A stretch of 64,000 nucleotides of DNA. It comes from Candidatus Hydrogenedens sp. (GTDB lineage Bacteria; Hydrogenedentota; Hydrogenedentia; Hydrogenedentales; JAEUWI01). Positions 1 through 64,000 of this stretch are shown here, one piece after another. The position numbers and the translations under genes were made by a program. The stretch covers positions 438,149 through 502,148 of the forward strand of contig WGMK01000010.1 of NCBI GenBank assembly GCA_016125095.1, in the 5' to 3' direction. Below the pieces are notes generated by a model. That model had not been told where the DNA came from, searched no databases, and worked only from the letters and a program-made list of their open reading frames with translations. Each line of letters begins with the position of its first letter. Positions within the stretch are counted from its first letter, which is position 1.

Positions 1-108
1 CGCCGGGGTGGAGGAGTAGGTAGCCCCCTTCCTGCGCATGGCCCGGTGTAAAGTCGACCCGCCCTGCTGGAGCTTTGCTATACTACAGGGCTGGAGGCGA
101 AGTTCCGG

Positions 109-681
109 ATGAACCGATGTGCCTGGTGTCTGCAGGGCGATGAGCAGTATGTACGCTACCACGATGAAGAGTGGGGCGTGCCGGTGCATGACGACCGCAA
201 GCAGTTCGAGTTCTTGATGCTGGAAGGCGCGCAGGCCGGGCTGAGTTGGGCCACGGTGTTGAAGAAGCGCGAGAACTACCGGAAGGCATTCGCCGATTGG
301 GACTGGGAGAAGGTGGCGCGGTTCACGCCGGCGCGGCTGGAAAAGCTGCTGCTGGATCCGGGGATCATCCGGAACCGGCTGAAGGTGGAATCGGCGGTGA
401 AGAACGCGCGGGCGTTTATCGCCGTGCGCGAAGAGTTCGGCACTTTCGACGCCTATATCTGGCGTTTCGTGGACGGGCGCCCGAAGCGGAATGCCTGGCG
501 CGCGATGAAGGAGATACCGGCGACGACGACGGAGTCGGACGCGCTGAGCAAGGACCTGAAGAAGCGCGGGTTCAAGTTCGTGGGAAGCACGATTGTGTAT
601 GCCCACATGCAGGCGACGGGGATGGTGAATGACCATACGGTGGATTGTTACCGCCACCGCGAGGTGGCGAAGCTGAAATAA
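109..681 (+). CDS. tag: DNA-3-methyladenine glycosylase I
   Basis: The 190 aa product aligns along its full length with E. coli Tag (YHDEEWGVP, EGAQAGLSW, RENYRKAF, GFKFVGSTIVYA.MQA.G.VNDH). Confidence 0.9.
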   Translation: MNRCAWCLQGDEQYVRYHDEEWGVPVHDDRKQFEFLMLEGAQAGLSWATVLKKRENYRKAFADWDWEKVARFTPARLEKLLLDPGIIRNRLKVESAVKNARAFIAVREEFGTFDAYIWRFVDGRPKRNAWRAMKEIPATTTESDALSKDLKKRGFKFVGSTIVYAHMQATGMVNDHTVDCYRHREVAKLK

Positions 682-735
682 CGCGGACCGCGGCCGCACG
701 GCGCGCGGGCGAGGCACGATACCGGAGTAGAAACG

Positions 736-2148
736 ATGGCGAAGAACATTTACGAGAAGATCTGGGACGCGCATGTGGTGGCGCAGCCCGAGGGCCAGTC
801 GGCGATTCTTTATATCGACCGGCACTACGTGCACGAGGTGACCTCGCCGCAGGCCTTCGAGGGCCTCCGCCTGGCCGGCCGCAAGCTCCGCCGCCCGGAG
901 CTGACCTACGCCACGATGGACCACAACATCCCCACGACGGACCGCAGCCTCCCCATCCGCGATGCGCTTTCGAAGCAGCAGGTGGAAACCCTCAAGGCCA
1001 ACTGCGATGAATTCGGCGTGACCTGTTTCGACATGCACGACCGCCGCAACGGCATCGTGCACGTGGTGGGGCCCGAGCAGGGCCTGACCGAGCCGGGCAT
1101 GACGATTGTGTGCGGCGATTCGCACACCTCGACCCACGGCGCCTTCGGCGCGCTCGCCTTCGGCATTGGCACCAGCGAAGTGGAGCACGTGCTCGCCACG
1201 CAGACGCTTTTGCAGAACAAGTCGAAGACGATGGAGGTGCGCGTCGAGGGCGAACTCCCCACCGGCATCACCGCCAAGGACATCGTGCTCGCCATCATCG
1301 GCAAGATCGGCACCGCCGGCGGCACGGGCTACGTCATCGAATACACCGGCGAAGCCATCCGCGGCCTCAGCATGGAAGGCCGGATGACCGTGTGCAACAT
1401 GAGCATCGAGGGCGGCGCGCGCGCAGGCCTCATTTCGCCCGATGAAAAGACCTTCGCCTACCTCGAGGGCCGTCCCTATTTGCAGAACGGCATCAGCCAT
1501 GCCGACCGCGTGGCGAAGTGGAAGACCTTCGCCAGCGACCCCGGCTGCACCTACGACGCGACCGTGGTGCTGCAGGCCAGCGAAATCGAGCCGCAGGTGA
1601 CCTGGGGCACGTCGCCCGGCATGGTAACCGGCGTAAGCGGCCGCGCGCCCAAACTGGACGAGGCGCGCGACGACAGCGAGCGCAAGACCTACAAGAACGC
1701 CCTCGAGTACATGGGCCTCAGCGAAGGTCAGGCCATCCAGGACATCACCATCAACAAGATGTTCTTCGGCTCCTGCACCAACGGCCGCCTCGAAGACCTG
1801 CAAGCCGCCGCCAAGGTGGTGAAGGGCCACAAGGTGAACCCGTCCATCGAACAGGCGCTCGTCGTGCCCGGCAGCCACGAAGTGAAAGAACAGGCCGAAG
1901 CGCTCGGCCTCGACCAGATCTTCAAGGACGCGGGCTTCGAATGGCGCGAGGCCGGCTGCTCCATGTGCCTCGCCATGAACGACGACAAGCTCAACCCCGG
2001 CGACCGTTGCGCCTCCACCTCGAACCGCAACTTCGAAGGCCGCCAGGGCAAAGGCGGACGCACCCACCTCGTCAGCCCCGCCATGGCCGTCGCCGCCGCC
2101 ATCAAGGGCCACTTCGTCGACATCCGCGACTGGGAGTTTAAGGCCTAG
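736..2148 (+). CDS. leuC: 3-isopropylmalate dehydratase large subunit
   Basis: 470 aa; the N-terminus [15 protein letters not shown] and the aconitase-family Fe-S ligand region ([28 protein letters not shown]) are typical of LeuC. Confidence 0.93.
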
Positions 2149-2171
2149 ACCATCCAATAGACGCTTCCAAA

Positions 2172-2206
2172 CCGCCGCGGTCCGCAAGGGTCGCGGCGTT
2201 TTTTAC
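2172..2206 (+). terminator. putative rho-independent terminator downstream of leuC
   Basis: GC stem cgccgcg...cgcggcg followed by the T-run ttttttac, immediately after the leuC stop. Confidence 0.45.
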
Positions 2207-2271
2207 TTTGGGCTTCGCTAGCGAGGACTTCCTCGATCTCCGGGAGGAATCTCCGATTCAATATGCCCTGG

Positions 2272-2301
2272 TTGACAAAGTTTGCCAACTAGGATGATAC
2301 T
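2272..2301 (+). promoter_or_regulatory. putative sigma70 promoter with palindromic operator upstream of parD
   Basis: TTGACA, a 17-18 nt spacer and GATACT. The near-palindrome gttgacaaa-g-tttgccaac overlaps the -35 element. RBS AGGAGA lies 7 nt before the parD ATG. Confidence 0.4.
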
Positions 2302-2322
2302 AACGCTGTAAGGAGAAATCCG

Positions 2323-2607
2323 ATGCCGACACAGAATGTGAATCTTACCGCGCATCAGAGCAAGTTCATCCAGCGGGTGGTCGAACAGGGGGCCTACAAC
2401 AACGCCAGCGAGGTCGTTCGCGACGCGCTGCGCTTGTTAGAACAGCGGCATCAAGAGGACTTGCTCAAACTGGAGCACCTGCGCGTGATCGCCAAAGAGG
2501 CATTCGACGCTCTGGACCGCGGCGAGGGCGTCAGTATTCCGCTGGATGAAGTGGGGGCATACCTGGCACGCTTGAAGGACGAGGCGCTTGGGCGCACACG
2601 CGTGTGA
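2323..2607 (+). CDS. parD: type II antitoxin, ParD/RHH family
   Basis: 94 aa; the ParD-like N-terminus (NVNLTAHQSKFIQRVVEQGAYNNASEVVRDALRLLEQ) fits a ribbon-helix-helix antitoxin. Its stop overlaps the downstream toxin start (GTGA). Confidence 0.8.
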   Translation: MPTQNVNLTAHQSKFIQRVVEQGAYNNASEVVRDALRLLEQRHQEDLLKLEHLRVIAKEAFDALDRGEGVSIPLDEVGAYLARLKDEALGRTRV

Positions 2608-2942
2608 GACGAGTTGTCCGGTTTTCATCCGCTGCTTCGGGAGACATCAAATCGGTCTTCGCATGGACCCTTGAGCACTTCGGGCCAGCGCAAGTAGACC
2701 GCTATGAAGACTTGATAAAGTTGGCGGTGCTTGAAATTTCCATGCATCCTGATGGGCCGATAGCACGGAAGCATCCCTTGATTCATCCCGATGCCCGCAT
2801 CATTCATCTATCGCGTTCGGGAATGCCTGCAAGCCATTTTATGCTCTTCCGACATACGGAGGACGGCTCAATCGAAGTGGGGCGGCTCCTGCATGACAAC
2901 ATGAACCTACCCATGGGTTTGCCAGAGGAATTTCGCCGGTGA
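2604..2942 (+). CDS. parE: type II toxin, ParE/RelE family
   Basis: 112 aa; small basic protein translationally coupled to parD. The ParE-like core (RFSSAASGDI...LIKLAVLEIS..P..G) is present. Confidence 0.75.
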   Translation: MRRVVRFSSAASGDIKSVFAWTLEHFGPAQVDRYEDLIKLAVLEISMHPDGPIARKHPLIHPDARIIHLSRSGMPASHFMLFRHTEDGSIEVGRLLHDNMNLPMGLPEEFRR

Positions 2943-3223
2943 AGGGTGTCCGAGACCGGGCGATCTTCTGACTGACGGTCTCCACAATATATCCCGCAAA
3001 TCAACCCGAAGATTGGAGACCCTCGGTCAATGGAGTGGAGCGGTCGGCAAACCTCGCCTGAGCGTGATTCTCTTGCGCCATCTAGGTGCCTGCAATAAAG
3101 TTTCTGGCGTGCCGTTTAGATACGCGCGACGAGTGGAATCTTGGCACACCAGTCCTTATTATTGCGGGATAGTGGTTAGTCTATTGCAGCGCACTATCGC
3201 GCCGATCTTCGGGGAGGGAAGGG

Positions 3224-3958
3224 ATGTCTGAGGAAATCTTGCCGGTGAATCCGCAAGAGCGGGTAATACGATTCATGTTGCCGCCCGCGGCCACTGGCTC
3301 TCCGCTTCGAACGGTATGGTTCTCACCCTACGCGACCGGGCTGCGGATTCGTGAAAAGGCGAGCATGCCGGAGGTGGCGATCATATTGTGCCTCCTGCCG
3401 GGCGTTGCTGCGGCGGCTGCCGCGTTCTCGAGCATGGGTTTTGGGGGCGCTTCCGGCGGACTCGCCATCGGGCTTGCGGTCGGCGCGTTCTTCTCGGCGC
3501 TCCTAGTCGAGCTGGTAGCCTTGGCCCCCTACGCCTTTATCGCGCACCTCTTGCAGGCTGGCATGAAAGGTACGTCGAATTTCTGGACGACCTTTACGGC
3601 TTGCGTGTTCGGCATGCTTCCCTTGCTCTTTGCGGCCATATTCATGATTGCCGCGACGGGACTCATGGGTAGGTTTGCCGGGTTACGAGTCATGGACAGT
3701 TATGCGGCAGATCCCTATATGGCATTTCTGCCATTCTTTGGCGGGCTTCTGACCGTTCCCGTGTTCTTGATCGCATCCATTTGGAACCTCGTGGCCCTCT
3801 CCAATACCCTTGCCGGTGCGGCCCAGTTGCCCCCTTGGACGGGGTTTGGTATCTATACCGGTAGCTACGCGTTGGCCGCGTTCCTGCTTCCCTTCATTTT
3901 GCCGTTGCTGATGTTTCTTCCGTTCTTGTCGATGCTGCCGATGATGGCCCAATTCTAA
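3224..3958 (+). CDS. multi-pass membrane protein (5-6 TM), unknown family; paralog of 4067..4789
   Basis: 244 aa, very hydrophobic. A cytoplasmic N-terminus carries the motif VWFSPYATGLRIRE, which is shared with the downstream paralog. Confidence 0.6.
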   Translation: MSEEILPVNPQERVIRFMLPPAATGSPLRTVWFSPYATGLRIREKASMPEVAIILCLLPGVAAAAAAFSSMGFGGASGGLAIGLAVGAFFSALLVELVALAPYAFIAHLLQAGMKGTSNFWTTFTACVFGMLPLLFAAIFMIAATGLMGRFAGLRVMDSYAADPYMAFLPFFGGLLTVPVFLIASIWNLVALSNTLAGAAQLPPWTGFGIYTGSYALAAFLLPFILPLLMFLPFLSMLPMMAQF

Positions 3959-4066
3959 CCGCCAGCGGCGTTCAGGATTAGACGGGCCGCCGCCTTCGGC
4001 CGGGAGCACGATCTTTGCGATTGTGGTCTAGGCGCGGAGGGCTGCGGAACGGAGTGAGGTTGTCGA

Positions 4067-4789
4067 TTGCCCGAAGACGCGCCAAAGAGTTCCGCCGAAA
4101 CGGCAGAGACCCCTAGCCGATATTGGCCTATCGTGGGGCTTTGGTTCGAGCCCTACAAGACGGGGCTTCGGCTGCGCAGCGTGGGTAGCGTGCCGTTTGC
4201 GGCGCTCGTCTTCGTCCTGGATCTTATCGTCTTGGCGGCTCCGCTGGTGCTGGTTTTGTCGTTCGCCTATCGTGAGCTCGAATATAGCAGGCTCGGGCAT
4301 ACGGGTCCGGTTGCCATCTCGACGCTGCCTCTCGGAGGGATACTAATTGCAGCGATTGTTATGGCAATCGCCTCCATCGATCTCCTGCAACGTCTGCTTG
4401 GTGGTGTCGGCAGCCTTCGCAGCGTCTTTATGGCGATCACCTACGGGATACTGCCGGCGCCGACCTGGGCGTGCATCGCGGCGGTGTGGCTGATGGGGAT
4501 GCATCTCCAAGATAAGTGGTATCTTGAAGAACATCCTGAAGTGCGCATGATTCGGGAAGATATGCCAATGGCCGGGGCAGTAGTGGTCTTTAATTTTCTT
4601 ACGCTTTGGGCGCCGCTATTCGCCTTCATCGGGCTGGCTTCTACCGCCATCACATCGACGCAACTCCTTCGCGGCGTGACCGGGTTGCGCATGCCGTGGG
4701 TGCTCACGATGATGGGGGTGGGGGCGTTGTTGGCCCTGGGAGTCGTCGTGTTGAGCCTCCAGTATGCCGTGATTCCCATCGAACGCTAG
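4067..4789 (+). CDS. multi-pass membrane protein, paralog of 3224..3958
   Basis: 240 aa, with a TTG start per the ORF track. The N-terminal motif LWFEPYKTGLRLRS matches the upstream paralog, and there are 5-6 TM helices. Confidence 0.55.
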   Translation: MPEDAPKSSAETAETPSRYWPIVGLWFEPYKTGLRLRSVGSVPFAALVFVLDLIVLAAPLVLVLSFAYRELEYSRLGHTGPVAISTLPLGGILIAAIVMAIASIDLLQRLLGGVGSLRSVFMAITYGILPAPTWACIAAVWLMGMHLQDKWYLEEHPEVRMIREDMPMAGAVVVFNFLTLWAPLFAFIGLASTAITSTQLLRGVTGLRMPWVLTMMGVGALLALGVVVLSLQYAVIPIER

Positions 4790-4897
4790 ATACGCGGTCG
4801 TCGAAATGGGAATGCAGGTGGGCCGCGGCCCGCCTACAAGTGCGCTTATTCCGGTGTAGGGCTGACAGGCGGGTCTGGTAGGGCTTATACTGAGACG

Positions 4898-5320
4898 GTG
4901 AAAGACGGCTTTCCCCCGAAATCAAAAGCCTCCACTTGGAAGAAGGAAATCGGTTTCGCCGTGAGCAACACCGCGCGACAGACGTCCATCGAATCCGGCC
5001 AGATAACGGCACTGGTGAAGGCCGCGGTGCTCGGCATCGCGCCGGACGCGGAGGTGTATCTCTACGGCTCCCGCGCGCGGGGCGATTTTCAGCCGGACTC
5101 GGATTGGGATTTTCTCGTGCTGTGTGATGAGGGTGAGCGCCGCGAAGTGAGAGAGAAAGTCCGGAGCGCCGTGCATGAGGTCGTCTTTGAGGTCGGTGCC
5201 GCTTGCGGGACATGGCACAGCATTTCGACGATTGTGCATTCGCGCGACCATTGGCTGCGCCCCCTGATTCAAGCCACTCCGTTTCACCGTGAAGTCTCTC
5301 GTGACGGTATCGCATTGTGA
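4898..5320 (+). CDS. minimal Pol-beta-type nucleotidyltransferase (MNT/SMODS-like)
   Basis: 140 aa; the motif [22 protein letters not shown] matches GS-x9-DxD of the Pol-beta NTase superfamily. The size is typical of minimal NTases. Confidence 0.7.
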   Translation: MKDGFPPKSKASTWKKEIGFAVSNTARQTSIESGQITALVKAAVLGIAPDAEVYLYGSRARGDFQPDSDWDFLVLCDEGERREVREKVRSAVHEVVFEVGAACGTWHSISTIVHSRDHWLRPLIQATPFHREVSRDGIAL

Positions 5321-5524
5321 GCCCCGAGGAGCACAACGTCGCAGGCCAAAGGCGGAAGCCTTTGTAGCAGAGGTCGGCGACTTGGTGAGACGGTTGAAGT
5401 AATTTTCACACTCGTGCAGGAACTTGATGGGCAGGTGCGTTTACTCCGGTGTTGGTGCAATCAGGTCCGCGCTATCTGTGAGGTATTATTTTGGCCATGG
5501 AACCGAAGGAGACATTAGCCCGTC

Positions 5525-6385
5525 GTGAGTGATTTTGTACGAGGTTCGCTAGCCAGTACGCATGCAATTCCGTCGTTGGTAAAGGTGGCAGTACAAAAGC
5601 TCATACCGGATGCGGACGTATACTTGATTGGTTCCCGTGCTCGGGGAGATTTCGAGTCAAATTCCAATTGGGATTTTCTGGTGCTAACGCCCCGTGTTCT
5701 CGACTGCGACGAACTGGAAATACTCGAAGCCGCGATTTCTGACGCAGCGTCTGACTGGCGCCTGACTGCGAACGAGTGGCACGAGATCGATCCCAAGGTG
5801 TATTCGAATGAATACTGGAGCCGTACTGCTGTAAGGATGACGCCATTTCATCGGTGGATTTCCAATGAGGCGATCCACGTATCAGATGGTCTTCCGCTCA
5901 GTGAGGCTTTTCCAGCAGGAGCCCCCTTGCCGGAGCCGTTGCCGGGATCGGAACTTTCGCCGGTGGAGAAGTTGCTGGCAAGGCGGTGGGCAGAACGTGC
6001 ACTCCGAACCGCCCGTTATCTCGAAATGCAGTGCGACGAATCTAACTCGCCCTGCGCGATCGAGGTCGGGAGCTACGCATTCTTTGAGTTAAAGCGCGCG
6101 CTGTTGCATACCGACAGAATTCGTTTCTGCCGGGATGCCCTGAGATGGGAAAGCGCTGCCGAGAGGTATCTCGACTCCGGCATCGTTTCTCCGGAAAGCG
6201 CGAGCGTTTTCCGCGCCATTTACGAGGCGAGTGATGAGGGTACGGTCGATCTTGGAGGAGTAGTCTATGATGGACGCGCCCCCCGATTAGTGCGGTTGGT
6301 GCGGGCCGCAGTCGATGAAGTCGCCGCAATTGTATATAATAGGACGCCTCCGCCGTGGGCGGACCCCGAAGAACTCAAGGAATAA
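5525..6385 (+). CDS. Pol-beta-type nucleotidyltransferase paralog with a ~170 aa C-terminal extension; catalytic DxD replaced by NxD
   Basis: 286 aa; [22 protein letters not shown] is paralogous to the upstream NTase but has N-S-N-W-D in place of D-S-D-W-D. It ends 4 nt before the leuD ATG. Confidence 0.7.
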
Positions 6386-6389
6386 GACG

Positions 6390-6992
6390 ATGCAGAAGTT
6401 TACGACGTTGGAAGGCGTGGCGGTGCCGCTTGAGGCGCAGAACGTGGATACGGACCAGATCATCCCGAAGCAGTTCCTGAAGCGGATCGAGCGGACGGGG
6501 TATGAGGACATGCTGTTCTTCGACTGGCGCTACCAGGAAGACGGCGTGACGCCGAATCCGGAGTTCGAGCCGAACCAGCCGCGCTATCAGGGCGCCTCGA
6601 TTCTACTCACGCTGGACAATTTCGGCTGCGGGTCGAGCCGCGAGCATGCCCCGTGGGCGCTGGACAACTACGGCATCCGCTGCATCATGGCCCCGAGCTA
6701 TGCCGACATCTTCTACAACAACTGCTTCAACAACGGCATGCTTCCCATCGTGTTGCCGGGCGACGTGGTGCGCGGGCTGATCGCGGACTGCCGCGCGGCC
6801 GAGGGCTACACGCTTTCGGTGGACCTGCCCTCGCAGACGATTACGAAGCCGGACGGCGGCACGATTCCCTTCGAGCTCGACGGCTTCCTGAAGGAGCGCC
6901 TGCTCAACGGCTGGGATCAGGTCGGGCTGACGCTCCTGCACGAGGACAAGATCGCGGCCTACGAAGCGGCGCGCGGCATGGCGGCCGTATAG
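6390..6992 (+). CDS. leuD: 3-isopropylmalate dehydratase small subunit
   Basis: [37 protein letters not shown] is the canonical LeuD N-terminus. The ORF-track start at 6315 is probably too far upstream. Confidence 0.9.
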
Positions 6993-7003
6993 GGAGCCCG
7001 GCG

Positions 7004-7303
7004 ATGCCGAACTACACCTATCAGGTTATCCACGAGGACGGCAGCGAGGGGGAGTACTTCGAGTACACCCAGCGCATGAGCGAGCCGCCGCTGACCGAGC
7101 ACCCCGACACCGGCGAGAAGGTGGTGCGCGTGTTCAGCGTGCCGCACATCGCCGGCACGGCGAACGAGCGCATCCAGAAGCAGATCATGCACGACAAGAA
7201 TCTGGACCGCCTGGGTTTCACCAAATACGTGAAGAACGGCAAGGGCCAGTACGAGAAACACGTCGGCGACAGCAAGGCCCCGGACACGCTGTCGGCCGAT
7301 TGA
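7004..7303 (+). CDS. FmdB-family (zinc-ribbon regulatory protein) homolog lacking the Cys ligands
   Basis: MPNYTYQ...FEYTQRMSEPPLTEHPDTGEKVVRVFS aligns with the FmdB consensus MPIYEYRC..CGHRFEVLQKMSD.PLTACPECGGEVRRLIS. All four Cys positions are substituted (V/H/T etc.). Confidence 0.55.
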   Translation: MPNYTYQVIHEDGSEGEYFEYTQRMSEPPLTEHPDTGEKVVRVFSVPHIAGTANERIQKQIMHDKNLDRLGFTKYVKNGKGQYEKHVGDSKAPDTLSAD

Positions 7304-7330
7304 TGCGCGTTCTCGCGCCAAAAGGCCAAC

Positions 7331-7352
7331 GTGGCTCGCGGGTACGCTCGCC
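7331..7352 (+). repeat. dispersed copy of the motif gtggctcgcgggtacgctcgcc between convergent genes
   Basis: Identical 22-mer to the terminal motif of the 57-bp inverted elements at 38459-38515 (reverse) and 38776-38832. Confidence 0.45.
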
Positions 7353-7358
7353 CTCCCG

Positions 7359-8336
7359 TCAGACCTTCACGTAGATGTTGTTGCGCTTGAGGTAGAGCGC
7401 GACGACGTAGCAGACCGTGTAAAAGGCGGCGAAGGAAAGCAGGGCCCAGGCGGCGCTGGCGCTTTCGTCTACCAGGAACGCGCCGTGCAGGCCGATGAGC
7501 GCGTATTGCAGCACGTAGAGCACCAGCGGATTCGAGCCGAGGGTCGTCAGGTGGGGCAGCTGGATGCGGGCGCGGTCGCAAAGCAGGTGGAACGCGGCAT
7601 AGGCCAGGAACGCCATCCCCGTCGAGAGCAGCGCGTAGGGCGAGGTCATGTAGTACTGGCTCTGCGGCCAATGCGGCTTGATGCCGGGCCACGTCGCCTC
7701 GAGTCCCCAGCCCAGGGCGCACAGGCCCAGGCCCCATCCGAAGAGTCCCAGCGCCACGCGGCGCGCGTCGGGGCGTTCCGCGATATCCTGGCAGAGCGTG
7801 CCGAAGAGCAGGATACCGGCCCAGCTGAGAATGCCCAGCGGTCCGCCATTGAAGCTGTTGTGCATCACCCATTCGCCGTAGGGCGTGAGGCTGAAGACGG
7901 CTTGATACGCGCCGATACAGCCGAAGGCGGCCAGCGCCCGGGCGCGGGTGCCCAGCGCGATGAAGGGCAGCGCCACGAGGCCGCCCGCGCCGATATCCAC
8001 CAGCGCGTCCCACCAGTTCTCATAGTCGATCGGGTTGTAGAGCACGATGCCGATGAGCACGAGGATAGCGTAGCGTCGCGCGGCCGAGCCCAGCGCGCCG
8101 AGCAGGCCCATCGCTTCCACGCGCCGCCGCAGCGAAAGCCGGAAGCCCATGCCCACCACGAAGATGAACGCGGGCGCGATGGTGTCGGCGTAGCTGAAGC
8201 CTTCGCGGTGGTGCTTGAACTGCCACGGCATCACCTCGAACTGCCCCAGGAAATTCACAAGGATCATGCCGAAGATGGCATAGCCCCGGAACTGGTCGAT
8301 AGAGGCGATGCGGCGCGGGGGAGACGTCGCTTCCAC
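7359..8336 (-). CDS. DUF1624/DUF5009 membrane acyltransferase-like protein (heparan-alpha-glucosaminide N-acetyltransferase-like)
   Basis: 325 aa; the motif DQFRGYAIFGMILVNF with multiple TM helices is typical of this family. Confidence 0.65.
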   Translation of the reverse strand: MEATSPPRRIASIDQFRGYAIFGMILVNFLGQFEVMPWQFKHHREGFSYADTIAPAFIFVVGMGFRLSLRRRVEAMGLLGALGSAARRYAILVLIGIVLYNPIDYENWWDALVDIGAGGLVALPFIALGTRARALAAFGCIGAYQAVFSLTPYGEWVMHNSFNGGPLGILSWAGILLFGTLCQDIAERPDARRVALGLFGWGLGLCALGWGLEATWPGIKPHWPQSQYYMTSPYALLSTGMAFLAYAAFHLLCDRARIQLPHLTTLGSNPLVLYVLQYALIGLHGAFLVDESASAAWALLSFAAFYTVCYVVALYLKRNNIYVKV

Positions 8337-8343
8337 GCCGGGG

Positions 8344-9765
8344 CTACTTCTTCTTGGGGCGGTAGATGTGGGTGGCCGTGCCGAAGATGGAACCGGCCGC
8401 CTCCATGAGCGCCTCGCTCAGCGTGGGGTGCGCATGGATGGTCAGGTCGATATCGCTGGCGGTGGCGCCCATTTCGATGGCGAGCGTGGCCTCGGCGATG
8501 AGTTCGCCCGCGCCGGCCCCCGTGATACCCACGCCCAGCACTTGGTGCGTGTCGGGATCGCTGATGATCTTGGTCACGCCCTCGGTACGGTTCAGCGTGG
8601 TGGCGCGTCCCGAGGCAGCCCAGGGGAACCGCGCCACGTCGACCTTGCGGCCAGCCTTTTTGGCCTCGCCCTCGGTAATACCGACCCACGCGATTTCCGG
8701 ATCGGTAAACACGACGCAGGGAATGGCTTGCGGCTCGAAGGCCGCGTTGTGTCCCGCGATGACTTCCGCCGCCACGCGGCCCTCGTGCGAGGCCTTGTGG
8801 GCGAGCGCCGGGCCTTCCACGATATCGCCGATGGCGAAGATGTTGGGGTCCGACGTGCGGCGCTGAATATCCACCTCGACAAAGCCGCGGTCGTTCACCT
8901 TCACCTTGGTGTTGTCTAGCCCGAGGCCGCTCGAGTTCGGCTTGCGGCCGATGCAGATGAGTACCTTGTCGAACACACGCTTGGGCTTCTTGATGCCCTC
9001 GCCCTCCAGCGTCACCTTGAGCCCGTTCTTCTGGTGCTCCATGTTCGTGACCTTGGTGTTCAGCAGGATCTCCTCGAAAATGCCCTCGACGCGCTTGGCC
9101 AGCGGACGCACAAGATCGCGGTCGCAGCCGGGCAGCAGGCCGTCGGTCGCTTCCACCATCGTGATCTTCGATCCCAGCGCGGCGTAGACCGTGCCGAGTT
9201 CGAGGCCGATATAGCCGCCGCCGACCACCAGCAGGTTCTCGGGCACGTCGTCCAGGCGGAGCGCGCCGGTGCTGTTCATGATGTAGGGCGACTGGATAAG
9301 CGGCGGCAGCAGTGTGGGCCGCGAGCCCGCCGCGAGGATGCTCTGCTGAAACTTGACGATCGTGGTGGCGCCGCCGACGGCGGTCACGCTGATGGTCTTC
9401 GAGTCGTCATAGGCGCCTCGGCCGCGTACGAAGCGGACGCCGCGCGCCTTGCAGAGCTGGCCCAGGCCGCCGGTCATCTGCTGCACCACTTCCTTCGTGG
9501 CGGCGCGCACGCGGTCTACGTCGATTTCCGGCTCGGCGAATTTCACGCCGAAGTGCGCGGCCTCGCGCGCGGCGGTAATCACATGCGCCACGTGCAGCAT
9601 CGCCTTCGAGGGGATGCAGCCCTTGTACAGGCAGGTGCCGCCGGGATTCTCCTCCGTGTCGATCAGCGTCACATCGAGGCCCAGATCGGCCGCCATGAAC
9701 GCGGCCGCATAGCCCCCGGGGCCGCCGCCCAATACCGCTACCTGTGTTTCAATCGTCTCGCTCAT
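8344..9765 (-). CDS. lpdA: dihydrolipoyl dehydrogenase (E3)
   Basis: 473 aa; FAD motif VLGGGPGGY, redox-active disulfide GGTCLYKGCIPSK and the C-terminal HAHPTLSE motif are present. Confidence 0.92.
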   Translation of the reverse strand: MSETIETQVAVLGGGPGGYAAAFMAADLGLDVTLIDTEENPGGTCLYKGCIPSKAMLHVAHVITAAREAAHFGVKFAEPEIDVDRVRAATKEVVQQMTGGLGQLCKARGVRFVRGRGAYDDSKTISVTAVGGATTIVKFQQSILAAGSRPTLLPPLIQSPYIMNSTGALRLDDVPENLLVVGGGYIGLELGTVYAALGSKITMVEATDGLLPGCDRDLVRPLAKRVEGIFEEILLNTKVTNMEHQKNGLKVTLEGEGIKKPKRVFDKVLICIGRKPNSSGLGLDNTKVKVNDRGFVEVDIQRRTSDPNIFAIGDIVEGPALAHKASHEGRVAAEVIAGHNAAFEPQAIPCVVFTDPEIAWVGITEGEAKKAGRKVDVARFPWAASGRATTLNRTEGVTKIISDPDTHQVLGVGITGAGAGELIAEATLAIEMGATASDIDLTIHAHPTLSEALMEAAGSIFGTATHIYRPKKK

Positions 9766-9820
9766 CGAAGGATCCCTACGGAGTTAATCACTAAAGGCTG
9801 GAGTGGAAAAAGGTGCGCAC

Positions 9821-11140
9821 TCAGGCGTCGAGCCAGAGCGTCCACGGCTGCTCGAGCGTCTGCGTGTACCACTTCATGAAGCGCGCGGCGTCGGCGCCGT
9901 CGATGAGGCGGTGGTCGTACGAGAGCGTCATCGGCATCATGAGGCGCGGGGCGAAGCCGCCGTTCTCAAACACTGGTTCCACGGCCGCGCGCGACACGCC
10001 GAGGATGGCCACCTCGGGCGCATTGATGATGGGCGTGAAGCCCTGGAAACCCGGGCCGCCCACGCCGCCGAGGTTGGTAATCGTCATACACGCGCCCTGC
10101 ATCTCGTCCAGCGAAAGTTTGCGGTCGCGCGCCTTGGCGGCCAGCTGCGGCACTTCGATGGCGATATCGAGCAGGCTCTTCTGGTCGGCGTCCTTGATGA
10201 CGGGCACTAACAAGCCGGCGGGGGTATCTACCGCGACGCCGATGTTCACGTAGTCCTTCATCAGGACTTCCTGCTTCTCGACATCGAAGCTGGCGTTGAA
10301 CTTGTGGAAGCGGCGGAGCGCCTCGGCCATCACCTTAATCAGGAAGACGGTTACCGTCAGCTTGCCGCCGCCGGATTCGAACTGCTTGCCGTATTGCTTG
10401 CGGATGTCCTCGAGCTTGGTAATGTCGGCCTTCTCGAAGTGGGTGACGTGGGGGATGGTCGACCAGCAATAGGCCATGTGCTCCACGGTCTTCTTGCGGA
10501 CGGCGTTCATCGTCTCGCGGCGCACAGGGCCCCACTTGCCCGATTCGACCGGGCCGGATGGCGCGGGGGCCGGGGCGGCCTTGGCGGCCGGGGCGGCCGG
10601 AGCAGCCGCCGCCGGGGCAGGCGCGCCGCCCTTGGCGAAGGCCATCACATCCTGCGCGGTCACGCGGCCCGAGGGATCTGCCGTGGGCACTTCGTTCAAT
10701 TCCACGCCAAGTTCGCGCGCGAGTTTGCGCACCGAGGGTGAGGCCAGCACGGGCGTACCGGCAGCGCGCGGCGCGGCGGCCGGTCGCTCCAGCACTTGCA
10801 GGCTGGGCTTCGGGGCCGGTGCGGGCGCTTGCTTGGGCTGTTCGGGCTCCGATTCGGGGGCGGCCTCCTTGGCTGGGGCGGGTTCCGACTTCGCCGGGGC
10901 CGCGCCGCCTTCATACGAAAACAGCGGCTGGCCCACCTTCACCACGTCGCCTTCCTTCACGGAGATCTCGGTGATCTTCGCATCGGCGGGGGCGGTGATC
11001 TCGGTCACGGCCTTGTCGGTCTCGATTTCCAGCACCGCCTGGTTCTTGCTGACGGAATCGCCCGCCTTCACCAGTAGACGCCCAATGGTTCCGGAGGCGA
11101 TGTTCTCGCCCAGCTCGGGAAGTTTGAATACGGTGGCCAT
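9821..11140 (-). CDS. aceF: dihydrolipoamide acetyltransferase (E2) of pyruvate dehydrogenase complex
   Basis: 439 aa; an N-terminal lipoyl domain (IETDKA), an Ala/Pro-rich linker, an E3-binding domain and the catalytic domain (DHRLIDG). Confidence 0.9.
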   Translation of the reverse strand: MATVFKLPELGENIASGTIGRLLVKAGDSVSKNQAVLEIETDKAVTEITAPADAKITEISVKEGDVVKVGQPLFSYEGGAAPAKSEPAPAKEAAPESEPEQPKQAPAPAPKPSLQVLERPAAAPRAAGTPVLASPSVRKLARELGVELNEVPTADPSGRVTAQDVMAFAKGGAPAPAAAAPAAPAAKAAPAPAPSGPVESGKWGPVRRETMNAVRKKTVEHMAYCWSTIPHVTHFEKADITKLEDIRKQYGKQFESGGGKLTVTVFLIKVMAEALRRFHKFNASFDVEKQEVLMKDYVNIGVAVDTPAGLLVPVIKDADQKSLLDIAIEVPQLAAKARDRKLSLDEMQGACMTITNLGGVGGPGFQGFTPIINAPEVAILGVSRAAVEPVFENGGFAPRLMMPMTLSYDHRLIDGADAARFMKWYTQTLEQPWTLWLDA

Positions 11141-11182
11141 GCTGCCTTCCTCTGGTCGGGTCCTTGCGGTCCGCGGAACGGA

Positions 11183-13813
11183 CTAGCTGTACATCGGGTT
11201 GGGTTTGTTCACGGAAATCTTGAGGTGCTTGATGGCGCCCTTCACCACGTCCGCCGTGATGCTGCCGTCCTGCAGCAGGGCGTTGAGCGTGGCGAGCACG
11301 ATGAAGCGGGCGTCGACCTCGAAGTGGTTGCGCAGCGCCTCGCGCGATTCGCTCCGGCCGAAGCCGTCGGTGCCCAGGCTGTGGATGCCGCCGGGCACCC
11401 ACTTCGAGAGGCCATCGGGCAGAATCTTCATGTAGTCCGACGAGGCGACCACGGGGCCGGGCTCGGATTCGAGCATGCGGGTGACGAAGGGCACCTTCGG
11501 CTTCGAGCCGGGATGCAGCAGGTTCCAGCGCTCGGCGTCCAGCGCGTCGCGCCGGAGTTCGGTGTAGCTGGTCACGCTCCAGGCATCGGCCGCGACGCCG
11601 TATTCCTCGAGCATCTCCTGCGCCTTGAGCACCTCGTTCATGATGGCGCCGCTGCCCAGCAGTTGCGCGTGCAGCTTGGCGTTCTTCAGCTTCGACGGGC
11701 GGAACTTGTACAGGCCCTTGAGAATGCCCTCGCGCACGCGCTTGGAATCCTGCAGCGCAGGCATGGCGTAGTTCTCGTTCTCTACCGTCAGGTAGTAAAA
11801 AATGTCTTCCTGCTCGTGGTACATGCGGCGGATGCCGTCCTGCACCACGATGGCGAGTTCGTAGGCGAAGGCGACGTCGTAGCAGACGAGGTTGGGCACG
11901 CAGCTGCCGAACACGTGGCTGTGGCCGTCCTGGTGCTGAAGGCCTTCGCCGTTGAGCGTGGTGCGTCCGGCCGTGCCGCCGCAGAGGAAGCCCTTGCACC
12001 GGCTGTCGCCCGCGGCCCACACCAGATCGCCCACGCGTTGCATGCCGAACATGGAGTAGAACACGAAGAAGGGGATGGTATTTACGCCGTGGCTGGCGTA
12101 GGCCGTACCCGCGGCGATGAAGGACGACATTGAGCCGGCCTCGTTGATGCCTTCCTCGAGCAGCTGTCCGTCCTTCGCCTCGCGGTAATACATGAGGCTG
12201 TTCGAGTCGACCGGTTCATAGGTCTGGCCGAGGGACGAATAGATGCCGACCTGCTTGAACAGGCCGTCCATGCCAAAGGTGCGGGCCTCGTCGGGCACGA
12301 TGGGCACGATCAGCTTGCCGAATTCCTTGTCCTGCAGCAGCGTGCGGATGACCTGCACGAGCGCCATGGTCGTCGATACGGGGCGCTCGCTGCCGGCGTA
12401 GATGGACTTGAAGAGATCGTCCTTCGGGGCCTTCACCGGAGCGGCGTGCACCTTGCGGTCGGGCAGATAGCCGCCGAGCGCCTGGCGCCGCTCGTGCAGA
12501 TACTTCATGTTCGGCGCGTCGTCGTCGGGCTTGTAGAAGGGCGCGAACGCAATCTCGTCGTCGGATACGGGAATGCCGAAGCGGCCGCGGAATTCGCGCA
12601 GCTCTTCTTCGTTCAGCTTTTTCTGCTGATGGGTGATGTTCTTGCCTTCGCCGCTCTCGCCCAGGCCGTAGCCCTTCACCGTCTTTGCGAGGATCACCGT
12701 GGGCGCGCCCTTGGTATTAACCGCGCGGTCGTAAGCAGCATAGACCTTTTTCGGGTCGTGGCCGCCGCGCTTGATCTTCTTGATCTCGGTGTCGCTCAAC
12801 TGGTCGAGGAATTTCTTGATACGCGGGTCCACGGCAATCAGGCGCTTGCGGATGTACTCCGGCGTCTCCACCGTGAACTTCTGGAACTCGCCGTCGGGCA
12901 GGGACGCGAACACGCTCTCGAGCACGTTCTCGGAATCCTGTGCGAAGAGCTTGTCCCAGTCGCTGCCCCAGATGACTTTGATGACGTTCCAGCCCGCGCC
13001 GCGGAAGATGCCCTCGAGTTCCTGGATGATCTTGCTGTTACCGCGCACGGGACCATCCAGGCGCTGCAGGTTGCAGTTGATGACGAAGATAAGGTTGTCC
13101 AGCTTTTCGCGTGCGGCCATGCCGATGGCGCCGAGCGTCTCGGGCTCGTCGCATTCGCCGTCGCCCAGGTACGCCCACACGCGCCCGCCATTCGCCGGCT
13201 TCAGTCCACGATTCTCCAGGTACCGCATGAAGCGCGCCTGATAGATGGACATGATGGGACCAAGGCCCATGGATACCGTCGGGAATTGCCAGAAGTTCGG
13301 CATGAGCCACGGGTGCGGATACGAACTTAAGCCGCCGCCCTTGGCCAGTTCGCGGCGGAAGTTGTTCAGTTCCTGAATCGAGATGCGCCCTTCGAGGAAG
13401 GCGCGCGCGTAGATACCCGGCGCGGCGTGCCCCTGGAAATACACCAGGTCGCCGCCGTAGTCCTTGGTCTTGGCATGGAAGAAGTGATTGAAGCCCACCT
13501 CGTACAACGTTGCCGCCGAGGCGTAGGTGGAGATATGGCCGCCGATACCGTCCGATTCGCGGTTCGCCCGCACCACCATCGCCATCGCATTCCACCGGAT
13601 GAGGGACTTGTTCACGCGGCCCAGCTGCCCGTCGGTCGGGTATTCGGGCTCTTCCTCCACCGGGATCGTGTTCACATACGGCGTGTTCTGGCTGAAGTTG
13701 CCCCGGACTCCCCGCATGTAGGCATAGGTCTGCAATTCCTTCAGCAGCCGCTCCGCCGCGCCGCGGCCTTGCGCCTGCAATACGCCCTCGAGCGAATCGA
13801 GCCATTCGCTCAT
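11183..13813 (-). CDS. aceE: pyruvate dehydrogenase E1 component, homodimeric type
   Basis: ~876 aa, AceE-like throughout. Start chosen at MSEWLDSLEG, which resembles the E. coli AceE N-terminus; the ORF track allows 13900. Confidence 0.88.
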   Translation of the reverse strand: MSEWLDSLEGVLQAQGRGAAERLLKELQTYAYMRGVRGNFSQNTPYVNTIPVEEEPEYPTDGQLGRVNKSLIRWNAMAMVVRANRESDGIGGHISTYASAATLYEVGFNHFFHAKTKDYGGDLVYFQGHAAPGIYARAFLEGRISIQELNNFRRELAKGGGLSSYPHPWLMPNFWQFPTVSMGLGPIMSIYQARFMRYLENRGLKPANGGRVWAYLGDGECDEPETLGAIGMAAREKLDNLIFVINCNLQRLDGPVRGNSKIIQELEGIFRGAGWNVIKVIWGSDWDKLFAQDSENVLESVFASLPDGEFQKFTVETPEYIRKRLIAVDPRIKKFLDQLSDTEIKKIKRGGHDPKKVYAAYDRAVNTKGAPTVILAKTVKGYGLGESGEGKNITHQQKKLNEEELREFRGRFGIPVSDDEIAFAPFYKPDDDAPNMKYLHERRQALGGYLPDRKVHAAPVKAPKDDLFKSIYAGSERPVSTTMALVQVIRTLLQDKEFGKLIVPIVPDEARTFGMDGLFKQVGIYSSLGQTYEPVDSNSLMYYREAKDGQLLEEGINEAGSMSSFIAAGTAYASHGVNTIPFFVFYSMFGMQRVGDLVWAAGDSRCKGFLCGGTAGRTTLNGEGLQHQDGHSHVFGSCVPNLVCYDVAFAYELAIVVQDGIRRMYHEQEDIFYYLTVENENYAMPALQDSKRVREGILKGLYKFRPSKLKNAKLHAQLLGSGAIMNEVLKAQEMLEEYGVAADAWSVTSYTELRRDALDAERWNLLHPGSKPKVPFVTRMLESEPGPVVASSDYMKILPDGLSKWVPGGIHSLGTDGFGRSESREALRNHFEVDARFIVLATLNALLQDGSITADVVKGAIKHLKISVNKPNPMYS

Positions 13814-14230
13814 GCCATCGTCATAGGATTCTTCAGACTGGTAGTCCACACTCACGGAATCGTTCCTCGTACTGTTGCAGCGCGGGCGCCCCGGCCGCAT
13901 CAGGGGTCTTCACAGGCGCACCCTGCCAGTCTACCGAAACGAGAGCGGGGGTACACCTACTTATCGTTAGGTACGCCGCCCTCCGGGCTTCGCACCGTCC
14001 TTGCGGGGGAACACTTTACGTGGGGAAAGCATTTCTGCTGGGGGAACGAAGACTGCTGGCGACTCCCAGGCTTGAACAGGCGTACATCGACTGGGGCAAA
14101 CCCGACGTCGGCTCCGTCCTGCGGGCGTTGACTGGGGCTTGGCAAAGAGCCTAGTCTGGAATTTCGTAGTATAGTGGCACCTTGGGACAACCATGGGTGT
14201 GGTCAAGAAATCGTCTTGGGAGGACGTACC

Positions 14231-15532
14231 ATGCGAAGCTTCCGATGGTGCCACGTTTCAAAGTTGTTCGCGGTGCTCCTGCTCCCCTTGTGTTCCGGCT
14301 GTAAGGAAATGGCGCAGGTTTCCGTGCCGGTGACTTTCAATGATGCGGCGCTGGAGCATGCGGTCAAGGCCGCGCTTCGATTGCCCGACGACACCGTCCT
14401 TACGTCGGACCTAATGCTCGAACTTACTGATTTGGCCATCTGGGAATATGGGACCGACGTTTCCGACCTTACCGGCCTGGAGTATGCCTTTAATCTCGAC
14501 TGGCTCGACATTTCAGGGGGGCACATCCGGTCGCTGGCGCCAATTGAGCGCCTGCCGAGGCTACAGACCCTACGTCTGGGTGGGTGTCCGCTGGACGAAT
14601 CGGGTACGTTTTCGAATTGGCCTGCCTTGGAAGAACTGTGGCTGGTCGGTACGCGGGCGCAGCAGTTCAAGGTCATCGACATGCCCAAGCTGCGGACGGT
14701 TTGGAACAAGAATCGATCCGGGCCGGGCACGGACGAGACGATCTCGGTAGAAGTAATCGGATGCCCCGTTTTGGAAGAGGTCATGATGGAGGACTACGGC
14801 GCTACCGCACTTATCGTTGAGGACTGCGCATCGCTCCGAAAGTTGGATATCGGAGGCCTGCCCCTAATCGGTGTAAGGCTATCCAATCTGCCTGCCCTAA
14901 AGTCGCTGTCTCTGACTGAAGGTGCCTTGTCGTACATCGACCTCAGCGGTCTGACATCCCTGACTGGTCTCAACCTGCGGGGAAACCAGCTGATGGCAAT
15001 CGACTTGGAGCCTGTGCCGCTTCTGAAGTTCTTGATTTTGTCAGGTAATAACTTCTCGGAGATCGACCTTTCCCCGGTGCCGGATCTCAAGAACCTTCAG
15101 CTGGGGGGCAATCCGCTCAATGCGATCAATCTCGAGGGGAATCCCCTCTTGAGTGAGCTCTATTTGCAAGACACGACGCTAACTTCGCTGGATCTCACGC
15201 ATCAGGCATACCTGACCAGGCTCGATCTGACTTCCAGCCCCGTTGGAGAGGTCAATCTGGACTCGAATCCGGAACTGCAATATCTGTTTCTGGATGACAC
15301 GGAAATTTCCACACTAAATCACGCCGCGGGATTGGAACACGTCATCGCGCTACTCGCGAGGCGGAATCAAATCGAATACCTAACGCCGCTTTTCGCGTGG
15401 CCGAATCTGGCGGATGCGTACATCGACGTAACGCAGAATCCCCTGTCGCTGGAGTCGCTCTGCGAAGAGATTCCCGAGATGCGTGCACTCGGCACCAGAG
15501 TGATAGTATCTGGGCAGGAATGGTGCCGATAG
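14231..15532 (+). CDS. leucine-rich repeat protein with N-terminal signal/lipoprotein-like peptide
   Basis: Signal region FAVLLLPLCSGC followed by many LxxLxLxxN-type repeats (LTGLNLRGNQL, LKFLILSGNNFSEIDLS, LKNLQLGGNPL). Confidence 0.72.
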   Translation: MRSFRWCHVSKLFAVLLLPLCSGCKEMAQVSVPVTFNDAALEHAVKAALRLPDDTVLTSDLMLELTDLAIWEYGTDVSDLTGLEYAFNLDWLDISGGHIRSLAPIERLPRLQTLRLGGCPLDESGTFSNWPALEELWLVGTRAQQFKVIDMPKLRTVWNKNRSGPGTDETISVEVIGCPVLEEVMMEDYGATALIVEDCASLRKLDIGGLPLIGVRLSNLPALKSLSLTEGALSYIDLSGLTSLTGLNLRGNQLMAIDLEPVPLLKFLILSGNNFSEIDLSPVPDLKNLQLGGNPLNAINLEGNPLLSELYLQDTTLTSLDLTHQAYLTRLDLTSSPVGEVNLDSNPELQYLFLDDTEISTLNHAAGLEHVIALLARRNQIEYLTPLFAWPNLADAYIDVTQNPLSLESLCEEIPEMRALGTRVIVSGQEWCR

Positions 15533-15779
15533 CAGGCGTAGCGGCCGACTGCATCCAACGCGTGGGGGTGAGTTGAGAGGCGCCGGCCGCCTTGCCACGC
15601 CAGAAGCCTTAGTTCCCTTACCGTCCGACACTTAATGAAGTGCAAGGGCGCGCCCGCCGGTCGACCACGAAGATCGCTTTCCGCGGAGCTAATTGGGGCT
15701 TGCGCATTCCGGCAATCTGTGTTACCCTCGACCTTTGTTGTTCTTAACTAGTCGGGCAATAAGGATGGAGGACGGCGTG

Positions 15780-16802
15780 ATGAAGCGAGAGATTGGGCTG
15801 TGTGTGCTGGCGCTGGCTCTGGTGGCCGGGACGGCGCATGCGGGTACGACGACGATCGATTTTACGCAGGGACTGGGCAACCTGGTGCAACTGGGGGGCT
15901 CAGGCAGTTTGTCGGTGGATTCGAATTGCGATGCGGTGTTCACCGGCACGCCGACGTATCTGATCGGCAACGGCAGTTCGGGGGTTATCACGAGCGGGAC
16001 GGTATCGATCACGATGAACATCGTACCGGCGACCGATGTGGGGGTGTCGGACGAGCCGGGGCTGACCCTAATCGACGACAACGACGGCTCCTTTGTGACC
16101 GCAACGGTGGACAGCACGGGGCTGGTGACGCTGACGAACGGCTCGACGACGGACACGATGCAGTTCGGCGCGCCGGCCGCGGCGGGCACGTCGATGACGC
16201 TGACCTACAACCCCAACACCGACACGACGACGCTGACGCAGAGCGGGTCGTTTTCGGATAACGCGACGATTCCCAACAGCTTCCCGCTGCAGATCGACAC
16301 GCCGGCCGTGAAGGTGGGCGTGGTCTCGTTTGGCGGCGGCAAGTTCGAATCGCTTTCGGCCACCGGCACGGGCATTCCGAACCTGGACAGCACGGGCGTG
16401 TGCGGCGGCAGCGAGGGCGAGGGCGAAGGGGGCGGCGGCACCGAGGGCGAGGTGGACCCGATCGTGACCATCTCCGGCGGGGGCTATATCGTCGCGGGCG
16501 AGGACGATCTGGTCCTGAGCCTGAACGGCGCTGACGGCGCGGTCGGCTATCAGTGGCGCAAGAACGGCGCGGATCTCTCCGGCGAGACGGGCGCGACGCT
16601 GGTCCGTGCGCCGGTGCTGGAGGCCGACGAGGGCAACTACCGCTGCGCCGTCGATTTCGGCGCGAAGCAGGTCGTGCTGTCCAACATCGTAACCGTGACC
16701 GTGTTTGGTCCGAACGAATTGCCCGCGATGGGCGGCAGTGGCCTTGTCCTGTTGGGTGCCGCACTGGCCGGCGCGATGCTCGCGCGTTCGCGCAAGCGCT
16801 AA
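15780..16802 (+). CDS. secreted Ig-like domain protein with PEP-CTERM-like C-terminal sorting signal
   Basis: Signal peptide MKREIGLCVLALALVAGTAHA. A GGSEGEGEGGGG linker, an Ig-like segment (GNYRCAVDFGAKQVVLSNIVTVTV) and the C-terminus ELPAMGGSGLVLLGAALAGAMLARSRKR (PEP-like motif, TM helix, basic tail). Confidence 0.55.
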   Translation: MKREIGLCVLALALVAGTAHAGTTTIDFTQGLGNLVQLGGSGSLSVDSNCDAVFTGTPTYLIGNGSSGVITSGTVSITMNIVPATDVGVSDEPGLTLIDDNDGSFVTATVDSTGLVTLTNGSTTDTMQFGAPAAAGTSMTLTYNPNTDTTTLTQSGSFSDNATIPNSFPLQIDTPAVKVGVVSFGGGKFESLSATGTGIPNLDSTGVCGGSEGEGEGGGGTEGEVDPIVTISGGGYIVAGEDDLVLSLNGADGAVGYQWRKNGADLSGETGATLVRAPVLEADEGNYRCAVDFGAKQVVLSNIVTVTVFGPNELPAMGGSGLVLLGAALAGAMLARSRKR

Positions 16803-16822
16803 GTAGTTCCGAAAGTGTGTAT

Positions 16823-16858
16823 CGGCGGCGGCTCCCAACGGGCCGCCGCCGTTTTTTT
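16823..16858 (+). terminator. rho-independent terminator
   Basis: cggcggcggc-tcccaac-gggccgccgccg followed by ttttttt. Confidence 0.65.
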
Positions 16859-16990
16859 GGAATGCGGGTGTTCCGCCGGATGTTTCATCTACGCAAAGTG
16901 CATGTTTACTTGCGGTTAAGTCGCTTCGCCTTGATTGGGTCTGGGGGCCGTGTTAAGGTGTGGCGATTGCAGTACGGCAGGAGCGTTTGA

Positions 16991-18100
16991 ATGGCCCGCG
17001 CAAAGAAGAAAGACCGCATCTTTACCGACCGGGAGCGCAAGCTGTTCCGGAAGCGTATCCCCTCGACCGAATCGATTTTCGGCGCGGGGTTCCTCGCGTT
17101 TGTTATCGGCATGGGCAGTTGGTTCTTCGCGCAGAAGAACAACTTCGACCCTTCCGAGCGCGACATATCGAATGAATTGATGGTCGCGGATTCCGTGGAA
17201 GACAAACTCTTCCGCATGCCCTTGGAGCGTTGGACCGAGCCGGGCCAGGGCGGGGTGGTTTCTGCGGCCGCCGATACCGGCTATTTCCCCGAGGCGATTC
17301 TCGAGCACGGCTGGCAGCCCTCCACCCGTCCGCAAGAATTCGTCGCCGACAACCTCTACGAGAAAATCAACGGCGCGGCGCCCCAGTACATCGACTTCGG
17401 CTTTCAGAAGCTCTACTACATCGGGCTGGTGCAGCCCGCCACGAATGCCGAAATCAGCATTGAGATGTACGACATGGGCGAGTTTCAGAATGCGCTCGGC
17501 ATCTTTGCGGCCCAGCGCGACGCCAGCCGCGACGTCATCAACCGCGGACACGCCTATTTCTACGAGACCTCGCTCGGCGCGATCGGCATCGCCGGAACCT
17601 ATTATTTCAAGATTGCCGGTGCCGAGCCCGGGCCCGAGATTGAGAAGAAGACGCAGTACCTGATTGACGCACTTTGCGGGCTAAAGCAGGCTCAGATTGG
17701 AACGCCGACCGCGTTCCAGGCTTTCGCCGGTACGATGGGCATTCCATTCCAGAACATCCAATACCAGCGCACGGATGTATTCCAGTACGATTTCGCCAAG
17801 GATTTCTGGTTTGCCGCGCCTGCCGACGGCGACGGCATGCGGTACTACGTACACGAGACGCCCGACGAATCTGCGGCGGGTGACCTATATAACAAGCTTC
17901 TCGAGAATCACTTAATGGACTACGAACAGACGGCGGAGCGGGAAGGCGGGGTGGTACTGAAGCATAAGTACCTCGACGAGTACTTGGTGCTGGAGAAGCG
18001 CGGTTCGATGATTTATGGACTCGATGGCGCCCCGTCGATCGATTCGGTCGATGGCAGCCTGTCGAAACTGGAAACGGTGATCTTCCATGAAGAAAGCTAA
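16991..18100 (+). CDS. membrane-anchored hypothetical protein (N-terminal TM, large extracytoplasmic domain)
   Basis: 369 aa; a basic N-terminus then the TM helix FGAGFLAFVIGMGSWFF. It overlaps the downstream DUF362 gene by 14 nt. Confidence 0.5.
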   Translation: MARAKKKDRIFTDRERKLFRKRIPSTESIFGAGFLAFVIGMGSWFFAQKNNFDPSERDISNELMVADSVEDKLFRMPLERWTEPGQGGVVSAAADTGYFPEAILEHGWQPSTRPQEFVADNLYEKINGAAPQYIDFGFQKLYYIGLVQPATNAEISIEMYDMGEFQNALGIFAAQRDASRDVINRGHAYFYETSLGAIGIAGTYYFKIAGAEPGPEIEKKTQYLIDALCGLKQAQIGTPTAFQAFAGTMGIPFQNIQYQRTDVFQYDFAKDFWFAAPADGDGMRYYVHETPDESAAGDLYNKLLENHLMDYEQTAEREGGVVLKHKYLDEYLVLEKRGSMIYGLDGAPSIDSVDGSLSKLETVIFHEES

Positions 18101-19142
18101 AGACGGCATCCAGCATCCCGATTACGAAAAGGCGCCGATGAGCCGACGCGCGCTGCTGGGCAAGATTGCCGCGACGGGCGGCATCGCCGGTGCTGCGGGC
18201 TACGCGGCCTGGGCGCCCGAGGGCGCGCCTGGTTCGCTCCGGGACACCTCCGGCCTGCGCAGCGTGCCCAAGGTGACGCCGCTTCGACTGCCCGACTTCC
18301 GCGTAGAGAAGCCGGCGGGTGCGGCCGACGTCGGCATCGGACGCCACAGTGATCCGCTGCAGAACGACGCATCGATGTTGCGCGCGGCGCTGGACGCCAT
18401 CGGTGGCCTGCAGCACTATGTGAAGCGAGGCGACATCGTGATGGTGAAGCCCAACGTGGCCTTCGACCGTGCCCCGGCGCTGGGCGCCACTTCAAATCCG
18501 CGGTTGCTGAAAGAACTCATCCACATGCTGATTGTCGATTGCGGCGCGCAGGAAGTGCGCGTGGCCGACAATCCCATCGAGTCGCCGCCCGACTGCTTCG
18601 CCAAAAGCCGCATCGGCGAGGCGAGCCAGACGGCGGGCGGCCGCGTGTATCTGCCGGATTCCAACGCCTTCAAGATGCTGCACACGCCGGGGGCCAAGCT
18701 CATCGAGAACTGGTGGTTTTTCCACCGCCCCTTCACCAATGTGGACAAGGTGATCGGGCTGGCGCCCATCAAGGATCACAACCTGTGCAGCGCCTCGATG
18801 GGCATGAAGAACTGGTACGGGCTGCTGGGCGGCACGCGCAACCAGTTCCATCAAGACATCCACGGCATCGTGTCCGATCTCTCAGTGATGATGCGGCCGA
18901 CGCTGACGATTCTCGATGGCACCCATGTGCTCATGCAAAACGGTCCCACCGGCGGCGACCCTTCGAACGTGAAGATGGGCGATGCGGTGATTGCGGCGGT
19001 CGATCCGGTCGCTTGCGACGCCTGGGCCTTCGAGTATCTGCTCGAGCGCGGCCGCGATTACCCGAGCTATCTCTACATGGCCGAAGAGAAGGGCAGCGGG
19101 AAAGTGGATTGGGCGGGTCGCGTGAAGGAAATTCAGGCCTAG
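18087..19142 (+). CDS. Tat-exported DUF362 domain protein
   Basis: Twin-arginine motif [25 protein letters not shown]. The DUF362-like core ([45 protein letters not shown]) is present. Confidence 0.72.
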
Positions 19143-19188
19143 GCGGCACGGGCGAAGCAGTCAACGAACGCAGGAACATCGGAGCCGA

Positions 19189-20838
19189 ATGATTCAGAAG
19201 CTACAGCGAACCATCGCGGAATTGTCGTGGAAGAAGGTTCTCCGCCTCACGAACGTCCGCATTGTGTCCCAAGCGTTTTTCTTCGCGGTGTTCCTCTTCA
19301 GCGTATGGGCCACCTGGACCACCCGCCTCGGCGGCTATCCGGTGTCGCGCATCCTCGAGATGGACCCGCTCGTGATGGTCGCGAACATTCTTTCGACCGG
19401 GCACGTCTACCGCTATCTCGGCTGGGGGCTGGTGATAATCGTCGTCACGCTGCTGTTCGGCCGCGTCTTCTGTAACTGGATATGCCCCTACGGCACGCTG
19501 CACCAGTTCATCGGCTGGTTGTTCAATGTGCGCAACGGCAAGGAACGCATCGACAGCAACCGTTACGCCGACTTCTATTTCGTGAAGTACGCGATCCTTA
19601 CCGTGTTTCTGATCATGGCATTCATGGGCTCGCTTCAAATCGGCCTGCTCGACCCCATCTGCCTGATGTACCGCACCTTTGCCACGGTGGTCGCGCCCAT
19701 GTCCGACATGGGGATTGACCAGCTGTCGAACGGGCTGCGGCTGTTGAATGCCGATACACATTTCCTCGACAACCTCAAGTTCGGTCCGGGCGTGGAAGAG
19801 CGCTTCTTCGTTGGCTCGTTCTGGATTGGCGTGATGATCGTGTTCCTCGTGGGCATGAATATCGTCATTCCGCGGTTCTTCTGCCGGGTGCTCTGTCCGC
19901 TCGGCGCCTTCCTCGGCACGCTGTCGCGCTTCGCGGTCTTCCGTATTAACCGCGACGTGCACAAGTGCACGGACTGCAACCTGTGCCTCACGCGTTGCGA
20001 AGGCGCGGCGGACCCGCAGGGCGCGGTGCGGCAGTCCGAATGCTTCTCGTGCATGAACTGCATCGACGACTGCCCGGAAGACGCGCTGTCTTTCACGATG
20101 ACCGGGCTCGATACCAAGCAGGTGGTGGCCTCGCCGGATCTCGGCCGCCGCCGCTTCTTCTTCGCCTCGCTCGCCGGCGTGATGGCGGTGCCCTTCGTAA
20201 AGACCCACGGTGTGAACGTCGACCACCATTTCTCGCCCGAGCTTATCCGTCCGCCGGGTTCGGTGGAAGAAGCCGAGTTCCTGAAAAAATGCATCAAGTG
20301 CGACCAGTGCATCAATTCCTGCCCCACCAATGTGCTTCAGCCGGCATCCACCCACCAAGGCGGTATAGAGGCTTTGTGGACCCCCGTGATGGATTTCCGC
20401 ATGGGACACTGCCAGCTCAAGTGCACCATGTGTTCCGAAGTCTGCCCGACCGGCGCGATCCGCAAAATCACGGTGGAGGAGAAGATGGGCAAGGGCGACT
20501 ATCTCGAAGAGGGGCCCGTGCGTTTGGGTACCGCGTTCTTCGACAAGGGCCGTTGTCTGCCGCACGCCATGGAGATTCCCTGCGTAGTGTGCGAGGAAGT
20601 GTGCCCGGTTTCGCCCAAGGCTATCCAGACCAAGGATGTCGAGGCGAAGGACGTTTATGGCAATATCGTCGTGCTGAACAAGCCCTTCATGGTGCCCGAT
20701 TTGTGCATTGGCTGCGGCATCTGCGAGCATGAGTGCCCGGTGAAGGATGATCGCGCCGTCTATGTGACGGCCGTGGGTGAGAGCCGTTCGAAGGAGCGCA
20801 GACTGCTCTTGCGGCAGCGCGAACTGAAAGACGCCTGA
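19189..20838 (+). CDS. NapH/MauN-like membrane polyferredoxin with multiple 4Fe-4S motifs
   Basis: 549 aa; TM-embedded FCNWICPYG and FCRVLCPLG motifs are characteristic of NapH. At least four CxxCxxCxxxCP ferredoxin motifs follow, and an internal Tat-like motif [11 protein letters not shown] is present. Confidence 0.8.
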
Positions 20839-20868
20839 GGGGCGCCAACGACCTGAGGAGGGTCAACC

Positions 20869-22089
20869 ATGAAGCACAAGGATCTGGCGAGACGCGACTT
20901 CATGAAGGGGGCCGTGCTGGGAGGCGCGGGGCTGGGCATGGCGGGCGGCGCTTCGGCACTGCATGCGCCGATGCAACTGGCCGAGGGGGACGCTGCGGCC
21001 GCCACGACGGTGCCGCGCAAAAAGCTGGGCAGCACCGGCGAGGAGATTCCGATTCTGCTGATGGGCGGATCGCAGACTTTTGACCCCAAGTACGACAAGA
21101 TGCTGCACCGCGCCTACCGCATGGGCGTCAACTACATCGACACGGCGCAGGTATACGCGGGCGGTCAGTCGCACAAGACCATCGCGCCGTTCCTGCAGCA
21201 GGTAGGCCGCAAGAACCTTTGGATTACGTCCAAGGTGAAACTGGCCGGCAGCAAGGCGACCCCCGACAATTTCAAGAGCTATCTGCAGACGGCCTGCTTG
21301 GACCAGTTGGAAACGGACTATCTCGACATGTACTTCATGCACATGATCGACGATCTGGCCCTGCTTGAGCCCGAATTCATCAAGATGGGCGACGACCTCA
21401 AGAAAGAGGGCAAGATCAAGTACTTCGGCTTTTCCTGCCACGATGGCCTGGTGGCCGAGCTGATCGACAAGGCCGCGGACGTGGGCGGTATCGACGCCAT
21501 CATGTTCCGCTACAACTTCCGCCAGTACGGCGAGAAGAAGCTGAACGACGCGATGGACAAGGCCAAGAAGGCAGGCATCGGCCTGATTGCCATGAAGACC
21601 CAGGCCTCGGTGCCGGACGACCTGGAGAAGGTGGCGGAGTTCCAATCGAAGAACTTCACGTTGCCGCAGGCGAAGCTGAAATCCGTGTGGGCCGACGAGC
21701 GTATCGACGCCGCCGTATCGCAGATCAACAACCTGCAGATTCTGGAAGAGAATGCCGGCGCCGCCATGTCGCCCGCTCAGCTCAGCATGAACGAGTATCA
21801 CCAGCTGAATAAGCTGGCCCGCATGACACGTTCGCACCACTGCCTCGGTTGCAACCAGATCTGCGAGTCGCGCGTGGCGGGACAGCTCAAGATTTCCGAC
21901 GCGCTGCGCTACCTCATGTACCACGAGAGCTACGGCGACGCCGAGACGGCCCGCCTGTTGTACAACGCGCTTTCGGATGGCGAGCGCGACTTCGATTCGG
22001 TGGACCTGACCGAGGCAATCAAGGCCTGTCCGCAGGACATCCAGATCGGCGAGCGTCTGGCGAAGGCCCGTCAGGTACTCAGCGCCTAA
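20869..22089 (+). CDS. Tat-exported aldo/keto reductase family oxidoreductase with C-terminal Cys cluster
   Basis: Twin-arginine signal ARRDFMKGAVLGGAGLGMAGGASALHA. The AKR core (GVNYIDTAQVYAGGQSHK) is present, and the C-terminus carries C-x2-C-x3-C...C-P (HHCLGCNQIC...KACP). Confidence 0.78.
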   Translation: MKHKDLARRDFMKGAVLGGAGLGMAGGASALHAPMQLAEGDAAAATTVPRKKLGSTGEEIPILLMGGSQTFDPKYDKMLHRAYRMGVNYIDTAQVYAGGQSHKTIAPFLQQVGRKNLWITSKVKLAGSKATPDNFKSYLQTACLDQLETDYLDMYFMHMIDDLALLEPEFIKMGDDLKKEGKIKYFGFSCHDGLVAELIDKAADVGGIDAIMFRYNFRQYGEKKLNDAMDKAKKAGIGLIAMKTQASVPDDLEKVAEFQSKNFTLPQAKLKSVWADERIDAAVSQINNLQILEENAGAAMSPAQLSMNEYHQLNKLARMTRSHHCLGCNQICESRVAGQLKISDALRYLMYHESYGDAETARLLYNALSDGERDFDSVDLTEAIKACPQDIQIGERLAKARQVLSA

Positions 22090-22109
22090 TCACTGCAATC
22101 GTTACCGAG

Positions 22110-22147
22110 GCGGCGGGATTCTTCGGAATTCCGCCGCTTCTGCTTTT
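22110..22147 (+). terminator. putative bidirectional terminator between convergent genes
   Basis: 12-bp stem gcggcgggattc / gaattccgccgc around a ttcg loop, followed by ttctgctttt. Confidence 0.45.
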
Positions 22148-24842
22148 ACCGGGGCGCCGCCATGAGCAGGGCCGCGAGGGCGCGCAGCAAGACGCCCCGG
22201 TCCACCGGCTTCGACAGCAGTTCCGTTCCCGGCTGGGCAAGGAGTTCGTCGGTTACCTGATCGGCGGAGTACCCCGTAAGGAACATGACCGGAATACCCG
22301 GGCGCACTTCCCGTATGCGGGCGAGGGCCTCGGTGCCATTGAGGCGTGGCATCACGACATCGAACAACAGAAAATCGAAGCTGTCGGGTGCAGCCTCGAA
22401 CAGCTCTACCGCCTCGAGTCCGTCCGTGGCGACCGTAACGTCGTAACCGGCTACCGCGAGAATCTGCGTCATGGCCTCGCGTACCAGTTTCTCGTCCTCC
22501 GCGAAGAGTAAGCGGGCAGCGCCGGAGATGGCGACCGCCTCGGCCGGGTGCCGCTCTGCGACCGGGTCCGTTGCGGCCGCGATGGGCAGGCGCACAAGGA
22601 AAGTCGAGCCTTTTCCTGGTTCGCTTTCCACCTGGATGCTGCCGCCATACTGCGTCACGATTCCGTAGACCGTCGAGAGCCCCAGCCCCGTGCCTTCATT
22701 GAGTGGCTTCGTAGTGAAGAAGGGCTCGAAGATATGCGGCAGTACGTCGGGTGGGATGCCTGCCCCGGTGTCGCGGATGCAAATGGCGACATGCGTCGGC
22801 CGGGCGCCCTCGGACAGCGCAATCGTCGGGTCTGCGGGCCCCTCCTGCTCTTGGAGCGAGACATCCAGCACGCCGCCCTGCGGCATGGCATCGCGGGCAT
22901 TGAGCGCCAGGTTCAGCAATACCTGCTGCAGCTGGGTTTCGTCGCAGCGTACGCGCGGCAGGTGTGGCATGGCCTGTAGACGCAGGTCGATACGTTCGCC
23001 CAGCAAGGGGCCGATAAGCTCGGCAGTCCCCTCGGCCACCTCAAGGGCATCGACCGAATGAACGGCGGCCGGCTCATTCCGGCTGAAGGCGAGCAGCTGA
23101 TTGACGATACCTGCTGCGCGCTGGGCGGCCGTGTTGATTCTCAGGAAATAGCCAGCGGGAGTCGCCGGCACATCGCCGCGGCTCATGCCCATCTCAGAAT
23201 ATCCGAGAATTCCCTGCAGCACATTGTTGAAGTCGTGCGCGATGCCGCCCGCGAGCTGCCCGATGGCCTCCAGCTTCTGGGCCTGCAGCAGGTGCTGCTC
23301 ATTGCGGCGCACCGCAGCCTCGGCTTCCTTGCGCGCGGTGATATCGAAGATGACACCCTCAATGAGACGATCGTCTCCCGACTCCAGCACGATGCCCTTG
23401 TCGGCCACCCAGCGAAAGCCGCCGTCGCGGTGGTTGGCGCGGTATTCGAGCGCATAAGCGCGGCGGTTGGCCGCGGCCGTCTCGACCGCAGCGCGCACCA
23501 TGGCCAGGTCTTCCGGGTATACCATCTCCTGCCAGAAATCTATCGCCGGCTCCAGGATTTCATCGGCCGATTTACCCGTGATGCGTTCGAACCAGGGACT
23601 GAGGTAGGTGGCCTGTACCGATTCGCCCAGCGTGCCGCGATAGACCGCGCCGGGTATATTGCGCACGAGTGCGCGGTAGCGCTCCTGGGCCTCTTCGCGC
23701 GCGGCCTCGGCCTTGTGCCGCTCGGTGATATCTCTGAAACTGCCCCAGACGCGGATGATCTGGCGCCCGGCGATGATGCCTTGCGCGCTGTTCTCGAACA
23801 CGCGCGGGCTGCCATCGGTTCCCTCGCCCGAGGTGGGGGCATCCTGCAGCTGGTATCCGCCGACCACGAATTGCCGGCAGATTTCATGGAGCGTGCGGTG
23901 GGTGGGCCGGCCCGTGATGTCGGCAAACCGCACGCCCAGCGCGTCCTCGCGGCGCTTGAATCCGTATTGACGCGCGCATACGTCGTTGCATTCCACCAGC
24001 ACGCCGTTCATCAAGCCCTGAATCTGCTCTTCCTGCGGCAGCTTGGTTGATATGGGCGGGTCGAACTCGTAGCACCAGATGGCATCCGAGGTGCTTTCGA
24101 TCAGGGACTTGTAGCGTTGTTCCCGATCGCGCAGCGCCGCCTCGATGGTCTGGCGCTCGGCAAATTCCTGCTCGCGGCGCATCAGCAATTCGGCATTGCC
24201 CTCGGCCACCTGAATCAGGCGGCGCGTCACTTGACGGCGGCTTTCGAGACCGGCCAGTGCCAGGAAAGCCAGCGCGAATACATAGGTGAGCCAGGCGAGC
24301 GGATCGAGCGACAAGTTCTGCTCGATATACAAAATGGGAATGAGGTCGGTGGCGAGGTAGAGATAGGCGTAGATGGCGTAGGTAACGAGCATGGCACAGA
24401 GCACGGCGAACCCGACGGGATAGCCGACCAGGCCGCCCGCGAAAAACACCGAGCAGAGGAACAGCGGCGGATTCATGCTGCCGAGGCCGTAGAAGTGCAA
24501 CTCGACCACGCCGATGCCGAACATGACCGCGAGGAGGGTGATGGCGCGCACCTGGTAGGGAATCCGCGGATAGAGGTTGGCCGCCAAGACGGAGAAGTAG
24601 CCGATCAGGTATAACGCGGCGCGCAGGTATTCCTCATTGCCGAACCGCCGCGAGACGGTAACATAGACCGCGAAGCCGCCCACGACCGCGAAGATGAGCA
24701 GCATGGCGCGCAGGCTGCGCTCCTGCAACTCCGCCAGCAACTTGCGGGCATCCTGCGGATAATCCGTCGCGCTCATCTTGATGTACTCGCGGAATTGCCC
24801 ACGGTTATGCTCTCCTCCGTCTCCCCGGCTAAACCTTAGCAC
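22146..24842 (-). CDS. hybrid sensor histidine kinase (multi-TM N-terminus, PAS domains, HisKA, HATPase, C-terminal receiver)
   Basis: 898 aa; H-box HDFNNVL, N/G boxes (NLALNARDAM, RDTGAGI, GTGLGLS) and a receiver domain (LLFAEDE...DVVMP). Confidence 0.85.
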   Translation of the reverse strand: MLRFSRGDGGEHNRGQFREYIKMSATDYPQDARKLLAELQERSLRAMLLIFAVVGGFAVYVTVSRRFGNEEYLRAALYLIGYFSVLAANLYPRIPYQVRAITLLAVMFGIGVVELHFYGLGSMNPPLFLCSVFFAGGLVGYPVGFAVLCAMLVTYAIYAYLYLATDLIPILYIEQNLSLDPLAWLTYVFALAFLALAGLESRRQVTRRLIQVAEGNAELLMRREQEFAERQTIEAALRDREQRYKSLIESTSDAIWCYEFDPPISTKLPQEEQIQGLMNGVLVECNDVCARQYGFKRREDALGVRFADITGRPTHRTLHEICRQFVVGGYQLQDAPTSGEGTDGSPRVFENSAQGIIAGRQIIRVWGSFRDITERHKAEAAREEAQERYRALVRNIPGAVYRGTLGESVQATYLSPWFERITGKSADEILEPAIDFWQEMVYPEDLAMVRAAVETAAANRRAYALEYRANHRDGGFRWVADKGIVLESGDDRLIEGVIFDITARKEAEAAVRRNEQHLLQAQKLEAIGQLAGGIAHDFNNVLQGILGYSEMGMSRGDVPATPAGYFLRINTAAQRAAGIVNQLLAFSRNEPAAVHSVDALEVAEGTAELIGPLLGERIDLRLQAMPHLPRVRCDETQLQQVLLNLALNARDAMPQGGVLDVSLQEQEGPADPTIALSEGARPTHVAICIRDTGAGIPPDVLPHIFEPFFTTKPLNEGTGLGLSTVYGIVTQYGGSIQVESEPGKGSTFLVRLPIAAATDPVAERHPAEAVAISGAARLLFAEDEKLVREAMTQILAVAGYDVTVATDGLEAVELFEAAPDSFDFLLFDVVMPRLNGTEALARIREVRPGIPVMFLTGYSADQVTDELLAQPGTELLSKPVDRGVLLRALAALLMAAPR

Positions 24843-24932
24843 GAATCCGCACCGGGCCTAAAGAACAATCGAAACGGCGAGGCCCCCCCGGCGGAACCGG
24901 GGGGGCCTCTATGAGAAGGGAGGGGAGGGGTC

Positions 24933-26873
24933 TTACGACTCAGTCGAAGCCTGCTGCAATTCGCGGTCTTCGCTGTTCGCAAGCGAGGGCGTTTTCTGCG
25001 CCCAGTCGCGATACTTGGGGGGAAGGTCGCCGAACACGTCGGAGGCCATCCAGTTGTACTTGCCTTCCATCATCGCCTTCGCCACCTTGTTGTAGTCCGA
25101 ATTGTGGTTGTGCTTGACCTTGCGGAAGTGGTCTTCGATGCGCTCGCGGGCGCCCTTGCACCACAGGTCGGCCAGTTCCACCGGCGTCTTGTCCTTCGGG
25201 TTCTTGTCGAGCAGCTGCTCGGCCTTCGCCAGGCAGCAGCCCATCACGAACAGGTCCACGCCGATTTCCACAAAGTGGCTCAGGAGGATCTGTTCGAACT
25301 CGAGCTTCGGACCGAACTTGGCCATGGTGTGGAAGAGCGAGCGGGCCAGACGCTTGCTGGTGCGCGCCGCATAGGCCAGGTGTTCCTGGCAGGCGCCGTC
25401 GAGGTGCTTCACGTTGAAGTCGGTGCTCGAGGGCATGTACAGCGACGGGTACCAGGTGGAGTAGAACTTGAAGGCGTTCCAGATGAGCGAAAGCTTGCTC
25501 TCCTTCTGGCCCGGCTTCGGCATCATCAGCGGCATCACCAGCTTGAAGTGCGTGTCCATGGCTTCGCGCGCCATGATCAGGTGCATCACTTCGCTGGAGC
25601 CCTCGAAGATGCGGCCCACGCGGCCGTCGCGTGCGAAACGATTCACCGGCATCGGGCGCTCGCCGCGGTTGTAGAGCGAGGTGTCGGTTTCGAAGCCGCG
25701 GCCGCCGCGCACCTGGATCAGTTCATCCAGCACACGGTGCGAAGTCTCGGTGCAGAAATACTTGGCCGCGGCGGCTTCCAGGCGGATATCGGCATTCGCG
25801 CGGTCGGCGAAGCTGCACGCCAGGTAAACAAGCGCGTCCATCGCGAAGATGTCGGCCACCATGCCGGCGATCTTCTTGGAGATGGACTGGTGACGGCCGA
25901 TCGGCACGCCCCACTGCACGCGCGAGGTGACCCAGTCCTGGATGGGCTCGATGAGGCCGGCCAGGGTGCCGGTGCTGGCCGCGGGAATGCCCAGGCGGCC
26001 GGCGTTCAGCGTGGTGAGCGCGATCTTGAGACCCATGCCCGGCTTGCCGATCATGTTCTCGGCGGGCACCTTCACGTTCGTGAACTTGATCAGGCCGTTG
26101 CTCAGGCCGTGCAGGCCCATGAAGTTGCAGCGGTGCAGCAGCTCGACGCCTTCGCTCTCGGTTTCTACCACGAAGGTCGAGATCTGCTTGATTTCCTTGC
26201 CGTTCTTCTGCAGCGGCGGGGTCTGCGCCATCACCACCATCAGCTTCGAATCGGGGCCGTTGGTGCACCACAGCTTCGTGCCGTTGATGAGGTAGTGGCT
26301 GCCGTCTTCCGTCGGCGTCGCCGAGGTGGACATCTTGGCCGGGTCCGAACCCACATCCGGCTCGGTCAGTGCGAAGGCGCTGATTTCGCCCGCGGCCAGG
26401 CGCGGCAGGAACTTCTGCTTCTGTTCCTTGGTACCGAACAGCTTGAGCGGCTGCGGCACGCCGATCGACTGGTGCGCCGATACATACGTAACCGTGGTCT
26501 GGCAGTAGCTGCCCATGAAACGCAGCAGGCGGGCGTAGTTCCACTGGGTCAGGCCCAGGCCGCCGTATTCCTTGCTGATCTTCATGCCGAAGAGGCCGAT
26601 CTTCGCCAAGCCGTCGAGCGTGGCCTGCGGGAACACGCCCGTCTCGTCCAGGAGGATCGGGTCGTGCTGTTCCATCACCTCGCGCGTCTTCTCAATCAGC
26701 TCATCGCCGATGCGCTTGTCTTCCGGATCCTGCTCGGGATACGGGTGCAGCAGGTCCCAGCGGAAGTTTCCGCGGAACATTTCGGCGGTGAAACTCGGGA
26801 ACTTCCATTCCGTTTCACGCGCAGACTCGGCCATTTCCATGGCGGCATCTTTGGCGGCATTGTTTTCAGCCAT
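24933..26873 (-). CDS. acyl-CoA dehydrogenase, long FadE-like form
   Basis: 646 aa; ACAD N-terminal, middle and C-terminal domain signatures (FGMKISKEYGG, TEPDVGSD, YLINGTKLWCTNG, IFEGSSEV). Confidence 0.85.
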   Translation of the reverse strand: MAENNAAKDAAMEMAESARETEWKFPSFTAEMFRGNFRWDLLHPYPEQDPEDKRIGDELIEKTREVMEQHDPILLDETGVFPQATLDGLAKIGLFGMKISKEYGGLGLTQWNYARLLRFMGSYCQTTVTYVSAHQSIGVPQPLKLFGTKEQKQKFLPRLAAGEISAFALTEPDVGSDPAKMSTSATPTEDGSHYLINGTKLWCTNGPDSKLMVVMAQTPPLQKNGKEIKQISTFVVETESEGVELLHRCNFMGLHGLSNGLIKFTNVKVPAENMIGKPGMGLKIALTTLNAGRLGIPAASTGTLAGLIEPIQDWVTSRVQWGVPIGRHQSISKKIAGMVADIFAMDALVYLACSFADRANADIRLEAAAAKYFCTETSHRVLDELIQVRGGRGFETDTSLYNRGERPMPVNRFARDGRVGRIFEGSSEVMHLIMAREAMDTHFKLVMPLMMPKPGQKESKLSLIWNAFKFYSTWYPSLYMPSSTDFNVKHLDGACQEHLAYAARTSKRLARSLFHTMAKFGPKLEFEQILLSHFVEIGVDLFVMGCCLAKAEQLLDKNPKDKTPVELADLWCKGARERIEDHFRKVKHNHNSDYNKVAKAMMEGKYNWMASDVFGDLPPKYRDWAQKTPSLANSEDRELQQASTES

Positions 26874-27156
26874 GACACACCTCTCTTAGGGTTGCGGTTG
26901 AGTACCGGTTTTTCTGCTACCTAACGACCGGTAGGTATTCTAACACGCAGGCAATCATCGGTCAAGCAAAACCTGCGCAAGCCACACAGGCAACAGCCAT
27001 TAGACCTGCCATAAAGACACCCGGTTCCAAGGCGGCTATTCCGGAGGGGTATGCATCGCAGCTCAGCGCCATAATTCGTATAATTATTAGCCGTGCGATT
27101 GACCGAGAGCCCGAGGGGGAGTAGGGTAGAGCATCGACAACGGAGGTACCAGAACC

Positions 27157-27417
27157 ATGACCGAAGCCGACCGGGCCGATTTCAGCAGCACCGACTACGA
27201 CCATCTGGCCCCGGGCATGAGTTACGGCGAGGTGGCCTCCCGCCTGAACGGCGAGGGCCTGCTGCTCTCCAACAACGTGGCCCAGCTCGAACCCGGTTTC
27301 TGGCTCTGCAGCATGACCACCCAAGTCTACGAATGGCACAACGCCGAAGGCGCGATCATCCGCGTCATGTTCGGCGACGACGGCCTGCGCGACAAATCGC
27401 AGTGCGGCCTGGGGTGA
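27157..27417 (+). CDS. small hypothetical protein (BamE/SmpA_OmlA-like fold suspected)
   Basis: 86 aa; GGAGG RBS 9 nt upstream. PGMSYGEVASRLNGEG and the C-terminal RVMFGDDG resemble the BamE-like fold. Its 3' end lies within a 47-bp direct repeat. Confidence 0.5.
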   Translation: MTEADRADFSSTDYDHLAPGMSYGEVASRLNGEGLLLSNNVAQLEPGFWLCSMTTQVYEWHNAEGAIIRVMFGDDGLRDKSQCGLG

Positions 27418-27422
27418 GGGGG
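27376..27422 (+). repeat. left copy of 47-bp direct repeat (1 mismatch to the copy at 28604..28650)
   Basis: gacgacggcctgcgcgacaaatcgcagtgcGgcctggggtgaggggg. Confidence 0.8.
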
Positions 27423-27491
27423 CCCTGGGGGCGCGGTTCGACGCGCTGGGTGTGATGAGTGTGGGAACACAACAAGTGGAGGAAGCGATAG

Positions 27492-28463
27492 ATGAACTTA
27501 TCCAATAAGTTGGATTTCGTCTTTGTTACGCTGATTACTGCGACCTTGGCGCTGTTGATTCCGCAGCCATGCGTGGCCAGCGGGCTGGGGGATGATAGAA
27601 ACGCGCAAATCGCAACAAACGAAATTGCAACTTCGGATGCCTCCACGTTTCCGCTTAACATTGCACAAGTGTCTCCAATCGACGCCCAGCGTGAATCCGG
27701 TGATGCCTATCCAGACTATTTTTTGAAGATGGTCCAGTATTGTTATGACATCCAGGGCCGCGTGGACCAAATAGGCGAATTGGAACGTGAATACTTGCGT
27801 CGGAGACTAAACGATCCGGAGATGCGGGAGTATTGGGGGTGTATGGCGGTCTTGCTTGCATTACATGATAGGTCGGAACAAACTGCTGAGGAGTTGCTAG
27901 CCTTCGTAATTAGGACCTACGGACCATGCGACGAGGATCGCGGTGACTTCAACTTGATGATGACGAAGGCTTGGGCAGTGACGATGTTGGGTTTTATAGA
28001 CTACCCGATAAGTCGGCAGGCACTGATGAGAATTGCGGCATCGATAAATGTCTCCAGTTTGTTTCAGAATTGGGAAGATGATGATTTTGTATCTGCAGTT
28101 GCTGCGTCGCCTTACTCGGCATTTCAAGATGTAATTCGCGGAGCAGCGTATAAGGGGCTTGCGATTATGGGGGGGCGTGAAAACAATGAATACTTGCGAA
28201 GCGAATTCGCTCGTATTAGAAGCGATCCGGGAGAGCTCTTATCCGGCGCCGGGCCTATGCTAAAAGGGCATGTGTATTTGTTAAAGGAGGCTCTGGCAAT
28301 CGCGGATTTTGTGGTGGATTCTGGTACGGATGCATATGTAAAGGTCTTGAGCAGCAAGGATGAATGGGGTAAAGTGTATAATAAGTATTCTCCAAGATAC
28401 GATATACCGGATGAGGAGAGAGAATCTAAAATGAAGCAGCTGGCCGAGGAGAGGGCTAAGTAG
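27492..28463 (+). CDS. secreted hypothetical protein encoded on a low-GC insert
   Basis: 323 aa; signal peptide MNLSNKLDFVFVTLITATLALLIPQPCVA. GC content is much lower than in flanking DNA. Confidence 0.6.
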   Translation: MNLSNKLDFVFVTLITATLALLIPQPCVASGLGDDRNAQIATNEIATSDASTFPLNIAQVSPIDAQRESGDAYPDYFLKMVQYCYDIQGRVDQIGELEREYLRRRLNDPEMREYWGCMAVLLALHDRSEQTAEELLAFVIRTYGPCDEDRGDFNLMMTKAWAVTMLGFIDYPISRQALMRIAASINVSSLFQNWEDDDFVSAVAASPYSAFQDVIRGAAYKGLAIMGGRENNEYLRSEFARIRSDPGELLSGAGPMLKGHVYLLKEALAIADFVVDSGTDAYVKVLSSKDEWGKVYNKYSPRYDIPDEERESKMKQLAEERAK

Positions 28464-28603
28464 ATCTTTGGATACTGTCTCGCGTGATACTTGAAGCATC
28501 GGAAAAATTCAGGCCTCAGGTAAGGGGGCTCTGTGTTTTTTTGTCTATGCTGCCTGCCTGTTTTCGACTTGGCTTTTCATGTTTTGTGGTCGTTGCTACC
28601 TCT

Positions 28604-28650
28604 GACGACGGCCTGCGCGACAAATCGCAGTGCAGCCTGGGGTGAGGGGG
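28604..28650 (+). repeat. right copy of 47-bp direct repeat
   Basis: gacgacggcctgcgcgacaaatcgcagtgcAgcctggggtgaggggg. Confidence 0.8.
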
Positions 28651-28664
28651 AGATACGACTAGGT

Positions 28665-30155
28665 CTACTGTACAGAAACGAGTACCTGCTCGAGGCTTTC
28701 GGCGACGGTGTCGGCCATGGATTCGAGGGCGGGGAGGCGCATGTGGCACATGTCCATGAAGTACGGGATGCCTCCGCGCACGTTTTCGGCGACGGGAATA
28801 TAGATCGCGCCTTCCGCCTCGCAGAACCGCTTGAGTTCGTCGTTGCACAGGTCGACCACCTTGCCGTAGCTGAGGCTGTCGAGGTCGGTGCATCGCGGGT
28901 CGAATCTGGTGTAGAGGATGTAGTCGGGTTCGGATGTGTCGAGGGTGGGGTAGGCGAAGCTGGCGAAAGCGACCCGGGCGCCGGCGGAGCGGCAGGCCTC
29001 GAGCGTCGCCTTGAAATTGTCCAGGGTCGCATCGCGATACCCGCGGCGGATGGCCTCTTTGCCGGGCAGCAGCCAGGCATTGAAGTGCAGCCGCACGAAG
29101 GTAGAGCGCGCGAGGAAGGCCTTGATAAGGTCCGTAATCGACGCCCCGTACCAGCCGCGGTGGCTTGGCAGGAAGTCGTTGATGAAATTGTATTGGACGA
29201 CGATGTCGGGCTGCAGGGCGAGGATGTCGGGCAGGAGCTTGCGCACGGTATCGCTGCCCGCGGCGTATACCCCGCAATTCACCACCTCGATACGGTCGTC
29301 GCCCAGGGCGGTGCGCAGACGCTGCTCGGTCAGGTTGGGGTAGGTCAGGTCGCCGCGAGGTCCGCCTGCGGTGGTCGAGCCGCCGATACAGACGATGCGG
29401 CGCACGCCGTCCGGCTTGGGCACTTCCATGGGGTCGTCGCGCCAGCCTTGGGCGTTGGTGCGCAGCCGGGTGGGGGCGCCCCATTGTTCAAGCGGATTGG
29501 TCACATCGATATTCGCACGGTAGCGGAGCCCGAATTGTTCCCACAGGCTGAGACCGACGCGCAAGGGGAGCGTGCCGCTCGCATGGTCCACCGTGCCGAT
29601 ATGCCATTCGCTGAGGCACGATGAGCCATCCGGCAGGGACAGATTGTAAAATCGCGCCGGGGCGGCGTTTCCTTGCCTTGCCGATTCCAGCGCAGAGTGG
29701 AAGTCTGCCGCCTCGGCCGGATTGAGCAGCGAAAGCACCGATTCGTCCGGCCGCACGCGTTCGGCTGTGGTCGCAAGCTTTTCGTCGGAGTGTCGGTCGG
29801 GCGGAAAGCTTGCGTGTATTACGCCGGCCGCATCCACCCGCACCAGCCAATACCCCGTGCGGCCGGCCAGAGCCGCACACGCTGCGTCATCCCCCGAATT
29901 CAACACGGCCTCCCATGCGGCAGCGTCTTTGTCAGGTTCTGGCGCCGCCGACGGATCGGGGATCCCCGACACCCGCTGCAGGTCCCGCGCGCGTGCTTCC
30001 TCCGCGAGGGGAGTGCCGTAGGCGATTGCCTGTTCCCGCACCTGCGGCAGTTCCATGCGCGCCCAGAGTTCCAACGCCAGGCACGCGACAACCGCCACGC
30101 CCAGGGCGCTTGCCACGTAGAAGCATACGATTCCCGCTCGCCGTACTATCCGCAT
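28665..30155 (-). CDS. membrane-anchored SGNH/GDSL-family hydrolase-like protein
   Basis: 496 aa; an N-terminal TM helix, and a C-terminal region (RRIVCIGGSTTAGG...DIVVQYNFINDF) that resembles SGNH hydrolases. Confidence 0.55.
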   Translation of the reverse strand: MRIVRRAGIVCFYVASALGVAVVACLALELWARMELPQVREQAIAYGTPLAEEARARDLQRVSGIPDPSAAPEPDKDAAAWEAVLNSGDDAACAALAGRTGYWLVRVDAAGVIHASFPPDRHSDEKLATTAERVRPDESVLSLLNPAEAADFHSALESARQGNAAPARFYNLSLPDGSSCLSEWHIGTVDHASGTLPLRVGLSLWEQFGLRYRANIDVTNPLEQWGAPTRLRTNAQGWRDDPMEVPKPDGVRRIVCIGGSTTAGGPRGDLTYPNLTEQRLRTALGDDRIEVVNCGVYAAGSDTVRKLLPDILALQPDIVVQYNFINDFLPSHRGWYGASITDLIKAFLARSTFVRLHFNAWLLPGKEAIRRGYRDATLDNFKATLEACRSAGARVAFASFAYPTLDTSEPDYILYTRFDPRCTDLDSLSYGKVVDLCNDELKRFCEAEGAIYIPVAENVRGGIPYFMDMCHMRLPALESMADTVAESLEQVLVSVQ

Positions 30156-30220
30156 GGCCGGGATGATAGCAGCTACAGTGTGGATGCGGGGTAGCCCGCG
30201 TCGGGGCTAACCCGATGCCA

Positions 30221-30270
30221 ACGCGCCAAGGAGGTCGCCGCGCTTCGCTCGCGATAACGAGGTTGGGTGG
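30221..30270 (+). repeat. partial dispersed copy (~80% identity) of the right arm of the 38.5 kb repeat unit
   Basis: acgcgccaaggaggtcgccgcgcttcgctcgcgataacgaggttgggtgg compared with the unit segment caaagaggttgccgcgctccgctcgcaatgacgatgttggcgg. Confidence 0.4.
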
Positions 30271-30412
30271 CTGAGGCTCCGAGACAAGGCCTATCGAGTA
30301 CGATCAAACGCATCCGGTATCGCCCTTGCGAGGAGTGAGTCTTCGAGCGACGCCGCAATCTCTCTGGCGCGCGGGCGTAGGTACCAGCCGGGTCAAACCC
30401 AGTGCAGTGGAA

Positions 30413-30985
30413 TCAGTCCTCGATCAGGATGAACCGAGTGGTTGCGGCAAAGAGATACCCCGTCGAGGAAATGCGCCGTTCCAACGGCAGGCACGTATCG
30501 GCGCAAAAGGTCCAGCGCGTCCGCGTACCGATGAAATACGACCGGAACCGCCGTTTTGGTTCACTGGTGCCCAGTAGGTATAGGGTCTGGCCTGCAGCCG
30601 TACGCCTTATCCTGCTGGAAAGTTTCGGATTCTCTCGAAGCGACTGAAAGAACACGGGCGACGGATAGTTGTCGCGATACTTTGTCAGCGGTTCCCGTTT
30701 CTTTTTCCCCGGGTCATCTCCGATTTGCATGCGCTTCGTCAGCGTTCGACCATTGCATTGGTACTCGATTCTCGTACGAAAACCGCTCCTGCCGTAACCC
30801 CGTGTGTCGTAATCCTCGACAGCCTCGTACCCCCATTTCTTTCCGTCGTTAAAGAACTCGAAAGTGCCGGTGCACTTCATCCACGGCGGCATTGCCCGCG
30901 TTTCAATGTGGAAACGATATCGGCACGGGCCGGTCCAGTGCGCTTCCAGTTGGTCGAGTATTTGTTCGGTAGAACGTGCTTGCAC
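30413..30985 (-). CDS. hypothetical protein, lower GC than surroundings
   Basis: 190 aa ORF with no signal peptide and no recognisable motifs; GC is about 54%. Confidence 0.45.
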   Translation of the reverse strand: MQARSTEQILDQLEAHWTGPCRYRFHIETRAMPPWMKCTGTFEFFNDGKKWGYEAVEDYDTRGYGRSGFRTRIEYQCNGRTLTKRMQIGDDPGKKKREPLTKYRDNYPSPVFFQSLRENPKLSSRIRRTAAGQTLYLLGTSEPKRRFRSYFIGTRTRWTFCADTCLPLERRISSTGYLFAATTRFILIED

Positions 30986-31138
30986 GAGACCTTTCCTCTA
31001 ACGCTGGCCGGCGGTTGCCCCTGCCTCGCTTTCCAACAATCCATTCAGCAGCCCGGATAGAACTCCGTCCTACGGCGGAAATTCGATGGCGGCGGTACCG
31101 GCCTTGCCGTTCCCGCCGCCATTGGTTTTTATTCCCGT

Positions 31139-32863
31139 TTATCCCTTCGCCGGGGGCTCGGGCTTTTGCTCAGCGGGCTTGGGGGCCTCGGGTTTCGCGG
31201 CGGCCGGTTTGGACTCCGCGGCCTTCGGTTCGGGCTGGGCCGCTTCGTCTTCGTTGATGCGGACGAGGTATTCGGGCAGCTCGATGCCGGCGATGTCTTT
31301 CATGGTGTGCAGCATGGGGGGGAGGACGTTGGCCATGCCGCTAAGGAAGTTGGCGGTGTTGCTTTTGCCGTTGGCGCCTGCGCCGCCGTTTTCCCACACG
31401 ACGACCTTGTCGAACTTGATCTTCGAGATGGCCTCGGCGGAGGTCTTCGCAAGCTGGTCGATGTGCTCGAGCATGAGCATGCGGAAGGCTGCGTCGGCGT
31501 TGCCGCAGGCGTTCACAATTTCGCGGAGGCCTTCGCCCTTCTGGCGCAGCTTTTCGTATTCGCCGCGGGCCTCGGCCTCGAGCCGCGCGAAGATGGCCTT
31601 GGCCTCGCCTTCCGCCTCAATGCGGCGCTTCTCGGCCTCGGCTTCTGCTTCCACGATCGTCTTGGCCTTTTCGGCCTTGGCCGGGGCTTCCAGCTCGGCG
31701 CGGCGCTGGGCCTCGACGCGCTCGGCATCGGCCAGGGCGGCCTTGGCCAGCGCGAGGTTGCGCGCTTCCAACACGGCGGCCTTCGATTGCTCGGTCTTGG
31801 TTTCGGCCAGCTGATAGGCAGTCGCTTCCTGCACCTTCAGTTCCGCCTGAGACTTGGCGACGGCGGCCTTCGAGGTGTTTTCGCCCTCGATGGCGCGGGC
31901 GTCGGCCTCGGCCACGCGGATGCGCTTGTCGCGCTCGGCGTCATTCACTTCCATTTCGCGCTGGAAGGCCGCCTTCTGTTCGCCGATTTTCGCCTGGGCG
32001 TCGGCATTGGCCACCGACACGCGCATCTCGCGCTCTGCTTCCTTCACCGCGATGTCGCGCCCGAAGGCGGCGCGCTCTTCGCCGACCTTCTGCTCCTTCT
32101 CGAATTCGGCGATACGGATGGCCTGCTCGCGCTCGGCGGCCTTAATGCCCACGGCTTGGTTCTTGTGCGCCTCGGCGACCTGCACCTCCTTCTCGCGCAC
32201 GTTCTCCGCCACCTTTATCTCGCCCATCTTTTCCTGCTCGGCCACGTCGGCGCGCGCCTGCTGCACGGCCTCCGAAGCGGCCTTCTTGCCGATGGCCTCG
32301 ATATAGCCCGAATTGTCGGTGATATCGGTGATGTTCACGTTGATCAGCACGAGGCCGATCTTGCGCAGCTCGGGCTCGAGCGAGTTGAGGATCTTCGAGA
32401 GGAAGTTGTCGCGGTCGCGGTTGATTTCCTCGATGCGCATCGAGGCGATCACCTGGCGCAGCTGGCCGAAGATGATGTCTTCCGACTGCTTCTTGATGGC
32501 GGCGACCGGCAGCCCGAGCAGACGGATGGCGGCGTTGTTCATGGTGACGGCGTCGGTGCCGATGGCCACGGTGAACACGCTGGGCACGTTTACGCGGATG
32601 TTCTCCATTGAGAGGGCATCGCGCAGCGGCACTTCAATCTGGATGGGCTCGAGGCTCAGGAAGGCGTGGTCCTGGATGAGCGGCACGATGAAGGCCGCGC
32701 CGCCGTGGATGCAGCGCGAACTGCTGCCGCCGCCCACCTTGCCATAGATCACCATGATATTGTTGCTGGGGCAGCGCTTGTAGCGCGTGGCCAGCAGCAT
32801 GAGAAAGCTCGCCAGCACAATGGCAATGACGACGGCGATAATCGATGCGGTGATTCCAAACAT
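31139..32863 (-). CDS. flotillin / SPFH-domain protein (YqiK/FloA-like)
   Basis: 574 aa; an N-terminal TM helix, an SPFH/band-7 domain, a long E/A/K-rich coiled coil and a PAPKPAEQKPEPP tail. Confidence 0.85.
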   Translation of the reverse strand: MFGITASIIAVVIAIVLASFLMLLATRYKRCPSNNIMVIYGKVGGGSSSRCIHGGAAFIVPLIQDHAFLSLEPIQIEVPLRDALSMENIRVNVPSVFTVAIGTDAVTMNNAAIRLLGLPVAAIKKQSEDIIFGQLRQVIASMRIEEINRDRDNFLSKILNSLEPELRKIGLVLINVNITDITDNSGYIEAIGKKAASEAVQQARADVAEQEKMGEIKVAENVREKEVQVAEAHKNQAVGIKAAEREQAIRIAEFEKEQKVGEERAAFGRDIAVKEAEREMRVSVANADAQAKIGEQKAAFQREMEVNDAERDKRIRVAEADARAIEGENTSKAAVAKSQAELKVQEATAYQLAETKTEQSKAAVLEARNLALAKAALADAERVEAQRRAELEAPAKAEKAKTIVEAEAEAEKRRIEAEGEAKAIFARLEAEARGEYEKLRQKGEGLREIVNACGNADAAFRMLMLEHIDQLAKTSAEAISKIKFDKVVVWENGGAGANGKSNTANFLSGMANVLPPMLHTMKDIAGIELPEYLVRINEDEAAQPEPKAAESKPAAAKPEAPKPAEQKPEPPAKG

Positions 32864-32878
32864 GTTGGTGTCCTTCCC

Positions 32879-33502
32879 CTATCGGGCGGGCCGCTTAACT
32901 GCGACCGTGTTTTCGTTGAGTATTTCGACGACTTCCACGAGTGCTCCGGTGGGCAGGGCGTCGCCATCGGTCACCGCCTCCAGCTCGACCGAGCGGTCGC
33001 GCGCAGCCACGGTCACTTTGCCCGAGCCGCTGCGGGCCGCCGGTATCGCCAGGTAGACCGTCGCCGGGGCGCCCAGCACGGAAATGATCTGGAAGGTGCC
33101 GTCGTGCTTGAGGGCATAGAGCAGGTGCATGAGCCAGGCCACGGCGAACAGCGCCGCGGCGCCGCTGAGAATGGCGGCGACATAGCTGGCGTAGGGCCCC
33201 GCGCCGATCGATTGCGCCAGCAGCCCGCCCAGGCCGAAGAAAGCCACGCCCGCCACGATGCTGCGGATACTGAGTGCATGGAAAAATACGGTCGAATCGC
33301 CTAGCGGCTCGCCCGCATCGTCCAGCATGTCGAGGTCGGTGCGGGCGTCGGCCTCGCCCGAAAAATCGGTGTGCAGGTCGTGCCCGGCGCCGTCGAGATC
33401 GCCCATGCCGTGGCCGCCGTCGAGCCCCATGAACGTGAGCGCGAACATGATAATCAGCAGCGTGCTGCCGCCCGCCGCGCACACGAGAAATACCGTGAAC
33501 AT
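32879..33502 (-). CDS. NfeD/YqiJ-like membrane protein (flotillin-associated)
   Basis: 207 aa; TM helices plus a C-terminal OB-fold-like segment (GKVTVAARDRSVELEAV...VEVVEILNENTVAVKR). It lies immediately upstream of the flotillin gene, as in yqiJK. Confidence 0.7.
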   Translation of the reverse strand: MFTVFLVCAAGGSTLLIIMFALTFMGLDGGHGMGDLDGAGHDLHTDFSGEADARTDLDMLDDAGEPLGDSTVFFHALSIRSIVAGVAFFGLGGLLAQSIGAGPYASYVAAILSGAAALFAVAWLMHLLYALKHDGTFQIISVLGAPATVYLAIPAARSGSGKVTVAARDRSVELEAVTDGDALPTGALVEVVEILNENTVAVKRPAR

Positions 33503-33622
33503 GATGCCGCCTCCCTTTCCCCGGCAGAGTAGCCTACCGGACTAGGATTAGCTTACGGTGACTCTTACCCCGGAACAAGGCAATTTATTCGGCGGGCGGC
33601 GCGAATGCAAGCGGCGGCGCGG

Positions 33623-34886
33623 CTATTCGGAGGCCGCGAGCGCAGGCATGTCGATCCACACCTGAAACGCCGTGCCGTCGAGCACATCGTTCACCCGCAC
33701 CTCGAATTCGCCGGGGCCCTTCAAAATCAGGTAGCGCTTGTAAAACGGCACGTTGTTGGTCGCGCCCGTAATCAGGTTGCCGGTGGCGGCGTCGTGAATG
33801 GAAATGCGGAACTGACGCGATCCCGCGAGGGCCGGGTCGAGGTACCAGCGGACGCGCCACAAGGGCGTCTCCGTCGAGACCTCCACCCGCCGCCGCGCCC
33901 CCGCCGAAGTCATGCGGTCCAGTTCCACAAACGGAATGCGCGGCTGGTACCCTTCTTTGATGGCTGCCTCCATGCGCTGCTGCAGGTCCATCGTTACGTT
34001 CGCGCGGTACGCGCGATCCTGCGCCGTGAGTTCGGCATGGGTCAGTTCCGACAAGAGCTTCTTGTTCTCCTTGTCGAGTTGAGAAATCTGTTTGCTTAGC
34101 GCCTTCCGCTTCTCCCGCTCTCGCTCCGAAATCTGATAAGCGAGATGATCCGCGCGGGTTCGCTCCCGCTCGTAGGAATTCTCTATGCCTTCGGCGAGGT
34201 AATCGTAGAACACGTAGTCGCGGCCCGATTGCTCGCGTTGTTCACGTCGCTGCAACTCGTCATTGAGTACGTCTTCCCAGAATAGAAGCGACGGGTCTTC
34301 GTACGCGTCCTTCACGCCTTGTTCCTGGACTCTTACGGAACGGTTCTTCTGCGCTTCCCGGTCGGCAATACGGTAGTCCAGTACGCGTCGTTGCGAGGCT
34401 ACATTTCCCGCCTGCTCCACCTTCTCCTCGACCGCCTCGATGCTGCGTTTGGCATCGGCGGACATGACGGCGGAGCGCTGGCTGCGGGTGGCGGTGCGCC
34501 AGAGTTCGAGCGCGGATTCGAAGTCGGCCAGATCGCGCAGGTATTCGTCCTGGAAGTAGCCGGCGGATGCGGTCAGGTTCCGGGTCTCGGGCTCGGGCAG
34601 CGTGCGCCCCGATTCCTCTTGGGCGAGTTCGTCGCGCTTGGCCTGCCAGGCCGCCTTTAGCGCGTCGCGGGCGGACGAGTCGCTGTCGATGGTGACCTGA
34701 ACGTCGCGGCGCTTCGCGCTGACCTTGCGCACTTCGCCGGTTTCCGGAAACAGGATTTGATACTGGCCGGAGGACTCGGCAACGTAGACGTTGTAGTGGC
34801 GTTCGCCGTCGAGCACGACGGTATCGGCCGCCGCTGCCGCGCACAGGGCGCAGAAAGTAAGGATACAAATAAACCGCCGCAGCATG
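33623..34886 (-). CDS. secreted coiled-coil hypothetical protein
   Basis: Start chosen at MLRRFICILTFCALCAAAAAD (signal peptide). The ORF-track start at 35512 lacks coding character and overlaps the next gene. Confidence 0.5.
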
Positions 34887-34977
34887 ATGATGGGCCTCCC
34901 CGGCTCAATCGGGCCAGTGCAATCGTTGGAATGCCGGGGATAATACGGTACTAGCGAGGTCGATGCAACTGCCCGCC

Positions 34978-36855
34978 TCAGCCCATCCAGTAACCCAGCA
35001 GGTTCCAGTGGTAGAGCCAGGCGAAGGACATCAGTGCGCCCGCGCAGGAGGCGATATAGAGGCCGCGGTCGAGGGGGGCGATGCCTTCCCGGGACCAGCG
35101 CGCGGCGAGCAGCAGCAGGGCCGCGAGGACGCAGGCGACTCCTATCAAGGGAAGCACCAGCGAGGCGGCGAGCGCAGGGGAGGGTCCCCAGAAGATGGCG
35201 ATGGGCACCAGGGTGATGAGGGTGTAGCCGACGACGACGACGAACACGGGCATCAGGATCGCGGTCAGCGCGATCAATCGCCACCCCGCGCGCAGGGGCG
35301 AGACGGTGCCGCGGCGTCGGCGGAGCAGCGCGGCGATAGGCTGCGGCAGGATGAGCAGCAGCAGGGCCAGCGCCATGAAAGCCTGCTGGATGGCGGGGGT
35401 ATCCCACGCGGGCACCTGTTCGAAGGCGGTGGTACCGATGGCAAGCACGGGCGGGGTCGCGTCGCCGGCGGGGAGGAAGGCCACGCGGCGTCCACTGCCT
35501 GGCTCTTCCCACAGGTTGTCGCCGATTGCGGCGAAGGTGCCGCCGTTGAAGTGCAGGCTGCCGTCCGCGTCGAGTTCCGCCTGTCGGTCGTCGAGCAAGG
35601 CGCTGACCTTGGCCAGCGAATGACGCGAGAAGCGCATCATGCGGTACGGTCCGGCGATGCCGGGCGCGTGCGCAAAGGTCTGCCCTGCGGGTGGAGCATC
35701 CGCCGGCTGCGGCACGCCCAGCACCTTGCCGAAGAACAGATCGTTAATCGGATAGACGATGCCGCCGGGATTACCCACGGTGGCCTCGTGGTTGCAGGAG
35801 AAGAAATAGCCGGCATTGAAATCCGGCACGAGGACAAACTGGGTGGTGAAGCCCGAGGTCGAGCCGCCGTGTACGAGCATGCGGACGCCCCGCACGCGGT
35901 CTTCCTCGAAGCCGTAGCACCAGCCCACGAGCCCAGGCGCGTGCCGGAAATGCGTTTCCTGCATCAGCGCCGAGGTCTCCGGCTGGAGAATCCCCCCGCC
36001 GTGCTGCAGGTGGGCGAGCATAAACCGGGTCATGGCGTCGCCCGTCACCATAAACGACCCCGCCGGGTAGTCGTTGCTGTAGTCGTAGGGCATCACCTCG
36101 TAGGCGCCGTTACGGTAAACATAGCCGGTGGCCAGGTTCGGCGTGTCGGCGTCCTGCAGCATGAATCCCGCGTGCTCCATGCCCAGCGGCGCGAGGATGT
36201 GCTCGTCCACGTATTGGTGAAAGGGCATGCCGCTCAGCCGCTCGACCAGATAGCCCGCCAGCGTGTAGCCGTAGTTCGAATAACTGAGGATTTTTCCCGG
36301 CGGAATGATCCGCTCCGGGCGCAGCTTCCGCACGGACTCGGCCAGTGTCAGCCGGTCTTCTTGCGTCAGGGTCGACATCCCGATGTAGCGATCATCGAAG
36401 CCTGCCGTGTGGGTGAGCAGATCGTTTAGCGTAATGGGACCGAAGCCCTGGTCCGGCAGGGCGTACTCTCCCAGCCAGGTGTTTACGTCCGAGGTGAAAT
36501 CGAGCTTGCCCGCTTCTGCCAACTGCATCACTGCCGTCGCCGTGAAGAGCTTCGACACCGAAGCGATGCGGAACAAGGTATCGTCCGCGCTCACAGGTTT
36601 CTTAGTGTCGAGATCCGCAACACCGTAGCCCTGCTTGTAGGCGACCTTGCCATCGGCTACGACGACGAACACGGCCCCAGGCAGATGGCGTGCGGCCATC
36701 TCCTTCTCGAACAGCGCGTCGAAATCGGCTGCCCACGCGGGGGCTTCGGGTTGCTTCGTCTGCGCTACCGACGGCAGGGCGAGCAGGAACAGGGCCGCAG
36801 CCAGTGCGATACATTGAAGAGTCTTTCCCAGATACACGACAACCTCCCCGAGCAA
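34978..36855 (-). CDS. serine hydrolase of beta-lactamase/transpeptidase fold with C-terminal multi-TM domain
   Basis: 625 aa; signal peptide, the S-x-x-K motif SVSK, YSN and HGGST motifs, then about 4 TM helices. Confidence 0.8.
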   Translation of the reverse strand: MLGEVVVYLGKTLQCIALAAALFLLALPSVAQTKQPEAPAWAADFDALFEKEMAARHLPGAVFVVVADGKVAYKQGYGVADLDTKKPVSADDTLFRIASVSKLFTATAVMQLAEAGKLDFTSDVNTWLGEYALPDQGFGPITLNDLLTHTAGFDDRYIGMSTLTQEDRLTLAESVRKLRPERIIPPGKILSYSNYGYTLAGYLVERLSGMPFHQYVDEHILAPLGMEHAGFMLQDADTPNLATGYVYRNGAYEVMPYDYSNDYPAGSFMVTGDAMTRFMLAHLQHGGGILQPETSALMQETHFRHAPGLVGWCYGFEEDRVRGVRMLVHGGSTSGFTTQFVLVPDFNAGYFFSCNHEATVGNPGGIVYPINDLFFGKVLGVPQPADAPPAGQTFAHAPGIAGPYRMMRFSRHSLAKVSALLDDRQAELDADGSLHFNGGTFAAIGDNLWEEPGSGRRVAFLPAGDATPPVLAIGTTAFEQVPAWDTPAIQQAFMALALLLLILPQPIAALLRRRRGTVSPLRAGWRLIALTAILMPVFVVVVGYTLITLVPIAIFWGPSPALAASLVLPLIGVACVLAALLLLAARWSREGIAPLDRGLYIASCAGALMSFAWLYHWNLLGYWMG

Positions 36856-36989
36856 TAGATACGATCACGCCACCCAAGCTGCCAGCGGCGCGCCAGGCCG
36901 GTGGGGCACCATGCCCCCCGGGGCGTCCCAATCTCAACTGTGCGCGTATATCGGAACGCGACTTGCGGCAGGCCGTCCTGCCCGCTAGG

Positions 36990-38435
36990 ATGCCCCGCAT
37001 GGCACTAATTACGATACTGCTCAATCTCATGTCACTGGCTGCTTCTCCGGGCGAGGGCATCCCCATCGAAATTGGCAGCAGCCGCGAAGTCTTTTTCGAT
37101 GCCGCGCTGGTGGAAACCTTCGACGGCACGGAACTCCGCCTGGGGCATCCGGAAGAGCAGGGCACCGTATTGCGCTTCGATGCCCCGTGGGAAGGCCGCT
37201 ATTGCGGATACGTCACGGTTTTTCAGGATGCGGACCGCTACCGCATGTACTACCGCGGGCTGCCCCAGGCGGGCAAGGACGGGTCGGATTCGGAAGTGAC
37301 CTGCTATGCCGAAAGCGCCGACGGCCTGACGTGGACCAAGCCGGACTTGGGCGTGGTGGTTCGAGCAGACGCCCCGGCGAACAACATTGTGCTGGCGGAC
37401 CACGCGCCGTTCTCGCACAACTTCGCGCCCTTTCTCGATACGAACCCCGACGCCCCGGCGGAGGAACGCTACAAGGCGCTGGCGGGCACGGCGAAGACGG
37501 GCCTGCATGCCTTCGTGTCGCCGGATGGCATCCACTGGACCCAGCAGGATGGCGCCCGGATTACCGAAGGCGCCTTCGATTCGCAGAACGTTTCCTTCTG
37601 GTCCGAGTCCGAGCAGCAATACCTCTGTTATTTCCGCACGTGGAGCAAGGGCGAGTTTGCGGGTTACCGTTCGGTCAGTCGTGCGACCTCGAAAGACTTC
37701 CGCACGTGGAGCAAGCCCGAGCCGATGACCTTTGGCAACACGCCGATGGAGCACCTCTACACCAACCAGACGGAGCCCTATTACCGCGCGCCGCATGTTT
37801 ACGTCTCACTGGCGGCGCGGTTCATGCCGGGACGGCGCGTGCTCAGCGCGGCGCAGCAGGCCGCTACCGGCGTCGAGGCGCAATACAGCGGCGATTGCAG
37901 CGACAGCGTGTTCATGAGCAGCCGCGGCGGCACGGCCTACGACCGCACGTTCATGGAAGGCTTCATCAAGCCGGGGCTGGATCCGAACGACTGGACCTCG
38001 CGTACGAATTATCCCGCGCGGGGCATTGTGCCGACGGGCGAACACGCCATGTCGTTCTACGTGCAGCGCGACTACGGCCAGCCCACCGCGCACCTCGTGC
38101 GCTACAGCCTCCGGCCCGATGGTTTCGTGTCCGTCTGGGCACCCTACGCGGGAGGAGAAATGCTGACGAAGCCCCTCGTGTTCAGCGGCAATTCGCTGCA
38201 CCTCAACTTCGCCACCTCCGCCGCGGGCGATGTCCGCGTGCAAATCGAGTCCGCCGAAGGCGAACCGCTGCCGGGGTATGCCTTCGAGGACTGCACCGAA
38301 ATCATCGGCAACAACCTCGATCACGCGGTCGAATGGAACGGCAGCACGGACGTATCCAGCCTCGCCGGGCAGGCCATCCGCCTGCATTTCCAGATGAAAG
38401 ACGCCGAACTCTACGCGATTCAGTTTGTGGAGTAA
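36990..38435 (+). CDS. secreted putative glycoside-hydrolase-like protein (beta-propeller-like fold suspected)
   Basis: Start chosen at MPRMALITILLNLMSLAASPGEG (signal peptide). W/Y-rich repeats; no precise family can be assigned. Confidence 0.45.
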   Translation: MPRMALITILLNLMSLAASPGEGIPIEIGSSREVFFDAALVETFDGTELRLGHPEEQGTVLRFDAPWEGRYCGYVTVFQDADRYRMYYRGLPQAGKDGSDSEVTCYAESADGLTWTKPDLGVVVRADAPANNIVLADHAPFSHNFAPFLDTNPDAPAEERYKALAGTAKTGLHAFVSPDGIHWTQQDGARITEGAFDSQNVSFWSESEQQYLCYFRTWSKGEFAGYRSVSRATSKDFRTWSKPEPMTFGNTPMEHLYTNQTEPYYRAPHVYVSLAARFMPGRRVLSAAQQAATGVEAQYSGDCSDSVFMSSRGGTAYDRTFMEGFIKPGLDPNDWTSRTNYPARGIVPTGEHAMSFYVQRDYGQPTAHLVRYSLRPDGFVSVWAPYAGGEMLTKPLVFSGNSLHLNFATSAAGDVRVQIESAEGEPLPGYAFEDCTEIIGNNLDHAVEWNGSTDVSSLAGQAIRLHFQMKDAELYAIQFVE

Positions 38436-38458
38436 GGGGGATAGCGGGCGATCGGTAG

Positions 38459-39088
38459 GGCGAGCGTACCCGCGAGCCACTGGGCCGGAGCGTTCGGCTC
38501 ATGGGGACATTCGCCCCACCCTGCGGCCACGGTGATGCTGGACCGGAGCGATCGTATCGCATCTTCCGTCATTGCGAACGCAGTGCGGCAACCTCCTTGG
38601 CGCGTGGGTGTCCATGCGGAGCAGGGTACCGACACCACCGTGCTGGCGGCGGTCTACATGACATTTCTGCGTCGCCGCATCAAAGAGGTTGCCGCGCTCC
38701 GCTCGCAATGACGATGTTGGCGGCCTGGAGGGAGGAAACCCGCGTGATGACGCTGTAAGCGCGGCGGCATGGTAGGGCGAATGTCCCCATGAGCCGAGCG
38801 CGCCGGTCCAGTGGCTCGCGGGTACGCTCGCCTTACCGTGCGGCCATCGTGATGTGCTGGACCGGAGCGGCTGTATCCCTCTTACCGTCATTGCGAACGA
38901 AGTGCGGCAACCTCCTTGGCGCGTGGGTGTCCATGCGGAGCAGGGTACCGACACCACCGTGCTGGCGGCGGTCTACATGACATTTCTGCGTCGCCGCATC
39001 AAAGAGGTTGCCGCGCTCCGCTTGCAATGATGACGTTGGTGGTCTGGGCTCCGGTCCCATAGGTCCCATAAGCCCCATGGGTCCCATG
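38459..39088. repeat. complex structured repeat array: two ~210-bp units, each preceded by a 57-bp element in opposite orientations, plus (G/A)GYCCCAT heptamer repeats
   Basis: 57-bp inverted repeat at 38459-38515 vs 38776-38832. Units at ~38516-38730 and ~38833-39050 are ~95% identical. Each unit contains a 27-bp internal inverted repeat (38570-38596 vs 38685-38711). Heptamers lie at 39053-39088. Confidence 0.85.
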
Positions 39089-39113
39089 AAATATTGCGCG
39101 CGGCGACGTCGCC

Positions 39114-41645
39114 CTACTTCACGACCAGGTTCACCATCTTGCCGGGGACGTAGATTTCTTTCACCAGCGTGACGCCTTCGAGGTACTTGGCGACGCCTTC
39201 GTCGGCTTTGGCGGCGGCGAGGATGTCGTCTTTGCCGGCGTCGGCGGGCACGGCCACCTTCGCGCGGAGCTTGCCGTTCACCTGCACGGGCAGCTCGATG
39301 GTGGATTCCACCAGCAGCGATTCGTCGTAGGCGGGCCAGGGCTCGTAGGCGAGGGTATCGGCATGGCCGAGGCGCTGCCAGAGTTCTTCCGCGAGATGCG
39401 GCGCGAAGGGCGCGAGCACCAGCACGAATTGCTCCGCAGCGGCGCGGTCGACCGATTCGGCCTTGAGCGCGGCGTTCACGAATTCCATCATGCGGGAGAT
39501 GGCGGTGTTGAACAGCAGGTGCTCGATATCGTGCCCCACGGCCTTGATGGTCTTGTGCAGCTGCTTGGTCACTTCGGCGCTGCCGCTTTCCGCCACTATG
39601 CGCGGGTGCAGGCCGCCGTCTTCCGTCACATAGAGCGACCACACGCGCTTGAGGAAGCGGAACACGCCCTGCACGCCTTCGTCGTTCCACGGCTTCTCGC
39701 GGTCGAGCGGCCCCATGAACATCTCGTACAACCGCATCGAATCCGCGCCGTACTCGCGGATCACGTCGTCGGGATTGACTACGTTAAACCGCGACTTCGA
39801 CATTTTTTCGACCTGGGTATTTACCGGCTCGCTGGATTCCTTGGCATGCCACTGGTCGCCGCGCTTTTCCACCTCGTGCGGGTAGTAATACTTCCCCTTC
39901 GCATCGCGGTACGAATACGCGAGAATCATCCCTTGGTTAAACAGCTTCTGGAAAGGCTCGCTGGTGCTGACGTGTCCGGCGTCGTAGAGGACCTTGTGCC
40001 AGAAGCGCGAGTAGAGCAGGTGGAGCACGGCGTGTTCGGCGCCGCCGATGTAAAGATCGACGGGCATCCAGTATTGCTCGGCCTCCTTGCTCCAGGCCTC
40101 GTCCGGGTTGCGCGGATCGCAGAAGCGCAGGTAGTACCAGCACGAGCCCGCCCACTGCGGCATGGTGTTGGTTTCGCGCTGCGCGGGCGCGCCGGTCTCG
40201 GGGTCCGTGGTATTCAGCCATTCCTCGGCGCGGGCGAGCGGCGGCTGGCCGTCGGCCGTGGGTTTGTAGTCCGTCAGTTCGGGCAGCAGCACCGGCAGGT
40301 CGTTCATCGGCAGCGCCTTCACGGTGCCGTCCTCGAGCCGGACAATCGGGAAGGGCTCGCCCCAATAGCGCTGGCGCGAAAACAGCCAGTCGCGTAGTTT
40401 GTAGTTCACGGTGCCCTTGCCGATGCCCTCGGCCTCGAGCCACGCCGCCATCTTCTTCTTGGCGGTCGGCACGTCGAGTCCGTCGAGGAAGCCGGAATTC
40501 ACGAGCGTGCCGTTGCCGGTCCAGGCCTCTTCCTGCACATCCACCTCGCCGCCGCCGATTACCTCGATGATATCGAGGCCGAACTTCTTCGCGAACTCGT
40601 GGTCGCGGGTGTCGTGCGCGGGCACGGCCATAATCGCGCCGTAGCCGTATTCAGCCAGCACGTAGTCCGCCGTCCAGATGGGCACGAGCTTGCCGTTCAC
40701 CGGATTGATGGCATGCGCCCCGGTGAATACGCCGGTCTTCTGCTGCTCGTCGCGCATGCGTTCCTGCGCGCTCTTCTTCTTCGTAGCCTCGACATAGGCC
40801 AGCACCTCGGCGCGCTGGGCCTCCGAGGCTATCTCGAGCGTGAGGGCGTGGTCGGGCGCGAGCACGCAATAGGTGGCACCGAAGAGCGTATCGGGCCGCG
40901 TGGTGAACACGGTGAACTCGTGCCCGGCATCCGCCACCTTGAAGGTCACGTCCGCGCCTTCGCTGCGGCCGATCCACTCGCGCTGCATGGCCTTGATGCC
41001 TTCCGGCCAGTCCAGATCGTCCAGTCCCGACAGCAACTGCTCGGCGTACTTGGTGATGCGCAGCATCCACTGCCGCATCATCCGCTTCTCCACCGGGTCG
41101 CCCGTCTCCACGTAGACGCCGTCCTTCACCTCTTCATTGGCGAGCACGGTGTTCAGCGCGGGGCACCAGTTCACCGGCGCCTCGATTTCATAGGCCAGCC
41201 CGCGTTCGAGCAGCACGGTGAAAATCCACTGCGTCCACTTGTAGTAATCCGGGTCCGTCGTGTTGATCTCGCGGTCCCAGTCGTAGGAAAGCCCCAGCGA
41301 CTGAATCTGCTGACGGAAGGTGTCGCAGTTCTTGTTGGTAATGATGGCCGGATGCTCGCCCGTGCGCACGGCATGGCGCTCGGCCGGCAGGCCGAAGGCG
41401 TCCCAGCCCATCGGGTGCAGCACGTTGAAGCCCTGCATCCGCTTGTAGCGCGCGACGATGTCGGTGGCGGTGTAGCCTTCCGGATGCCCCACATGCAGCC
41501 CCGCGCCGCTCGGATAGGGGAACATGTCCAGCACGTAGTACTTGGGCCTGGACGTGTCGAGCGTGGTCTTGAAGGTCTTCTTCCCGACCCAGAAGTCCTG
41601 CCATTTCTTCTCAATCGCGTGGAATTCGTACGTGCCGCCGGACAT
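39114..41645 (-). CDS. leuS: leucyl-tRNA synthetase
   Basis: HIGH-region [18 protein letters not shown] and a KMSKS motif ([10 protein letters not shown]). Start chosen at [16 protein letters not shown]. Confidence 0.93.
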
Positions 41646-41834
41646 GGTTATACATACCTCAGAATGCGTGTAATGCGGGGAAAGCGCCAAGGATAGCACA
41701 CGAAAGCCGCGCGTTGCGCCAAGACGGTAAACTCTTTGTGCGGCTGCGCCGCAAGGTGGAGGCTCTCTCTTCGAGAGGATGCCATGCTATCGTATCCACC
41801 TGAACCGCAATTCCTTCCGGAGACGTCCCGTTTC

Positions 41835-42737
41835 ATGTGTCATCTCCTTGCTGTTTTTCTGATGCTGCTGTGCGGAGGCGCCGCCGCCCAGCCCGGCCCG
41901 CCGCCGCGTCCGTCGGTGCCTCCGCGTCCGGTCGCGCCGACTTCCCCTACGCCGGAGGGCGAGGGCCAGGCCGAGTTGCGCATCACCATCGAGCCCGGTC
42001 CCCCGCAGCCTGGCGCGCCGGCGATGCAGGCGGTGGTGCACTATCAGGACCGTGTTGCATGCACACGGGCGCTGCCGGCGGGTGCGAACCTGGCGCTGCC
42101 GTTGAGCGACGGCGTGGATGTCACGGGCGATGGCGTGCCCGACGCGGTCATCGAGCTCTATACCGGCGGGGCGCACTGCTGCTACAACTACCTGATTCTC
42201 GGCGGCGACAACCCCTGCATCCCGGCGGCCACGCTGAACGCGGCCAACAGCGGCGTGGAAATCCAGAACATCGACGACGACCCGGCGGCGGAATTCCTCG
42301 CGGCGGACTGGACGCTCGAGTATTGGAACGCCGACTACGCCGACAGCCTGTCGTTCTACGCCATCCTTGAGTTCAAGGACGGGGCGCTTGTACCGGACCA
42401 GCAGGCGATGCAGTTGCCTGCGCCGGAACCCGAGGATAAGGAGAAGCTCGAGGCAATTTTCGCGGAAACCTGGAACGAACCCGACCCGCCCGGGTGGCAT
42501 TGCGAGCCCCGGGTGCCGCGCGCGTGGTACGAGCGCGCGGGCAAGCTGGTTTACGGCGGCAACGGCGAAGTCGCTCTCGCGCTCATGCGGGCCACCTTCC
42601 AAGGCACCGAAGCCGAGGCAAAGGCCGCCTGCGAGGGGTTCTTCGCCCAGTTGTCCAAGAGCCCTTGGTGGCCCGGCATCGCCGCCATGAACGGCTGGGA
42701 AGGCGAAACCCCGGAAACCATCTGCGCCGAACGATAG
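41835..42737 (+). CDS. secreted hypothetical protein
   Basis: Start chosen at MCHLLAVFLMLLCGGAAAQP (signal peptide). A Pro-rich linker follows, and no known motifs are recognisable. Confidence 0.45.
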   Translation: MCHLLAVFLMLLCGGAAAQPGPPPRPSVPPRPVAPTSPTPEGEGQAELRITIEPGPPQPGAPAMQAVVHYQDRVACTRALPAGANLALPLSDGVDVTGDGVPDAVIELYTGGAHCCYNYLILGGDNPCIPAATLNAANSGVEIQNIDDDPAAEFLAADWTLEYWNADYADSLSFYAILEFKDGALVPDQQAMQLPAPEPEDKEKLEAIFAETWNEPDPPGWHCEPRVPRAWYERAGKLVYGGNGEVALALMRATFQGTEAEAKAACEGFFAQLSKSPWWPGIAAMNGWEGETPETICAER

Positions 42738-43100
42738 AGATGGATGGCATATTCCGGCCTAACCACGGCAGTGGTTAATTGATTGTAGCCCCGGGTCGGT
42801 CGGCGTCTTCGACGACCCACCCGGGGTAAAGCGGCCGCCATGACAACCGCGGAAGCGGTTGATGAAATTCTCGCTTGGCCAAGCCGGTTCAGCAACCGCT
42901 GCCGCGGTTGGTTGTGGACCGCGTTTGTCCCCGGGTAGCTCCGCGAAGCGCGGCGCAACCCGGGCTTCGATAAATCAACTGCTGCCGCAGTTGGGAAGAG
43001 CGGACCGTTACGCCTGCACGATACTTCCGCCGTCGGGACGCTGGCGCGCCCTCGTAAGTGGTTGCTATACTTCCGGCTTCGTATTCACCGGGAGCCGTAC

Positions 43101-44342
43101 ATGAGCCACGAAACCACCATTACCGTCGAGGTCCGCGAGGACCATTTGGACCTGTTGGCGCGCACGAAGCCGATGACGGCGCTGGCGGAACTGATCTGGA
43201 ACGCGCTGGACGCCGAGGCGACCGAGGTGCGGGTGGTCTTCGAGGAGAACGAACTGGGCGGGCTGGAGGCGGTGCGTATCGTGGACAACGGCACGGGCCT
43301 GCGGCACGACGACGCGCTCATCGTCTTCCGGAACCTGGGTGGCTCTTGGAAGCGCCAGGGGCCGCGCACGACGGACCGCCCGCGCGCACTGCACGGCAAG
43401 TTCGGCAAGGGCCGATTCCGCGCGTTTTCGCTGGGACACGACGTGCGCTGGAATTCGGTGTTCGAAGACCAGGGCCAGCGCCGTACCTTCACCGTGAGCG
43501 GCAAGGCCTCGCGCCTGGGCGAGTTCGTGGTGAGCGATGCCGAGGGGGCCGATGCCGCTGCCGGCATGCAGGTGGAAATCACCAACGTGTCGAACGCCGC
43601 AAACCTGTTGCGCGGCGTGAAGGCGAACCAGGAAGTGACCGACACCTTCGCGCTCTACCTGCGCCAATACCCGGGCGTGCGGATTATCTACGACAACACC
43701 CCGCTCGACCCCGCGAATTCGGAGCGGCACTTTACCGAGTACGCCTTGGAGCCGATGGTGACCGAGAACGGCGATCCGGTGACGGCAGCGCTGACGGTGG
43801 TCGAGTGGAACATTTCCGGCAAGCGTGGCGTGTTCCTGTGCGACGCCGAGGGTTTCGCATTGCACAACGGGCTGCCCCGGCTGCATTTCCGGGGCTTCAG
43901 TTATACCGCGTACATCAAGTCGTCGCACATCGAGGCGCTCGAGCGGCAGGGCCTGCTGCAGGCGGGAGAGCTTTCGGCCGATGTGCGACAATTGCTCGAC
44001 GCAGCGCGCGCCAAGCTGCGCGAGCACTTCGCGCTGCGCGAAGCCGAGCGCGCCCAGGACGTGCTCGCCGACTGGCGGGAGATGGGATTATACCCCTACG
44101 CAGGCGAGCCTCGGGATGAAAATGAATCCAACGAGCGCCGCATCTTCGATATCTACGCCACCCACTTGAACCAGATCTCGCCCGATTTCGCTTCGTGGCC
44201 ACTACAGAACAAGCGTCTGGTCCTTCAGCTCATCCAGGAACTCGTGCGCACCGAGCCGACCCGGGTCGCCCATATTCTCGACAGCGTCATCGAATTTCCG
44301 GAAGAGAAGGAGGGGGAAATTCTGGAGTTGGTACAGTCATGA
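43101..44342 (+). CDS. GHKL-superfamily ATPase (HATPase_c_3/MORC-like Bergerat fold) with ~250 aa C-terminal domain of unknown function
   Basis: Bergerat-fold motifs ELIWNALDA (ExxxNxxD), VDNGTGL (DxGxG) and GKFGKGRF (GxxGxG). The stop overlaps the downstream gene start (ATGA). Confidence 0.65.
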   Translation: MSHETTITVEVREDHLDLLARTKPMTALAELIWNALDAEATEVRVVFEENELGGLEAVRIVDNGTGLRHDDALIVFRNLGGSWKRQGPRTTDRPRALHGKFGKGRFRAFSLGHDVRWNSVFEDQGQRRTFTVSGKASRLGEFVVSDAEGADAAAGMQVEITNVSNAANLLRGVKANQEVTDTFALYLRQYPGVRIIYDNTPLDPANSERHFTEYALEPMVTENGDPVTAALTVVEWNISGKRGVFLCDAEGFALHNGLPRLHFRGFSYTAYIKSSHIEALERQGLLQAGELSADVRQLLDAARAKLREHFALREAERAQDVLADWREMGLYPYAGEPRDENESNERRIFDIYATHLNQISPDFASWPLQNKRLVLQLIQELVRTEPTRVAHILDSVIEFPEEKEGEILELVQS

Positions 44343-46243
44343 TTCTCACCACGTCCCTTGCTTTCGTCGCTGCCACGCTCGCCGCCGATTCGCTTCCGGA
44401 ATCCATCCGGCTGCCGTACAACCATCCGGGGCTGGTGGTCGACCTCGGCGTGGGGCTGTGGGCTTCGCCCTTCCCGATGGATTTCGACGGCGATGGCGAC
44501 CCGGACTTGCTGGTGGCCTGTGCCGACACGCCGAGCAACGGCATCTACTTCTTCGAGAACCCCGGCGGCTCGGACACGCCGGTGTTCAAGCCCGGGGTGC
44601 GCATCGGCGAGGCGGTGCACAACACCACAATTTCCTATACCGGCGGCAAGCCGATCATGGCACGTCCGAAGGAAGTCTATCCGGACTTCGGCCCGGACGG
44701 CTGGGGCAAGCGCGAAAAGATAGACTTTGTGTTCAAGGAGGATCTCGGCAAGACGCGGGCGAACCAATGGAAGTTCGCCGACTACGACGGCAACGGCGCG
44801 CGCGACCTGGTCCTCGGCATTGGCGTGTGGGCGGACTACGGCTGGGACGACGCCTGGAACGAACGCGGCGAATGGCAGAACGGGCCGCTGCACGGCTATG
44901 TGTACGTGGTGCCGAATACGGGAACGAATGACGCGCCGGAATACGGCGAGCCTTTCCGTGTGCAGGCGGGCGGCAGCGATGTCGATACCTACGGCTGCCC
45001 CTCGCCCAACTTCGCGGACTTCGACAACGATGGCGACCTCGACCTGTTGACCGGGGAGTTTCTGGACCGGCTGACCTACTTCGAGAACACCGGTACGCGC
45101 TCCGAGCCGGTTTATGCCGCCGGGCGGTTCATCCAGCAGGACCGGAAGACCCTGCATCTCGACCTGCAAATGCTCCAGGTGGTGGCCTTCGATTGGAACC
45201 AGGACGGCCACACGGACGTCATCGTCGGCAAGGAAGACGGTCGTGTGGTGTACCTGCGCCACACGGGCTGGCAGCAAGGTGGCGTGCCCTTGTTCGATCC
45301 GCCGGTGTATTTCCAGCAGGAGGCGGTGCATGTGAAAACCGGCGCACTATCGACGCCGTATGGCATCGACTGGGACGGCGATGGCGACGACGATATTCTC
45401 TCCGGCGACACGGCGGGCTACCTCAACTTCGTTGAAAATCTCGGGGGCGATCCGCCGCAGTGGGCGGCACCGGTTTACCTGAAGGCCGACGGCGAGACGA
45501 TCCGCATCCAGGCCGGTCCGAACGGCAGCATCCAGGGGCCAGCCGAGGCGAAGTGGGGCTACACCGTGCTGAACGCCGCCGACTGGAACCACGACGGCCT
45601 GCCAGACCTCGTCATCAACTCCATCTGGGGGCGCGTCGAGTGGTTCGAGAACATCGGCACGCGCACCGAGCCGAAGCTCAAGGCCGCCCAACCCATCGAG
45701 GTGGAATGGAAGGGGAAGACGCCCAAGCCCGCATGGACCTGGTGGAAGCCGAAGGGCGACGAACTGGTGACGCAATGGCGCACGACGCCCATCGTCTACG
45801 ACTGGAACGGAGACGGCCTGAACGACCTCGCCATGCTCGACACCGAGGGGTACTTTTCCCTGTACGAGCGCGCGAAGAAGCGGCGCAAGCTGGTGCTGCT
45901 GCCGCCGCAGCGCGTGTTTCTAGACGAAGCCGGCCAGCCGCTGCGCCTGAACGAGCGCACCGCGGGCGGCAGCGGACGCCGCAAAATCGCCGTGACCGAC
46001 TGGGATGGCGACGGCCTGCCCGATTTGCTACTGAACAGTTCCAGCGCGGACTGGATGCGCTGCGTGTCGGCGGAAGGCGGCACCTGGCGTTTCGCCGCGC
46101 CGCAATTGCTCGACGGCCGCAAGGTGGCCGGCCACACCAGTTGCCCCGCCACGGTGGATTGGGACCAGAACGGCATTCCGGATCTGCTGGTAGGGGCCGA
46201 AGACGGCTTCTTCTACTACCTGAAGAATCCGCGTTCGAAGTAG
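44339..46243 (+). CDS. secreted FG-GAP/VCBS-repeat beta-propeller protein
   Basis: Signal peptide MILTTSLAFVAATLAA. Nine or more FG-GAP-like repeats (DFDGDGDPDLLV, DYDGNGARDLVLG, DWDGDGDDDILSGD, DWNGDGLNDLAMLD ...). Confidence 0.75.
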   Translation: MILTTSLAFVAATLAADSLPESIRLPYNHPGLVVDLGVGLWASPFPMDFDGDGDPDLLVACADTPSNGIYFFENPGGSDTPVFKPGVRIGEAVHNTTISYTGGKPIMARPKEVYPDFGPDGWGKREKIDFVFKEDLGKTRANQWKFADYDGNGARDLVLGIGVWADYGWDDAWNERGEWQNGPLHGYVYVVPNTGTNDAPEYGEPFRVQAGGSDVDTYGCPSPNFADFDNDGDLDLLTGEFLDRLTYFENTGTRSEPVYAAGRFIQQDRKTLHLDLQMLQVVAFDWNQDGHTDVIVGKEDGRVVYLRHTGWQQGGVPLFDPPVYFQQEAVHVKTGALSTPYGIDWDGDGDDDILSGDTAGYLNFVENLGGDPPQWAAPVYLKADGETIRIQAGPNGSIQGPAEAKWGYTVLNAADWNHDGLPDLVINSIWGRVEWFENIGTRTEPKLKAAQPIEVEWKGKTPKPAWTWWKPKGDELVTQWRTTPIVYDWNGDGLNDLAMLDTEGYFSLYERAKKRRKLVLLPPQRVFLDEAGQPLRLNERTAGGSGRRKIAVTDWDGDGLPDLLLNSSSADWMRCVSAEGGTWRFAAPQLLDGRKVAGHTSCPATVDWDQNGIPDLLVGAEDGFFYYLKNPRSK

Positions 46244-46349
46244 CCCGCCGCCGGTAGGCATGGCTCGGAAACGCCGCTCGGAGTGCGCATCGTTTACTTG
46301 CCCATAGGGCGGGCTTTATAATCCGCAGTCTTTGGCGCAAGGAGTCGAT

Positions 46350-47363
46350 ATGATACGCGTAGGGATAGTGGGAGCGACGGGATACGGCGGCCGGGAAATC
46401 ATCCGGGTGCTGCTGGGACATGCCGGGTCGAAGCTGACGATGCTGGCCTCGACGAGCCGCGTCGGCCAGCACGCCGACGAGGTGCTGCCCGCTTTCCGCG
46501 GCGCGACCGATCTGACCTTCGAGGCCTACGACGCGAAAAAGCTGGCGTCGGAATGCGACGTCGTGTTCATCGCCGTGCCGAGCAAGGAATCCATGGAACC
46601 GGCGGCGGAACTGGTGGCCGAGGGCGCGCGGGTTATCGACATCGGCCCGGATTTCCGGCTGAAAGATCCCCACGCCTGGGAGTTGTACTACGGCACGCCG
46701 CACCGGGTACGCGACCTGCTGCCGGACGCCGTATACGGGCTCGTGCCCTGGTACCGCGAGGCCATCAAGAATGCCAGCCTCGTGGCGGTGCCGGGTTGTT
46801 ACCCCATTAGCATTATCCTCGCGCTGCGGCCCATCCTGGACGCCGGCCTGTCCGACGTCCCGATCGTCATCGACGCGATCTCCGGCGCATCGGGCGCGGG
46901 GCGCGGCCTGGCAGAAGGGCTGCATTTCGCGGAATTGAACGAAAACGTCCGGGCCTACAAGCTGGGCGTGCATCAGCATGTGCCCGAAATCGAGCAGGAA
47001 TTGCAGTACAAGACCGTGGTGCAGTTCACGCCGCACGTGGGGCCCTACACCCGGGGCATTCTGTCCACCATCACCGTGCGGCCGAAGCACCTGTTCGACC
47101 CCGCGCCGTACTTCGAGGTGTATAAGAACGAGCCTTTCGTGCGCGTGCTGGGCGAGGGCACCCTGCCCGAGCTGAACCACGTGCGCGGCTCGAATTACAC
47201 CGACGTGGGCTGGAAGCGCGACGAGCGCACAGGCAACCTGCTGCTCGTGAGCGCGGTAGACAACCTGATGGGCGGCACTGCGGGCATGGCCGTGCAGTGC
47301 ATGAACCTTATGTTCGGCCTGGACGAAGCCGAGGGCCTGCGGATTGGAGCGCTGTCGCCATGA
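46350..47363 (+). CDS. argC: N-acetyl-gamma-glutamyl-phosphate reductase
   Basis: GATGYGG Rossmann motif and the active-site region AVPGCYP. Confidence 0.9.
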   Translation: MIRVGIVGATGYGGREIIRVLLGHAGSKLTMLASTSRVGQHADEVLPAFRGATDLTFEAYDAKKLASECDVVFIAVPSKESMEPAAELVAEGARVIDIGPDFRLKDPHAWELYYGTPHRVRDLLPDAVYGLVPWYREAIKNASLVAVPGCYPISIILALRPILDAGLSDVPIVIDAISGASGAGRGLAEGLHFAELNENVRAYKLGVHQHVPEIEQELQYKTVVQFTPHVGPYTRGILSTITVRPKHLFDPAPYFEVYKNEPFVRVLGEGTLPELNHVRGSNYTDVGWKRDERTGNLLLVSAVDNLMGGTAGMAVQCMNLMFGLDEAEGLRIGALSP

Positions 47364-48571
47364 GTAAGGCCATCGAAGGCGGCGTCTGCGCCCCCATGGG
47401 ATTCCGGGCTGCCGGTGTCGCCGCAGGCATCAAGAAGCCCGGCAGCGAAAAGAAGGACTGCGCGCTGATCGTTTCGGACACCGAGGCGACGGCGGCGGGG
47501 CTGTTCACCACGAACCTGTTCAAGGCCGCGCCCGTGCGATGGACCGAGGGGGTGTGTATCCGGGGCAAGGCTCGGGCCGTGTTCTGCAACAGCGGCGTGG
47601 CCAACGCGGTCACCGGCAGCATTGGGCTCGAGAACGCCCAGCGCATGGCCGAGGTCGTCGCGGCGGGAATCGATGCGCCCATCATCCAGGTCTGCGTGGC
47701 CAGCACCGGGGTCATCGGCATGCAGCTGCCCATGGACCGGATTGAAAAGGGCATCGCGGGCTGCCTCGAGGCTTTGCGCCCCGACGGCGGAGCCGATGCC
47801 GCGCGCGCTATCATGACCACCGATACCGTGCCGAAGGAGATGGCGGTCGAGGTGGAGTTGAGCCTCGGTTCGGTGCGTATTGGCGCCATCGCCAAGGGCT
47901 CCGGCATGATCAATCCGAACATGGCGACGATGCTCGCGTATATCACCACGGATGCCGCCCTGAGCAGCGAGGCGCTCGATGCCGCGCTCCGGCCTGCCGT
48001 GGATAATTCATTTAACTGTATCTGCGTCGACAACGACATGAGCACGAGCGACATGGTCGTGTGCCTCGCCAACGGCGCGGCGGGCCTGCCGTCGCTCAAG
48101 CCGGGCACGCCCGATTTTGCCGTCTTTGCCGAGGCGCTGCACGAGGTCTGCACCGCGATGGCGCAGGCGCTGGTGCGCGACGGTGAAGGCGCGAGCAAGT
48201 TTATCGAGATAGCGGTGGCGGGCGCGGCGGACGACGCGACGGCCAAGCAGATCGCGCGGGCCATTGCGCAGTCGCAACTCTGCAAGACGGCCTTCGCGGG
48301 TGAAGACGCCAACTGGGGCCGCATCGCCTGCGCGGCGGGCTATTCCGGCGCGGCCTTCAATCCGGAGCGCGTGTCCATTTCGCTGAGCGGACTCGAGGTC
48401 GTGCACGAGGGCCTGCCGACCGGCTACGCCGAGACGGATGCCGCGGCCCGCATGAAGGAGCACGACATCCGCATCGATATCCGCGTGGGTGACGGCGCCG
48501 GTTCGTGCGTATTCTGGACCTCCGACCTCACGCACGAGTACGTTTCTATCAACGCCGACTACAGGTCCTGA
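47360..48571 (+). CDS. argJ: bifunctional ornithine acetyltransferase / N-acetylglutamate synthase
   Basis: ArgJ-like throughout (GFRAAGVAAGIKK, MTTDT, ATMLAYITTDA); ATGA overlap with argC. Confidence 0.9.
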   Translation: MSKAIEGGVCAPMGFRAAGVAAGIKKPGSEKKDCALIVSDTEATAAGLFTTNLFKAAPVRWTEGVCIRGKARAVFCNSGVANAVTGSIGLENAQRMAEVVAAGIDAPIIQVCVASTGVIGMQLPMDRIEKGIAGCLEALRPDGGADAARAIMTTDTVPKEMAVEVELSLGSVRIGAIAKGSGMINPNMATMLAYITTDAALSSEALDAALRPAVDNSFNCICVDNDMSTSDMVVCLANGAAGLPSLKPGTPDFAVFAEALHEVCTAMAQALVRDGEGASKFIEIAVAGAADDATAKQIARAIAQSQLCKTAFAGEDANWGRIACAAGYSGAAFNPERVSISLSGLEVVHEGLPTGYAETDAAARMKEHDIRIDIRVGDGAGSCVFWTSDLTHEYVSINADYRS

Positions 48572-48575
48572 AGCG

Positions 48576-49448
48576 ATGGCGATTCAACACGCGATTGACA
48601 AGGCGCAGGTGCTCATCGACGCCCTGCCGTACATCCGGGATTTCGAGGGCAAAACGGTCGTCATCAAGTACGGCGGCGCGGCCATGCTCGATCCCGAGCT
48701 CCGGCGCAGCACGGCGGAAGACATCGTGCTGATGAAATACGTCGGCATGAATCCGGTCGTCGTGCACGGCGGCGGACCGTCGATTAACCAGTACCTCAAG
48801 CGCCTCGACATCCAGTCGCAGTTCAACAGCCAGGGCCTGCGCATCACCGACGACGCCACCATCGAGGTGGTCGAGATGGTGCTCGCCGGCCAGGTGAACA
48901 AGGACATCGTGAGTCTGCTGAACCTGCACGGCGGCGATGCCGTCGGCCTATGCGGCAAGGACGGCAACCTGCTGTTCGCGCGCAAGATCGACACCGAGGA
49001 CGGCAGCGACATCGGCCACGTGGGCCGCATCACGGGCGTGCACACCCGCGTGGTCAATACGCTCACCAAGGCGGGATTCGTGCCCGTGATCGCGCCGATC
49101 GCCACCGACGGCGAGGGCGGCACCTGGAACATCAACGCCGACACCGCGGCGGGCGAAGTGGCCGCCGCGCTGAACGCAGAGAAGCTGGTATTCCTTACGG
49201 ATACCCCCGGCCTGCTGCGCGACGTGAAGGACGTCGGATCGCTTATCCACCAGGTGCGTTCCAGCGACGTGGCAGAACTCCGCGCCGCGGGCGTCATCGC
49301 CGGGGGCATGATTCCCAAGCTCGAGGCCTGCCTCCGCGCGCTCGACTTCGGGGTACGCAAAACCCATATCATAGACGGGCGGGTTCCCCATAGCCTGCTG
49401 CTCGAGATTTTCACCAAAGAGGGGCTCGGCACCCTCGTCAGCCACTAG
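48576..49448 (+). CDS. argB: acetylglutamate kinase
   Basis: VIKYGGAAM, VVHGGGP and the AAK-family fold; the start lies 4 nt after the argJ stop. Confidence 0.9.
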   Translation: MAIQHAIDKAQVLIDALPYIRDFEGKTVVIKYGGAAMLDPELRRSTAEDIVLMKYVGMNPVVVHGGGPSINQYLKRLDIQSQFNSQGLRITDDATIEVVEMVLAGQVNKDIVSLLNLHGGDAVGLCGKDGNLLFARKIDTEDGSDIGHVGRITGVHTRVVNTLTKAGFVPVIAPIATDGEGGTWNINADTAAGEVAAALNAEKLVFLTDTPGLLRDVKDVGSLIHQVRSSDVAELRAAGVIAGGMIPKLEACLRALDFGVRKTHIIDGRVPHSLLLEIFTKEGLGTLVSH

Positions 49449-49475
49449 TCCGATTCCGGAAACGAAAGGTTCGTC

Positions 49476-50120
49476 GTGGACGTATCGTCTATCATTGCAT
49501 TCGATTTCATGCAGCAGGGCGGCATTCTCATGTGGCCCATCCTGCTGTGCTCCATCATCGGGCTGGGCATCGCCATCGAGCGCTTCATCGCGCTGCGCCG
49601 CGCCAGCATCGACACGCAGGAATTCATGGACACCATGCGCCAGGTGCTGCGCCAGCACCGCATGCAGGAAGCCATCGAAATCTGCGACAAGACCGACGCC
49701 CCGGTGGCCCGCATCCTGCGCGCGGGCGTGCTCAAGCACGACCGTCCCAAGGAGGACATCCGCGAGGCCATCCAGGACGCCGGCAACCTCGAGATTCCGC
49801 GGCTGGAGCGCTACCTCTCGGCGCTGGCCACCTGCGCCAACATCGCGCCGCTGCTCGGTCTGCTGGGCACCGTGTCCGGCATGATCACCGCCTTCGCCCA
49901 GATTCAGAACAAGCGCGGGCAAGTGAACCCCTCCGACCTCGCCGAGGGCATCGGCAACGCGCTCGTCACCACGGCCTTCGGCCTCACGGTCGCCATCCCC
50001 ATGCTCGTGCTCTACAATTATTTCACCACGCGCGTGGACAACATGATCATCGAAATGGAAATCAGTTCCTCCGAACTGGTGGAACTGCTGACCCAGAACC
50101 AGAACAGCCGCGAAATCTAG
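49476..50120 (+). CDS. exbB: MotA/TolQ/ExbB proton-channel family protein
   Basis: Three TM helices and the conserved C-terminal TM region (ANIAPLLGLLGTVSGMI..F; LVTTAFGL.VAIP). Confidence 0.8.
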   Translation: MDVSSIIAFDFMQQGGILMWPILLCSIIGLGIAIERFIALRRASIDTQEFMDTMRQVLRQHRMQEAIEICDKTDAPVARILRAGVLKHDRPKEDIREAIQDAGNLEIPRLERYLSALATCANIAPLLGLLGTVSGMITAFAQIQNKRGQVNPSDLAEGIGNALVTTAFGLTVAIPMLVLYNYFTTRVDNMIIEMEISSSELVELLTQNQNSREI

Positions 50121-50123
50121 GCC

Positions 50124-50564
50124 ATGAAGTTCATCCGGCACCGCCAGCGCAAGGTTACCGCGAACGTCGAAATGACCCCGCTCATCGACGTCGTGTTTCA
50201 GTTGCTCATCTTCTTCATGCTCTCGTCCACCTTCGTGGTGCAGTCGTCCATCCCGATTCAGGACCCGATTTCCGAGAACGCGGGCGCGATGGAAGCGAAG
50301 GATGTGACGGTCACCATCCAGAACAATACGGGTGGCCCCGGTGGCCTGGGCTCCATTTATATCGACGACGTCGAGATCCAGGAGATGGAAGAACTCGTCG
50401 CGACCCTGGCCGAACTGCATCGCGAGAATCCCGAGGCGATGGTCCTGATACGTGCCGACGCCAATGTAACCACCCAGCGGCTTATCCAGGTGCTCGAGCA
50501 AGTGACCGCGTCCGGCATCGAGAAATACGGCATTGGTGCCATAAGTCCGTCCGGAAGCTCGTAA
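50124..50564 (+). CDS. exbD: biopolymer transport protein ExbD/TolR
   Basis: N-terminal motif EMTPLIDVVFQLLIFFM with a single TM helix; 146 aa. Confidence 0.8.
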   Translation: MKFIRHRQRKVTANVEMTPLIDVVFQLLIFFMLSSTFVVQSSIPIQDPISENAGAMEAKDVTVTIQNNTGGPGGLGSIYIDDVEIQEMEELVATLAELHRENPEAMVLIRADANVTTQRLIQVLEQVTASGIEKYGIGAISPSGSS

Positions 50565-50565
50565 C

Positions 50566-51399
50566 GTGGCGATGAAGGCGCCGGACCACGCACGCGAGGC
50601 GCGCCAGCGCGAGGCCATCGAGCGGGGGTTCCGGCCGAAGCGGCAGTGGAAGAACGTGTTCACCTTTGGCCTGGCGGTGAGCGCCGTGCTGCACCTGAGC
50701 GCCGTGACCCTCTTCCGCATCGTCATCTACTTTCCGCGTGAGGATATCCACTACTACGACTTCAGCGTGGTCGAGGTAGCGGCGCCGGTAGCGGTCGCCG
50801 AGTCCACGGAAGCCTCGGTCGACCCTGCAACGGGCGATAACCCGCTGAAGCTGGCCGACCGCCTGCCCGCTATCAATCTGCCGACCCTTGAGTTCGCGGA
50901 ACTCGAGCGGCTGCGTGTGCGCCAGACAGGCTACGAGGAAGCGTCGCTCTACGACCAGCTCTATGGTCGCGATCGTTCGCCGCTCGAGGTGGTGGGGGAG
51001 GGGCTGGCGAAACTCGGCAGCGAAGTGCGCCGCCTGACCCTGGGCGAGCCGCTGGATCTGAAACTGAGCAAGCCCGCCTCGGCCGTCGGCACCTTCAGTC
51101 CGGCGCGGGGATACGAGGGGCGGCTGGTCTGGATAGAGCGAAACGCGCCCCGGGCGCTGCTGTTCTCACCACCGCTGCAGGCCCTTTATAACCTGCGTGG
51201 AAACGAGACCCTGGAGATGGTGCTCAAGGTGGATGCGTCCGGCAAGGTGACCAGCGCCTACAGCGCGGAGACGAGCGAGAGCGAGGTATTCGATGCCGTA
51301 CAGGCCTCGCTCTTCCAGTTCCGTTTCGAGGCCGACGACAACCTGTTGCTGCCGGAGAGCGTGAACCTGATCATCCGTCCGGAAACGGTGAGCCCATGA
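50566..51399 (+). CDS. TonB/TolA-like energy-transducer family protein (tentative)
   Basis: N-terminal TM anchor, a linker and a C-terminal beta-rich domain. It follows directly after exbB-exbD. Confidence 0.45.
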   Translation: MAMKAPDHAREARQREAIERGFRPKRQWKNVFTFGLAVSAVLHLSAVTLFRIVIYFPREDIHYYDFSVVEVAAPVAVAESTEASVDPATGDNPLKLADRLPAINLPTLEFAELERLRVRQTGYEEASLYDQLYGRDRSPLEVVGEGLAKLGSEVRRLTLGEPLDLKLSKPASAVGTFSPARGYEGRLVWIERNAPRALLFSPPLQALYNLRGNETLEMVLKVDASGKVTSAYSAETSESEVFDAVQASLFQFRFEADDNLLLPESVNLIIRPETVSP

Positions 51400-51758
51400 T
51401 CGAGATCTCGCTCAGCTGGGCGCTGCTGATGTACAGCGTCATTCTCTCCGCAGGCGGCTTCGCGCTCTGGCTGTATACTGAACTCACGGAACGCAAGGTG
51501 CACCGTGTGCTCGAGAATCAGCACCTGTGGCGCTGCACCTTCTGCGCCTTTGTCTACCTCGACGAGGAGGCGCAGGATTTCAGCGAATGCCCGCGCTGCC
51601 ACAGCCTGAACCGCATCGACGACGCCAACGTGAAGCCCTACCGCGTGAAGTACGCAGAGCAGCCGGTCGATCATTCCGAGGGCCGGAAGAACACCTCGAA
51701 GCAGAAACGGGGACGCGCCACCACCCGCGGCCCCCGCCGCCGCGGCGGACGCCGGTAG
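51396..51758 (+). CDS. small membrane protein with zinc-ribbon (CxxC...CxxC) and basic tail
   Basis: TM helix, then CTFCAF...CPRCHS; ATGA overlap with the upstream gene. Confidence 0.5.
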   Translation: MIEISLSWALLMYSVILSAGGFALWLYTELTERKVHRVLENQHLWRCTFCAFVYLDEEAQDFSECPRCHSLNRIDDANVKPYRVKYAEQPVDHSEGRKNTSKQKRGRATTRGPRRRGGRR

Positions 51759-51771
51759 GGGGCAGGGTCGC

Positions 51772-52011
51772 CTACCCTTCGGCAGGCCTCGGTTGCGTTA
51801 GTTCAAGCAGCCGGCCCTGCACGGACTCCATCACCGAGTCCCGAATAAATGCGCTGGCATCCAGAATTTCGATTCCGATGAGCGCTCCGGCGCTATTTAA
51901 TTCCGCCGTGATATTCGGGCTGATTTCAACGCTGCCCGCTTCAGGCTCGTCGGAGATCGAGAGGTGCAGTATGTCTTCCTGTTCGAAGTAAGAGAGATGC
52001 GGATTATTCAT
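51772..52011 (-). CDS. DUF2283 domain protein (putative antitoxin partner)
   Basis: 79 aa; resembles DUF2283, and its start overlaps the stop of the upstream DUF4258-like gene. Confidence 0.6.
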   Translation of the reverse strand: MNNPHLSYFEQEDILHLSISDEPEAGSVEISPNITAELNSAGALIGIEILDASAFIRDSVMESVQGRLLELTQPRPAEG

Positions 52012-52291
52012 GGCGGTACCGTCCGGCTTTGATACGGGCCTCTATTTGGGTCCGGTTCGTGGCATGCACAGTCACGGGGCGAATGAAGCGTCCGTCGAAC
52101 TCGTACGGTACAAGCACCAGTTGTCCTTGGCACTTACCGACAGCGAGTAGTCGACCGGTCGTGTCATCTACGTAGCGCTCTGGTGAGTGTCGCACAAGAT
52201 CGGCAATACGGACAAGGTCGAAGCCTCGAAGGGACGCGCGGTATTGCATGTATTCGGTCCATTCGAGTTCTAACTCGTTCATCGAAAACAT
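52004..52291 (-). CDS. DUF4258 domain protein (putative toxin partner)
   Basis: 95 aa; 8-nt overlap with the DUF2283-like gene; this gene pair commonly occurs as a TA-like module. Confidence 0.6.
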   Translation of the reverse strand: MFSMNELELEWTEYMQYRASLRGFDLVRIADLVRHSPERYVDDTTGRLLAVGKCQGQLVLVPYEFDGRFIRPVTVHATNRTQIEARIKAGRYRHE

Positions 52292-52379
52292 CCTTGAGGA
52301 AACGCTATGATCAAGATCCTTTCTACTCGGGTGTGATACGCCCTGCTGTACTCATTATGCAAACTTCGGGAGTCTCCCC

Positions 52380-53537
52380 ATGCATCCAGGCCGCATTGTA
52401 AAACTGTGCTACGGCGGCATGATGTGCGTGGCGTTGGGCGCGGGCACGTTGCCCGTGTACCTGACGACCTTCTCGGAAACCTTCGGTGGGCTGGGCAAGG
52501 CACAGTTGGGGCAGCTGCCGGGCGTGCTCTTTGCGGGCTTCGTGCTGGGCATCCTGATCAGCGGCCCCTTGGCGGACCGGTTCGGGGCCCGGCCCTTCGC
52601 GCTGCTCGGCTTCGCGCTGAGCGCGGGCGGGCTGCTGCTGGCGGCTTCGGCCCCGGTCTTCGGGGTGCTGCTGGCCGGGGCGGGCATTCTCGGGCTCGGC
52701 GGCGGCGTGCTCGATATGCTCATGAGTCCCATCGTCAGCGCGGTCAGTGGCGACCGCCGGTCCTCCGCGCTGAATAAACTGCATGCCTTCTACAGCATCG
52801 GCGCGGTGAGCAGCGTGATTATCACGTCGGCCGGTATCGCGCTGGGGCTGCCCTGGCGCGGGGTGCTGGCGGGGCTGACCCTGCTGCCGCTGATCTGTTT
52901 CGCGGGGTTTCTGGCCGAGCCCCTGCCGCCGCTCGTGCATCCGGGCGAATCGCGCCACCGGCTGCGCGAACTCCTCCGACTACCGCGGTTTCTCGTCGCG
53001 CTCGCCATCATCTTCTTCATCGGCGCTTCCGAAGAGGGCATGTCGCAATGGCTGCCGGCCTACGCGGAAGACAGCCTCGGCTTCAGCAAAGCCGTCGCCG
53101 GCGGCACGCTCGCGGCCTATGCCACGCTTCAGGCGCTCGGCCGCCTGCTGGGCTCCACGCACATCGCCCGCATGGGCGCCCATGGGTTGCTGGCTGCAGG
53201 CGCTGCCTGCACCGCGGTGTGCTATGCCGTCTGCGCCTGGGCACCCGTCCCCGTGGCAGGCCTGGCGGCCGGGGCGGCTTGCGGGCTGGCGGTCAGCGTG
53301 CTCTGGCCCACGAACCTTGGTATTACGGCGGACCGCATGCCGCGCGGCGGGGCCTCCATGTTCGGGCTTATGGCGGCCATGGGTAACTTGGGGTGTACCG
53401 TTGCACCTTGGGCCGTCGGGCATCTGGCCGACGCCATGGACCTCCATCGGGCGCTGTTCATCGCAGCGGCCTGTCCGGCGGTAGTCGCCCTGTTGGCTGT
53501 CGCCATCCGGCGCTACGACGCGACCGAGGTGGGTTGA
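52380..53537 (+). CDS. MFS transporter
   Basis: 385 aa with 12 predicted TM helices and an MFS-like loop (GPLADRFGARP). Confidence 0.8.
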   Translation: MHPGRIVKLCYGGMMCVALGAGTLPVYLTTFSETFGGLGKAQLGQLPGVLFAGFVLGILISGPLADRFGARPFALLGFALSAGGLLLAASAPVFGVLLAGAGILGLGGGVLDMLMSPIVSAVSGDRRSSALNKLHAFYSIGAVSSVIITSAGIALGLPWRGVLAGLTLLPLICFAGFLAEPLPPLVHPGESRHRLRELLRLPRFLVALAIIFFIGASEEGMSQWLPAYAEDSLGFSKAVAGGTLAAYATLQALGRLLGSTHIARMGAHGLLAAGAACTAVCYAVCAWAPVPVAGLAAGAACGLAVSVLWPTNLGITADRMPRGGASMFGLMAAMGNLGCTVAPWAVGHLADAMDLHRALFIAAACPAVVALLAVAIRRYDATEVG

Positions 53538-53773
53538 GTCCGCGCACCCTGCATGACTGTTTAACGGCGCTAACGTCGTGATGGACGTTCAGAGAGCCCG
53601 TCATCTTCTCGTAATATTACCGTTCCTATACTTCCGCGCATGGTCATCCCGCTACCGGGGTACGACCGTTCTGGTAGGATGCGCGGCGGCAGGGAGCCGA
53701 GGGCTCGGCCCCGGGCTCGAATAGGCAGCAGCGCTGCCTCGACCGCCTTCGATGCAGTAAAGGACCCCGTGGC

Positions 53774-55285
53774 ATGAGCATGCCGTCTAAGCAAGAACGC
53801 TGGATTGTCTACGCGCGCTGGTTTCTCGCCAGCGGCGGGTTGTTGGCCGTATTGGCTTCGGCAGGCACGGCCATCGCCGCCTACTACGTCGCACCGGCTA
53901 GCGATATGGAAGCGGGACTGAATCCGATCTGGAACGAGGCCAAGTACTTCGTGCTCGACGTACAGACCGGCATGGTGTTTACCGCCGCGGCCACGCTCAT
54001 TCTGTGGGGCATGCTGCGCGTGCTTACCTGGCGGTTGGATGCCCGGGCGGTACCGGTGCGCGGCCGTGCGATAGCAACCATCCTCGGATTGCTCGCGGTC
54101 TGCGTGTTCGCCCGCGTCATCGTCAAAAACCATCCGGTCTTCGTTGAGACCCTGCGTGTAACGGCATTCCCTTCGTCCGAAGCACCCGACCAAATTACCC
54201 TCACCTGGGCCGATTCACCCGATACGACGCAGTCCATCCAGTGGCGCACGGCCCCCGGCAGCCCTGCGGTCACGGTGCGCTATCGAACGCAAGGCGCCAC
54301 CGACTGGCAGACCGCAGACTCGACCAACGAGTCGTTTATGGCCGAGAACATGGCGAACGACGACAAGATTGAGTGGCACACGGCGCGGCTGGCTGACCTC
54401 CAGCCGGGCACCGGCTATGAATACGAGGTGGGCAGCGAGACGGCGTGGAGCGAGACGCGCAAGTTCACCACCGCCCCCGCGGCGAGCGAGGCCTTCTCGT
54501 TCATGTACCTGGGCGACTCGCAGATCGGGCTGCAGGATTACGGCAACCTGCTGGACGTGGGCTATGAGGCGCACCCCGAGGCGGCCTTCGTCATTCATGC
54601 GGGCGACCTGGTCAACCGCGGCTGCGACCGCGACGACTGGGACCTGTTCTTCCATGCCTCGCGGAACGTGTTCGACCAGTACCCCATCATGCCGACGATT
54701 GGCAACCACGACGACTGCGGGGTCGAGGATCCGCGCCTGTACATCATGTACTTCGACCTGCCGAAGAACGGCTCGGACGTCCTGTCGAAGGAGCAGACCT
54801 ATGCCTTCACCTACGGCAACGCGCTCTTCGTAACGCTCAACAGCAACCTGAAGGTCGAAGAACAGACCCCTTGGCTGGAAGAACAGCTGGCGCATAGCGA
54901 CGCGGAGTGGAAATTCCTGCTGTGGCATCACCCGGCCTATGCCTCGCGCTCTGTTCGTGACAACCCTGATGTCCGAAAATACTGGGGCGCGCTCGCCGAC
55001 AAGTACGGCGTGGATATCGTCTTCCAGGGGCACGACCACGCCTACGCCCGCTCGAAGCCCATCCACGACGGCCAAGTGGCCGACGGCACGATTCCCGGTG
55101 TCATCTATGTGCTGGCGGTATCGGGCACCAAGTTTTACGACCAGGATCCGAACGAGCTGTTCGAGGTGGGCTACGAGAAAATGCCGACCTACCAGATCAT
55201 CCACGTCGACGGGAAGACCCTGCGCTACGAGGCCTACGACATCCACAACAAGCTGGTCGACGATTTCTCGCTCACCAAGAAGTAG
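53774..55285 (+). CDS. membrane-anchored purple-acid-phosphatase-like metallophosphoesterase with FN3-like N-domain
   Basis: Metallophosphoesterase motifs GDSQIG, GDLVNRG, GNHD, HHPAY and GHDHAY; N-terminal TM helices. Confidence 0.8.
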   Translation: MSMPSKQERWIVYARWFLASGGLLAVLASAGTAIAAYYVAPASDMEAGLNPIWNEAKYFVLDVQTGMVFTAAATLILWGMLRVLTWRLDARAVPVRGRAIATILGLLAVCVFARVIVKNHPVFVETLRVTAFPSSEAPDQITLTWADSPDTTQSIQWRTAPGSPAVTVRYRTQGATDWQTADSTNESFMAENMANDDKIEWHTARLADLQPGTGYEYEVGSETAWSETRKFTTAPAASEAFSFMYLGDSQIGLQDYGNLLDVGYEAHPEAAFVIHAGDLVNRGCDRDDWDLFFHASRNVFDQYPIMPTIGNHDDCGVEDPRLYIMYFDLPKNGSDVLSKEQTYAFTYGNALFVTLNSNLKVEEQTPWLEEQLAHSDAEWKFLLWHHPAYASRSVRDNPDVRKYWGALADKYGVDIVFQGHDHAYARSKPIHDGQVADGTIPGVIYVLAVSGTKFYDQDPNELFEVGYEKMPTYQIIHVDGKTLRYEAYDIHNKLVDDFSLTKK

Positions 55286-55294
55286 GGGGGTGGG

Positions 55295-56086
55295 TTACTC
55301 GCCTCGGAACACGGGGGGGCGGCGCTCGACAAACGAGTCCACCCCCTCCTGGGCGTCCGCCGAGGCGCTGAGCTGCTGGGTGATTTCGGTGAACCCGGCA
55401 ATGGCCGCCGCCTCGCCCTGCTCGGCATAGGTCAGCGACGACCGCTTGGTGGCCTGGATGGCCAGCGGGGCGTTGGCGCAGATGGCCTCGGCGATTTCCA
55501 GAGCCCGGCCCAGCTGCGCGCCCGGCTCGACGATTTCCTGCACCAGCCCGATACGCCGGGCTTCCTCGGCGGTGAACTCGTCGGCAGTAAGTAAATGATA
55601 CATGGCATTGCCCCAACCGCAGCGCTCGACAAACCGGATGGTCGCGCCCCCGAAGGCCATGATGCCCCGCTTGGGCTCCAGCTGCGAAAACCGGCAATCA
55701 GAGGCCGCCACGACGATGTCTCCCGCCAGCATCAGCTCGATGGCGACGGTATAGCAGATGCCCTGCACGGCGAATACCAGGGGCTTGCAGCACTTGGACT
55801 TGAGCGCGAAAACGTCCACGATCCCCGGGGCGAAGGGGTCGCTGCCCTCCTGCATGGCGGCGGTGAACTTGGGCAGGTCGAGGCCGGCCGTAAAGTGCTT
55901 GCCCTCGGCGTACACCACCCCGCACCAGAGCTCCGGGTCGGTGTGCAGTTCATCGTACGCCGCCGTCAGTTCGGCGAACATCTTGGGGGTGAAGCCGTTG
56001 TACTTTTCCGCCCGGTCGATGCCGATAAGAAACACGCGGCCCCGCCGCTCCGTGACCACCTGTCCCTCGGGATGACGCTCGCTCAT
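55295..56086 (-). CDS. enoyl-CoA hydratase/isomerase (crotonase family)
   Basis: 263 aa; the oxyanion-hole region (HFTAGLDL) is in a crotonase-fold context. Confidence 0.85.
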   Translation of the reverse strand: MSERHPEGQVVTERRGRVFLIGIDRAEKYNGFTPKMFAELTAAYDELHTDPELWCGVVYAEGKHFTAGLDLPKFTAAMQEGSDPFAPGIVDVFALKSKCCKPLVFAVQGICYTVAIELMLAGDIVVAASDCRFSQLEPKRGIMAFGGATIRFVERCGWGNAMYHLLTADEFTAEEARRIGLVQEIVEPGAQLGRALEIAEAICANAPLAIQATKRSSLTYAEQGEAAAIAGFTEITQQLSASADAQEGVDSFVERRPPVFRGE

Positions 56087-56124
56087 GGGTACCCTTCCGC
56101 AAAGCTAGTGCGCTGAAAAATTCT

Positions 56125-56153
56125 CTTGCCAAAATTCAGGGGCTAGAGTATCA
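56125..56153 (+). promoter_or_regulatory. putative sigma70 promoter for the RRM protein gene
   Basis: TTGCCA, 17 nt, TATCAT; this leaves a ~170-nt 5' UTR. Confidence 0.4.
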
Positions 56154-56326
56154 TAGCGCCGTGCAATGGTTGCACTTCGGTTAGAGCTAGGTGACCTTTA
56201 GAGCCTTATGTGTACCGCTTCCTGCCTCGATGTCTCTCTTCGACGACTTCTTGTTTGCTCCGGATTGGTTGGTATCCATTCTGAGGGCCACGCTCTAATC
56301 TCCCCCCAATCCACAAAGGAGTCGGT

Positions 56327-56695
56327 ATGAACATCTATGTCGGGAACATTTCCTACAACACGACGAATGACGATCTCCGTCAGGCTTTCGAGTCTTACGG
56401 CACCGTCACGGACGCCCATGTGATCATGGACCGCGAAACCGGCCGCTCGCGCGGTTTCGGTTTCGTCGAAATGGCCAACGACGACGAGGCGCGCATCGCC
56501 ATCGAGAAGCTCAATGGCAACGAAATCGCCGGTCGTAACGTCACCGTGAACGAAGCGCGTCCGCGTCAGCCCCGTCCGGGCGGCGGTGGCGGCGGCGGCG
56601 GTTACGGCGGCGGCGGCGGCGGCGGTCGCGGCGGCTACGGCGGCGGCGGCGGTGGCGGCCGTGGTGGCTACGGCGGCGGCGGCGGTCGCTACTAG
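56327..56695 (+). CDS. rbp: glycine-rich RNA-binding protein with RRM domain
   Basis: RNP2 (IYVGNIS) and RNP1 (RGFGFVEM) motifs, and a C-terminal (GGGGYGGGGGGGR)n tail. Confidence 0.88.
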   Translation: MNIYVGNISYNTTNDDLRQAFESYGTVTDAHVIMDRETGRSRGFGFVEMANDDEARIAIEKLNGNEIAGRNVTVNEARPRQPRPGGGGGGGGYGGGGGGGRGGYGGGGGGGRGGYGGGGGRY

Positions 56696-56727
56696 ACCCC
56701 ACGCAAAACGCATCAGCGTCATCTTCA

Positions 56728-56763
56728 ACCGGAGAGGCCTCGGCCTCTCCGGTTGTTCTTTTT
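56728..56763 (+). terminator. rho-independent terminator
   Basis: accggagaggcc-tcg-ggcctctccggt followed by tgttcttttt. Confidence 0.7.
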
Positions 56764-56848
56764 CGCGGCATCTCGCTAAGACGCTTGCATCGCGGGCCGC
56801 TTCATGCAACGATAGGCGCTTGGCAACGGGCTGACGGGAGGAGACGCG

Positions 56849-59077
56849 ATGGCATCGACGCTGGCGCTGTCCATGACGAAATGGGCGCTGGACGTGGGCA
56901 CGAAGATGATCAAGGCGGATGTGCGCCTGCACAACGCCGAGGTGGTGAAGGATCAGACATCCATCATCTTCGTCATCAATCACTTCACCCGTCTCGAGAC
57001 GATGCTGCTGCCCTACACCATCCACAAGCACACGGGGCTCGAGGTGTGGAGCCTTGCCTACGCCGGGCTGTTCAAGGGGCGTATCGGCAGCTACCTGCGG
57101 TCCACCGGCACCGTATCAACCGAGGACCCCGACCGGGACAAGGTCATCGTCAACTCGCTGCTGCGCGGTGCACACCCCTGGATTATCTTTCCAGAGGGCC
57201 GGCTGGTAAAGGACAAGAAGGTCGTCGACGATACCGGCGAGTTCGAGGTCTATTCCGACGAAGGCCGCCGCCCGCCGCATACCGGTGCCGCCGCGCTCGC
57301 CCTCCGCACGGAGTTCTTCCGCCACAAGATTCAATGCATCCATGATCGGCCCGGACAAAAGGGCCTGCAGGAGGCCCTCGACAAGTTCGGTCTCCAGTCC
57401 GCCGAGGAGGTGCTCAACAAACGCACCGTCATTGTGCCCGTGAATATCACCTACTTTCCCATCCGCGCCTCCGAAAACATCGTATTGCGCATGGCGACAC
57501 GCTTCGCGAAGGACCTGAACAAGCGCGCGCTCGAGGAGCTTTCGGTCGAGGGCACCGTGCTCTCCAAGGATACGGACATCGACATCACGCTGGGCCAGCC
57601 CATCGATGTGCGCACCTATCTGGAAGCGCCCGAGTACGCCGACATGATGGCCTGCGGGCTGGGCGATCTCGAGGCGCTCGAGGAAGACGACCGTTCCCGC
57701 TTCAACGATGCCGCCCGCCTGTTGATGCAGGACTACATGCGCGAGATCTACCAGCTGACGACGGTGAACTACGACCACCTTTTCGCGACCATCATCCGCT
57801 TTCAGGACGCGCGCACCTTTACCGAGCGCGCCTACCGCAACCGCATCTATCTCTGCGCGCGCATGCTCCACGAAACGCGCCGCTACCGCATGCATTCTAT
57901 TCTCGACCAGACCTTCCAGGGAATCGTCTATGAGGATTCCAGCCCGAAGTTTCACAACTTTATGGCGCTCTGTATGAAGGAGGGCGTCATCAAGCGCGAT
58001 GGCGATACCTACATCAAAAACTTCGCGCTTCATCGCGGCGATGTGCCCTTCCACTCCGTGCGGTGGGAAGAGATGACCGAGGTTATCGCCAACGAGATCG
58101 AGCCGCTCAACGACCTCGTCGAGGAAATCCGGCGCGTTACCCGTATGCCGCGGTTCCTGCTTTCGAAGCGCATCCGCGATATCTTCGTCGATGAGGACCA
58201 GCAGCTGTTCGAGTGCGATTACGCCCGCTACTACAACGCGGAATTGAGCAAGGGCCCGGATGTCGGGCGCCCTTTCCTGCTCAAGCCGATGAAGGTGCGT
58301 GGCGGGGTGGTGCTCGCCCATGGCTACATGTCCGCGCCGCTGGAAGTCCGCGCCCTGGCCGAATACCTCTATCAGCACGGCTACGCGGTCTACGGCGTCC
58401 GGCTGGCCGGCCATGGCACCTCGCCGGAGGATCTCGCACAGACGCCGTGGGAGCAGTGGTACGAATCCTTCAACCGCGGCTATGCCGTCATTAAGACCCT
58501 GACCGACAACATCATCTTGGGCGGATTCAGTACAGGCGGTTGCATGGCGCTTATCGGCGCCGCCCGCAAGGCGAACAAGGTACAGTCCGTGTTTTCCATC
58601 TGCGCACCGCTGCACATCCGGAACTACGGCTTCCGCCTCGCCCCGTCTGTGGTGTCATTGAACAAGCTGCTCCGGGGCATGGGTCGAGAGGGCTGGGAGT
58701 ACGTCGTCAACAACCCCGAAAATGCGCATATCAATTACAACCGCAATCCGATGGCCGCCATGAACGAGCTGGCGAAGGTCATCGCCGAGATGCAGCGCAG
58801 CCTGAGCTCGGTTCAGGTGCCGTCGCTGGTGGTGCAGGCGTCGAAAGACGTGACCGTCCATCCCACCAGCGGTCAGGAGATTTTCGATGGACTCGGGGCG
58901 GCGCACAAAAAGCTGGTGGTGATGGAGCGCGACCGGCACGGAATCATCAATGGACTGGGCCGGGAAGACGTGTTCGCCGAGGTCGTGCACTTCCTGGAGC
59001 GGGCACCGCAGCACAGTATCGCCGAGCGGGTCTCGCTCCACGAGGACCTCGATATGCAGGAACAGGCCGCCAGTTGA
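56849..59077 (+). CDS. fusion protein: PlsC-type lysophospholipid acyltransferase domain plus alpha/beta-hydrolase (GxSxG) domain
   Basis: N-terminal region with INHFTRLE and FPEGR motifs (acyltransferase HX4D/E plus PEGT-like). C-terminal region with GGFSTGG (nucleophile elbow) and catalytic D/H positions. Confidence 0.7.
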   Translation: MASTLALSMTKWALDVGTKMIKADVRLHNAEVVKDQTSIIFVINHFTRLETMLLPYTIHKHTGLEVWSLAYAGLFKGRIGSYLRSTGTVSTEDPDRDKVIVNSLLRGAHPWIIFPEGRLVKDKKVVDDTGEFEVYSDEGRRPPHTGAAALALRTEFFRHKIQCIHDRPGQKGLQEALDKFGLQSAEEVLNKRTVIVPVNITYFPIRASENIVLRMATRFAKDLNKRALEELSVEGTVLSKDTDIDITLGQPIDVRTYLEAPEYADMMACGLGDLEALEEDDRSRFNDAARLLMQDYMREIYQLTTVNYDHLFATIIRFQDARTFTERAYRNRIYLCARMLHETRRYRMHSILDQTFQGIVYEDSSPKFHNFMALCMKEGVIKRDGDTYIKNFALHRGDVPFHSVRWEEMTEVIANEIEPLNDLVEEIRRVTRMPRFLLSKRIRDIFVDEDQQLFECDYARYYNAELSKGPDVGRPFLLKPMKVRGGVVLAHGYMSAPLEVRALAEYLYQHGYAVYGVRLAGHGTSPEDLAQTPWEQWYESFNRGYAVIKTLTDNIILGGFSTGGCMALIGAARKANKVQSVFSICAPLHIRNYGFRLAPSVVSLNKLLRGMGREGWEYVVNNPENAHINYNRNPMAAMNELAKVIAEMQRSLSSVQVPSLVVQASKDVTVHPTSGQEIFDGLGAAHKKLVVMERDRHGIINGLGREDVFAEVVHFLERAPQHSIAERVSLHEDLDMQEQAAS

Positions 59078-59168
59078 GCCGCTGGTAAACCTTTGACAGT
59101 TTCCGGGGCCTTATGTTAGTGTCGCAGCGGGATTTACGGGGACTCGCCGAATTCGAGGGTGTCTACAC

Positions 59169-60836
59169 ATGAAGCGTACAGCTTTTCTCTTGTCCGTGAT
59201 GCTTGGCGTGGGGGCGTTGTTGACGCCGCACGAGGCAGCTGCCTGGGGCGAACGTGCCCGCCAGAGCCTGAGCATCATGGGGCTCCAGGTGGTAAAGCAG
59301 GACTATACCCGCGCGTTTCAGGCCACTGATTCGAACTACGAACGGGATGTCATCAAGGGTGCGCTGGCCGGGGCCGAGGCCCTGTCCGAGAATTTCTCGA
59401 TGGCCAGCCCCCAGGCAGCGATTGCCAGCATCGGCGCGGAAATCGAACTGCTGCGTTCCGCCCGCGATTTCGGCGCGGGTTCCTATTTCGCCTATCGCAT
59501 GGGCGCGCTGGGCACCGTGGCCGCGCAGCTGATGCTGCCCTACGGCATTCCCGCGACCGTGGAAGAACAGCGTCTTGCCAACATGATGGACCGCGACATC
59601 GATGAACACCTCGAGTCGTTCAAGTTCGTCAGCACGCAGCGTGACCGGGAGTTCATCCGCGATATCCAGAGTTACTTCGAGCGTCGGCGCTCCTTCATGC
59701 GCGACGACCGCCGCATCATTGCTGAGGACTACGGCAAAGGTTCCGGCTACCAGAAGTTTCTGAAAGAGGCGGGCGATGCCTATTTCTCGCGTGCCGTGGA
59801 GACCATGGCCGACGTGTGGCACACCGTCCTGCGGATCGAGTCGGACCCGAGCCTGCGCCCCGCGTCGCGCGAGATGCTGGCGTGGTACTTCGTAGATGAA
59901 ATCGCCTATCTAGCCGGCGAGAAGCGCAACATGACCGCGGCCGAGCGCGCCTACAACGATTTCTCGAAGGTGAATCCCGATATCGCGCGCGCCTATGAAG
60001 AAATCGGCGACGTGTATTACGGGCTGGGCACCGACGAGGGCGTGGAGCGCGGCGTGCGCGAATGGCGCGTGGCCCACAATATTGGCGGCCCCGATCGCGA
60101 TCGCGTGGCGAAGATGTTGAGCAAGCATTTCCTCGATCAGGGCTACCTGTTCTTTGCAAAGACCAAGGAAGCCGGCGCGGACGAGCAGGACTACACCAAC
60201 GCCCTGCGTTCCTTCGAGCAGGCCCTCGAGTTCGACCGCATGAGTGAAGAGGCCGCCAAGGAAATCCAGGTGGTCAACGTGGCGATTCAGGAGCGCAACG
60301 AGCGTTTCCAGACGACGCTCGACTTCATCGCCAAGGGCGAGCAGGTGCGCGAGCGCGCCGACAACATGCGCAATGCCGAGGACTATGGCAACGCCATCCA
60401 GACCTACCGCGCTGCGCTCATTCCCTACGAGGCCGTGAGCGAGGAATTCACCGACCAGTTCCAGCTGGCCCAGAGCGCCATCGACAGCATCAAGACCGAG
60501 GTGAGCACCGTAATCAGCCGCGTGCTGACACGCGCCAGCGAGCTGATTGAAGAAGGCGACCGCGCCGTCGAGGAGTTCAAGTTCGAGGAAGGCATCAGCG
60601 CCTACGAGCGCGTGCCGGGCATCCTCGCGGTGATTTCAGACGAAGAGCGTCAGCAGTCCGTGGAACGCCGCAATGAACTGCGCGATCTCGCCGGCGAGAA
60701 GATTGAAGACGCCAAGCGCCAAAAGCTGCAGTACGAGGACCAGAAGCGTCCGGGCGGTGCGGGTGCTCCGGCCTTCGGTGCGAACCGTCCGGCGGGTGCT
60801 GCGGGTGCCCAGCAGGGAGCCGCGGCCGCGCAATAG
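59169..60836 (+). CDS. secreted hypothetical protein (helical/TPR-like C-terminal half)
   Basis: Signal peptide MKRTAFLLSVMLGVGALLTPHEAAA; 555 aa; no catalytic motifs are recognisable. Confidence 0.5.
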   Translation: MKRTAFLLSVMLGVGALLTPHEAAAWGERARQSLSIMGLQVVKQDYTRAFQATDSNYERDVIKGALAGAEALSENFSMASPQAAIASIGAEIELLRSARDFGAGSYFAYRMGALGTVAAQLMLPYGIPATVEEQRLANMMDRDIDEHLESFKFVSTQRDREFIRDIQSYFERRRSFMRDDRRIIAEDYGKGSGYQKFLKEAGDAYFSRAVETMADVWHTVLRIESDPSLRPASREMLAWYFVDEIAYLAGEKRNMTAAERAYNDFSKVNPDIARAYEEIGDVYYGLGTDEGVERGVREWRVAHNIGGPDRDRVAKMLSKHFLDQGYLFFAKTKEAGADEQDYTNALRSFEQALEFDRMSEEAAKEIQVVNVAIQERNERFQTTLDFIAKGEQVRERADNMRNAEDYGNAIQTYRAALIPYEAVSEEFTDQFQLAQSAIDSIKTEVSTVISRVLTRASELIEEGDRAVEEFKFEEGISAYERVPGILAVISDEERQQSVERRNELRDLAGEKIEDAKRQKLQYEDQKRPGGAGAPAFGANRPAGAAGAQQGAAAAQ

Positions 60837-60880
60837 CGTGGGGGTACTCGCTGGCTAAACCGGGAGAGGGGACGCCAGTC

Positions 60881-61857
60881 TCAGGCGCCCCGTACGAGCA
60901 CGAAGTCGATGATGCCGTCCATGGCATCGCGGTACGGGCTCTCCGGAAGCTGCGTCAGCGCCGCGCGAGCACGGTCCGCAAAATCCCGGGTCAGCGCCTC
61001 GGCGCGTTCCTGGGCTCCGGTTTCGTGCGCCTGTTCGATAATCCACGCGCGGTCCGCATCGGTTATCTCGGCGTTTTCCATCGCATCCAGACGCTCGCGA
61101 TCCGCTCCCGTCAGGGCGTCGCGCAGATACATGATCGGAATCGTGCGCTTGCCTTCCAACACGTCGCCGCAGGCCGGCTTGCCCAGCTTCTCGGTGGGCT
61201 GGGTCACGTCGAGGATATCATCGACCAGCTGAAACGCGATGCCGAGCTGATCGCCAAACTCGAAGAGCGGCTCCCGATAGGCCTCATCTACCACATAACT
61301 CGGCGCGGAGCACGCCTCGGCGAAAAGGCTGGCGGTTTTCTGGCGCGCCAGCATGATGCAGTCTTCGTGTGTGATGGCATCGCGGTCGCGGTTGAAGAAG
61401 AAAAGCTCGCCCTCCGCCATGCGACGCACCGACCGGATGGCCTTGGCAATCACCGTGCAGGAGTCGTATTCGGCCAGCATTTCGACCGCGCGCGCCACCA
61501 GATAGTCGCCGCCCAACACGGCCGCGTGGTTGTCCCACAGGCCGCTGAGCGACGCCGCGCCGCGGCGCAGCAGGGCCCGGTCCAGCACGTCGTCGTGCGC
61601 CAGGCTGGCGATATGCAGCGACTCGAACGACGCGGCGAGGCGCACATAACGCTTCAGGTCGGTGGCACCAATCGCCCCGGCCGCCATCAGGCAGAGCGCG
61701 GGCCGCAGCAGCTTGCCGCCGGCGCGCGTCGCCCCGGCGCCATCTACGCCGACCAGCTCGAGCGCATCCAGCCACAGCCGATCCATCGTCGCGCGCACAT
61801 CGGCCAGCGGCGTTTGGATTGGGCGATAAAGTTCGTCTAGGGTAAGGGTGGTACTCA
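60881..61857 (-). CDS. polyprenyl diphosphate synthase (IspB/trans-isoprenyl diphosphate synthase family)
   Basis: First DDxxD motif (LAHDDVLD) and second DDxxD motif (FQLVDDILD). GTG start chosen; the ORF-track start at 62605 is an overextension. Confidence 0.8.
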
Positions 61858-61924
61858 CGCGGCGGATTGTAGCACAGCGGCCGATGCCGATTGAACGCCG
61901 CGCACCTCCCACAAGGTCGCAACC

Positions 61925-62650
61925 GTGAACCCATCGACACTGGAAAATCACGCGCAGGTTTTCCACGAGATCGCCGATTCCCGGCGGTCCGTGCGCAAGT
62001 TTCTGGACGAGGCGATTCCAGAGGACGTCGTGCGGGCCTGCCTCGAAGAGGCCCTGCTCGCGCCGAACAGCAGCAACCTGCAGACCTGGTATTTCCGCTG
62101 GGTGCGCAGCGCCGGGCCGCGCAAGGAACTGGCCCGCGCCTGCATGGGGCAGAACGCCGCCAAGACCGCCAGCGACCTCATCGTCATCACCGTGCGTCCG
62201 CACGTCTGGCGGCAGCATTGCGACTGGAACCTGGCGCACTACCCGGTGGACCCGGCCCCGAAGATCGTCGGCACCTATTACCGCAAACTCGCGAAGATGC
62301 TGTATGCCATCGGGCCATTCGGCGTGCTGTCGCCGGTCAAGCGCCTCGCCTTCGCGCTGATTGGTCTGCGCCAGCCCATGATACGCGGCCTGTATTCCGT
62401 CGCCGACCGGCGCGTGTGGGCCGTGAAGTCCGCGGCGCTCGCTTCGGAGAATCTGATGCTGGCCTTCAGCGCGCACGGCTATGACACCTGCCCCATGGAG
62501 GGTTTCGACAAGGTTCTCGTGCACCGGCAGCTCAATATTCCCCACAGCGAGGAAATCGTGATGATCGTCGCGGCCGGCCGCCGCGCCCCCGAAGGCGTCT
62601 ACCACGAGAGTTACCGCATTCCCCTCGACGAGTTGCTGGAGAAGTTCTGA
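61925..62650 (+). CDS. nitroreductase family protein
   Basis: RRSVRKF motif and the nitroreductase fold; 241 aa. Confidence 0.75.
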   Translation: MNPSTLENHAQVFHEIADSRRSVRKFLDEAIPEDVVRACLEEALLAPNSSNLQTWYFRWVRSAGPRKELARACMGQNAAKTASDLIVITVRPHVWRQHCDWNLAHYPVDPAPKIVGTYYRKLAKMLYAIGPFGVLSPVKRLAFALIGLRQPMIRGLYSVADRRVWAVKSAALASENLMLAFSAHGYDTCPMEGFDKVLVHRQLNIPHSEEIVMIVAAGRRAPEGVYHESYRIPLDELLEKF

Positions 62651-62700
62651 CGCGCGCGTGCTATGCTGCGGGTTTGGGCCAAGGATAAGGAGAGAGCGCC

Positions 62701-63717
62701 ATGCGTCAGGTCTGGATTTCCAGGAAGGGCACGCCCGATGTGCTGCAGGTGCGGGAAGCGCCGGATCCCGTAGCCAAAGCGGGCGAACTGCGTATCCGGG
62801 TGGCGAACGCCGGCATCAACTTCGCCGACATCCAGGCCCGCATGGGGCAATACCCCGATGCGCCACCCATTCCCTGCGTTGTGGGGTATGAAGTTTCCGG
62901 TACCGTGGACCAAGTCGGCGCGAGTGTGACCGGCTTCAAGGAAGGTGATCGCGTCGTTTCGCTCACGCGCTTTGGCGGCTACAGCGATGTCGTGACCGTG
63001 CTGCCCGAGTGGGCGCAGGTGATGCCGGAACACCTGCCCTTCGAGACCTGCGCCGCGATTCCCGTGAACTATGCCACCGCCTGGATCATGCTGGTGCGGC
63101 AGGGCAACCTGAAAGCGGGCGAGACGGTGCTGGTGCACTCGGCGGGCGGGGGCGTGGGCATTGCCGCGCTCCAAATCATCAAGCACTTCGGCGCGCGCGC
63201 CATCGGCACGGCCAGCAAGGGCAAGCACGCGCGCCTCAAGGAAATGGGCTATGAGCACTGCATCGACTATCGCACCGAAGACTTCGAGCAGGCGGTGATG
63301 GACTACACGAAGGGACGCGGCGTCGATATCGTGCTCGACGCTCAGGGCGGCAAATCGTTCCGCAAGAGCTACCAGTGCCTCGCGCCGCTGGGCCGGCTGT
63401 TTCTCTTCGGCGCCGCCAGTTTCTCGCCCGACAAGAAAATGAACATTTTCGCGCTGGTGAAGGGCCTGCTCGCCATGCCGCGCTGGGGCACGCTCGATCT
63501 GCTCGACAAGAACCTCGGCGTGTTCGGCACCAACATGGGCCATCTCTGGGACCAGATGAAGGACCTGCAGCCGGAGTTCGAAAAGATCTTGCAGCTCGCC
63601 GCCGATGGCACCTTCGACCCGATTGTCGATTCGGTCTTCGCCTTCGACCAGGCCGCCCAGGCGCACGACTACATTCAGGATCGAAAGAACTTCGGCAAGG
63701 TGCTGCTGAAGCCTTAA
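62701..63717 (+). CDS. quinone oxidoreductase / MDR-family NAD(P)H-dependent oxidoreductase
   Basis: GINFADI and the Rossmann motif AGGGVGIAALQI; 338 aa. Confidence 0.85.
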   Translation: MRQVWISRKGTPDVLQVREAPDPVAKAGELRIRVANAGINFADIQARMGQYPDAPPIPCVVGYEVSGTVDQVGASVTGFKEGDRVVSLTRFGGYSDVVTVLPEWAQVMPEHLPFETCAAIPVNYATAWIMLVRQGNLKAGETVLVHSAGGGVGIAALQIIKHFGARAIGTASKGKHARLKEMGYEHCIDYRTEDFEQAVMDYTKGRGVDIVLDAQGGKSFRKSYQCLAPLGRLFLFGAASFSPDKKMNIFALVKGLLAMPRWGTLDLLDKNLGVFGTNMGHLWDQMKDLQPEFEKILQLAADGTFDPIVDSVFAFDQAAQAHDYIQDRKNFGKVLLKP

Positions 63718-63730
63718 GAAATTGGACGGC

Positions 63731-63757
63731 CCGGCGGGCGTTTCCACCCGCCGGGCC
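63731..63757. terminator. GC-rich hairpin shared by convergent oxidoreductase gene and rnpB
   Basis: cccggcgggcg-tttcca-cccgccggg. Confidence 0.45.
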
Positions 63758-63767
63758 GGCGGAATCA

Positions 63768-64000
63768 AGCGTCGAGCAGGCCTGTAAGCCGGGTTCTGTC
63801 TAGGGGCCGGAGCCCCCGAGACGGCCATTCATCTGGGATACGCGTCGCCGCGCACCTCAAGCTTCCTACCCGGGAGCAACGCGGGCCGCGCCATAGCTCC
63901 CCTATTTGGAATTGCACCGGGTGGGGTTTAGCGAGCCGCCGTGTCGCCACGGCGCTGGTGCGCTCTTACCGCACCTTTTCAACCTTGCCTGTGCCTTACG
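63768..64000 (-). ncRNA. rnpB: RNase P RNA (type A), 3' ~230 nt; gene continues beyond window end
   Basis: The minus strand reads ...GGUGCGGUAAGAGCGCACC...CCACCCGGUGCAAUUCCAAAUAGGGG...CCCGGGUAGGAAGCUUGAG...CCAGAUGAAUGG...ACAGAACCCGGCUUA, which is collinear with E. coli M1 RNA. Confidence 0.85.

Follow-up and report, generated by a model that had tools for sequence, protein, structure and literature searches.

A composite toxin-antitoxin island between leuC and leuD in Candidatus Hydrogenedens, probably a long-lived chromosomal spot of one Hydrogenedentota subclade

Why do two genes of a single leucine-biosynthesis enzyme lie 4241 nt apart in a Candidatus Hydrogenedens genome, and how did the intervening DNA come to be there? 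In the 64-kb stretch analysed here (the window), leuC and leuD are separated by six supported same-strand genes and one toxin relic, arranged as follows.

736..2148, + strand: leuC, 3-isopropylmalate dehydratase large subunit, left core flank (PF00330, 2.2e-180)
2173..2204, +: predicted intrinsic terminator 3' of leuC (11-bp stem, GCAA loop, U-run)
2272..2301, +: parD promoter-like site, TTGACA-N18-GATACT (10/12 matches; mirror match on the minus strand)
2323..2607, +: parD, antitoxin, 94 aa (PF03693; TIGR02606, 59.7 > 46.2)
2604..2942, +: parE, toxin, 112 aa (PF05016, 27.4 against a gathering score of 23)
2943..3223, no strand: non-coding gap of 281 nt with a 16-nt inverted repeat (2969-2984 / 3014-3029)
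3224..3958, +: TM1, Yip1-domain membrane protein, 244 aa (PF04893, 33.1 bits > 28.6)
4067..4789, +: TM2, Yip1-like membrane protein, 240 aa (orthologue of a gene in lineages L161 and L163)
4837..4860, +: conserved element of about 20 nt, GTGCGCTTATTCCGGTGTA, 5' of the MNT promoter and repeated at 5432-5455
4862..4891, +: MNT promoter-like site, CTGACA-N18-TATACT (motif match)
4961..5320, +: NT1, minimal nucleotidyltransferase of the MNT antitoxin type, 119 aa (PF01909, PF18765)
5317..5402, +: relic of the HEPN toxin gene that partnered NT1, 86 nt
5525..6385, +: NT2, MNT::HEPN fusion, 286 aa (similarity to the L161 MNT and HEPN proteins)
6311..6389, +: right-hand block in which flank-level similarity to L161 resumes (88% nt)
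6390..6992, +: leuD, small subunit, right core flank (PF00694; TIGR00171)

The flanking genes score well above their family cutoffs (leuC, TIGR00170, 777.7 bits against 560; leuD, TIGR00171, 270.9 bits against 116); LeuC is 92.6% identical in amino acid sequence to that of L161, and LeuD matches a protein of a Candidatus Hydrogenedens sp. MAG at 100% identity. As an earlier note on this DNA had described, parDE-containing, lower-GC, foreign-looking genes do separate the two. The GC content of the spacer, 0.576, is below that of the window (0.628), leuC (0.653) and leuD (0.637), and no other 4241-nt segment of the 64 kb reaches a lower value (mean over segments 0.627, sd 0.020). GC3 is 0.57-0.75 in the island genes, 0.90 in leuC and leuD and 0.79 +/- 0.09 in background genes. 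The note's count of seven genes comes down to six: parD, parE, two membrane-protein genes and two nucleotidyltransferase genes stand, whereas a 72-aa ORF at 3013-3231 was rejected for want of support, and the seventh feature, which the note missed, is the HEPN relic. The gap at 2943-3223 had no Rfam match, and a search of it for a DUF433 or PIN relic detected none.

The two genes had also been called normally adjacent, which is common and not universal. In a survey of 160 loci with a LeuC homologue, leuD lies directly downstream in 85 (median spacer 14 nt, maximum 950 nt), but 53 lack the gene within 5.5 kb. Other bacteria likewise carry wedges between leuC and leuD, with spacers of 260-950 nt (L001, L005, L007, L008, L116, L126, L154 and L160) that hold one small membrane, secreted or lipoprotein gene; unlike the island, these are single small genes, none belongs to a toxin-antitoxin (TA) system and none comes near six genes or 4.2 kb.

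Of the TA modules in the island, only parDE looks functional, with ParE toxicity predicted. As is typical of type II ParDE systems, an RHH ParD gene precedes parE with a 4-nt overlap (GTGA), both products exceed curated family cutoffs, and the -35 region of the promoter is palindromic, lying within an imperfect palindrome, TTGACAAAGTTTGCCAA, that is a putative ParD operator. This promoter-like site is conserved directly 3' of leuC in three lineages, with invariant hexamers and a variable spacer in L164/L165 and L174. Purifying selection acts on both (dN/dS 0.08 for parD, 0.076 against L165, and 0.18 for parE). Same-site orthologues of ParD are 81% identical in L164-167 and 72% in L174, and ParE is 70% identical and of equal length in L164-167, compared with 82% for LeuC and 83% for LeuD from the same lineages; divergence of the pair tracks that of the flanks. 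Unlike the ParDE type, the pair is chromosomal and wedged directly after leuC, and its toxicity and autoregulation are putative.

The remaining TA genes belong to MNT-HEPN modules (MntA-HepT, type VII), which in L161, L163 and L168 keep the canonical layout of an MNT gene overlapping the HEPN gene that follows; the L161 HEPN protein is of the UPF0332/AF0298 type. Like these systems, NT1 retains the GS...DxD nucleotidyltransferase motif intact (GSRARGD...SDWD). Its ORF reaches back to 4898, and alignment with relatives points to a GTG at 4961 as the likely start. NT1 is 58-62% identical to the MNT proteins of L161, L163, L165 and L168, and the MNT proteins of five lineages are 53-62% identical. 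The promoter hexamers are conserved in L161 and L163 (CTGACA-N18-TATAAT, with a varying spacer), where the GTGCGCTTATTCCGGTGTA element also lies 5' of the MNT gene. In contrast to the canonical arrangement, the partner toxin of NT1 is an 86-nt relic: its first 12 or so codons, VSPEEHNVAGQR, begin in a GTGA overlap with NT1, and next to them, in another reading frame, stand the final 18 codons, PKAEAFVAEVGDLVRRLK, and a stop, about 90 central codons having been deleted. Among the HEPN proteins of relatives, the N-terminal piece finds its match in MSPEEKTLARLR of L161 and L168, and the C-terminal one in the end of the L163 protein (72% identity over 18 aa, E 2e-5).

NT2 departs from the type differently, as a single chain. 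Its residues 1-119 share 42% identity with the L161 MNT protein and its residues 142-286 share 38% with the L161 HEPN protein, a domain that Pfam did not detect in NT2. SDxD has become SNWD where NT1 has SDWD, and the conserved HEPN motifs with their His and Arg residues (R..YY, KKH[SG]G and R..SDY) are all replaced, so that NT2 is probably catalytically dead in both domains. A database search with NT2 returned only NT2 itself. In L165 the reverse fusion, HEPN::MNT, is also degenerate. Judged from their sequences, both MNT-HEPN modules in the island are degenerate, and two of its three TA modules have already decayed. The earlier description of the cassette as TA-stabilised can thus apply at most to parDE, one MNT-HEPN module having suffered an internal deletion and the other fusion and residue loss. 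Scores against the MntA NCBIfam model fall far under the cutoff. The only PADLOC matches are of MNT to the candidate family PDC-S09, and a defence function is not indicated.

The two membrane proteins are distant paralogues (29% over 148 aa). TM2 is 57% identical to an L161 protein that exceeds the Pfam Yip1 cutoff. A search of 5.8 billion proteins with TM2 gave only two matches, and a profile search of 1.84 billion representatives recovered the window's own proteins and two weak matches. The family is an orphan, essentially without homologues outside the leuC-leuD locus, and a membrane-protein gene lies beside leuD in five of six occupied lineages (L161/L162, L163, the P0008 contig, L174/L175 and the window).

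How leuD is expressed from this position is a further question. By motif match, which is also how the promoters were identified, the hairpin noted right after leuC is a strong, canonical terminator: 11 pairs (9 G-C) at 2173-2198 followed by TTTTTT, with a dG of -21.6 kcal/mol. L161 has the same structure at the same position, with a changed loop, a U.G to C-G replacement and a dG of -22.7; it is absent in L165, L174 and L169. The reported 4-nt gap between the last island gene and leuD was confirmed (NT2 stop at 6385, ATG at 6390), and the corresponding distance from the HEPN stop is 5 nt in L161 and 10 nt in L163. The block at 6311-6389 comprises the last 25 NT2 codons, an embedded TATAAT (6335-6340) and the ancestral leuD leader, GGAATAAG, which also stands 5' of leuD in the empty-site relative L169. 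No leader or riboswitch was detected. The region has five promoter matches against 2.1 +/- 1.6 expected, a count not significant by itself. Dependence of leuD on island transcription, as the earlier note proposed, is a reasonable inference, because leuD tightly abuts an island gene as the last cistron; two promoter-like sites, with hexamers shared between lineages, add weight to it. The leuD of the window probably depends on these conserved island promoters; a second copy may lie elsewhere in the genome, outside the 64 kb.

The same site in seven related lineages (LeuD 82-91% identical to that of the window; metagenome contigs, several of them short) bears on the origin of the island. Six hold differing combinations of the same gene families: Yip1-MNT-HEPN in L161/L162 (LeuD 91%) and L163 (89%), MNT-HEPN in L168 (84%), ParD-ParE-DUF433-HEPN::MNT in L164-167 (83%), ParD-ParE-Yip1 in the P0008 contig (82%) and ParD-DUF433-DUF5615/PIN followed by a 262-aa membrane protein in L174/L175 (82%). 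The seventh, L169-171, is empty: its flanks are 92.5-96% identical in nucleotide sequence to L165, yet leuC and leuD are 67 nt apart. L176 also lacks the insert, and in L172 the insertion of a repeat array of about 600 nt at the 5' end of leuD has duplicated the start of the gene. In a phylogeny based on LeuD alone, the occupied lineages form one clade, and deeper Hydrogenedentota are compact. The flanking synteny of the window is that of L161. The synteny comparison proposed earlier, with contiguous genes expected in relatives lacking the island, came out both ways, with an empty site in L169-171 and overlapping content in six lineages. Native composition of shared content had been named as evidence against an import; the content overlaps, and the relatives' spacers are likewise lower in GC.

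We consider it likely, at better than even confidence, that in one Hydrogenedentota subclade (LeuD at least about 82% identical to that of the window) the leuC|leuD junction is a long-lived chromosomal TA spot shaped by accretion and erosion. The island appears old, not freshly imported, since relatives carry reshuffled, eroding versions at the same spot. A recent gain of a mobile, addiction-stabilised cassette by this genome alone would fit the lower GC and GC3, the TA pair and a dS higher than that of the flanks, but is highly improbable. It is largely refuted by the orthologous pieces that six other lineages have at this site, in spacers that are likewise lower in GC; the island has no integrase, tRNA, or flanking or att repeats, plasmid and phage matches are limited to 75 nt of parD, TM1, TM2 and NT2 lack homologues beyond the clade, and two of three TA modules are already decayed. 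The one-off horizontal import of the earlier note is accordingly set aside. That the junction is a MAG assembly or binning chimera, which the window's origin from a metagenome-assembled genome could suggest, deserves practically no credence: independent JGI, ENA, Logan and NCBI assemblies have inserts at the same junction, with similarity continuous through both flanks.

Repeated independent capture at an insertion hot spot, in place of single inheritance and differential loss, seems unlikely. Content differs in every lineage, L172 has its repeat array, unrelated small genes occupy the site in other phyla, and repeated TA acquisition at one locus has been reported (PMC13617665). Island dS is also elevated: between the window and L161 it is 1.05-1.97, roughly double the 0.37-0.74 of eight housekeeping genes, so simple vertical co-inheritance is insufficient, and either weaker codon bias has inflated dS or alleles have been exchanged or replaced. 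The sharp similarity boundary at 6311 suggests recombination. Against independent capture, the same subfamilies recur with the same promoters and gene order, and the occupied lineages are monophyletic on LeuD; the parDE identity that tracks the flanks, the parD promoter, the 53-62% MNT identity and the locus-restricted membrane-protein family favour orthology. Domestication, in which island genes or remnants now serve leucine-pathway control and are kept for host benefit, whether through autoregulated TA promoters that set LeuD supply or membrane proteins that act with LeuCD, strikes us as very doubtful. The predicted terminator and conserved promoter feeding leuD would suit it, as would the open 286-codon NT2 frame despite its lost motifs (dN/dS 0.34-0.53), the flank-level conservation of its last 25 codons and the membrane-protein gene kept beside leuD. 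However, L169 and L176 lack any insert, content varies too much for a fixed function, Yip1, MNT and HEPN proteins have no known link to leucine synthesis, and there is the missing leader or riboswitch.

The long-lived spot matches a published model. Belot et al. (2026, Mol Biol Evol; PMC13617665) describe chromosomal TA spots, subject to acquisition and erosion, that pack several modules into a short stretch flanked by conserved genes. Their content varies from one relative to the next, modules disappear through whole deletion or through pseudogenisation that strikes the toxin first, and carrying TA modules does not keep the neighbourhood intact. The island shares these features. Unlike those spots, it separates two subunit genes of one enzyme, has apparently captured the downstream core gene in its transcription, has no associated recombinase or mobile element, and has lasted in a clade with LeuD identities down to about 82%. 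Johnson et al. (2023, NAR; PMC10250203) describe core defence hotspots bounded by conserved core genes; the island resembles these in its fixed address, core-gene borders and cargo that varies between strains or species, and differs in that its cargo is TA modules and orphan membrane proteins.

Under the long-lived spot, a composite insert would have been laid down once in the clade ancestor, in the order parD promoter-parDE, DUF433-PIN, Yip1-like membrane protein gene and MNT promoter-MNT-HEPN. Duplication, gene fusion, internal deletion and whole-insert deletion may then have reshuffled it, probably with exchange between clade members via the conserved leuC and leuD flanks. What is left in this genome is an apparently functional parDE with its own autoregulated-type promoter, two orphan membrane paralogues and two disarmed MNT-HEPN modules, the toxin of one internally deleted and that of the other fused to its antitoxin with residues lost. 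Transcription of leuC would stop at the conserved terminator, and leuD would be transcribed as the last island cistron, with the conserved MNT promoter as the main source and the parD promoter as a possible second one. Its translation would start 4 nt past the NT2 stop and rely on the ancestral Shine-Dalgarno region of leuD itself. If this is true, the island would be kept partly through ParE addiction and partly because its deletion would sever leuD from its promoters.

The leuC and leuD genes of the window, both of which exceed their NCBIfam equivalog cutoffs, are separated by 4241 nt carrying six genes on the same strand. The open reading frame (ORF) listing and the family scans agree on this split, which an earlier note on the sequence had described with seven island genes; the shared strand stands, and the count falls to six because a 72-aa ORF at 3013-3231 is unsupported. 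The operon consists of leuC and leuD only, with no leuA or leuB nearby, and the flanking genes are housekeeping genes syntenic with those of L161, a close relative.

Features of the leuC-leuD interval and its flanks (window positions)
109-681, 3-methyladenine glycosylase gene, 55 nt upstream of leuC, syntenic in L161
736-2148, forward strand, leuC
2323-2607, forward strand, parD (ORF listing, family scans)
2604-2942, forward strand, parE (ORF listing, family scans)
3224-3958, forward strand, membrane protein gene TM1 (Pfam Yip1 above threshold)
4067-4789, forward strand, membrane protein gene TM2 (ORF listing)
ORF from 4898, likely start GTG 4961 by alignment with L161 and the related locus L163, forward strand, nucleotidyltransferase gene NT1 (family scans)
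5525-6385, forward strand, nucleotidyltransferase gene NT2 (ORF listing, family scans)
6390-6992, forward strand, leuD
7007-7303, small Zn-ribbon protein gene, 14 nt past leuD, syntenic in L161

Three further points of that note are borne out. The GC content of the island (0.576, against 0.628 for the window) is lower than in any other 4.2 kb stretch of the 64 kb, with GC3 of 0.57-0.75 against 0.90 in leuC and leuD. The hairpin after leuC is a canonical intrinsic terminator at 2173-2204, with an 11-bp stem, a U-run and -21.6 kcal/mol, and the NT2 stop lies 4 nt from the leuD ATG. Elsewhere in the window, the second-lowest-GC stretch (26800-31100, 0.583) may be a further accessory patch; there, a GDSL-lipase-like gene sits between two ORFs without Pfam match (27492-28463, 323 aa, GC3 0.53; 30413-30985, 190 aa).

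Among 160 loci with a LeuC homologue, leuD lies directly 3' of leuC in 85, with a median spacer of 14 nt and a maximum of 950 nt, so that six genes and 4.2 kb exceed the range of all these adjacent pairs; leuD is elsewhere in another 53, mostly from Rhizobiales. Small single genes occasionally occur between leuC and leuD in other lineages, whereas the window holds six genes over 4.2 kb. In three more distant metagenome-assembled genomes (MAGs) labelled Nitrospirales, with LeuC 73-78% identical, a conserved small two-helix membrane protein occupies the junction (L001 2964-3239, L005 1621-1974, L007 3150-3440), with the motif FPR.AL..MWL.GY..RAF.T.LWP.LGF.FMPYTTCAYA and no Pfam match; L001 additionally has a DUF1232 gene, and a further locus, L008, has an unrelated 128-aa membrane protein. 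Loci from other phyla (L116 11438+, L126 4468+, L154 11395+, L160 11392+) carry a gene for a lipoprotein-like protein of about 43 aa or a secreted Lys/Gly-rich repeat protein of about 90 aa, and the junction thus tolerates small inserts in several lineages.

In LeuC scans of genome and metagenome contigs, no relative whose downstream sequence could be used exceeded 79% identity; the one 91% match (L081) ends inside leuC. The informative relatives came only from a LeuD protein search and a look-up of the contigs encoding the closest LeuD proteins. The LeuD of the window, although missed by an exact look-up of LeuC and LeuD that returned nothing, is 100% identical to a database protein from a Candidatus Hydrogenedens sp. 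MAG. The organisms are uncultured.

Content of the leuC-leuD interval in relatives, with LeuD identity to the window (MNT, minimal nucleotidyltransferase of antitoxin type; HEPN, its partner toxin)
L161/L162, 91%: Yip1(240)-MNT(118)-HEPN(143), with tag-leuC in that order upstream
L163, 89%: Yip1-MNT-HEPN
L168, 84%: MNT-HEPN
L164-167, 83%: ParD(94)-ParE(112)-DUF433-HEPN::MNT fusion
P0008 contig, 82%: ParD-ParE-Yip1
L174/L175, 82%: ParD-DUF433-DUF5615/PIN-262-aa membrane protein
L169-171, 82%: empty site, 67-nt spacer
L176, 81%: empty site, spacer of about 150 nt
L172, 80%: 664-nt repeat array duplicating the leuD 5' end

Seven distinct occupied configurations thus share one address with the empty sites of L169-171 and L176, and the insert is bounded by leuC and leuD in every occupied relative whose contig reaches them. 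The occupied lineages group in a single clade of the LeuD tree; deeper Hydrogenedentota have a compact leuCD. The spacers of relatives, too, have a GC content below that of their own flanks. L169-171 and L165, whose flanks have a nucleotide identity of 92.5-96%, thus represent a clean presence/absence difference. That the same subfamilies recur, in the same order and with the same promoters, speaks for one origin with differential loss afterwards, and against independent captures from the global pool.

Repeats were also observed at this site. In the sister lineage L172, the array (7337-8000) consists of REP-like repeats, with translations IPAFAGMT and SRFRGNDG, and opens with a second copy of the leuD ribosome-binding site and of about the first 14 codons, a pattern resembling an insertion inside the leuD 5' end. 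Immediately 5' of leuD, L165 (2806-2910) and L168 (926-998) have GC-rich hairpins in pairs, CGCCGCAGGAGCGGCG and ACACCGCAGAGCGGTGT, which recur in inverse orientation within the L165 insert (1784-2014), where a called '77-aa gene' is probably a hairpin repeat. A degenerate hairpin copy is kept in the L169 empty site, a hint of origin by deletion.

The parDE pair has the layout typical of its family. ParD is a predicted RHH antitoxin matching PF03693 (36.9 bits, cutoff 21) and TIGR02606 (59.7 bits, cutoff 46.2), and ParE contains the PF05016 domain of the ParE/RelE toxin fold over residues 5-101 of 112 aa (27.4 bits, cutoff 23), with no match among NCBIfam models. The two form an antitoxin-first bicistron with a GTGA overlap at 2604-2607 and their own promoter-like site, TTGACA-N18-GATACT at 2272-2301, the -35 of which falls within an imperfect palindrome, a putative operator. 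The window, L165 and L174 all have this site after leuC, with conserved hexamers and varying spacer bases. Compared with L164-167, ParD is 81% and ParE 70% identical, and LeuC and LeuD are 82% and 83% identical; judged by these proteins, the toxin-antitoxin (TA) pair is about as diverged as the enzyme subunits. Against L165, dN/dS is 0.076 for parD and 0.18 for parE. The gap at 2943-3223 holds no significant DUF433 or PIN relics.

TM1 is a distant paralogue of TM2, with 29% identity over 148 aa. Against the PF04893 gathering threshold of 28.6, TM1 scores 33.1 bits, TM2 has no match, and the L161 orthologue, 57% identical to TM2, scores 29.6. An AlphaFold model of TM2 from a 3-sequence alignment (pLDDT 46.6) was too poor for a fold search and has a pattern of five long helices. 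A Yip1-like profile search of 1.84 billion representatives returned only the proteins of the window and two weak matches, and the family has two matches among 5.8 billion proteins; by these searches, it appears essentially confined to this locus.

The nucleotidyltransferase genes belong to eroded TA modules of the MNT-HEPN (type VII, MntA-HepT-like) kind. NT1 matches the N-terminal part of NT2 at 41% identity, and the two genes share an 80-nt DNA repeat that is 73% identical; both miss the MntA NCBIfam equivalog cutoff of 60 (32.6 and 19.3 bits). With the MNT genes of L161, L163, L165 and L168 NT1 shares 58-62% identity, and it retains an intact catalytic motif, GSRARGD...SDWD, in keeping with the GS...DxD pattern of nucleotidyltransferases. 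A second promoter-like site, CTGACA-N18-TATA(A/C)T, is conserved 5' of the MNT gene, at 4862-4891 in the window and likewise in L161 and L163. Just 5' of this promoter lies a conserved element of about 20 nt, GTGCGCTTATTCCGGTGTA (window 4837-4860, L161 about 9060-9080, L163 about 390-410), which is duplicated before NT2 at 5432-5455 and could be an operator or a transcript end.

Neither NT1 nor NT2 has a separate intact HEPN toxin gene with the His motif. The sequence that overlaps the NT1 end by the usual GTGA, VSPEEHNVAGQR..., corresponds to the MSPEEKTLARLR with which the HEPN genes of relatives begin. This N-terminal piece hits a stop; behind it, in another frame, come PKAEAFVAEVGDLVRRLK and a stop, 72% identical to the L163 HEPN C-terminus. 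The partner toxin of NT1 is an 86-nt relic, with about 90 central codons gone. NT2 is a fusion, with residues 1-119 resembling MNT (42% to L161) and residues 142-286 resembling the L161 HEPN (38%). In its MNT part the first catalytic Asp is replaced by Asn, giving SNWD as against SDLD of HI0073 and SDID of PDB 8xeh and breaking the GS...DxD pattern. Three polar motifs that the UPF0332/AF0298-type HEPN proteins of L161, L163 and L168 have in common are lost from its HEPN part, in which Pfam HEPN was not detected: R..YY, R..SDY and KKH[SG]G, the last replaced by CRDAL. The sole database match of NT2 is itself, and its single-sequence AlphaFold model (pLDDT 45.4, too poor for a fold search) is alpha/beta, then all-helical. 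The opposite fusion in L165, HEPN::MNT, is likewise degenerate. A short translated stretch at 5497-5532, overlapping the NT2 start, resembles the N-terminus of the relatives' HEPN (MSPEEKTLAR) and may be a second HEPN relic; the match is not significant (E 0.66). Given the HEPN relic and the NT2 motif losses, as against the low dN/dS of parDE, activity is likely for no more than one of the three TA modules. The stabilisation by addiction that the earlier note had suggested for the island is only weak. A defence-island reading was dropped, as PADLOC returned only weak MNT matches to the candidate family PDC-S09.

The note had further taken the island for horizontally transferred cargo; a recent mobile import is contradicted by the relatives with inserts at the same site. 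All six genes belong to families other than integrases, transposases and recombinases, no direct or inverted repeats were found at the island boundaries, and the 64 kb contain no detected tRNA. Similarity to plasmids is confined to 75 nt of parD, shared with two Azospirillum plasmids, and there is no phage match. An assembly artefact was rejected, as independent assemblies are concordant. Compared with L161, flank-level similarity (88% at the nucleotide level) spans leuC and the terminator and resumes abruptly at 6311, 79 nt inside the NT2 3' end; in its last 25 residues NT2 is consequently near-identical to the tail of the L161 HEPN, as against an identity of at most 38% over the remaining domain. 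The GGAATAAG leader 5' of the leuD ATG also occurs in the L169 empty site and is thus ancestral. Between the window and L161, dS is 1.05-1.97 in the island genes and 0.37-0.74 in eight housekeeping genes, a difference that fits looser codon constraint as well as allele exchange between clade members via the conserved flanks.

The arrangement also bears on leuD expression. The terminator after leuC is conserved in the window and L161, HEPN stop codons lie 4-10 nt from leuD in three lineages, and promoter hexamers are conserved before parD and before MNT; the count of promoter hits alone is not significant. A TATAAT at 6335-6340 counts as tentative, having no convincing -35 and not being among the hits of the promoter scan. 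Rfam gave no match over 1-8000 at E <= 1, and thus no sign of a leader, T-box or riboswitch. Transcripts from leuC would end at the terminator, and leuD would be transcribed as the final cistron of the MNT unit, perhaps also of the parD unit, so leuD probably depends on the island. If leuC transcripts terminate and the island drives leuD, deletion of the islet would orphan leuD unless the terminator went too. The L165/L169 lineage, in which clean loss is seen, has no terminator after leuC.

It is conceivable, although we think it improbable, that the islet persists by having taken over leuD expression, not by toxin addiction, its decayed TA modules being domesticated into a leader that regulates an essential amino-acid gene. 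With the leuC transcript ended by the terminator, a conserved promoter of TA type and a disarmed, open MNT::HEPN frame would lead into leuD. Such 'expression entrapment', if true, would tie the stoichiometry of two enzyme subunits to TA-promoter autoregulation.

Chromosomal TA modules are usually described as short-lived selfish passengers of permissive intergenic spots. TA spots and their erosion are already known as a general phenomenon, and literature searches gave no relevant report of TA modules at the leuC-leuD junction or in Hydrogenedentes. Known chromosomal spots are lost by deletion or by toxin-first pseudogenisation (PMC13617665), and the islet shows the same pattern; in broad outline it also resembles the core-gene-flanked hot spots described elsewhere (PMC10250203). 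Unlike known spots, it lies between two subunit genes of one enzyme, appears to have captured its downstream gene by island transcription, has no associated mobile-element genes and has persisted clade-wide. Here a TA spot splits subunit genes normally about 14 nt apart and has outlasted substantial clade divergence while its toxins eroded. The routes of this erosion, which comprise internal deletion, fusion in both gene orders and the loss of conserved motifs, can be compared side by side at one locus. If leuD truly relies on island promoters, the locus would be a natural case of a selfish insert that is hard to delete through its entanglement with an essential gene.

Follow-up and report, generated by a model that had tools for sequence, protein, structure and literature searches.

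A lower-GC islet with ParDE, Yip1-like membrane proteins and MNT-HEPN-type nucleotidyltransferases between leuC and leuD of a Candidatus Hydrogenedens genome

Gene content of the leuC-leuD interval

The window, that is, the whole 64-kb stretch of DNA that was analysed, comes from a metagenome-assembled genome (MAG) of Candidatus Hydrogenedens. It includes a 4.2-kb islet of lower GC sited between leuC and leuD. This carries a ParDE pair, genes for two membrane proteins with several transmembrane (TM) segments (TM1 and TM2) and genes for two nucleotidyltransferases (NTase1 and NTase2). The leuD gene starts 4 nt past the NTase2 stop. The coordinates of all features are given in Table 1.

Table 1. 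Features of the leuC-leuD interval, in window coordinates
Feature	Position	Strand	Comment
leuC	736..2148	+	470-aa ORF; left flank of the slot
Terminator-like hairpin and T-run 3' of leuC	2173..2198	+	11-bp stem, of which 9 pairs are GC; TTTTTT comes next
Promoter-like site 5' of parD	2272..2301	+	TTGACA-N18-GATACT, 10/12; consensus match only
parD, antitoxin, 94 aa	2323..2607	+	Pfam ParD_antitoxin 36.9 bits (cut-off 21); TIGR02606 59.7 bits (cut-off 46.2)
parE, toxin, 112 aa	2604..2942	+	Pfam ParE_toxin 27.4 bits (cut-off 23)
TM1, divergent Yip1-family 5-TM protein, 244 aa	3224..3958	+	Pfam Yip1 (PF04893) 33.1 bits (cut-off 28.6)
TM2, paralogue of TM1, 240 aa	4067..4789	+	Orthologue of the L165 TM gene
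17-nt element GTGCGCTTATTCCGGTG, copy 1, candidate operator/promoter element	4840..4856	+	Kept 5' of the L165 MNT gene
Promoter-like site of the MNT unit	4862..4891	+	CTGACA-N18-TATACT, 10/12
NTase1, intact MNT, class II HEPN/MNT antitoxin-type NTase	4961..5320	+	ORF readable from 4898
17-nt element GTGCGTTTACTCCGGTG, copy 2	5435..5451	+	Upstream of NTase2
NTase2, N-terminal MNT domain, degenerate active site GS-x10-NWD	5525..5884	+	Pfam NTP_transf_2 27.1 bits
NTase2, putative C-terminal HEPN-type domain, degenerate, residues 144-286	5954..6385	+	Homology to the L165 HEPN
leuD	6390..6992	+	Pfam Aconitase_C 130 bits; right flank of the slot

The leuC-leuD slot is hypervariable. The two genes are separated by 0-203 nt in 51 of 53 metagenome loci, and an MNT nucleotidyltransferase with its HEPN partner (MNT-HEPN) is found between them in five loci (L006, L017, L022, L038 and L165). 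The slot of L022 also contains a PADLOC defence candidate. L165 belongs to a sister genome, and its synteny with the window runs from Tag through the PDH genes. The flanking proteins are highly similar (92.6% identity for LeuC and 91% for LeuD), compared with 73-79% for LeuC of the window and of the other four loci. The high-identity DNA match between the window and L165 stops at 2141 and is only resumed at 6311, within the last 25 codons of NTase2. A hairpin matching that found 3' of leuC in the window is present at the equivalent place in L165 (6742-6765), where the slot contains, in order, a Yip1-like TM gene, a promoter-like site, an MNT gene and a HEPN gene. There is no parD gene and no TM1 orthologue in the L165 slot.

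An adjacent ParDE pair had been noted in the initial annotation and both members do score above the Pfam cut-offs. They have the properties used to recognise type II toxin-antitoxin systems of the ParDE type: both genes exceed curated cut-offs and form an overlapping two-gene operon (by 4 nt, from the coordinates).

Two nucleotidyltransferases and the C-terminal tail of NTase2

NTase1 matches Pfam NTP_transf_2 (PF01909) with 38.6 bits (cut-off 21) and Polbeta with 33 bits, and its GS-x10-DWD motif is intact. Its start is probably the GTG at 4961, giving a protein of 119 aa, rather than 4898, because NTase2 and the L165 orthologue begin at the position aligned with 4961 and because a promoter-like site that is conserved in L165 (at 7888-7917, CTGACA-N18-TATAAT, 11/12) is located approximately 70 nt 5' of it. 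The site would function as a promoter. Just upstream is the first copy of a 17-nt element. Only two copies of this element occur in the window, compared with 0.05 expected by chance, and the second precedes NTase2, which implies that the duplication that produced the two nucleotidyltransferase genes took in the upstream region. NTase1 shares 58% identity with the MNT proteins of L165 and of another locus, L007. In both of these a separate PF05168 HEPN gene lies downstream; no separate HEPN gene accompanies NTase1. It is under purifying selection (dN/dS 0.32 against L165) and its motifs are kept.

The two nucleotidyltransferases had been described as paralogous minimal enzymes of the Pol-beta type, both with a GS-x9-DxD motif. 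They are indeed paralogues (40% identity, E 2e-26, with the LVKxAV... core present), but the second is not minimal. NTase2 (ORF 5525-6385) is a protein of 286 aa whose last 143 residues form a HEPN-type domain, and it reads GS-x10-NWD, not DxD. No other ORF among the 90 nucleotidyltransferase ORFs surveyed lacks the first Asp.

Several comparisons point to the nature of the C-terminal tail. It is 38% identical (E 2e-20) to a 143-aa protein of L165 that is itself recognised as HEPN by Pfam. NTase2 also aligns end to end with the MNT-HEPN fusion of L006 (E 1e-21) and with fusions of NTP_transf_2 and HEPN verified by Pfam in two further loci (L029 and L033). A profile built from HEPN partners gives 7.2 bits with the tail, a score reached by none of 3000 shuffles. 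The top Foldseek matches are HEPN proteins, although these are not significant, and the Pfam HEPN model has no match in the tail. The tail would therefore be a PF05168-type HEPN domain, by transitive homology only. The initial annotation had found no evident HEPN partner; with such a domain at the C-terminus of NTase2, this is incorrect.

A HEPN partner is also the rule among relatives of these nucleotidyltransferases. It is adjacent or fused in 67 of 79 related loci (fused in four), its identity as PF05168 being established on sampled partners. The two proteins match NTP_transf_2/Polbeta, PADLOC PDC-S09 and, below the cut-off, MntA; with NCBIfam MntA_antitoxin, NTase1 obtains 32.2 bits and NTase2 19.3 bits, both under the equivalog cut-off of 60 bits. 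Their best solved relatives are HI0073 (the best for NTase2) and MNT antitoxins. The nucleotidyltransferases do belong to the MntA kind that the initial annotation had named.

Pairs of PF05168 and PF01909 proteins that lack RX4HXY have been defined as class II (PMC7641770, PMC11586414). These are widespread predicted toxin-antitoxin-like pairs, predicted by Makarova and Koonin in 2009 and defined by Yao et al. in 2020. They are biochemically uncharacterised and toxin/antitoxin behaviour has been demonstrated for none of them (PMC7641770). The window resembles this class in having an MNT with GS-x10-DxD (NTase1) upstream of a PF05168-type HEPN without RX4HXY, in the same order, MNT then HEPN. 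It differs in that its HEPN forms one protein with the second copy of a duplicated MNT, in that the intact NTase1 lacks a separate HEPN gene, and in that the module is inside the leuCD operon. The fused protein also departs from the class in its residues: NTase2 is recognised as PF01909 by Pfam but has NWD instead of DWD, and it has lost the conserved HEPN Tyr (the presumed nucleotidylylation acceptor, in R-x4-D-Y) together with other residues. The family-conserved NRLYYA, H-x-G and R-x4-DY are all absent from the tail, which reads ASDEGTV in place of the last of these.

A second point of comparison is FhepTA, a fused MNT-HEPN protein of Shewanella (SO_1440, 276 aa; Yao et al. 2026, PMC13000451). 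NTase2 is of similar size, and in both proteins a single chain begins with the MNT domain and ends with the HEPN domain, the two being joined by a short linker. Both are derived from a two-gene form that survives in close relatives. In contrast to FhepTA, which has an active R-phi-xxxH with an adjacent Tyr and a functional nucleotidyltransferase motif, NTase2 has a PF05168-type HEPN and degenerate motifs in both domains. The type VII (class I) HepT/MntA systems share the MntA fold family and GS-x10-DxD with the proteins described here, but their HEPN partner is DUF86 rather than PF05168 and carries RX4HXY. This motif occurs nowhere in NTase2, and R-x4-6-H is absent from the HEPN-type domain. 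The sole R-x4-H of the protein (RMTPFH) is at the end of the nucleotidyltransferase domain and reads Q in NTase1.

From these losses we consider that NTase2 has most likely lost catalytic activity in both domains. It may have retained a non-catalytic role, since its 286-codon ORF is intact and has its own upstream element. A different proposal would be that NTase2 is a small-molecule or protein nucleotidyltransferase of the KNTase/ANT type, in which the HEPN-like tail binds the substrate (compare kanamycin nucleotidyltransferase and HI0073/HI0074). Its architecture, a nucleotidyltransferase followed by a helical HEPN-like region, is that of the aminoglycoside enzymes, HI0073 is its best solved relative, the loss of conserved polar residues from the HEPN domain fits a non-toxin role, and NTase1 gives weak matches with ANT(9)/ANT(3''). 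These matches, however, concern the core motif only (12-25 bits, where the cut-offs are 193-550), Asn stands in place of the first metal-binding Asp, and in L165 the orthologous HEPN is an ordinary partner of class II. We regard the proposal as very unlikely.

Membrane-protein genes and their neighbours

TM1 and TM2 were initially described as two paralogous multi-TM proteins of about 240 aa with a common motif. This is confirmed: they are of 244 and 240 aa, are 29% identical (E 6e-9) and share the motif (TM1, VWFSPYATGLRIR; TM2, LWFEPYKTGLRLR). The Yip1 match of TM1 extends from residue 30 to residue 222, on profile positions 2-170 of 173. TM2 has no direct match with the Pfam Yip1 model and is placed in the family through its paralogy with TM1 and through its L165 orthologue (P0006, 7001-7723), which has a weak precomputed PF04893 match. 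Hydropathy indicates five TM segments in TM1 and in its nearest relatives, P0004 and P0005 (32% identity), and four to five in TM2 (four of them clear). AF2 models TM2 as an all-helical membrane bundle (pLDDT 69) with long helices that are compatible with five segments. TM2 and P0006 are 57% identical across all 240 residues (dN/dS 0.27, dS 1.14).

Like other prokaryotic Yip1-domain proteins (PF04893, clan CL0112), TM1 matches the Pfam model over the full domain, crosses the membrane five times and has its N-terminus in the cytosol, but TM1 and TM2 belong to a very small and divergent branch. The family is very rare: only three other clusters emerged from a library of 1.84 billion protein representatives and from a word-indexed search of 5.8 billion sequences. 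No prokaryotic Yip1 member has a known function (PMC6682643); a transporter, a channel or a receptor is the published guess. Neither TM1 nor TM2 matches a defence model.

The initial annotation considered the nucleotidyltransferases as orphans in need of a TM effector, possibly within a system of the SMODS/SLATT or CBASS type. A system of this kind would use a nucleotide or oligonucleotide signal made by the NTases to gate TM pore effectors, with no involvement of HEPN. The TM genes do lie beside the NTase genes and share their strand, and Hailong, which consists of a membrane channel (HalA) and a nucleotidyltransferase (HalB; Tan et al. 2025), demonstrates that such logic exists and resembles the islet in having a membrane-protein gene beside that of a Pol-beta-type NTase. 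NTase1 even has a weak match with NCBIfam HalB (NF051895; 27.9 bits). This is limited to a generic core of 33 residues (54-86) and is far below the cut-off of 190 bits. The islet also differs from Hailong in the presence of a HEPN partner for the NTases, which in this family looks obligate, and in TM proteins that match no defence model. NTase2 lacks one catalytic Asp. No SMODS/CD-NTase domain and no SLATT or other known effector domain was found in any of the four proteins using Pfam and PADLOC at E values up to 1, and neither PADLOC nor NCBIfam places them in CBASS, Hailong or another named system. With a HEPN partner in most related loci and a TM homologue in none of the 79, we attach almost no credence to such a signalling scheme.

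The question of whether the Yip1-like proteins are nevertheless partners of the MNT-HEPN genes is less simple. The absence of biochemical characterisation of the class II pairs makes a third component conceivable. The TM protein might be the effector, sensor or anchor of a three-component, membrane-linked class II MNT-HEPN system, and the TM and MNT duplications would then represent diversification of a single system. TM2 and its L165 orthologue are both directly upstream of MNT-HEPN, intact and collinear although dS within the cassette is about 1, and the genes are under purifying selection. In addition, a membrane protein accompanies MNT-HEPN in the leuC-leuD slot of five of six genomes, which counts against independence of the TM genes. 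This protein is Yip1-like in two genomes and an unrelated small protein with two to three TM segments in the other three (L017, L022 and L038). The small protein and the N-terminus of TM2 have a similar short motif, WP[VI][LV]Gx[FW]FxPYxT, with marginal statistics, and Hailong provides a precedent for TM-plus-NTase pairs.

Other observations go in the opposite direction. No TM homologue accompanies any of the 79 NTase loci. The L165 case, the single point in favour of the initial annotation, concerns a slot that a close relative shares with the window; it is not an independent co-occurrence, and the two genomes constitute a single evolutionary observation. Recombination through the flanks would carry any cargo as a block. 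The TM and MNT genes are separated by gaps of 170-260 nt, each with a separate conserved promoter-like site and the 17-nt element, in both the window and L165. L006 has an MNT-HEPN fusion with no TM gene, and hhalign gives a probability of relatedness of 1.9% for the small TM family and the Yip1-like family. P0004 and P0005 are stand-alone members of the TM family in unrelated neighbourhoods with no NTase nearby. In another Hydrogenedentota assembly (JBJOID01), a TM homologue and an MNT-HEPN resembling NTase1 (58% identity) are on separate contigs. More generally, a membrane protein is found near MNT-HEPN in 18 of the 79 loci. These proteins are of assorted families and are not enriched.

There is thus no solid evidence that the Yip1-like proteins work with the NTases, and we infer that the TM genes are independent of them; the three-component reading is unlikely, and the recurrent membrane-protein neighbours may be meaningless. 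A broader version would treat the Hydrogenedentota class II MNT-HEPN together with a dedicated membrane protein (Yip1-like with five TM segments in the window and L165, small with two to three in L017, L022 and L038) as a membrane-coupled three-part conflict system inside the leuCD operon. This we consider distinctly improbable. If true, class II HEPN/MNT and prokaryotic Yip1 proteins would both be given a functional context for the first time.

Origin and significance of the islet

We favour, with a probability of about 0.6, the explanation that the region is a composite islet in the hypervariable leuC-leuD slot of a Hydrogenedentota lineage and not a single TM-plus-NTase signalling system. 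Its core would be a class II HEPN/MNT module, that is, a PF01909 nucleotidyltransferase and a PF05168 HEPN. If class I HepT/MntA is taken as a model, the MNT of intact relatives would hold its partner inactive by nucleotidylylation of the HEPN Tyr.

The probable order of events in the window lineage is suggested by comparison with L165. The upstream element and the MNT gene would have been duplicated, and the second MNT copy would then have been fused in frame to HEPN, generating NTase2. The ParDE pair and the second Yip1-like paralogue, TM1, would have been gained upstream. The MNT/HEPN circuit would be disabled, leaving NTase1 as an orphan MNT; the two Yip1-like proteins would be separately transcribed cargo and ParDE an ordinary addiction module. 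The defence or abortive-infection module suggested initially would remain valid as a conflict-type islet (ParDE and MNT-HEPN, lower GC, a hypervariable slot, and the PADLOC candidate in the slot of L022), but not as a system of TM proteins and NTases.

What appeared to be an 'orphan NTase plus TM effector' system is in this way recast as a recognisable class II MNT-HEPN cassette. For genome scanning, the lesson is that a 'minimal NTase' that is too long may conceal a degenerate HEPN tail. The window and L165 offer a natural comparison of the states before and after the MNT was duplicated, fused to HEPN and deprived of catalytic residues, and could guide experiments on class II HEPN/MNT. They also show that leuCD, an essential biosynthetic operon, hosts a slot whose toxin-antitoxin or defence-type cargo turns over several times faster than its flanks: dS between the two genomes is 1.05-1.14 for TM2 and NTase1 and >2 for the HEPN, compared with 0.37-0.49 in the flanking genes.

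Gene content of the interval between leuC and leuD

The initial annotation described this interval as a candidate novel conflict system in which two candidate membrane effectors and two orphan minimal nucleotidyltransferases lie beside ParDE. All of the ORFs that it listed are present and all are on the + strand. Both claims of paralogy are also borne out: the Yip1-like membrane proteins TM1 and TM2 (244 and 240 aa) are 29% identical (E 6e-9) and have in common the motif W-F-x-P-Y-x-T-G-L-R-x-R, and the nucleotidyltransferases NTase1 and NTase2 are 40% identical across approximately 120 residues (E 2e-26). The islet has a GC content of 0.54-0.61 compared with 0.63-0.69 in its flanks.

Features of the islet and its surroundings, and selected features of related loci (coordinates are those of each locus)
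Locus	Feature	Position	Strand	Remarks
Window	leuC	736-2148		left flank of islet
Window	ParD	2323-2607	+	above curated threshold
Window	ParE	2604-2942	+	above curated threshold
Window	TM1	3224-3958	+	Pfam Yip1
Window	TM2	4067-4789	+	paralogue of TM1
Window	17-nt element, first copy	4840-4856		upstream of NTase1
Window	Promoter-like site	4862-4891		CTGACA-N18-TATACT
Window	NTase1	4898-5320	+	alternative start 4961
Window	17-nt element, second copy	5435-5451		upstream of NTase2
Window	NTase2	5525-6385	+	
Window	leuD	ATG at 6390		right flank, 4 nt past NTase2 stop
Window	Housekeeping neighbours	109-681; 7004-7303		gene order kept in sister genome
Window	Housekeeping neighbours	7359-8336; 8344-9765; 9821-11140	-	gene order kept in sister genome
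L017	Small TM protein	3221-3511		
L022	PDC-S31-like gene	3006-3824		DUF2971-like (PADLOC)
L022	Small TM protein	5130-5438		
L038	Small TM protein	3518-3805		
L038	Two overlapping ORFs (84, 138 aa)	4845-5512		directly 3' of leuD; VapB/VapC-type look, by eye only
L085	Ca/Na antiporter	944-1972		
L090	Two unrelated ORFs	3397-4794		Uma2-type endonuclease and SAM methyltransferase, by eye only

TM1 matches Pfam Yip1 over the entire domain (33.1 bits for a threshold of 28.6) and has five hydrophobic segments; TM2 alone reached no family model. Both nucleotidyltransferases match NTP_transf_2/Polbeta and the PADLOC candidate family PDC-S09, together with a match under the cut-off to NCBIfam MntA, and, among solved structures, HI0073 and MNT antitoxins are closest to them (MNT being the nucleotidyltransferase partner of a HEPN toxin-type protein). 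Identity with HalB (Hailong) was rejected: the score was 27.9 bits against a 190-bit cut-off and only the generic 33-residue core was covered. The suggested link to SMODS, SLATT or another named defence system found no match in Pfam or PADLOC. No Rfam or tRNA hit was obtained in the islet, and no direct repeats flank it as the mark of an integration site. The starts of TM1, TM2, NTase1 (either start) and NTase2 are in a common frame (position = 2 mod 3), which is probably a coincidence (about 1 in 27).

The nucleotidyltransferases and their HEPN partner

The locus is a class II MNT-HEPN module which has probably undergone duplication, fusion and decay and which occupies a hypervariable slot of the leuCD operon. 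The initial interpretation stands as far as a conflict-type islet is concerned, but not as a system of membrane proteins with orphan nucleotidyltransferases. The term 'class II HEPN/MNT' designates PF05168/PF01909 pairs without the RX4HXY RNase motif (Yao et al., PMC7641770; also PMC11586414). These retain GS-x10-DxD and a conserved Tyr and have never been studied biochemically (PMC7641770; also PMC11586414).

A degenerate-motif scan using one genome per species identified 79 loci encoding relatives of the window nucleotidyltransferases. An ORF fitting one helical-protein profile directly follows the NTase in 67 of them, four of which (L006, L029, L033 and L056) carry the two as a fusion, and all the partners and fusions sampled belong to Pfam HEPN PF05168. 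It is not uncommon for this family to have MNT in tandem: ten loci (nine fetched, and the window's own contig, L001) include two or more NTase ORFs. NTase1 itself shares 58% identity with the MNT of the sister-genome locus, L165, and with that of L007, each with a separate downstream HEPN gene.

The HEPN partner, which had not been evident to the initial annotation, is the tail of NTase2. This is established by three comparisons: NTase2 residues 19-273 align end to end with the NTP_transf_2 and HEPN fusion of L006 (E 1e-21); the tail can be aligned in register to a profile built on 57 HEPN partners (7.2 bits, a score reached by none of 3000 shuffles); and the separate 143-aa Pfam-HEPN protein of L165 is 38% identical to residues 144-286 (E 2e-20), with a nearly identical C-terminal stretch of 15 residues. 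Pfam and PDB sequence searches with residues 142-286 gave no match. A single-sequence AF2 model of NTase2 was poor (pLDDT 45) and its best Foldseek matches, although HEPN proteins, were not significant and serve as a lead only. No HEPN remnant occurs in any intergenic frame between NTase1 and NTase2.

Judged by its motifs, NTase2 is degenerate in both halves. It carries GS-x10-NWD, the sole NxD among the 90 NTase ORFs surveyed with a locus search pattern that permitted N at the first Asp position. DxD is found in 87; two others failed the regular expression, one of which (L017, 2475-2807) reads DWD by eye. In the HEPN part, NRLYYA, H-x-G and R-x4-DY, each 80-90% conserved in the subfamily, are replaced. 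The L165 HEPN retains all three, and NTase1 retains DWD. With the loss of the acceptor Tyr and of one catalytic Asp, the MNT-HEPN circuit in the window is probably disabled, leaving NTase1 as an orphan MNT.

The region upstream of NTase1 includes a promoter-like site, which aligns with a site in L165 that fits the promoter consensus at 11 of 12 positions. Each NTase gene is also preceded by one copy of a 17-nt element, GTGCG[CT]TTA[TC]TCCGGTG, a candidate operator or promoter element; these are its only copies in the 64-kb window (0.05 expected by chance) and a near-identical element lies 5' of the MNT promoter-like site in L165. Since the element precedes each NTase gene, the duplication took in upstream sequence. 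Intergenic hairpins after TM1, TM2 and NTase1 were considered as terminators and rejected, being no more stable than shuffled sequences (z -0.1 to -1.65).

In the history that we propose, the ancestral order in this sublineage would have been TM, promoter-like site, MNT and HEPN. The upstream element and MNT would then have been duplicated in the window genome and the second MNT copy fused to HEPN, with the fused NTase2 later losing key residues; ParDE and TM1 would have been inserted upstream. In intact relatives, MNT may nucleotidylylate the HEPN Tyr, by analogy with class I systems.

Variation of the leuC-leuD slot

Synteny between L165 and the window extends over the Tag, leuC, leuD, zinc-ribbon, HGSNAT-like and PDH genes, with 92.6% identity in LeuC and 91% in LeuD. 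The conserved housekeeping neighbours comprise a Tag-like adenine glycosylase, an FmdB-type zinc-ribbon protein and an HGSNAT-like membrane acyltransferase and, in addition, lipoamide dehydrogenase and the E2 of a 2-oxoacid dehydrogenase complex.

The slot cargo varies. L165 carries a Yip1-like TM gene (57% identity to TM2 over all 240 residues), MNT and HEPN; L006 a single MNT-HEPN fusion; L017 MNT, HEPN, MNT, HEPN and a small TM protein; L038 MNT, HEPN, a small TM protein and a 140-aa ORF; and L022 a PDC-S31-like gene, MNT, HEPN, MNT, a small TM protein and another TM ORF. L085 and L090 carry other genes (see table). By contrast, among 53 metagenome loci in which leuC lies upstream of a related leuD, 51 have a gap of at most 203 nt between the two genes.

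The DNA of the window and L165 is approximately 88% identical as far as position 2141 on the left and from 6311 on the right, the latter position lying within the last 25 codons of NTase2/HEPN; within the slot, identity drops sharply to 70-81% or cannot be detected. Similarly, dS is 0.37-0.49 in the flanks compared with 1.14 for TM2, 1.05 for NTase1 and more than 2 for HEPN, while dN/dS is 0.27-0.37 in the TM2, NTase1 and HEPN comparisons, 0.51 for the MNT domain of NTase2 and approximately 0.1 in the flanks. The alleles in the slot are therefore older or exchanged, and selection on them continues. Toxin-antitoxin and defence hotspots typically show this.

The membrane proteins

It is unlikely that the TM proteins are functionally coupled to MNT-HEPN. 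The order TM-MNT-HEPN is kept in the window and L165 despite a dS of about 1, and this would favour coupling, but it counts as a single observation because the slot is common by descent. Five of the six slot variants also have a membrane protein of one kind or another beside MNT-HEPN, which would likewise favour coupling. No general enrichment of membrane proteins is seen around the subfamily (18 of 79 loci, with assorted families), which counts against it. The promoter-like site separating TM2 from NTase1, aligned in L165, and the 17-nt element upstream of each NTase gene also argue against coupling.

The initial annotation had suggested a screen for guilt by association. Not one of the 79 NTase loci encodes a relative of TM1 or TM2, which also counts against coupling. 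The TM family is tiny. When 1.84 billion representative proteins were searched exhaustively by profile, P0004 and P0005 were the only other clusters to emerge, and a later profile search added P0006, the TM gene of L165. P0004 and P0005 occur without NTases in unrelated surroundings, one with RsbW/STAS and an AMP-binding enzyme and the other with an FAD-binding oxidase and a GGDEF protein. Assembly JBJOID01 carries both P0004 and an NTase1-like MNT-HEPN, but on separate contigs (270 and 52). No TM1/TM2 match was obtained in plasmids or phages (tblastn), nor any family member in metagenome and viral motif scans.

When TM1 and NTase2 were used in word-indexed homologue searches, the output was limited to the queries themselves. 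These negatives are weak, as the search missed NTase1 with NTase2 as query (pairwise E 2e-26) and P0004 despite its presence in the query alignment; self-matches alone do not equate to absence of relatives. The predicted TM2 fold matched no solved protein. No reports assign a function to prokaryotic Yip1 proteins (PMC6682643).

In three related genomes (L017, L022 and L038), genes for small TM proteins (95-102 aa, 2-3 TM segments) lie between the MNT-HEPN array and leuD. They match nothing in Pfam, NCBIfam or PADLOC, and we do not claim homology with the Yip1-like family (hhalign probability 1.9%). Their most conserved stretch, LWP[VL]LG[FW]FF[ML]P[YF]T, is similar to the motif at the N-terminus of TM2 and P0006, a likeness which would favour coupling and which is marginal, the observed score being reached by 1-16 of 500 shuffles.

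Follow-up and report, generated by a model that had tools for sequence, protein, structure and literature searches.

Four genes on the + strand of a Candidatus Hydrogenedens genome form one operon, which recurs in at least seven phyla. Its products, which appear to make up a membrane-bound enzyme complex not yet characterised, are a DUF6599 protein, a Tat-signal DUF362 protein, a polyferredoxin in which NapH and NapG are fused, and a Tat-signal aldo/keto reductase (AKR). On balance, and with modest confidence, we take them to build a quinone-linked redox complex facing the periplasm, in which quinol would feed the reduction of a carbonyl. The first-pass annotation of this DNA knew of no characterised system of like composition, and our literature search also found no description of the combination. 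The NapH-NapG class of polyferredoxins using Sec and Tat was already known; what is newly defined is its fixed set of partners. If the proposal is true, an Fe-S chain links the quinone pool to a pair of unusual enzymes that work beyond the cytoplasm after export.

Operon structure and conservation of gene order

The four ORFs span positions 16991-22089 of the window (the whole 64,000-nucleotide stretch analysed), with a 14-nt overlap between the first two, followed by gaps of 46 and 30 nt, exactly the same-strand packing described before. At orthologous loci (88-98), median intergenic gaps are -4, 14.5 and 33 nt. The upstream terminator that had been proposed was found at 16823..16851 (+ strand), as a 12-bp stem with 11 G-C pairs followed by U7 (-27 kcal/mol, z -3.1). 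It is convincing as the intrinsic terminator of the upstream gene, and as the 5' boundary of the operon. A terminator-like hairpin at 22107..22140 (+ strand; 15-bp stem, -29.2 kcal/mol, z -4.1), followed by CUGCUUUU, lies between the AKR gene and a convergent histidine-kinase gene. It had been called bidirectional, which is only partly right: its + strand side is strong, but a U-run was looked for on the - strand and not found.

The first-pass annotation had suggested examining whether the neighbourhood is conserved. This was done, and the partners were kept both in 43/49 AKR-seeded loci, which carry DUF6599, DUF362 and polyferredoxin genes in unchanged order (a count limited to reference-genome loci with enough DNA), and in 40/43 DUF362-seeded metagenome loci, where the polyferredoxin and AKR genes lie downstream. 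DUF6599 was found upstream of DUF362 in 43/48 of the latter type of loci. The few exceptional loci contain identical genes in permuted order. Of 160 loci fetched independently, all from MAGs or metagenomes, most repeat the order, which is far more than chance. The synteny extends over at least seven phyla (Hydrogenedentota, Planctomycetota, Acidobacteriota, SAR324, Gemmatimonadota, Gammaproteobacteria and Rhodothermaeota among the taxa), and marks the operon proposed earlier as one conserved unit. The four proteins also co-diverge (rho 0.85-0.88), with values that shared phylogeny largely predicts. Any other flanking gene recurred at 11 of 80 loci at most, the commonest flank cluster being a second copy of the AKR. 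The four-gene module is self-contained.

Conserved features of the four proteins

Profile searches, as advised in the first-pass annotation, confirmed the families proposed (DUF362, Aldo_ket_red and NapH-like) and added a NapG-like one. The latter belongs to gene 3 (19189..20838, + strand, 549 aa), a polytopic protein with NapH and NapG halves, five TMDs, two CX3CP motifs and six [4Fe-4S] motifs, where "at least four" had been counted. Its N-terminal half matches NCBIfam NapH with 92 bits, and aa 317-526 match positions 8-205 of the NapG profile with 89 bits, both scores being far under the equivalog cut-offs (234 and 269 bits). The two CX3CP motifs noted previously are present: CNWICP (C95/C99, in FCNWICPYG) at the end of TMD2 (19471..19488, + strand), and CRVLCP (C232/C236, in FCRVLCPLG) after TMD4 (19882..19899, + strand). 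Two cytoplasmic [4Fe-4S] motifs follow (C260/263/266/270 and C285/288/291/295-P; 19966..20076, + strand), and four more lie in the NapG-like periplasmic domain (C368-378, C408-419, C456-472 and C506-516; 20248..20769, + strand). All motif cysteines (28/28) are 100% conserved in 51 orthologues. The label "NapH-like" was thus right for one half, and had overlooked the NapG half with its internal RRRFFF.

This internal twin-arginine, GRRRFFF, is conserved across loci and is followed by the weakly hydrophobic TMD5 and then a Lys (20143..20214, + strand). The Kyte-Doolittle mean of TMD5 is 1.33, versus 1.53-2.20 for TMD1-4, and 1.07 across orthologues; K or R follows it in 54/69 orthologues. Using the criteria of Tooke et al. 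(RR, weak TMD5, positive charge; PMC5449189), the segment is predicted to be a Sec-to-Tat hand-over point. The whole architecture fits the polyferredoxin class proven experimentally to require Sec plus Tat (Tooke et al. 2017, PMC5449189), and the fusion to NapG with its internal Tat motif would account for clusters reaching the periplasm.

Gene 4 (20869..22089, + strand, 406 aa) is an AKR by Pfam PF00248 (Aldo_ket_red, 85.9 bits), with the twin-arginine motif RRDFMKG at aa 8-14 (20890..20910, + strand; R8 100% and R9 99% conserved). Its barrel (aa 50-312) can be aligned to solved AKRs, with sugar dehydrogenases and 2,5-diketogluconate reductases among the closest. The tetrad D91/Y96/K122/H158 is conserved in 109 orthologues, and the E-N motif is retained. 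The NAD(P)H pocket is remodelled: S-N becomes S-(C/T)-H, the carboxamide Gln is M or L, Y-S-P becomes M-K-T, and the Lys of IPKS is variable. These replacements at NAD(P)H contacts are systematic, and the new residues are themselves conserved. The barrel is followed by a C-terminal domain, CX2CX3C...CP (aa 313-406; 21805..22086, + strand), whose invariant cysteines C325/C328/C332/C387-P are conserved in the same 109 orthologues. The domain has no relatives in Pfam or PDB; among 1.84 billion cluster representatives just 203 contain it, each time as the C-terminal part of a ~400-aa AKR, and in this search it was restricted to the Tat-signal AKR family. From its cysteines we infer a site for a single Fe-S cluster, and a docking point for the polyferredoxin. 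Such a domain would account for Tat export and possible electron acceptance. The earlier description of gene 4 had the family and Tat motif right, and missed both the 4-Cys domain and the altered pocket.

Mere adjacency of the four genes would imply no electron-transfer complex: the AKR would use NAD(P)H as other members of its family do, its Cys motif would have a structural role (for example Zn or disulfides), and the RR motifs would have arisen by chance. In favour of this reading, the AKR does keep its catalytic tetrad and E-N motif. However, it is largely refuted by synteny, given the order repeated at 43/49 and 40/43 loci in at least seven phyla and a linkage surviving permutation. The twin arginines are moreover kept in the AKR (n=109) and DUF362 (n=117) orthologues, as expected from the initial claim of two Tat-signal partners; the systematic exchange of NAD(P)H-contact residues for other conserved ones, and a Cys domain confined to Tat-signal AKRs, also argue against it. 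We consider it very improbable.

The family and Tat signal assigned to gene 2 (18087..19142, + strand, 351 aa) both held, with Pfam DUF362 at 129.8 bits and SRRALLGK at aa 19-26 (18141..18164, + strand), its RR invariant in homologues. The AF2 model, moderately confident (pLDDT 75.6), has a fold like that of LarA, a nickel-pincer racemase. DUF362 and the LarA N-terminal domain belong to one Pfam clan (PMC11770544), and DUF362 is often accompanied by Fe-S domains (PMC5742341). The orthologues share Cys, His and Lys residues and Gly-rich loops, and are more conserved than those of the AKR (mean pairwise identity 60.5% vs 49.9%). The protein is probably a periplasmic subunit that performs catalysis or carries a cofactor, and its signal may stay uncleaved and tether it to the membrane. 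Because of the higher identity, the enzyme-like LarA fold and the conserved Cys/His/Lys, a catalytic role is at least as likely for DUF362 as for the AKR, which the first-pass annotation had proposed as the terminal enzyme.

Gene 1 (16991..18100, + strand, ORF of 369 aa) had been named a membrane-anchored protein, without the family name DUF6599. It has indeed one TM helix (aa 29-47), between a basic cytoplasmic N-tail and a periplasmic globular part resembling PsbP/Mog1/DcrB. This fold is non-enzymatic and accessory-like, and the protein is probably an accessory or scaffold subunit.

Proposed electron path and alternatives

We propose that Sec inserts helices 1-4 of the gene 3 product, bearing both CX3CP motifs, and that its two first [4Fe-4S] clusters remain cytoplasmic. 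Tat would then export the folded four-cluster NapG-like domain via the internal twin-arginine and weakly hydrophobic helix 5, yielding an Fe-S wire anchored on a NapH-type quinol/quinone site. The AKR and DUF362 proteins would leave via Tat, folded and cofactor-loaded, and dock onto this wire. In the AKR, which keeps its Asp-Tyr-Lys-His tetrad but few of the canonical NAD(P)H contacts, the 4-Cys domain most likely holds one [4Fe-4S] cluster; electrons would pass through it between the enzyme and the NapG domain, in place of free NAD(P)H, which is absent from the periplasm. The LarA-fold DUF362 would be a second catalytic or cofactor-bearing subunit, membrane-retained probably by its uncleaved signal, and DUF6599 a membrane-anchored PsbP/Mog1-like scaffold or substrate-binding accessory. 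Electrons most likely pass from quinol through NapH and NapG to AKR/DUF362. In the periplasm they would serve to reduce a small molecule of carbonyl type, which may derive from sugars or reactive aldehydes. More generally, a periplasmic oxidoreductase of small carbonyl or hydroxyl compounds is our best reading of the substrate class. It counts against the proposal that AKR active sites suit hydride transfer and Fe-S clusters pass on one electron at a time, and that the four-gene system shows no evident flavin or other 2e/1e converter.

The direction from quinol to substrate is the most likely by analogy with all characterised NapGH-type modules; to our knowledge NapGH, NosGH, the Sulfurospirillum quinol dehydrogenase, NosR and CcoG all deliver electrons outward. 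With a potential of ~-70 to +100 mV, quinol is thermodynamically ill suited to reducing simple aldehydes or ketones (~-200 mV), so that electrons may instead flow in reverse, or the substrate may be one of higher potential. In Sulfurospirillum, a NapGH-like module was proposed to feed PceA, a non-Nap Tat enzyme (PMC4585668).

In reverse, the same complex would be a periplasmic dehydrogenase feeding the quinone pool, a possibility we hold to be real and clearly the lesser one. The substrate oxidised by the AKR and/or DUF362 would be a sugar, an alcohol, an aldehyde or a hydroxy acid, and electrons would run from the AKR cluster via the NapG/NapH clusters to quinone. Functionally, this would be akin to the membrane-bound periplasmic sugar/alcohol dehydrogenases of acetic acid bacteria, with Fe-S replacing PQQ, FAD or haem. 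Established redox potentials favour oxidation of aldoses, aldehydes and hydroxy acids by quinone, and in other enzymes four-cluster ferredoxin subunits of this superfamily serve either direction, as in formate dehydrogenase-N versus DMSO reductase. The host phyla are largely polysaccharide-degrading heterotrophs, and the sugar-active enzymes among the nearest solved AKRs point the same way. So do the orphan paralogues of the AKR (tandem ones also occur), which adjoin GH127, a xylose-isomerase-like TIM barrel and a PQQ glucose/sorbosone dehydrogenase, and the occurrence, in lignocellulose enrichments, of extracellular DUF362 domains joined to CBM9 and dockerin (PMC5742341). Yet electrons flow outward in every characterised NapH-family module, the carbohydrate hints come from non-recurrent neighbours, and no sugar transporter or glycosidase conserved beside the module was found at 80 loci.

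A system of maintenance, maturation or repair, neither catabolic nor respiratory, seems unlikely. Quinol-derived electrons would then keep another envelope component reduced, or detoxify reactive carbonyls, as comparable systems do in methionine sulfoxide repair (MsrPQ), methylamine dehydrogenase maturation (MauM/MauN), NosZ activation (NosR), Cu reduction (CcoG) and periplasmic aldehyde detoxification (PaoABC). A self-contained module, without conserved catabolic or transport neighbours and present in very different lifestyles and phyla, suits such a housekeeping envelope function. AKRs are classical detoxifiers of reactive aldehydes, maturation or activation roles are common among NapH relatives, and Tooke et al. 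liken fused Sec/Tat redox proteins to MsrPQ (PMC5449189). On the other hand, the tandem and orphan AKR paralogues suggest substrate diversification, typical rather of catabolic enzymes; a very conserved DUF362 and a six-cluster polyferredoxin are a large investment for repair; and no co-localised target enzyme was found at the loci.

Comparison with known systems

The favoured quinol-fed complex is closest to NapGH (E. coli, Wolinella succinogenes, and the pceA-linked version of Sulfurospirillum multivorans). Shared are the four-helix NapH module with two CX3CP, a pair of [4Fe-4S] motifs on the cytoplasmic side, a four-cluster ferredoxin of NapG type in the periplasm that carries a twin-arginine signal and, by prediction here, service to a Tat-exported periplasmic enzyme. 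In contrast, NapH and NapG are one polypeptide in gene 3, which scores far under the NapH/NapG equivalog cut-offs. None of napA, napB, napC and pceA is near the operon, and the partners are AKR and DUF362 rather than a molybdo-, haem- or corrinoid enzyme.

Judged by architecture, gene 3 also resembles Q1NSB0 of MLMS-1, called a NapH-NapG fusion by its authors (PMC5449189): both have five TMDs, four extracytoplasmic [4Fe-4S] clusters, and a twin-arginine that immediately precedes a TMD5 of low hydrophobicity, with positive charge after it. Q1NSB0 differs by three predicted cytoplasmic clusters, seven in total, against two and six in gene 3, and was assigned neither function nor partners (PMC5449189), whereas here the set of DUF6599, DUF362 and AKR is fixed.

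MsrPQ shares the logic of a Tat-exported, cofactor-loaded enzyme supplied by the quinone pool, and glucose-fructose oxidoreductase (GFOR) that of a captive cofactor instead of free NAD(P)H. Along with PaoABC, they have periplasmic carbonyl, aldehyde or sugar chemistry in common with our proposal. They belong to unrelated protein families, lack AKR, DUF362 or NapGH-type polyferredoxin, and use other cofactors (Moco/haem b in MsrPQ, Moco/FAD/2Fe-2S in PaoABC, tightly bound NADP in GFOR).

With the AKR superfamily (2,5-diketo-D-gluconate reductases, L-galactose dehydrogenase, Kv-beta), gene 4 shares the (alpha/beta)8 barrel at aa 50-312 and the invariant Asp-Tyr-Lys-His tetrad. It differs by a Tat signal predicting export, by replaced nicotinamide and 2'-phosphate contacts, and by the added ~90-aa C-terminal domain with four invariant Cys. 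DUF362 lies in the same clan as the LarA superfamily of nickel-pincer-nucleotide racemases/epimerases (Pfam DUF2088), and its conserved Lys/His and Gly-rich loops would be compatible with a nucleotide-type cofactor. Unlike LarA, to which it has ~10% identity and no sequence-level match, it is shorter, lacks the LarA C-terminal domain, and is predicted to be periplasmic, with a Tat signal. Finally, LarA reactions are redox-neutral, whereas DUF362 is here genetically coupled to an electron-transfer chain.

Layout and recurrence of the four-gene module

The module occupies the + strand of the window (G+C 62.8%) and codes for a DUF6599 protein (gene 1, 16991-18100), a DUF362 protein (gene 2, 18087-19142), a polyferredoxin (gene 3, 19189-20838) and an aldo/keto reductase (AKR; gene 4, 20869-22089), the latter identical to the GC168_07555 protein of a 'Candidatus Hydrogenedens sp.' MAG. 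The four ORFs were found packed as the first-pass annotation had described them, with a 14-nt overlap followed by gaps of 46 and 30 nt, and every motif it quoted was found in the four proteins. Homologues with residues conserved from position 9 on support the start assigned to gene 2; GGAG and GAGGAGG lie 5' of genes 3 and 4, respectively. The same annotation placed terminators on both sides. Upstream, the strong terminator of the preceding gene was recovered (16823-16851; 12-bp stem, U7, -27 kcal/mol). Downstream, the hairpin 3' of the AKR stop (22107-22140; 15-bp stem, -29 kcal/mol, z -4.1) is strong on the + strand, where CUGCUUUU directly follows it, but calling it bidirectional was only partly right, because its - strand side lacks a U-run. 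No sigma-70 site was returned between 15000 and 24000 by a promoter scan that is uninformative for this phylum.

Upstream of the operon and on the opposite strand lies a complete pyruvate/2-oxoacid dehydrogenase set (8344-13900, - strand; E3 8344-9765, E2 9821-11140, E1 11183-13900). An LRR protein (14174-15532) precedes a secreted protein of 369 aa with no Pfam match (15693-16802, + strand), whose C-terminus (…NELPAMGGSGLVLLGAALAGAMLARSRKR) looks like a sorting tail of the PEP-CTERM type. On the other side, a hybrid sensor kinase (MASE11-PAS-PAS-HisKA-HATPase-receiver; 22146-24842, - strand) is convergent with the operon, and the 22107-22140 hairpin region is common to both. The kinase is probably not the dedicated regulator of the module, as it is not conserved beside it in other loci. 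It adjoins a 646-aa ACAD9/ACADV-type long acyl-CoA dehydrogenase (24933-26873, - strand), unrelated to the module.

Recurrence of the neighbourhood, put forward in the first-pass annotation as a way of checking its proposal, was surveyed from two seeds. Using the AKR, 80 reference-genome loci were collected, and gene order was scored in the 49 whose upstream DNA extended to 4.5 kb or more. DUF6599, DUF362 and polyferredoxin genes were present in the same order and strand in 43 of these; one of the others had a weaker DUF6599 match, and five were orphan AKR paralogues. Using DUF362 on metagenome contigs, with relatives down to 43% identity, polyferredoxin and AKR genes were found downstream in 40/43 loci, and DUF6599 upstream in 43/48. 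In a divergent clade, whose DUF362 is about 44% identical, the order of the module genes is permuted: locus L156 (148-3941) reads AKR-DUF6599-DUF362, and locus L159 (411-4405) reads DUF6599-DUF362-polyferredoxin, with no AKR downstream. Taken together, they suggest the order AKR-DUF6599-DUF362-polyferredoxin, which would cover at least two of the three DUF362-seeded exceptions. Median intergenic gaps across 88-98 loci are -4, 14.5 and 33 nt. The pairwise divergences of the four proteins correlate (rho 0.85-0.88), much of this being explained by shared phylogeny. Host labels of the AKR-seeded loci include Hydrogenedentota, Planctomycetota, Acidobacteriota, SAR324, Gemmatimonadota, Gammaproteobacteria and Rhodothermaeota. 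Each flanking gene occurs in at most 11 of the 80 loci, the commonest being a tandem second AKR; that gene aside, no conserved flank among the 80 loci points to a substrate or a regulator. The linkage of the four genes is observed directly, as are the domain architecture, motifs and folds of their products. The proposal that they form a conserved operon for extracytoplasmic electron transfer has good support.

Architecture of the polyferredoxin, DUF362 and DUF6599 proteins

Gene 3 had been described as NapH-like, which is right for one half of the protein but incomplete, as the NapG half and an internal Tat motif were missed. With NCBIfam profiles, NapH matches the N-terminal half and NapG matches aa 317-526, the latter match beginning at profile position 8, in NapG's own signal region. 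Pfam gives two Fer4_5 matches. Among the four N-terminal transmembrane segments (TMDs) are two CX3CP pairs (C95x3C99-P and C232x3C236-P), retained by every one of 51 orthologues. Twenty-four invariant Cys make up six CxxCxxCxxxC(P)-type groups, corresponding to two cytoplasmic [4Fe-4S] motifs after TMD4 and four in the NapG-like domain. Overall, 28/28 motif Cys are 100% conserved in the 51 orthologues. Both NCBIfam scores failed their equivalog cut-offs (92 bits against 234 for NapH, 89 against 269 for NapG), and no nitrate-reductase gene occurs in the window neighbourhood or among the conserved flanks of the module. Neither 'NapH' nor 'NapG' was therefore retained as a name; gene 3 is a homologue of NapGH and not NapGH proper.

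Between the two halves, an S/G-R-R-x-Φ-Φ-F motif is kept across loci, and reads G-R-R-R-F-F-F in the window protein (aa 319-325), directly before TMD5. The mean Kyte-Doolittle hydrophobicity of this last segment is 1.33, while its orthologues average 1.07 and TMD1-4 reach 1.53-2.20, and it is followed by K/R in 54/69 orthologues and by a cofactor domain on its C-terminal side, so that the sequence hallmarks of dual Sec/Tat polyferredoxins (PMC5449189) are all present in gene 3. In the study that described them, a polytopic polyferredoxin was reported as a NapH-NapG fusion, and reporter fusions showed that its first TMDs need Sec and its last one Tat (Tooke et al., eLife 2017, PMC5449189). By the same scheme, the NapH part of gene 3 would be inserted by Sec, and the NapG-like domain, already loaded with its clusters, would be exported by Tat.

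The DUF362 protein and the AKR carry N-terminal Tat motifs of their own, S-R-R-A-L-L-G-K and A-R-R-D-F-M-K-G, each followed by a mildly hydrophobic h-region. The twin arginines (RR) are at least 99% conserved in 117 DUF362 and 109 AKR orthologues, and are present too in AKR relatives just 31-38% identical across the C-terminal domain. Both proteins would be exported by Tat on account of the cofactors that they would carry. In the DUF362 protein, the n-region preceding the RR (PIQHPEYxKAPM) shows unusual conservation. The h-region closes with A-x-A-P, and a conserved WPLSLRD comes next, a pattern uncommon in cleaved signal peptides. As the Pro falls at +1, this ending suggests that the signal stays uncleaved, as a membrane anchor; the conservation of the N-terminus (aa 1-60) might reflect such an anchor or a chaperone-binding site.

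The DUF362 protein matches PF04015 at 129.8 bits (cut-off 24), and the match spans profile positions 1-199 of 200. DUF362 and the LarA N-terminal domain are placed in one Pfam clan (PMC11770544), and fold comparison on the model gave the DUF362 protein a LarA-type fold. A profile search found no LarA match to it in the PDB, and PDB sequence searches returned nothing for DUF362 (single sequence and profile) or DUF6599 (single sequence), fold comparison alone being informative for these two proteins. Conservation across the 117 orthologues is 96% or higher for seven residues: C170, H231, C234, H255, H259, K229 and K241. Five of these residues (K229, H231, K241, H255 and H259) are no more than candidates for LarA-type cofactor ligands or catalytic residues. 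A classical 4-Cys Fe-S site was rejected, just C170 and C234 being conserved among the Cys of these orthologues. Nearly invariant Gly-rich motifs (one of 16 residues, and NGPTGGDPS) lie in loops that are modelled with low confidence, as might be expected of loops that depend on a cofactor or a partner.

Gene 1 matches DUF6599 (PF20244, 82.1 bits against a cut-off of 27) and consists of a basic N-terminal tail, a single TM helix (aa 29-47) and a globular part, which the positive-inside rule would place in the periplasm. Conserved Cys and His residues are absent from this protein, and its mean pairwise identity (33.9%) is the lowest of the four proteins. We read it as a probable accessory, scaffold or ligand-binding subunit.

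An aldo/keto reductase with a rebuilt pocket and an extra domain

The AKR (PF00248, 85.9 bits against a cut-off of 24) has an (alpha/beta)8 barrel at aa 50-312, aligned by profile to 6kik and 5dan (E ~4e-20), and its catalytic tetrad (D91, Y96, K122, H158) is 100% conserved in 109 orthologues. Canonical AKRs contact NAD(P)H through Ser-Asn, Gln, Tyr/Trp-Ser-Pro, Lys-Ser...Arg and Glu-Asn residues. We mapped these positions through the alignment to 6kik, taking residue roles from general AKR knowledge. Only Ser189 and E294/N295 are kept. The Asn is replaced by C190 (Cys in 88% of orthologues, else T/A/S), followed by an invariant H191; the carboxamide Gln is M/L in 94% of orthologues; Tyr-Ser-Pro becomes M242-K243-T244; and the Lys of IPKS is variable (H/E/Q/G). 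From this alignment, the nicotinamide pocket appears rebuilt, departing from the canonical NAD(P)H-binding set.

The barrel is followed by a C-terminal domain of about 90 residues with invariant C325-x2-C328-x3-C332 ... C387-P388 (hereafter the 4-Cys domain). It has no relative in Pfam or the PDB; searched alone against Pfam at E <=10, it gave a spurious TPR match only. An exhaustive search found it in only 203 of 1.84 billion cluster representatives, and the full-length matches are all AKRs of 390-457 aa with the domain at their C-terminus. An N-terminal RR signal was read in 8/8 distant full-length members. Cytoplasmic COG1453-type AKRs have a ferredoxin-like domain, and an identity with the 4-Cys domain was considered; as the exhaustive search placed the latter solely in Tat-signal AKRs of about 400 aa, and there C-terminally, no link to another architecture was found.

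Additional copies of the AKR were observed. A tandem Tat-AKR paralogue with the 4-Cys domain is present in 11/80 loci (e.g. L011, L013, L017, L044, L047, L054 and L061), and five orphan AKRs (L022, L032, L039, L048 and L066) lie far from any module. The occurrence of such paralogues suggests that a single electron-transfer module may serve several AKR 'heads'. In some Hydrogenedentota-like loci, a divergent AKR-like gene with a Tat motif and no Cys motif lies directly downstream of the module, on the - strand (L003 8735-9895, L004 9309-10406, L006 9222-10319, L009 9638-10723), and in the last three it is followed by a second, weak DUF6599-like ORF. Two distant AKRs (P0505 and P0426) have a lipobox-like Cys directly after the Tat h-region (…ALIGCSK… and …GASCATG…), and may be Tat-exported lipoproteins.

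Electron flow, substrate and comparison with known systems

The periplasm contains no NAD(P)H. Because of this, and because the nicotinamide pocket of the AKR is rebuilt, an Fe-S cluster held by the 4-Cys domain would link the active site of the enzyme with the polyferredoxin. The DUF362 protein would act as a second catalytic or cofactor subunit, and the DUF6599 protein as a scaffold. As to direction, we favour a flow of electrons from quinol to the periplasm, on the analogy of NapGH and of a NapGH-like quinol dehydrogenase of Sulfurospirillum, the proposed electron source of PceA (PMC4585668; PMC5928378). These analogues tell against the reverse flow, in which a sugar, an aldehyde or a hydroxy acid would be oxidised with quinone as the acceptor; thermodynamics make it attractive, and we hold it to be possible but the less probable course. 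Both the direction and the proposal of the first-pass annotation that the AKR is the terminal enzyme, in the sense of sole terminal reductase, are unproven. The first-pass interpretation is supported in part, and several key features had escaped it. Three hints, all of them weak, bear on the substrate class and suggest carbonyl chemistry of the sugar type. One is the nature of the nearest solved AKRs. The neighbours of the orphan AKRs (GH127, xylose-isomerase-like TIM barrel, PQQ glucose/sorbosone dehydrogenase, DUF1559) provide another, weak and non-recurrent. The third comes from extracellular DUF362 domains that occur in fusion with CBM9 and dockerin (PMC5742341).

The main chemical difficulty is that the active site of an AKR is made to transfer hydride, that Fe-S clusters give single electrons, and that no flavin is evident. 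LarA enzymes use a nickel-pincer nucleotide cofactor, and for this reason a LarA-like DUF362 protein might, speculatively, play a part here. The rebuilt-pocket AKR, its Fe-S chain tied to the quinone pool, would then be driven by single electrons, while a captive pincer- or nucleotide-type cofactor of DUF362, perhaps including a metal on its conserved Cys/His, would interconvert single electrons and hydride equivalents. We regard such a previously unrecognised, extracytoplasmic route to hydride-type carbonyl/hydroxyl chemistry, independent of free NAD(P)H, as rather improbable. If true, it would establish respiratory or periplasmic oxidoreductases of a new class, and DUF362 and DUF6599 would each gain a first function.

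More generally, a self-contained four-gene module, widespread in abundant, poorly cultured phyla, stands without an assigned function. Its description gives DUF362 and DUF6599 a concrete genomic and structural context, and provides a fixed set of partners for dual Sec/Tat NapH-NapG polyferredoxins, to which their original description assigned no physiological role. An exported AKR with a rebuilt pocket and a Cys-cluster domain also raises the question of whether Fe-S electrons can drive an AKR site. If the complex turns out to be a reductase or dehydrogenase of the periplasm that is linked to quinone, it would add a new type of terminal enzyme to bacterial respiratory and periplasmic redox chains, and the annotation of these MAGs would change. 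In the literature that we could cover, from which most subscription journals are excluded, no paper found mentions DUF6599, functional work on DUF362 was not found, and neither an exported or Fe-S AKR nor the four-gene combination was found described.

Part of this module is known: gene 3 shares the architecture of the polyferredoxin of Tooke et al. (PMC5449189), and the electron-transfer backbone is a NapGH-type module in its published Sec/Tat fused form. The DUF362 protein resembles LarA in fold only. The AKR shares the barrel fold and the tetrad of its superfamily, but departs from it at the NAD(P)H site and by its unique extra domain. What is new, and unprecedented, is this pair of terminal enzymes on a NapGH-type periplasmic redox chain.
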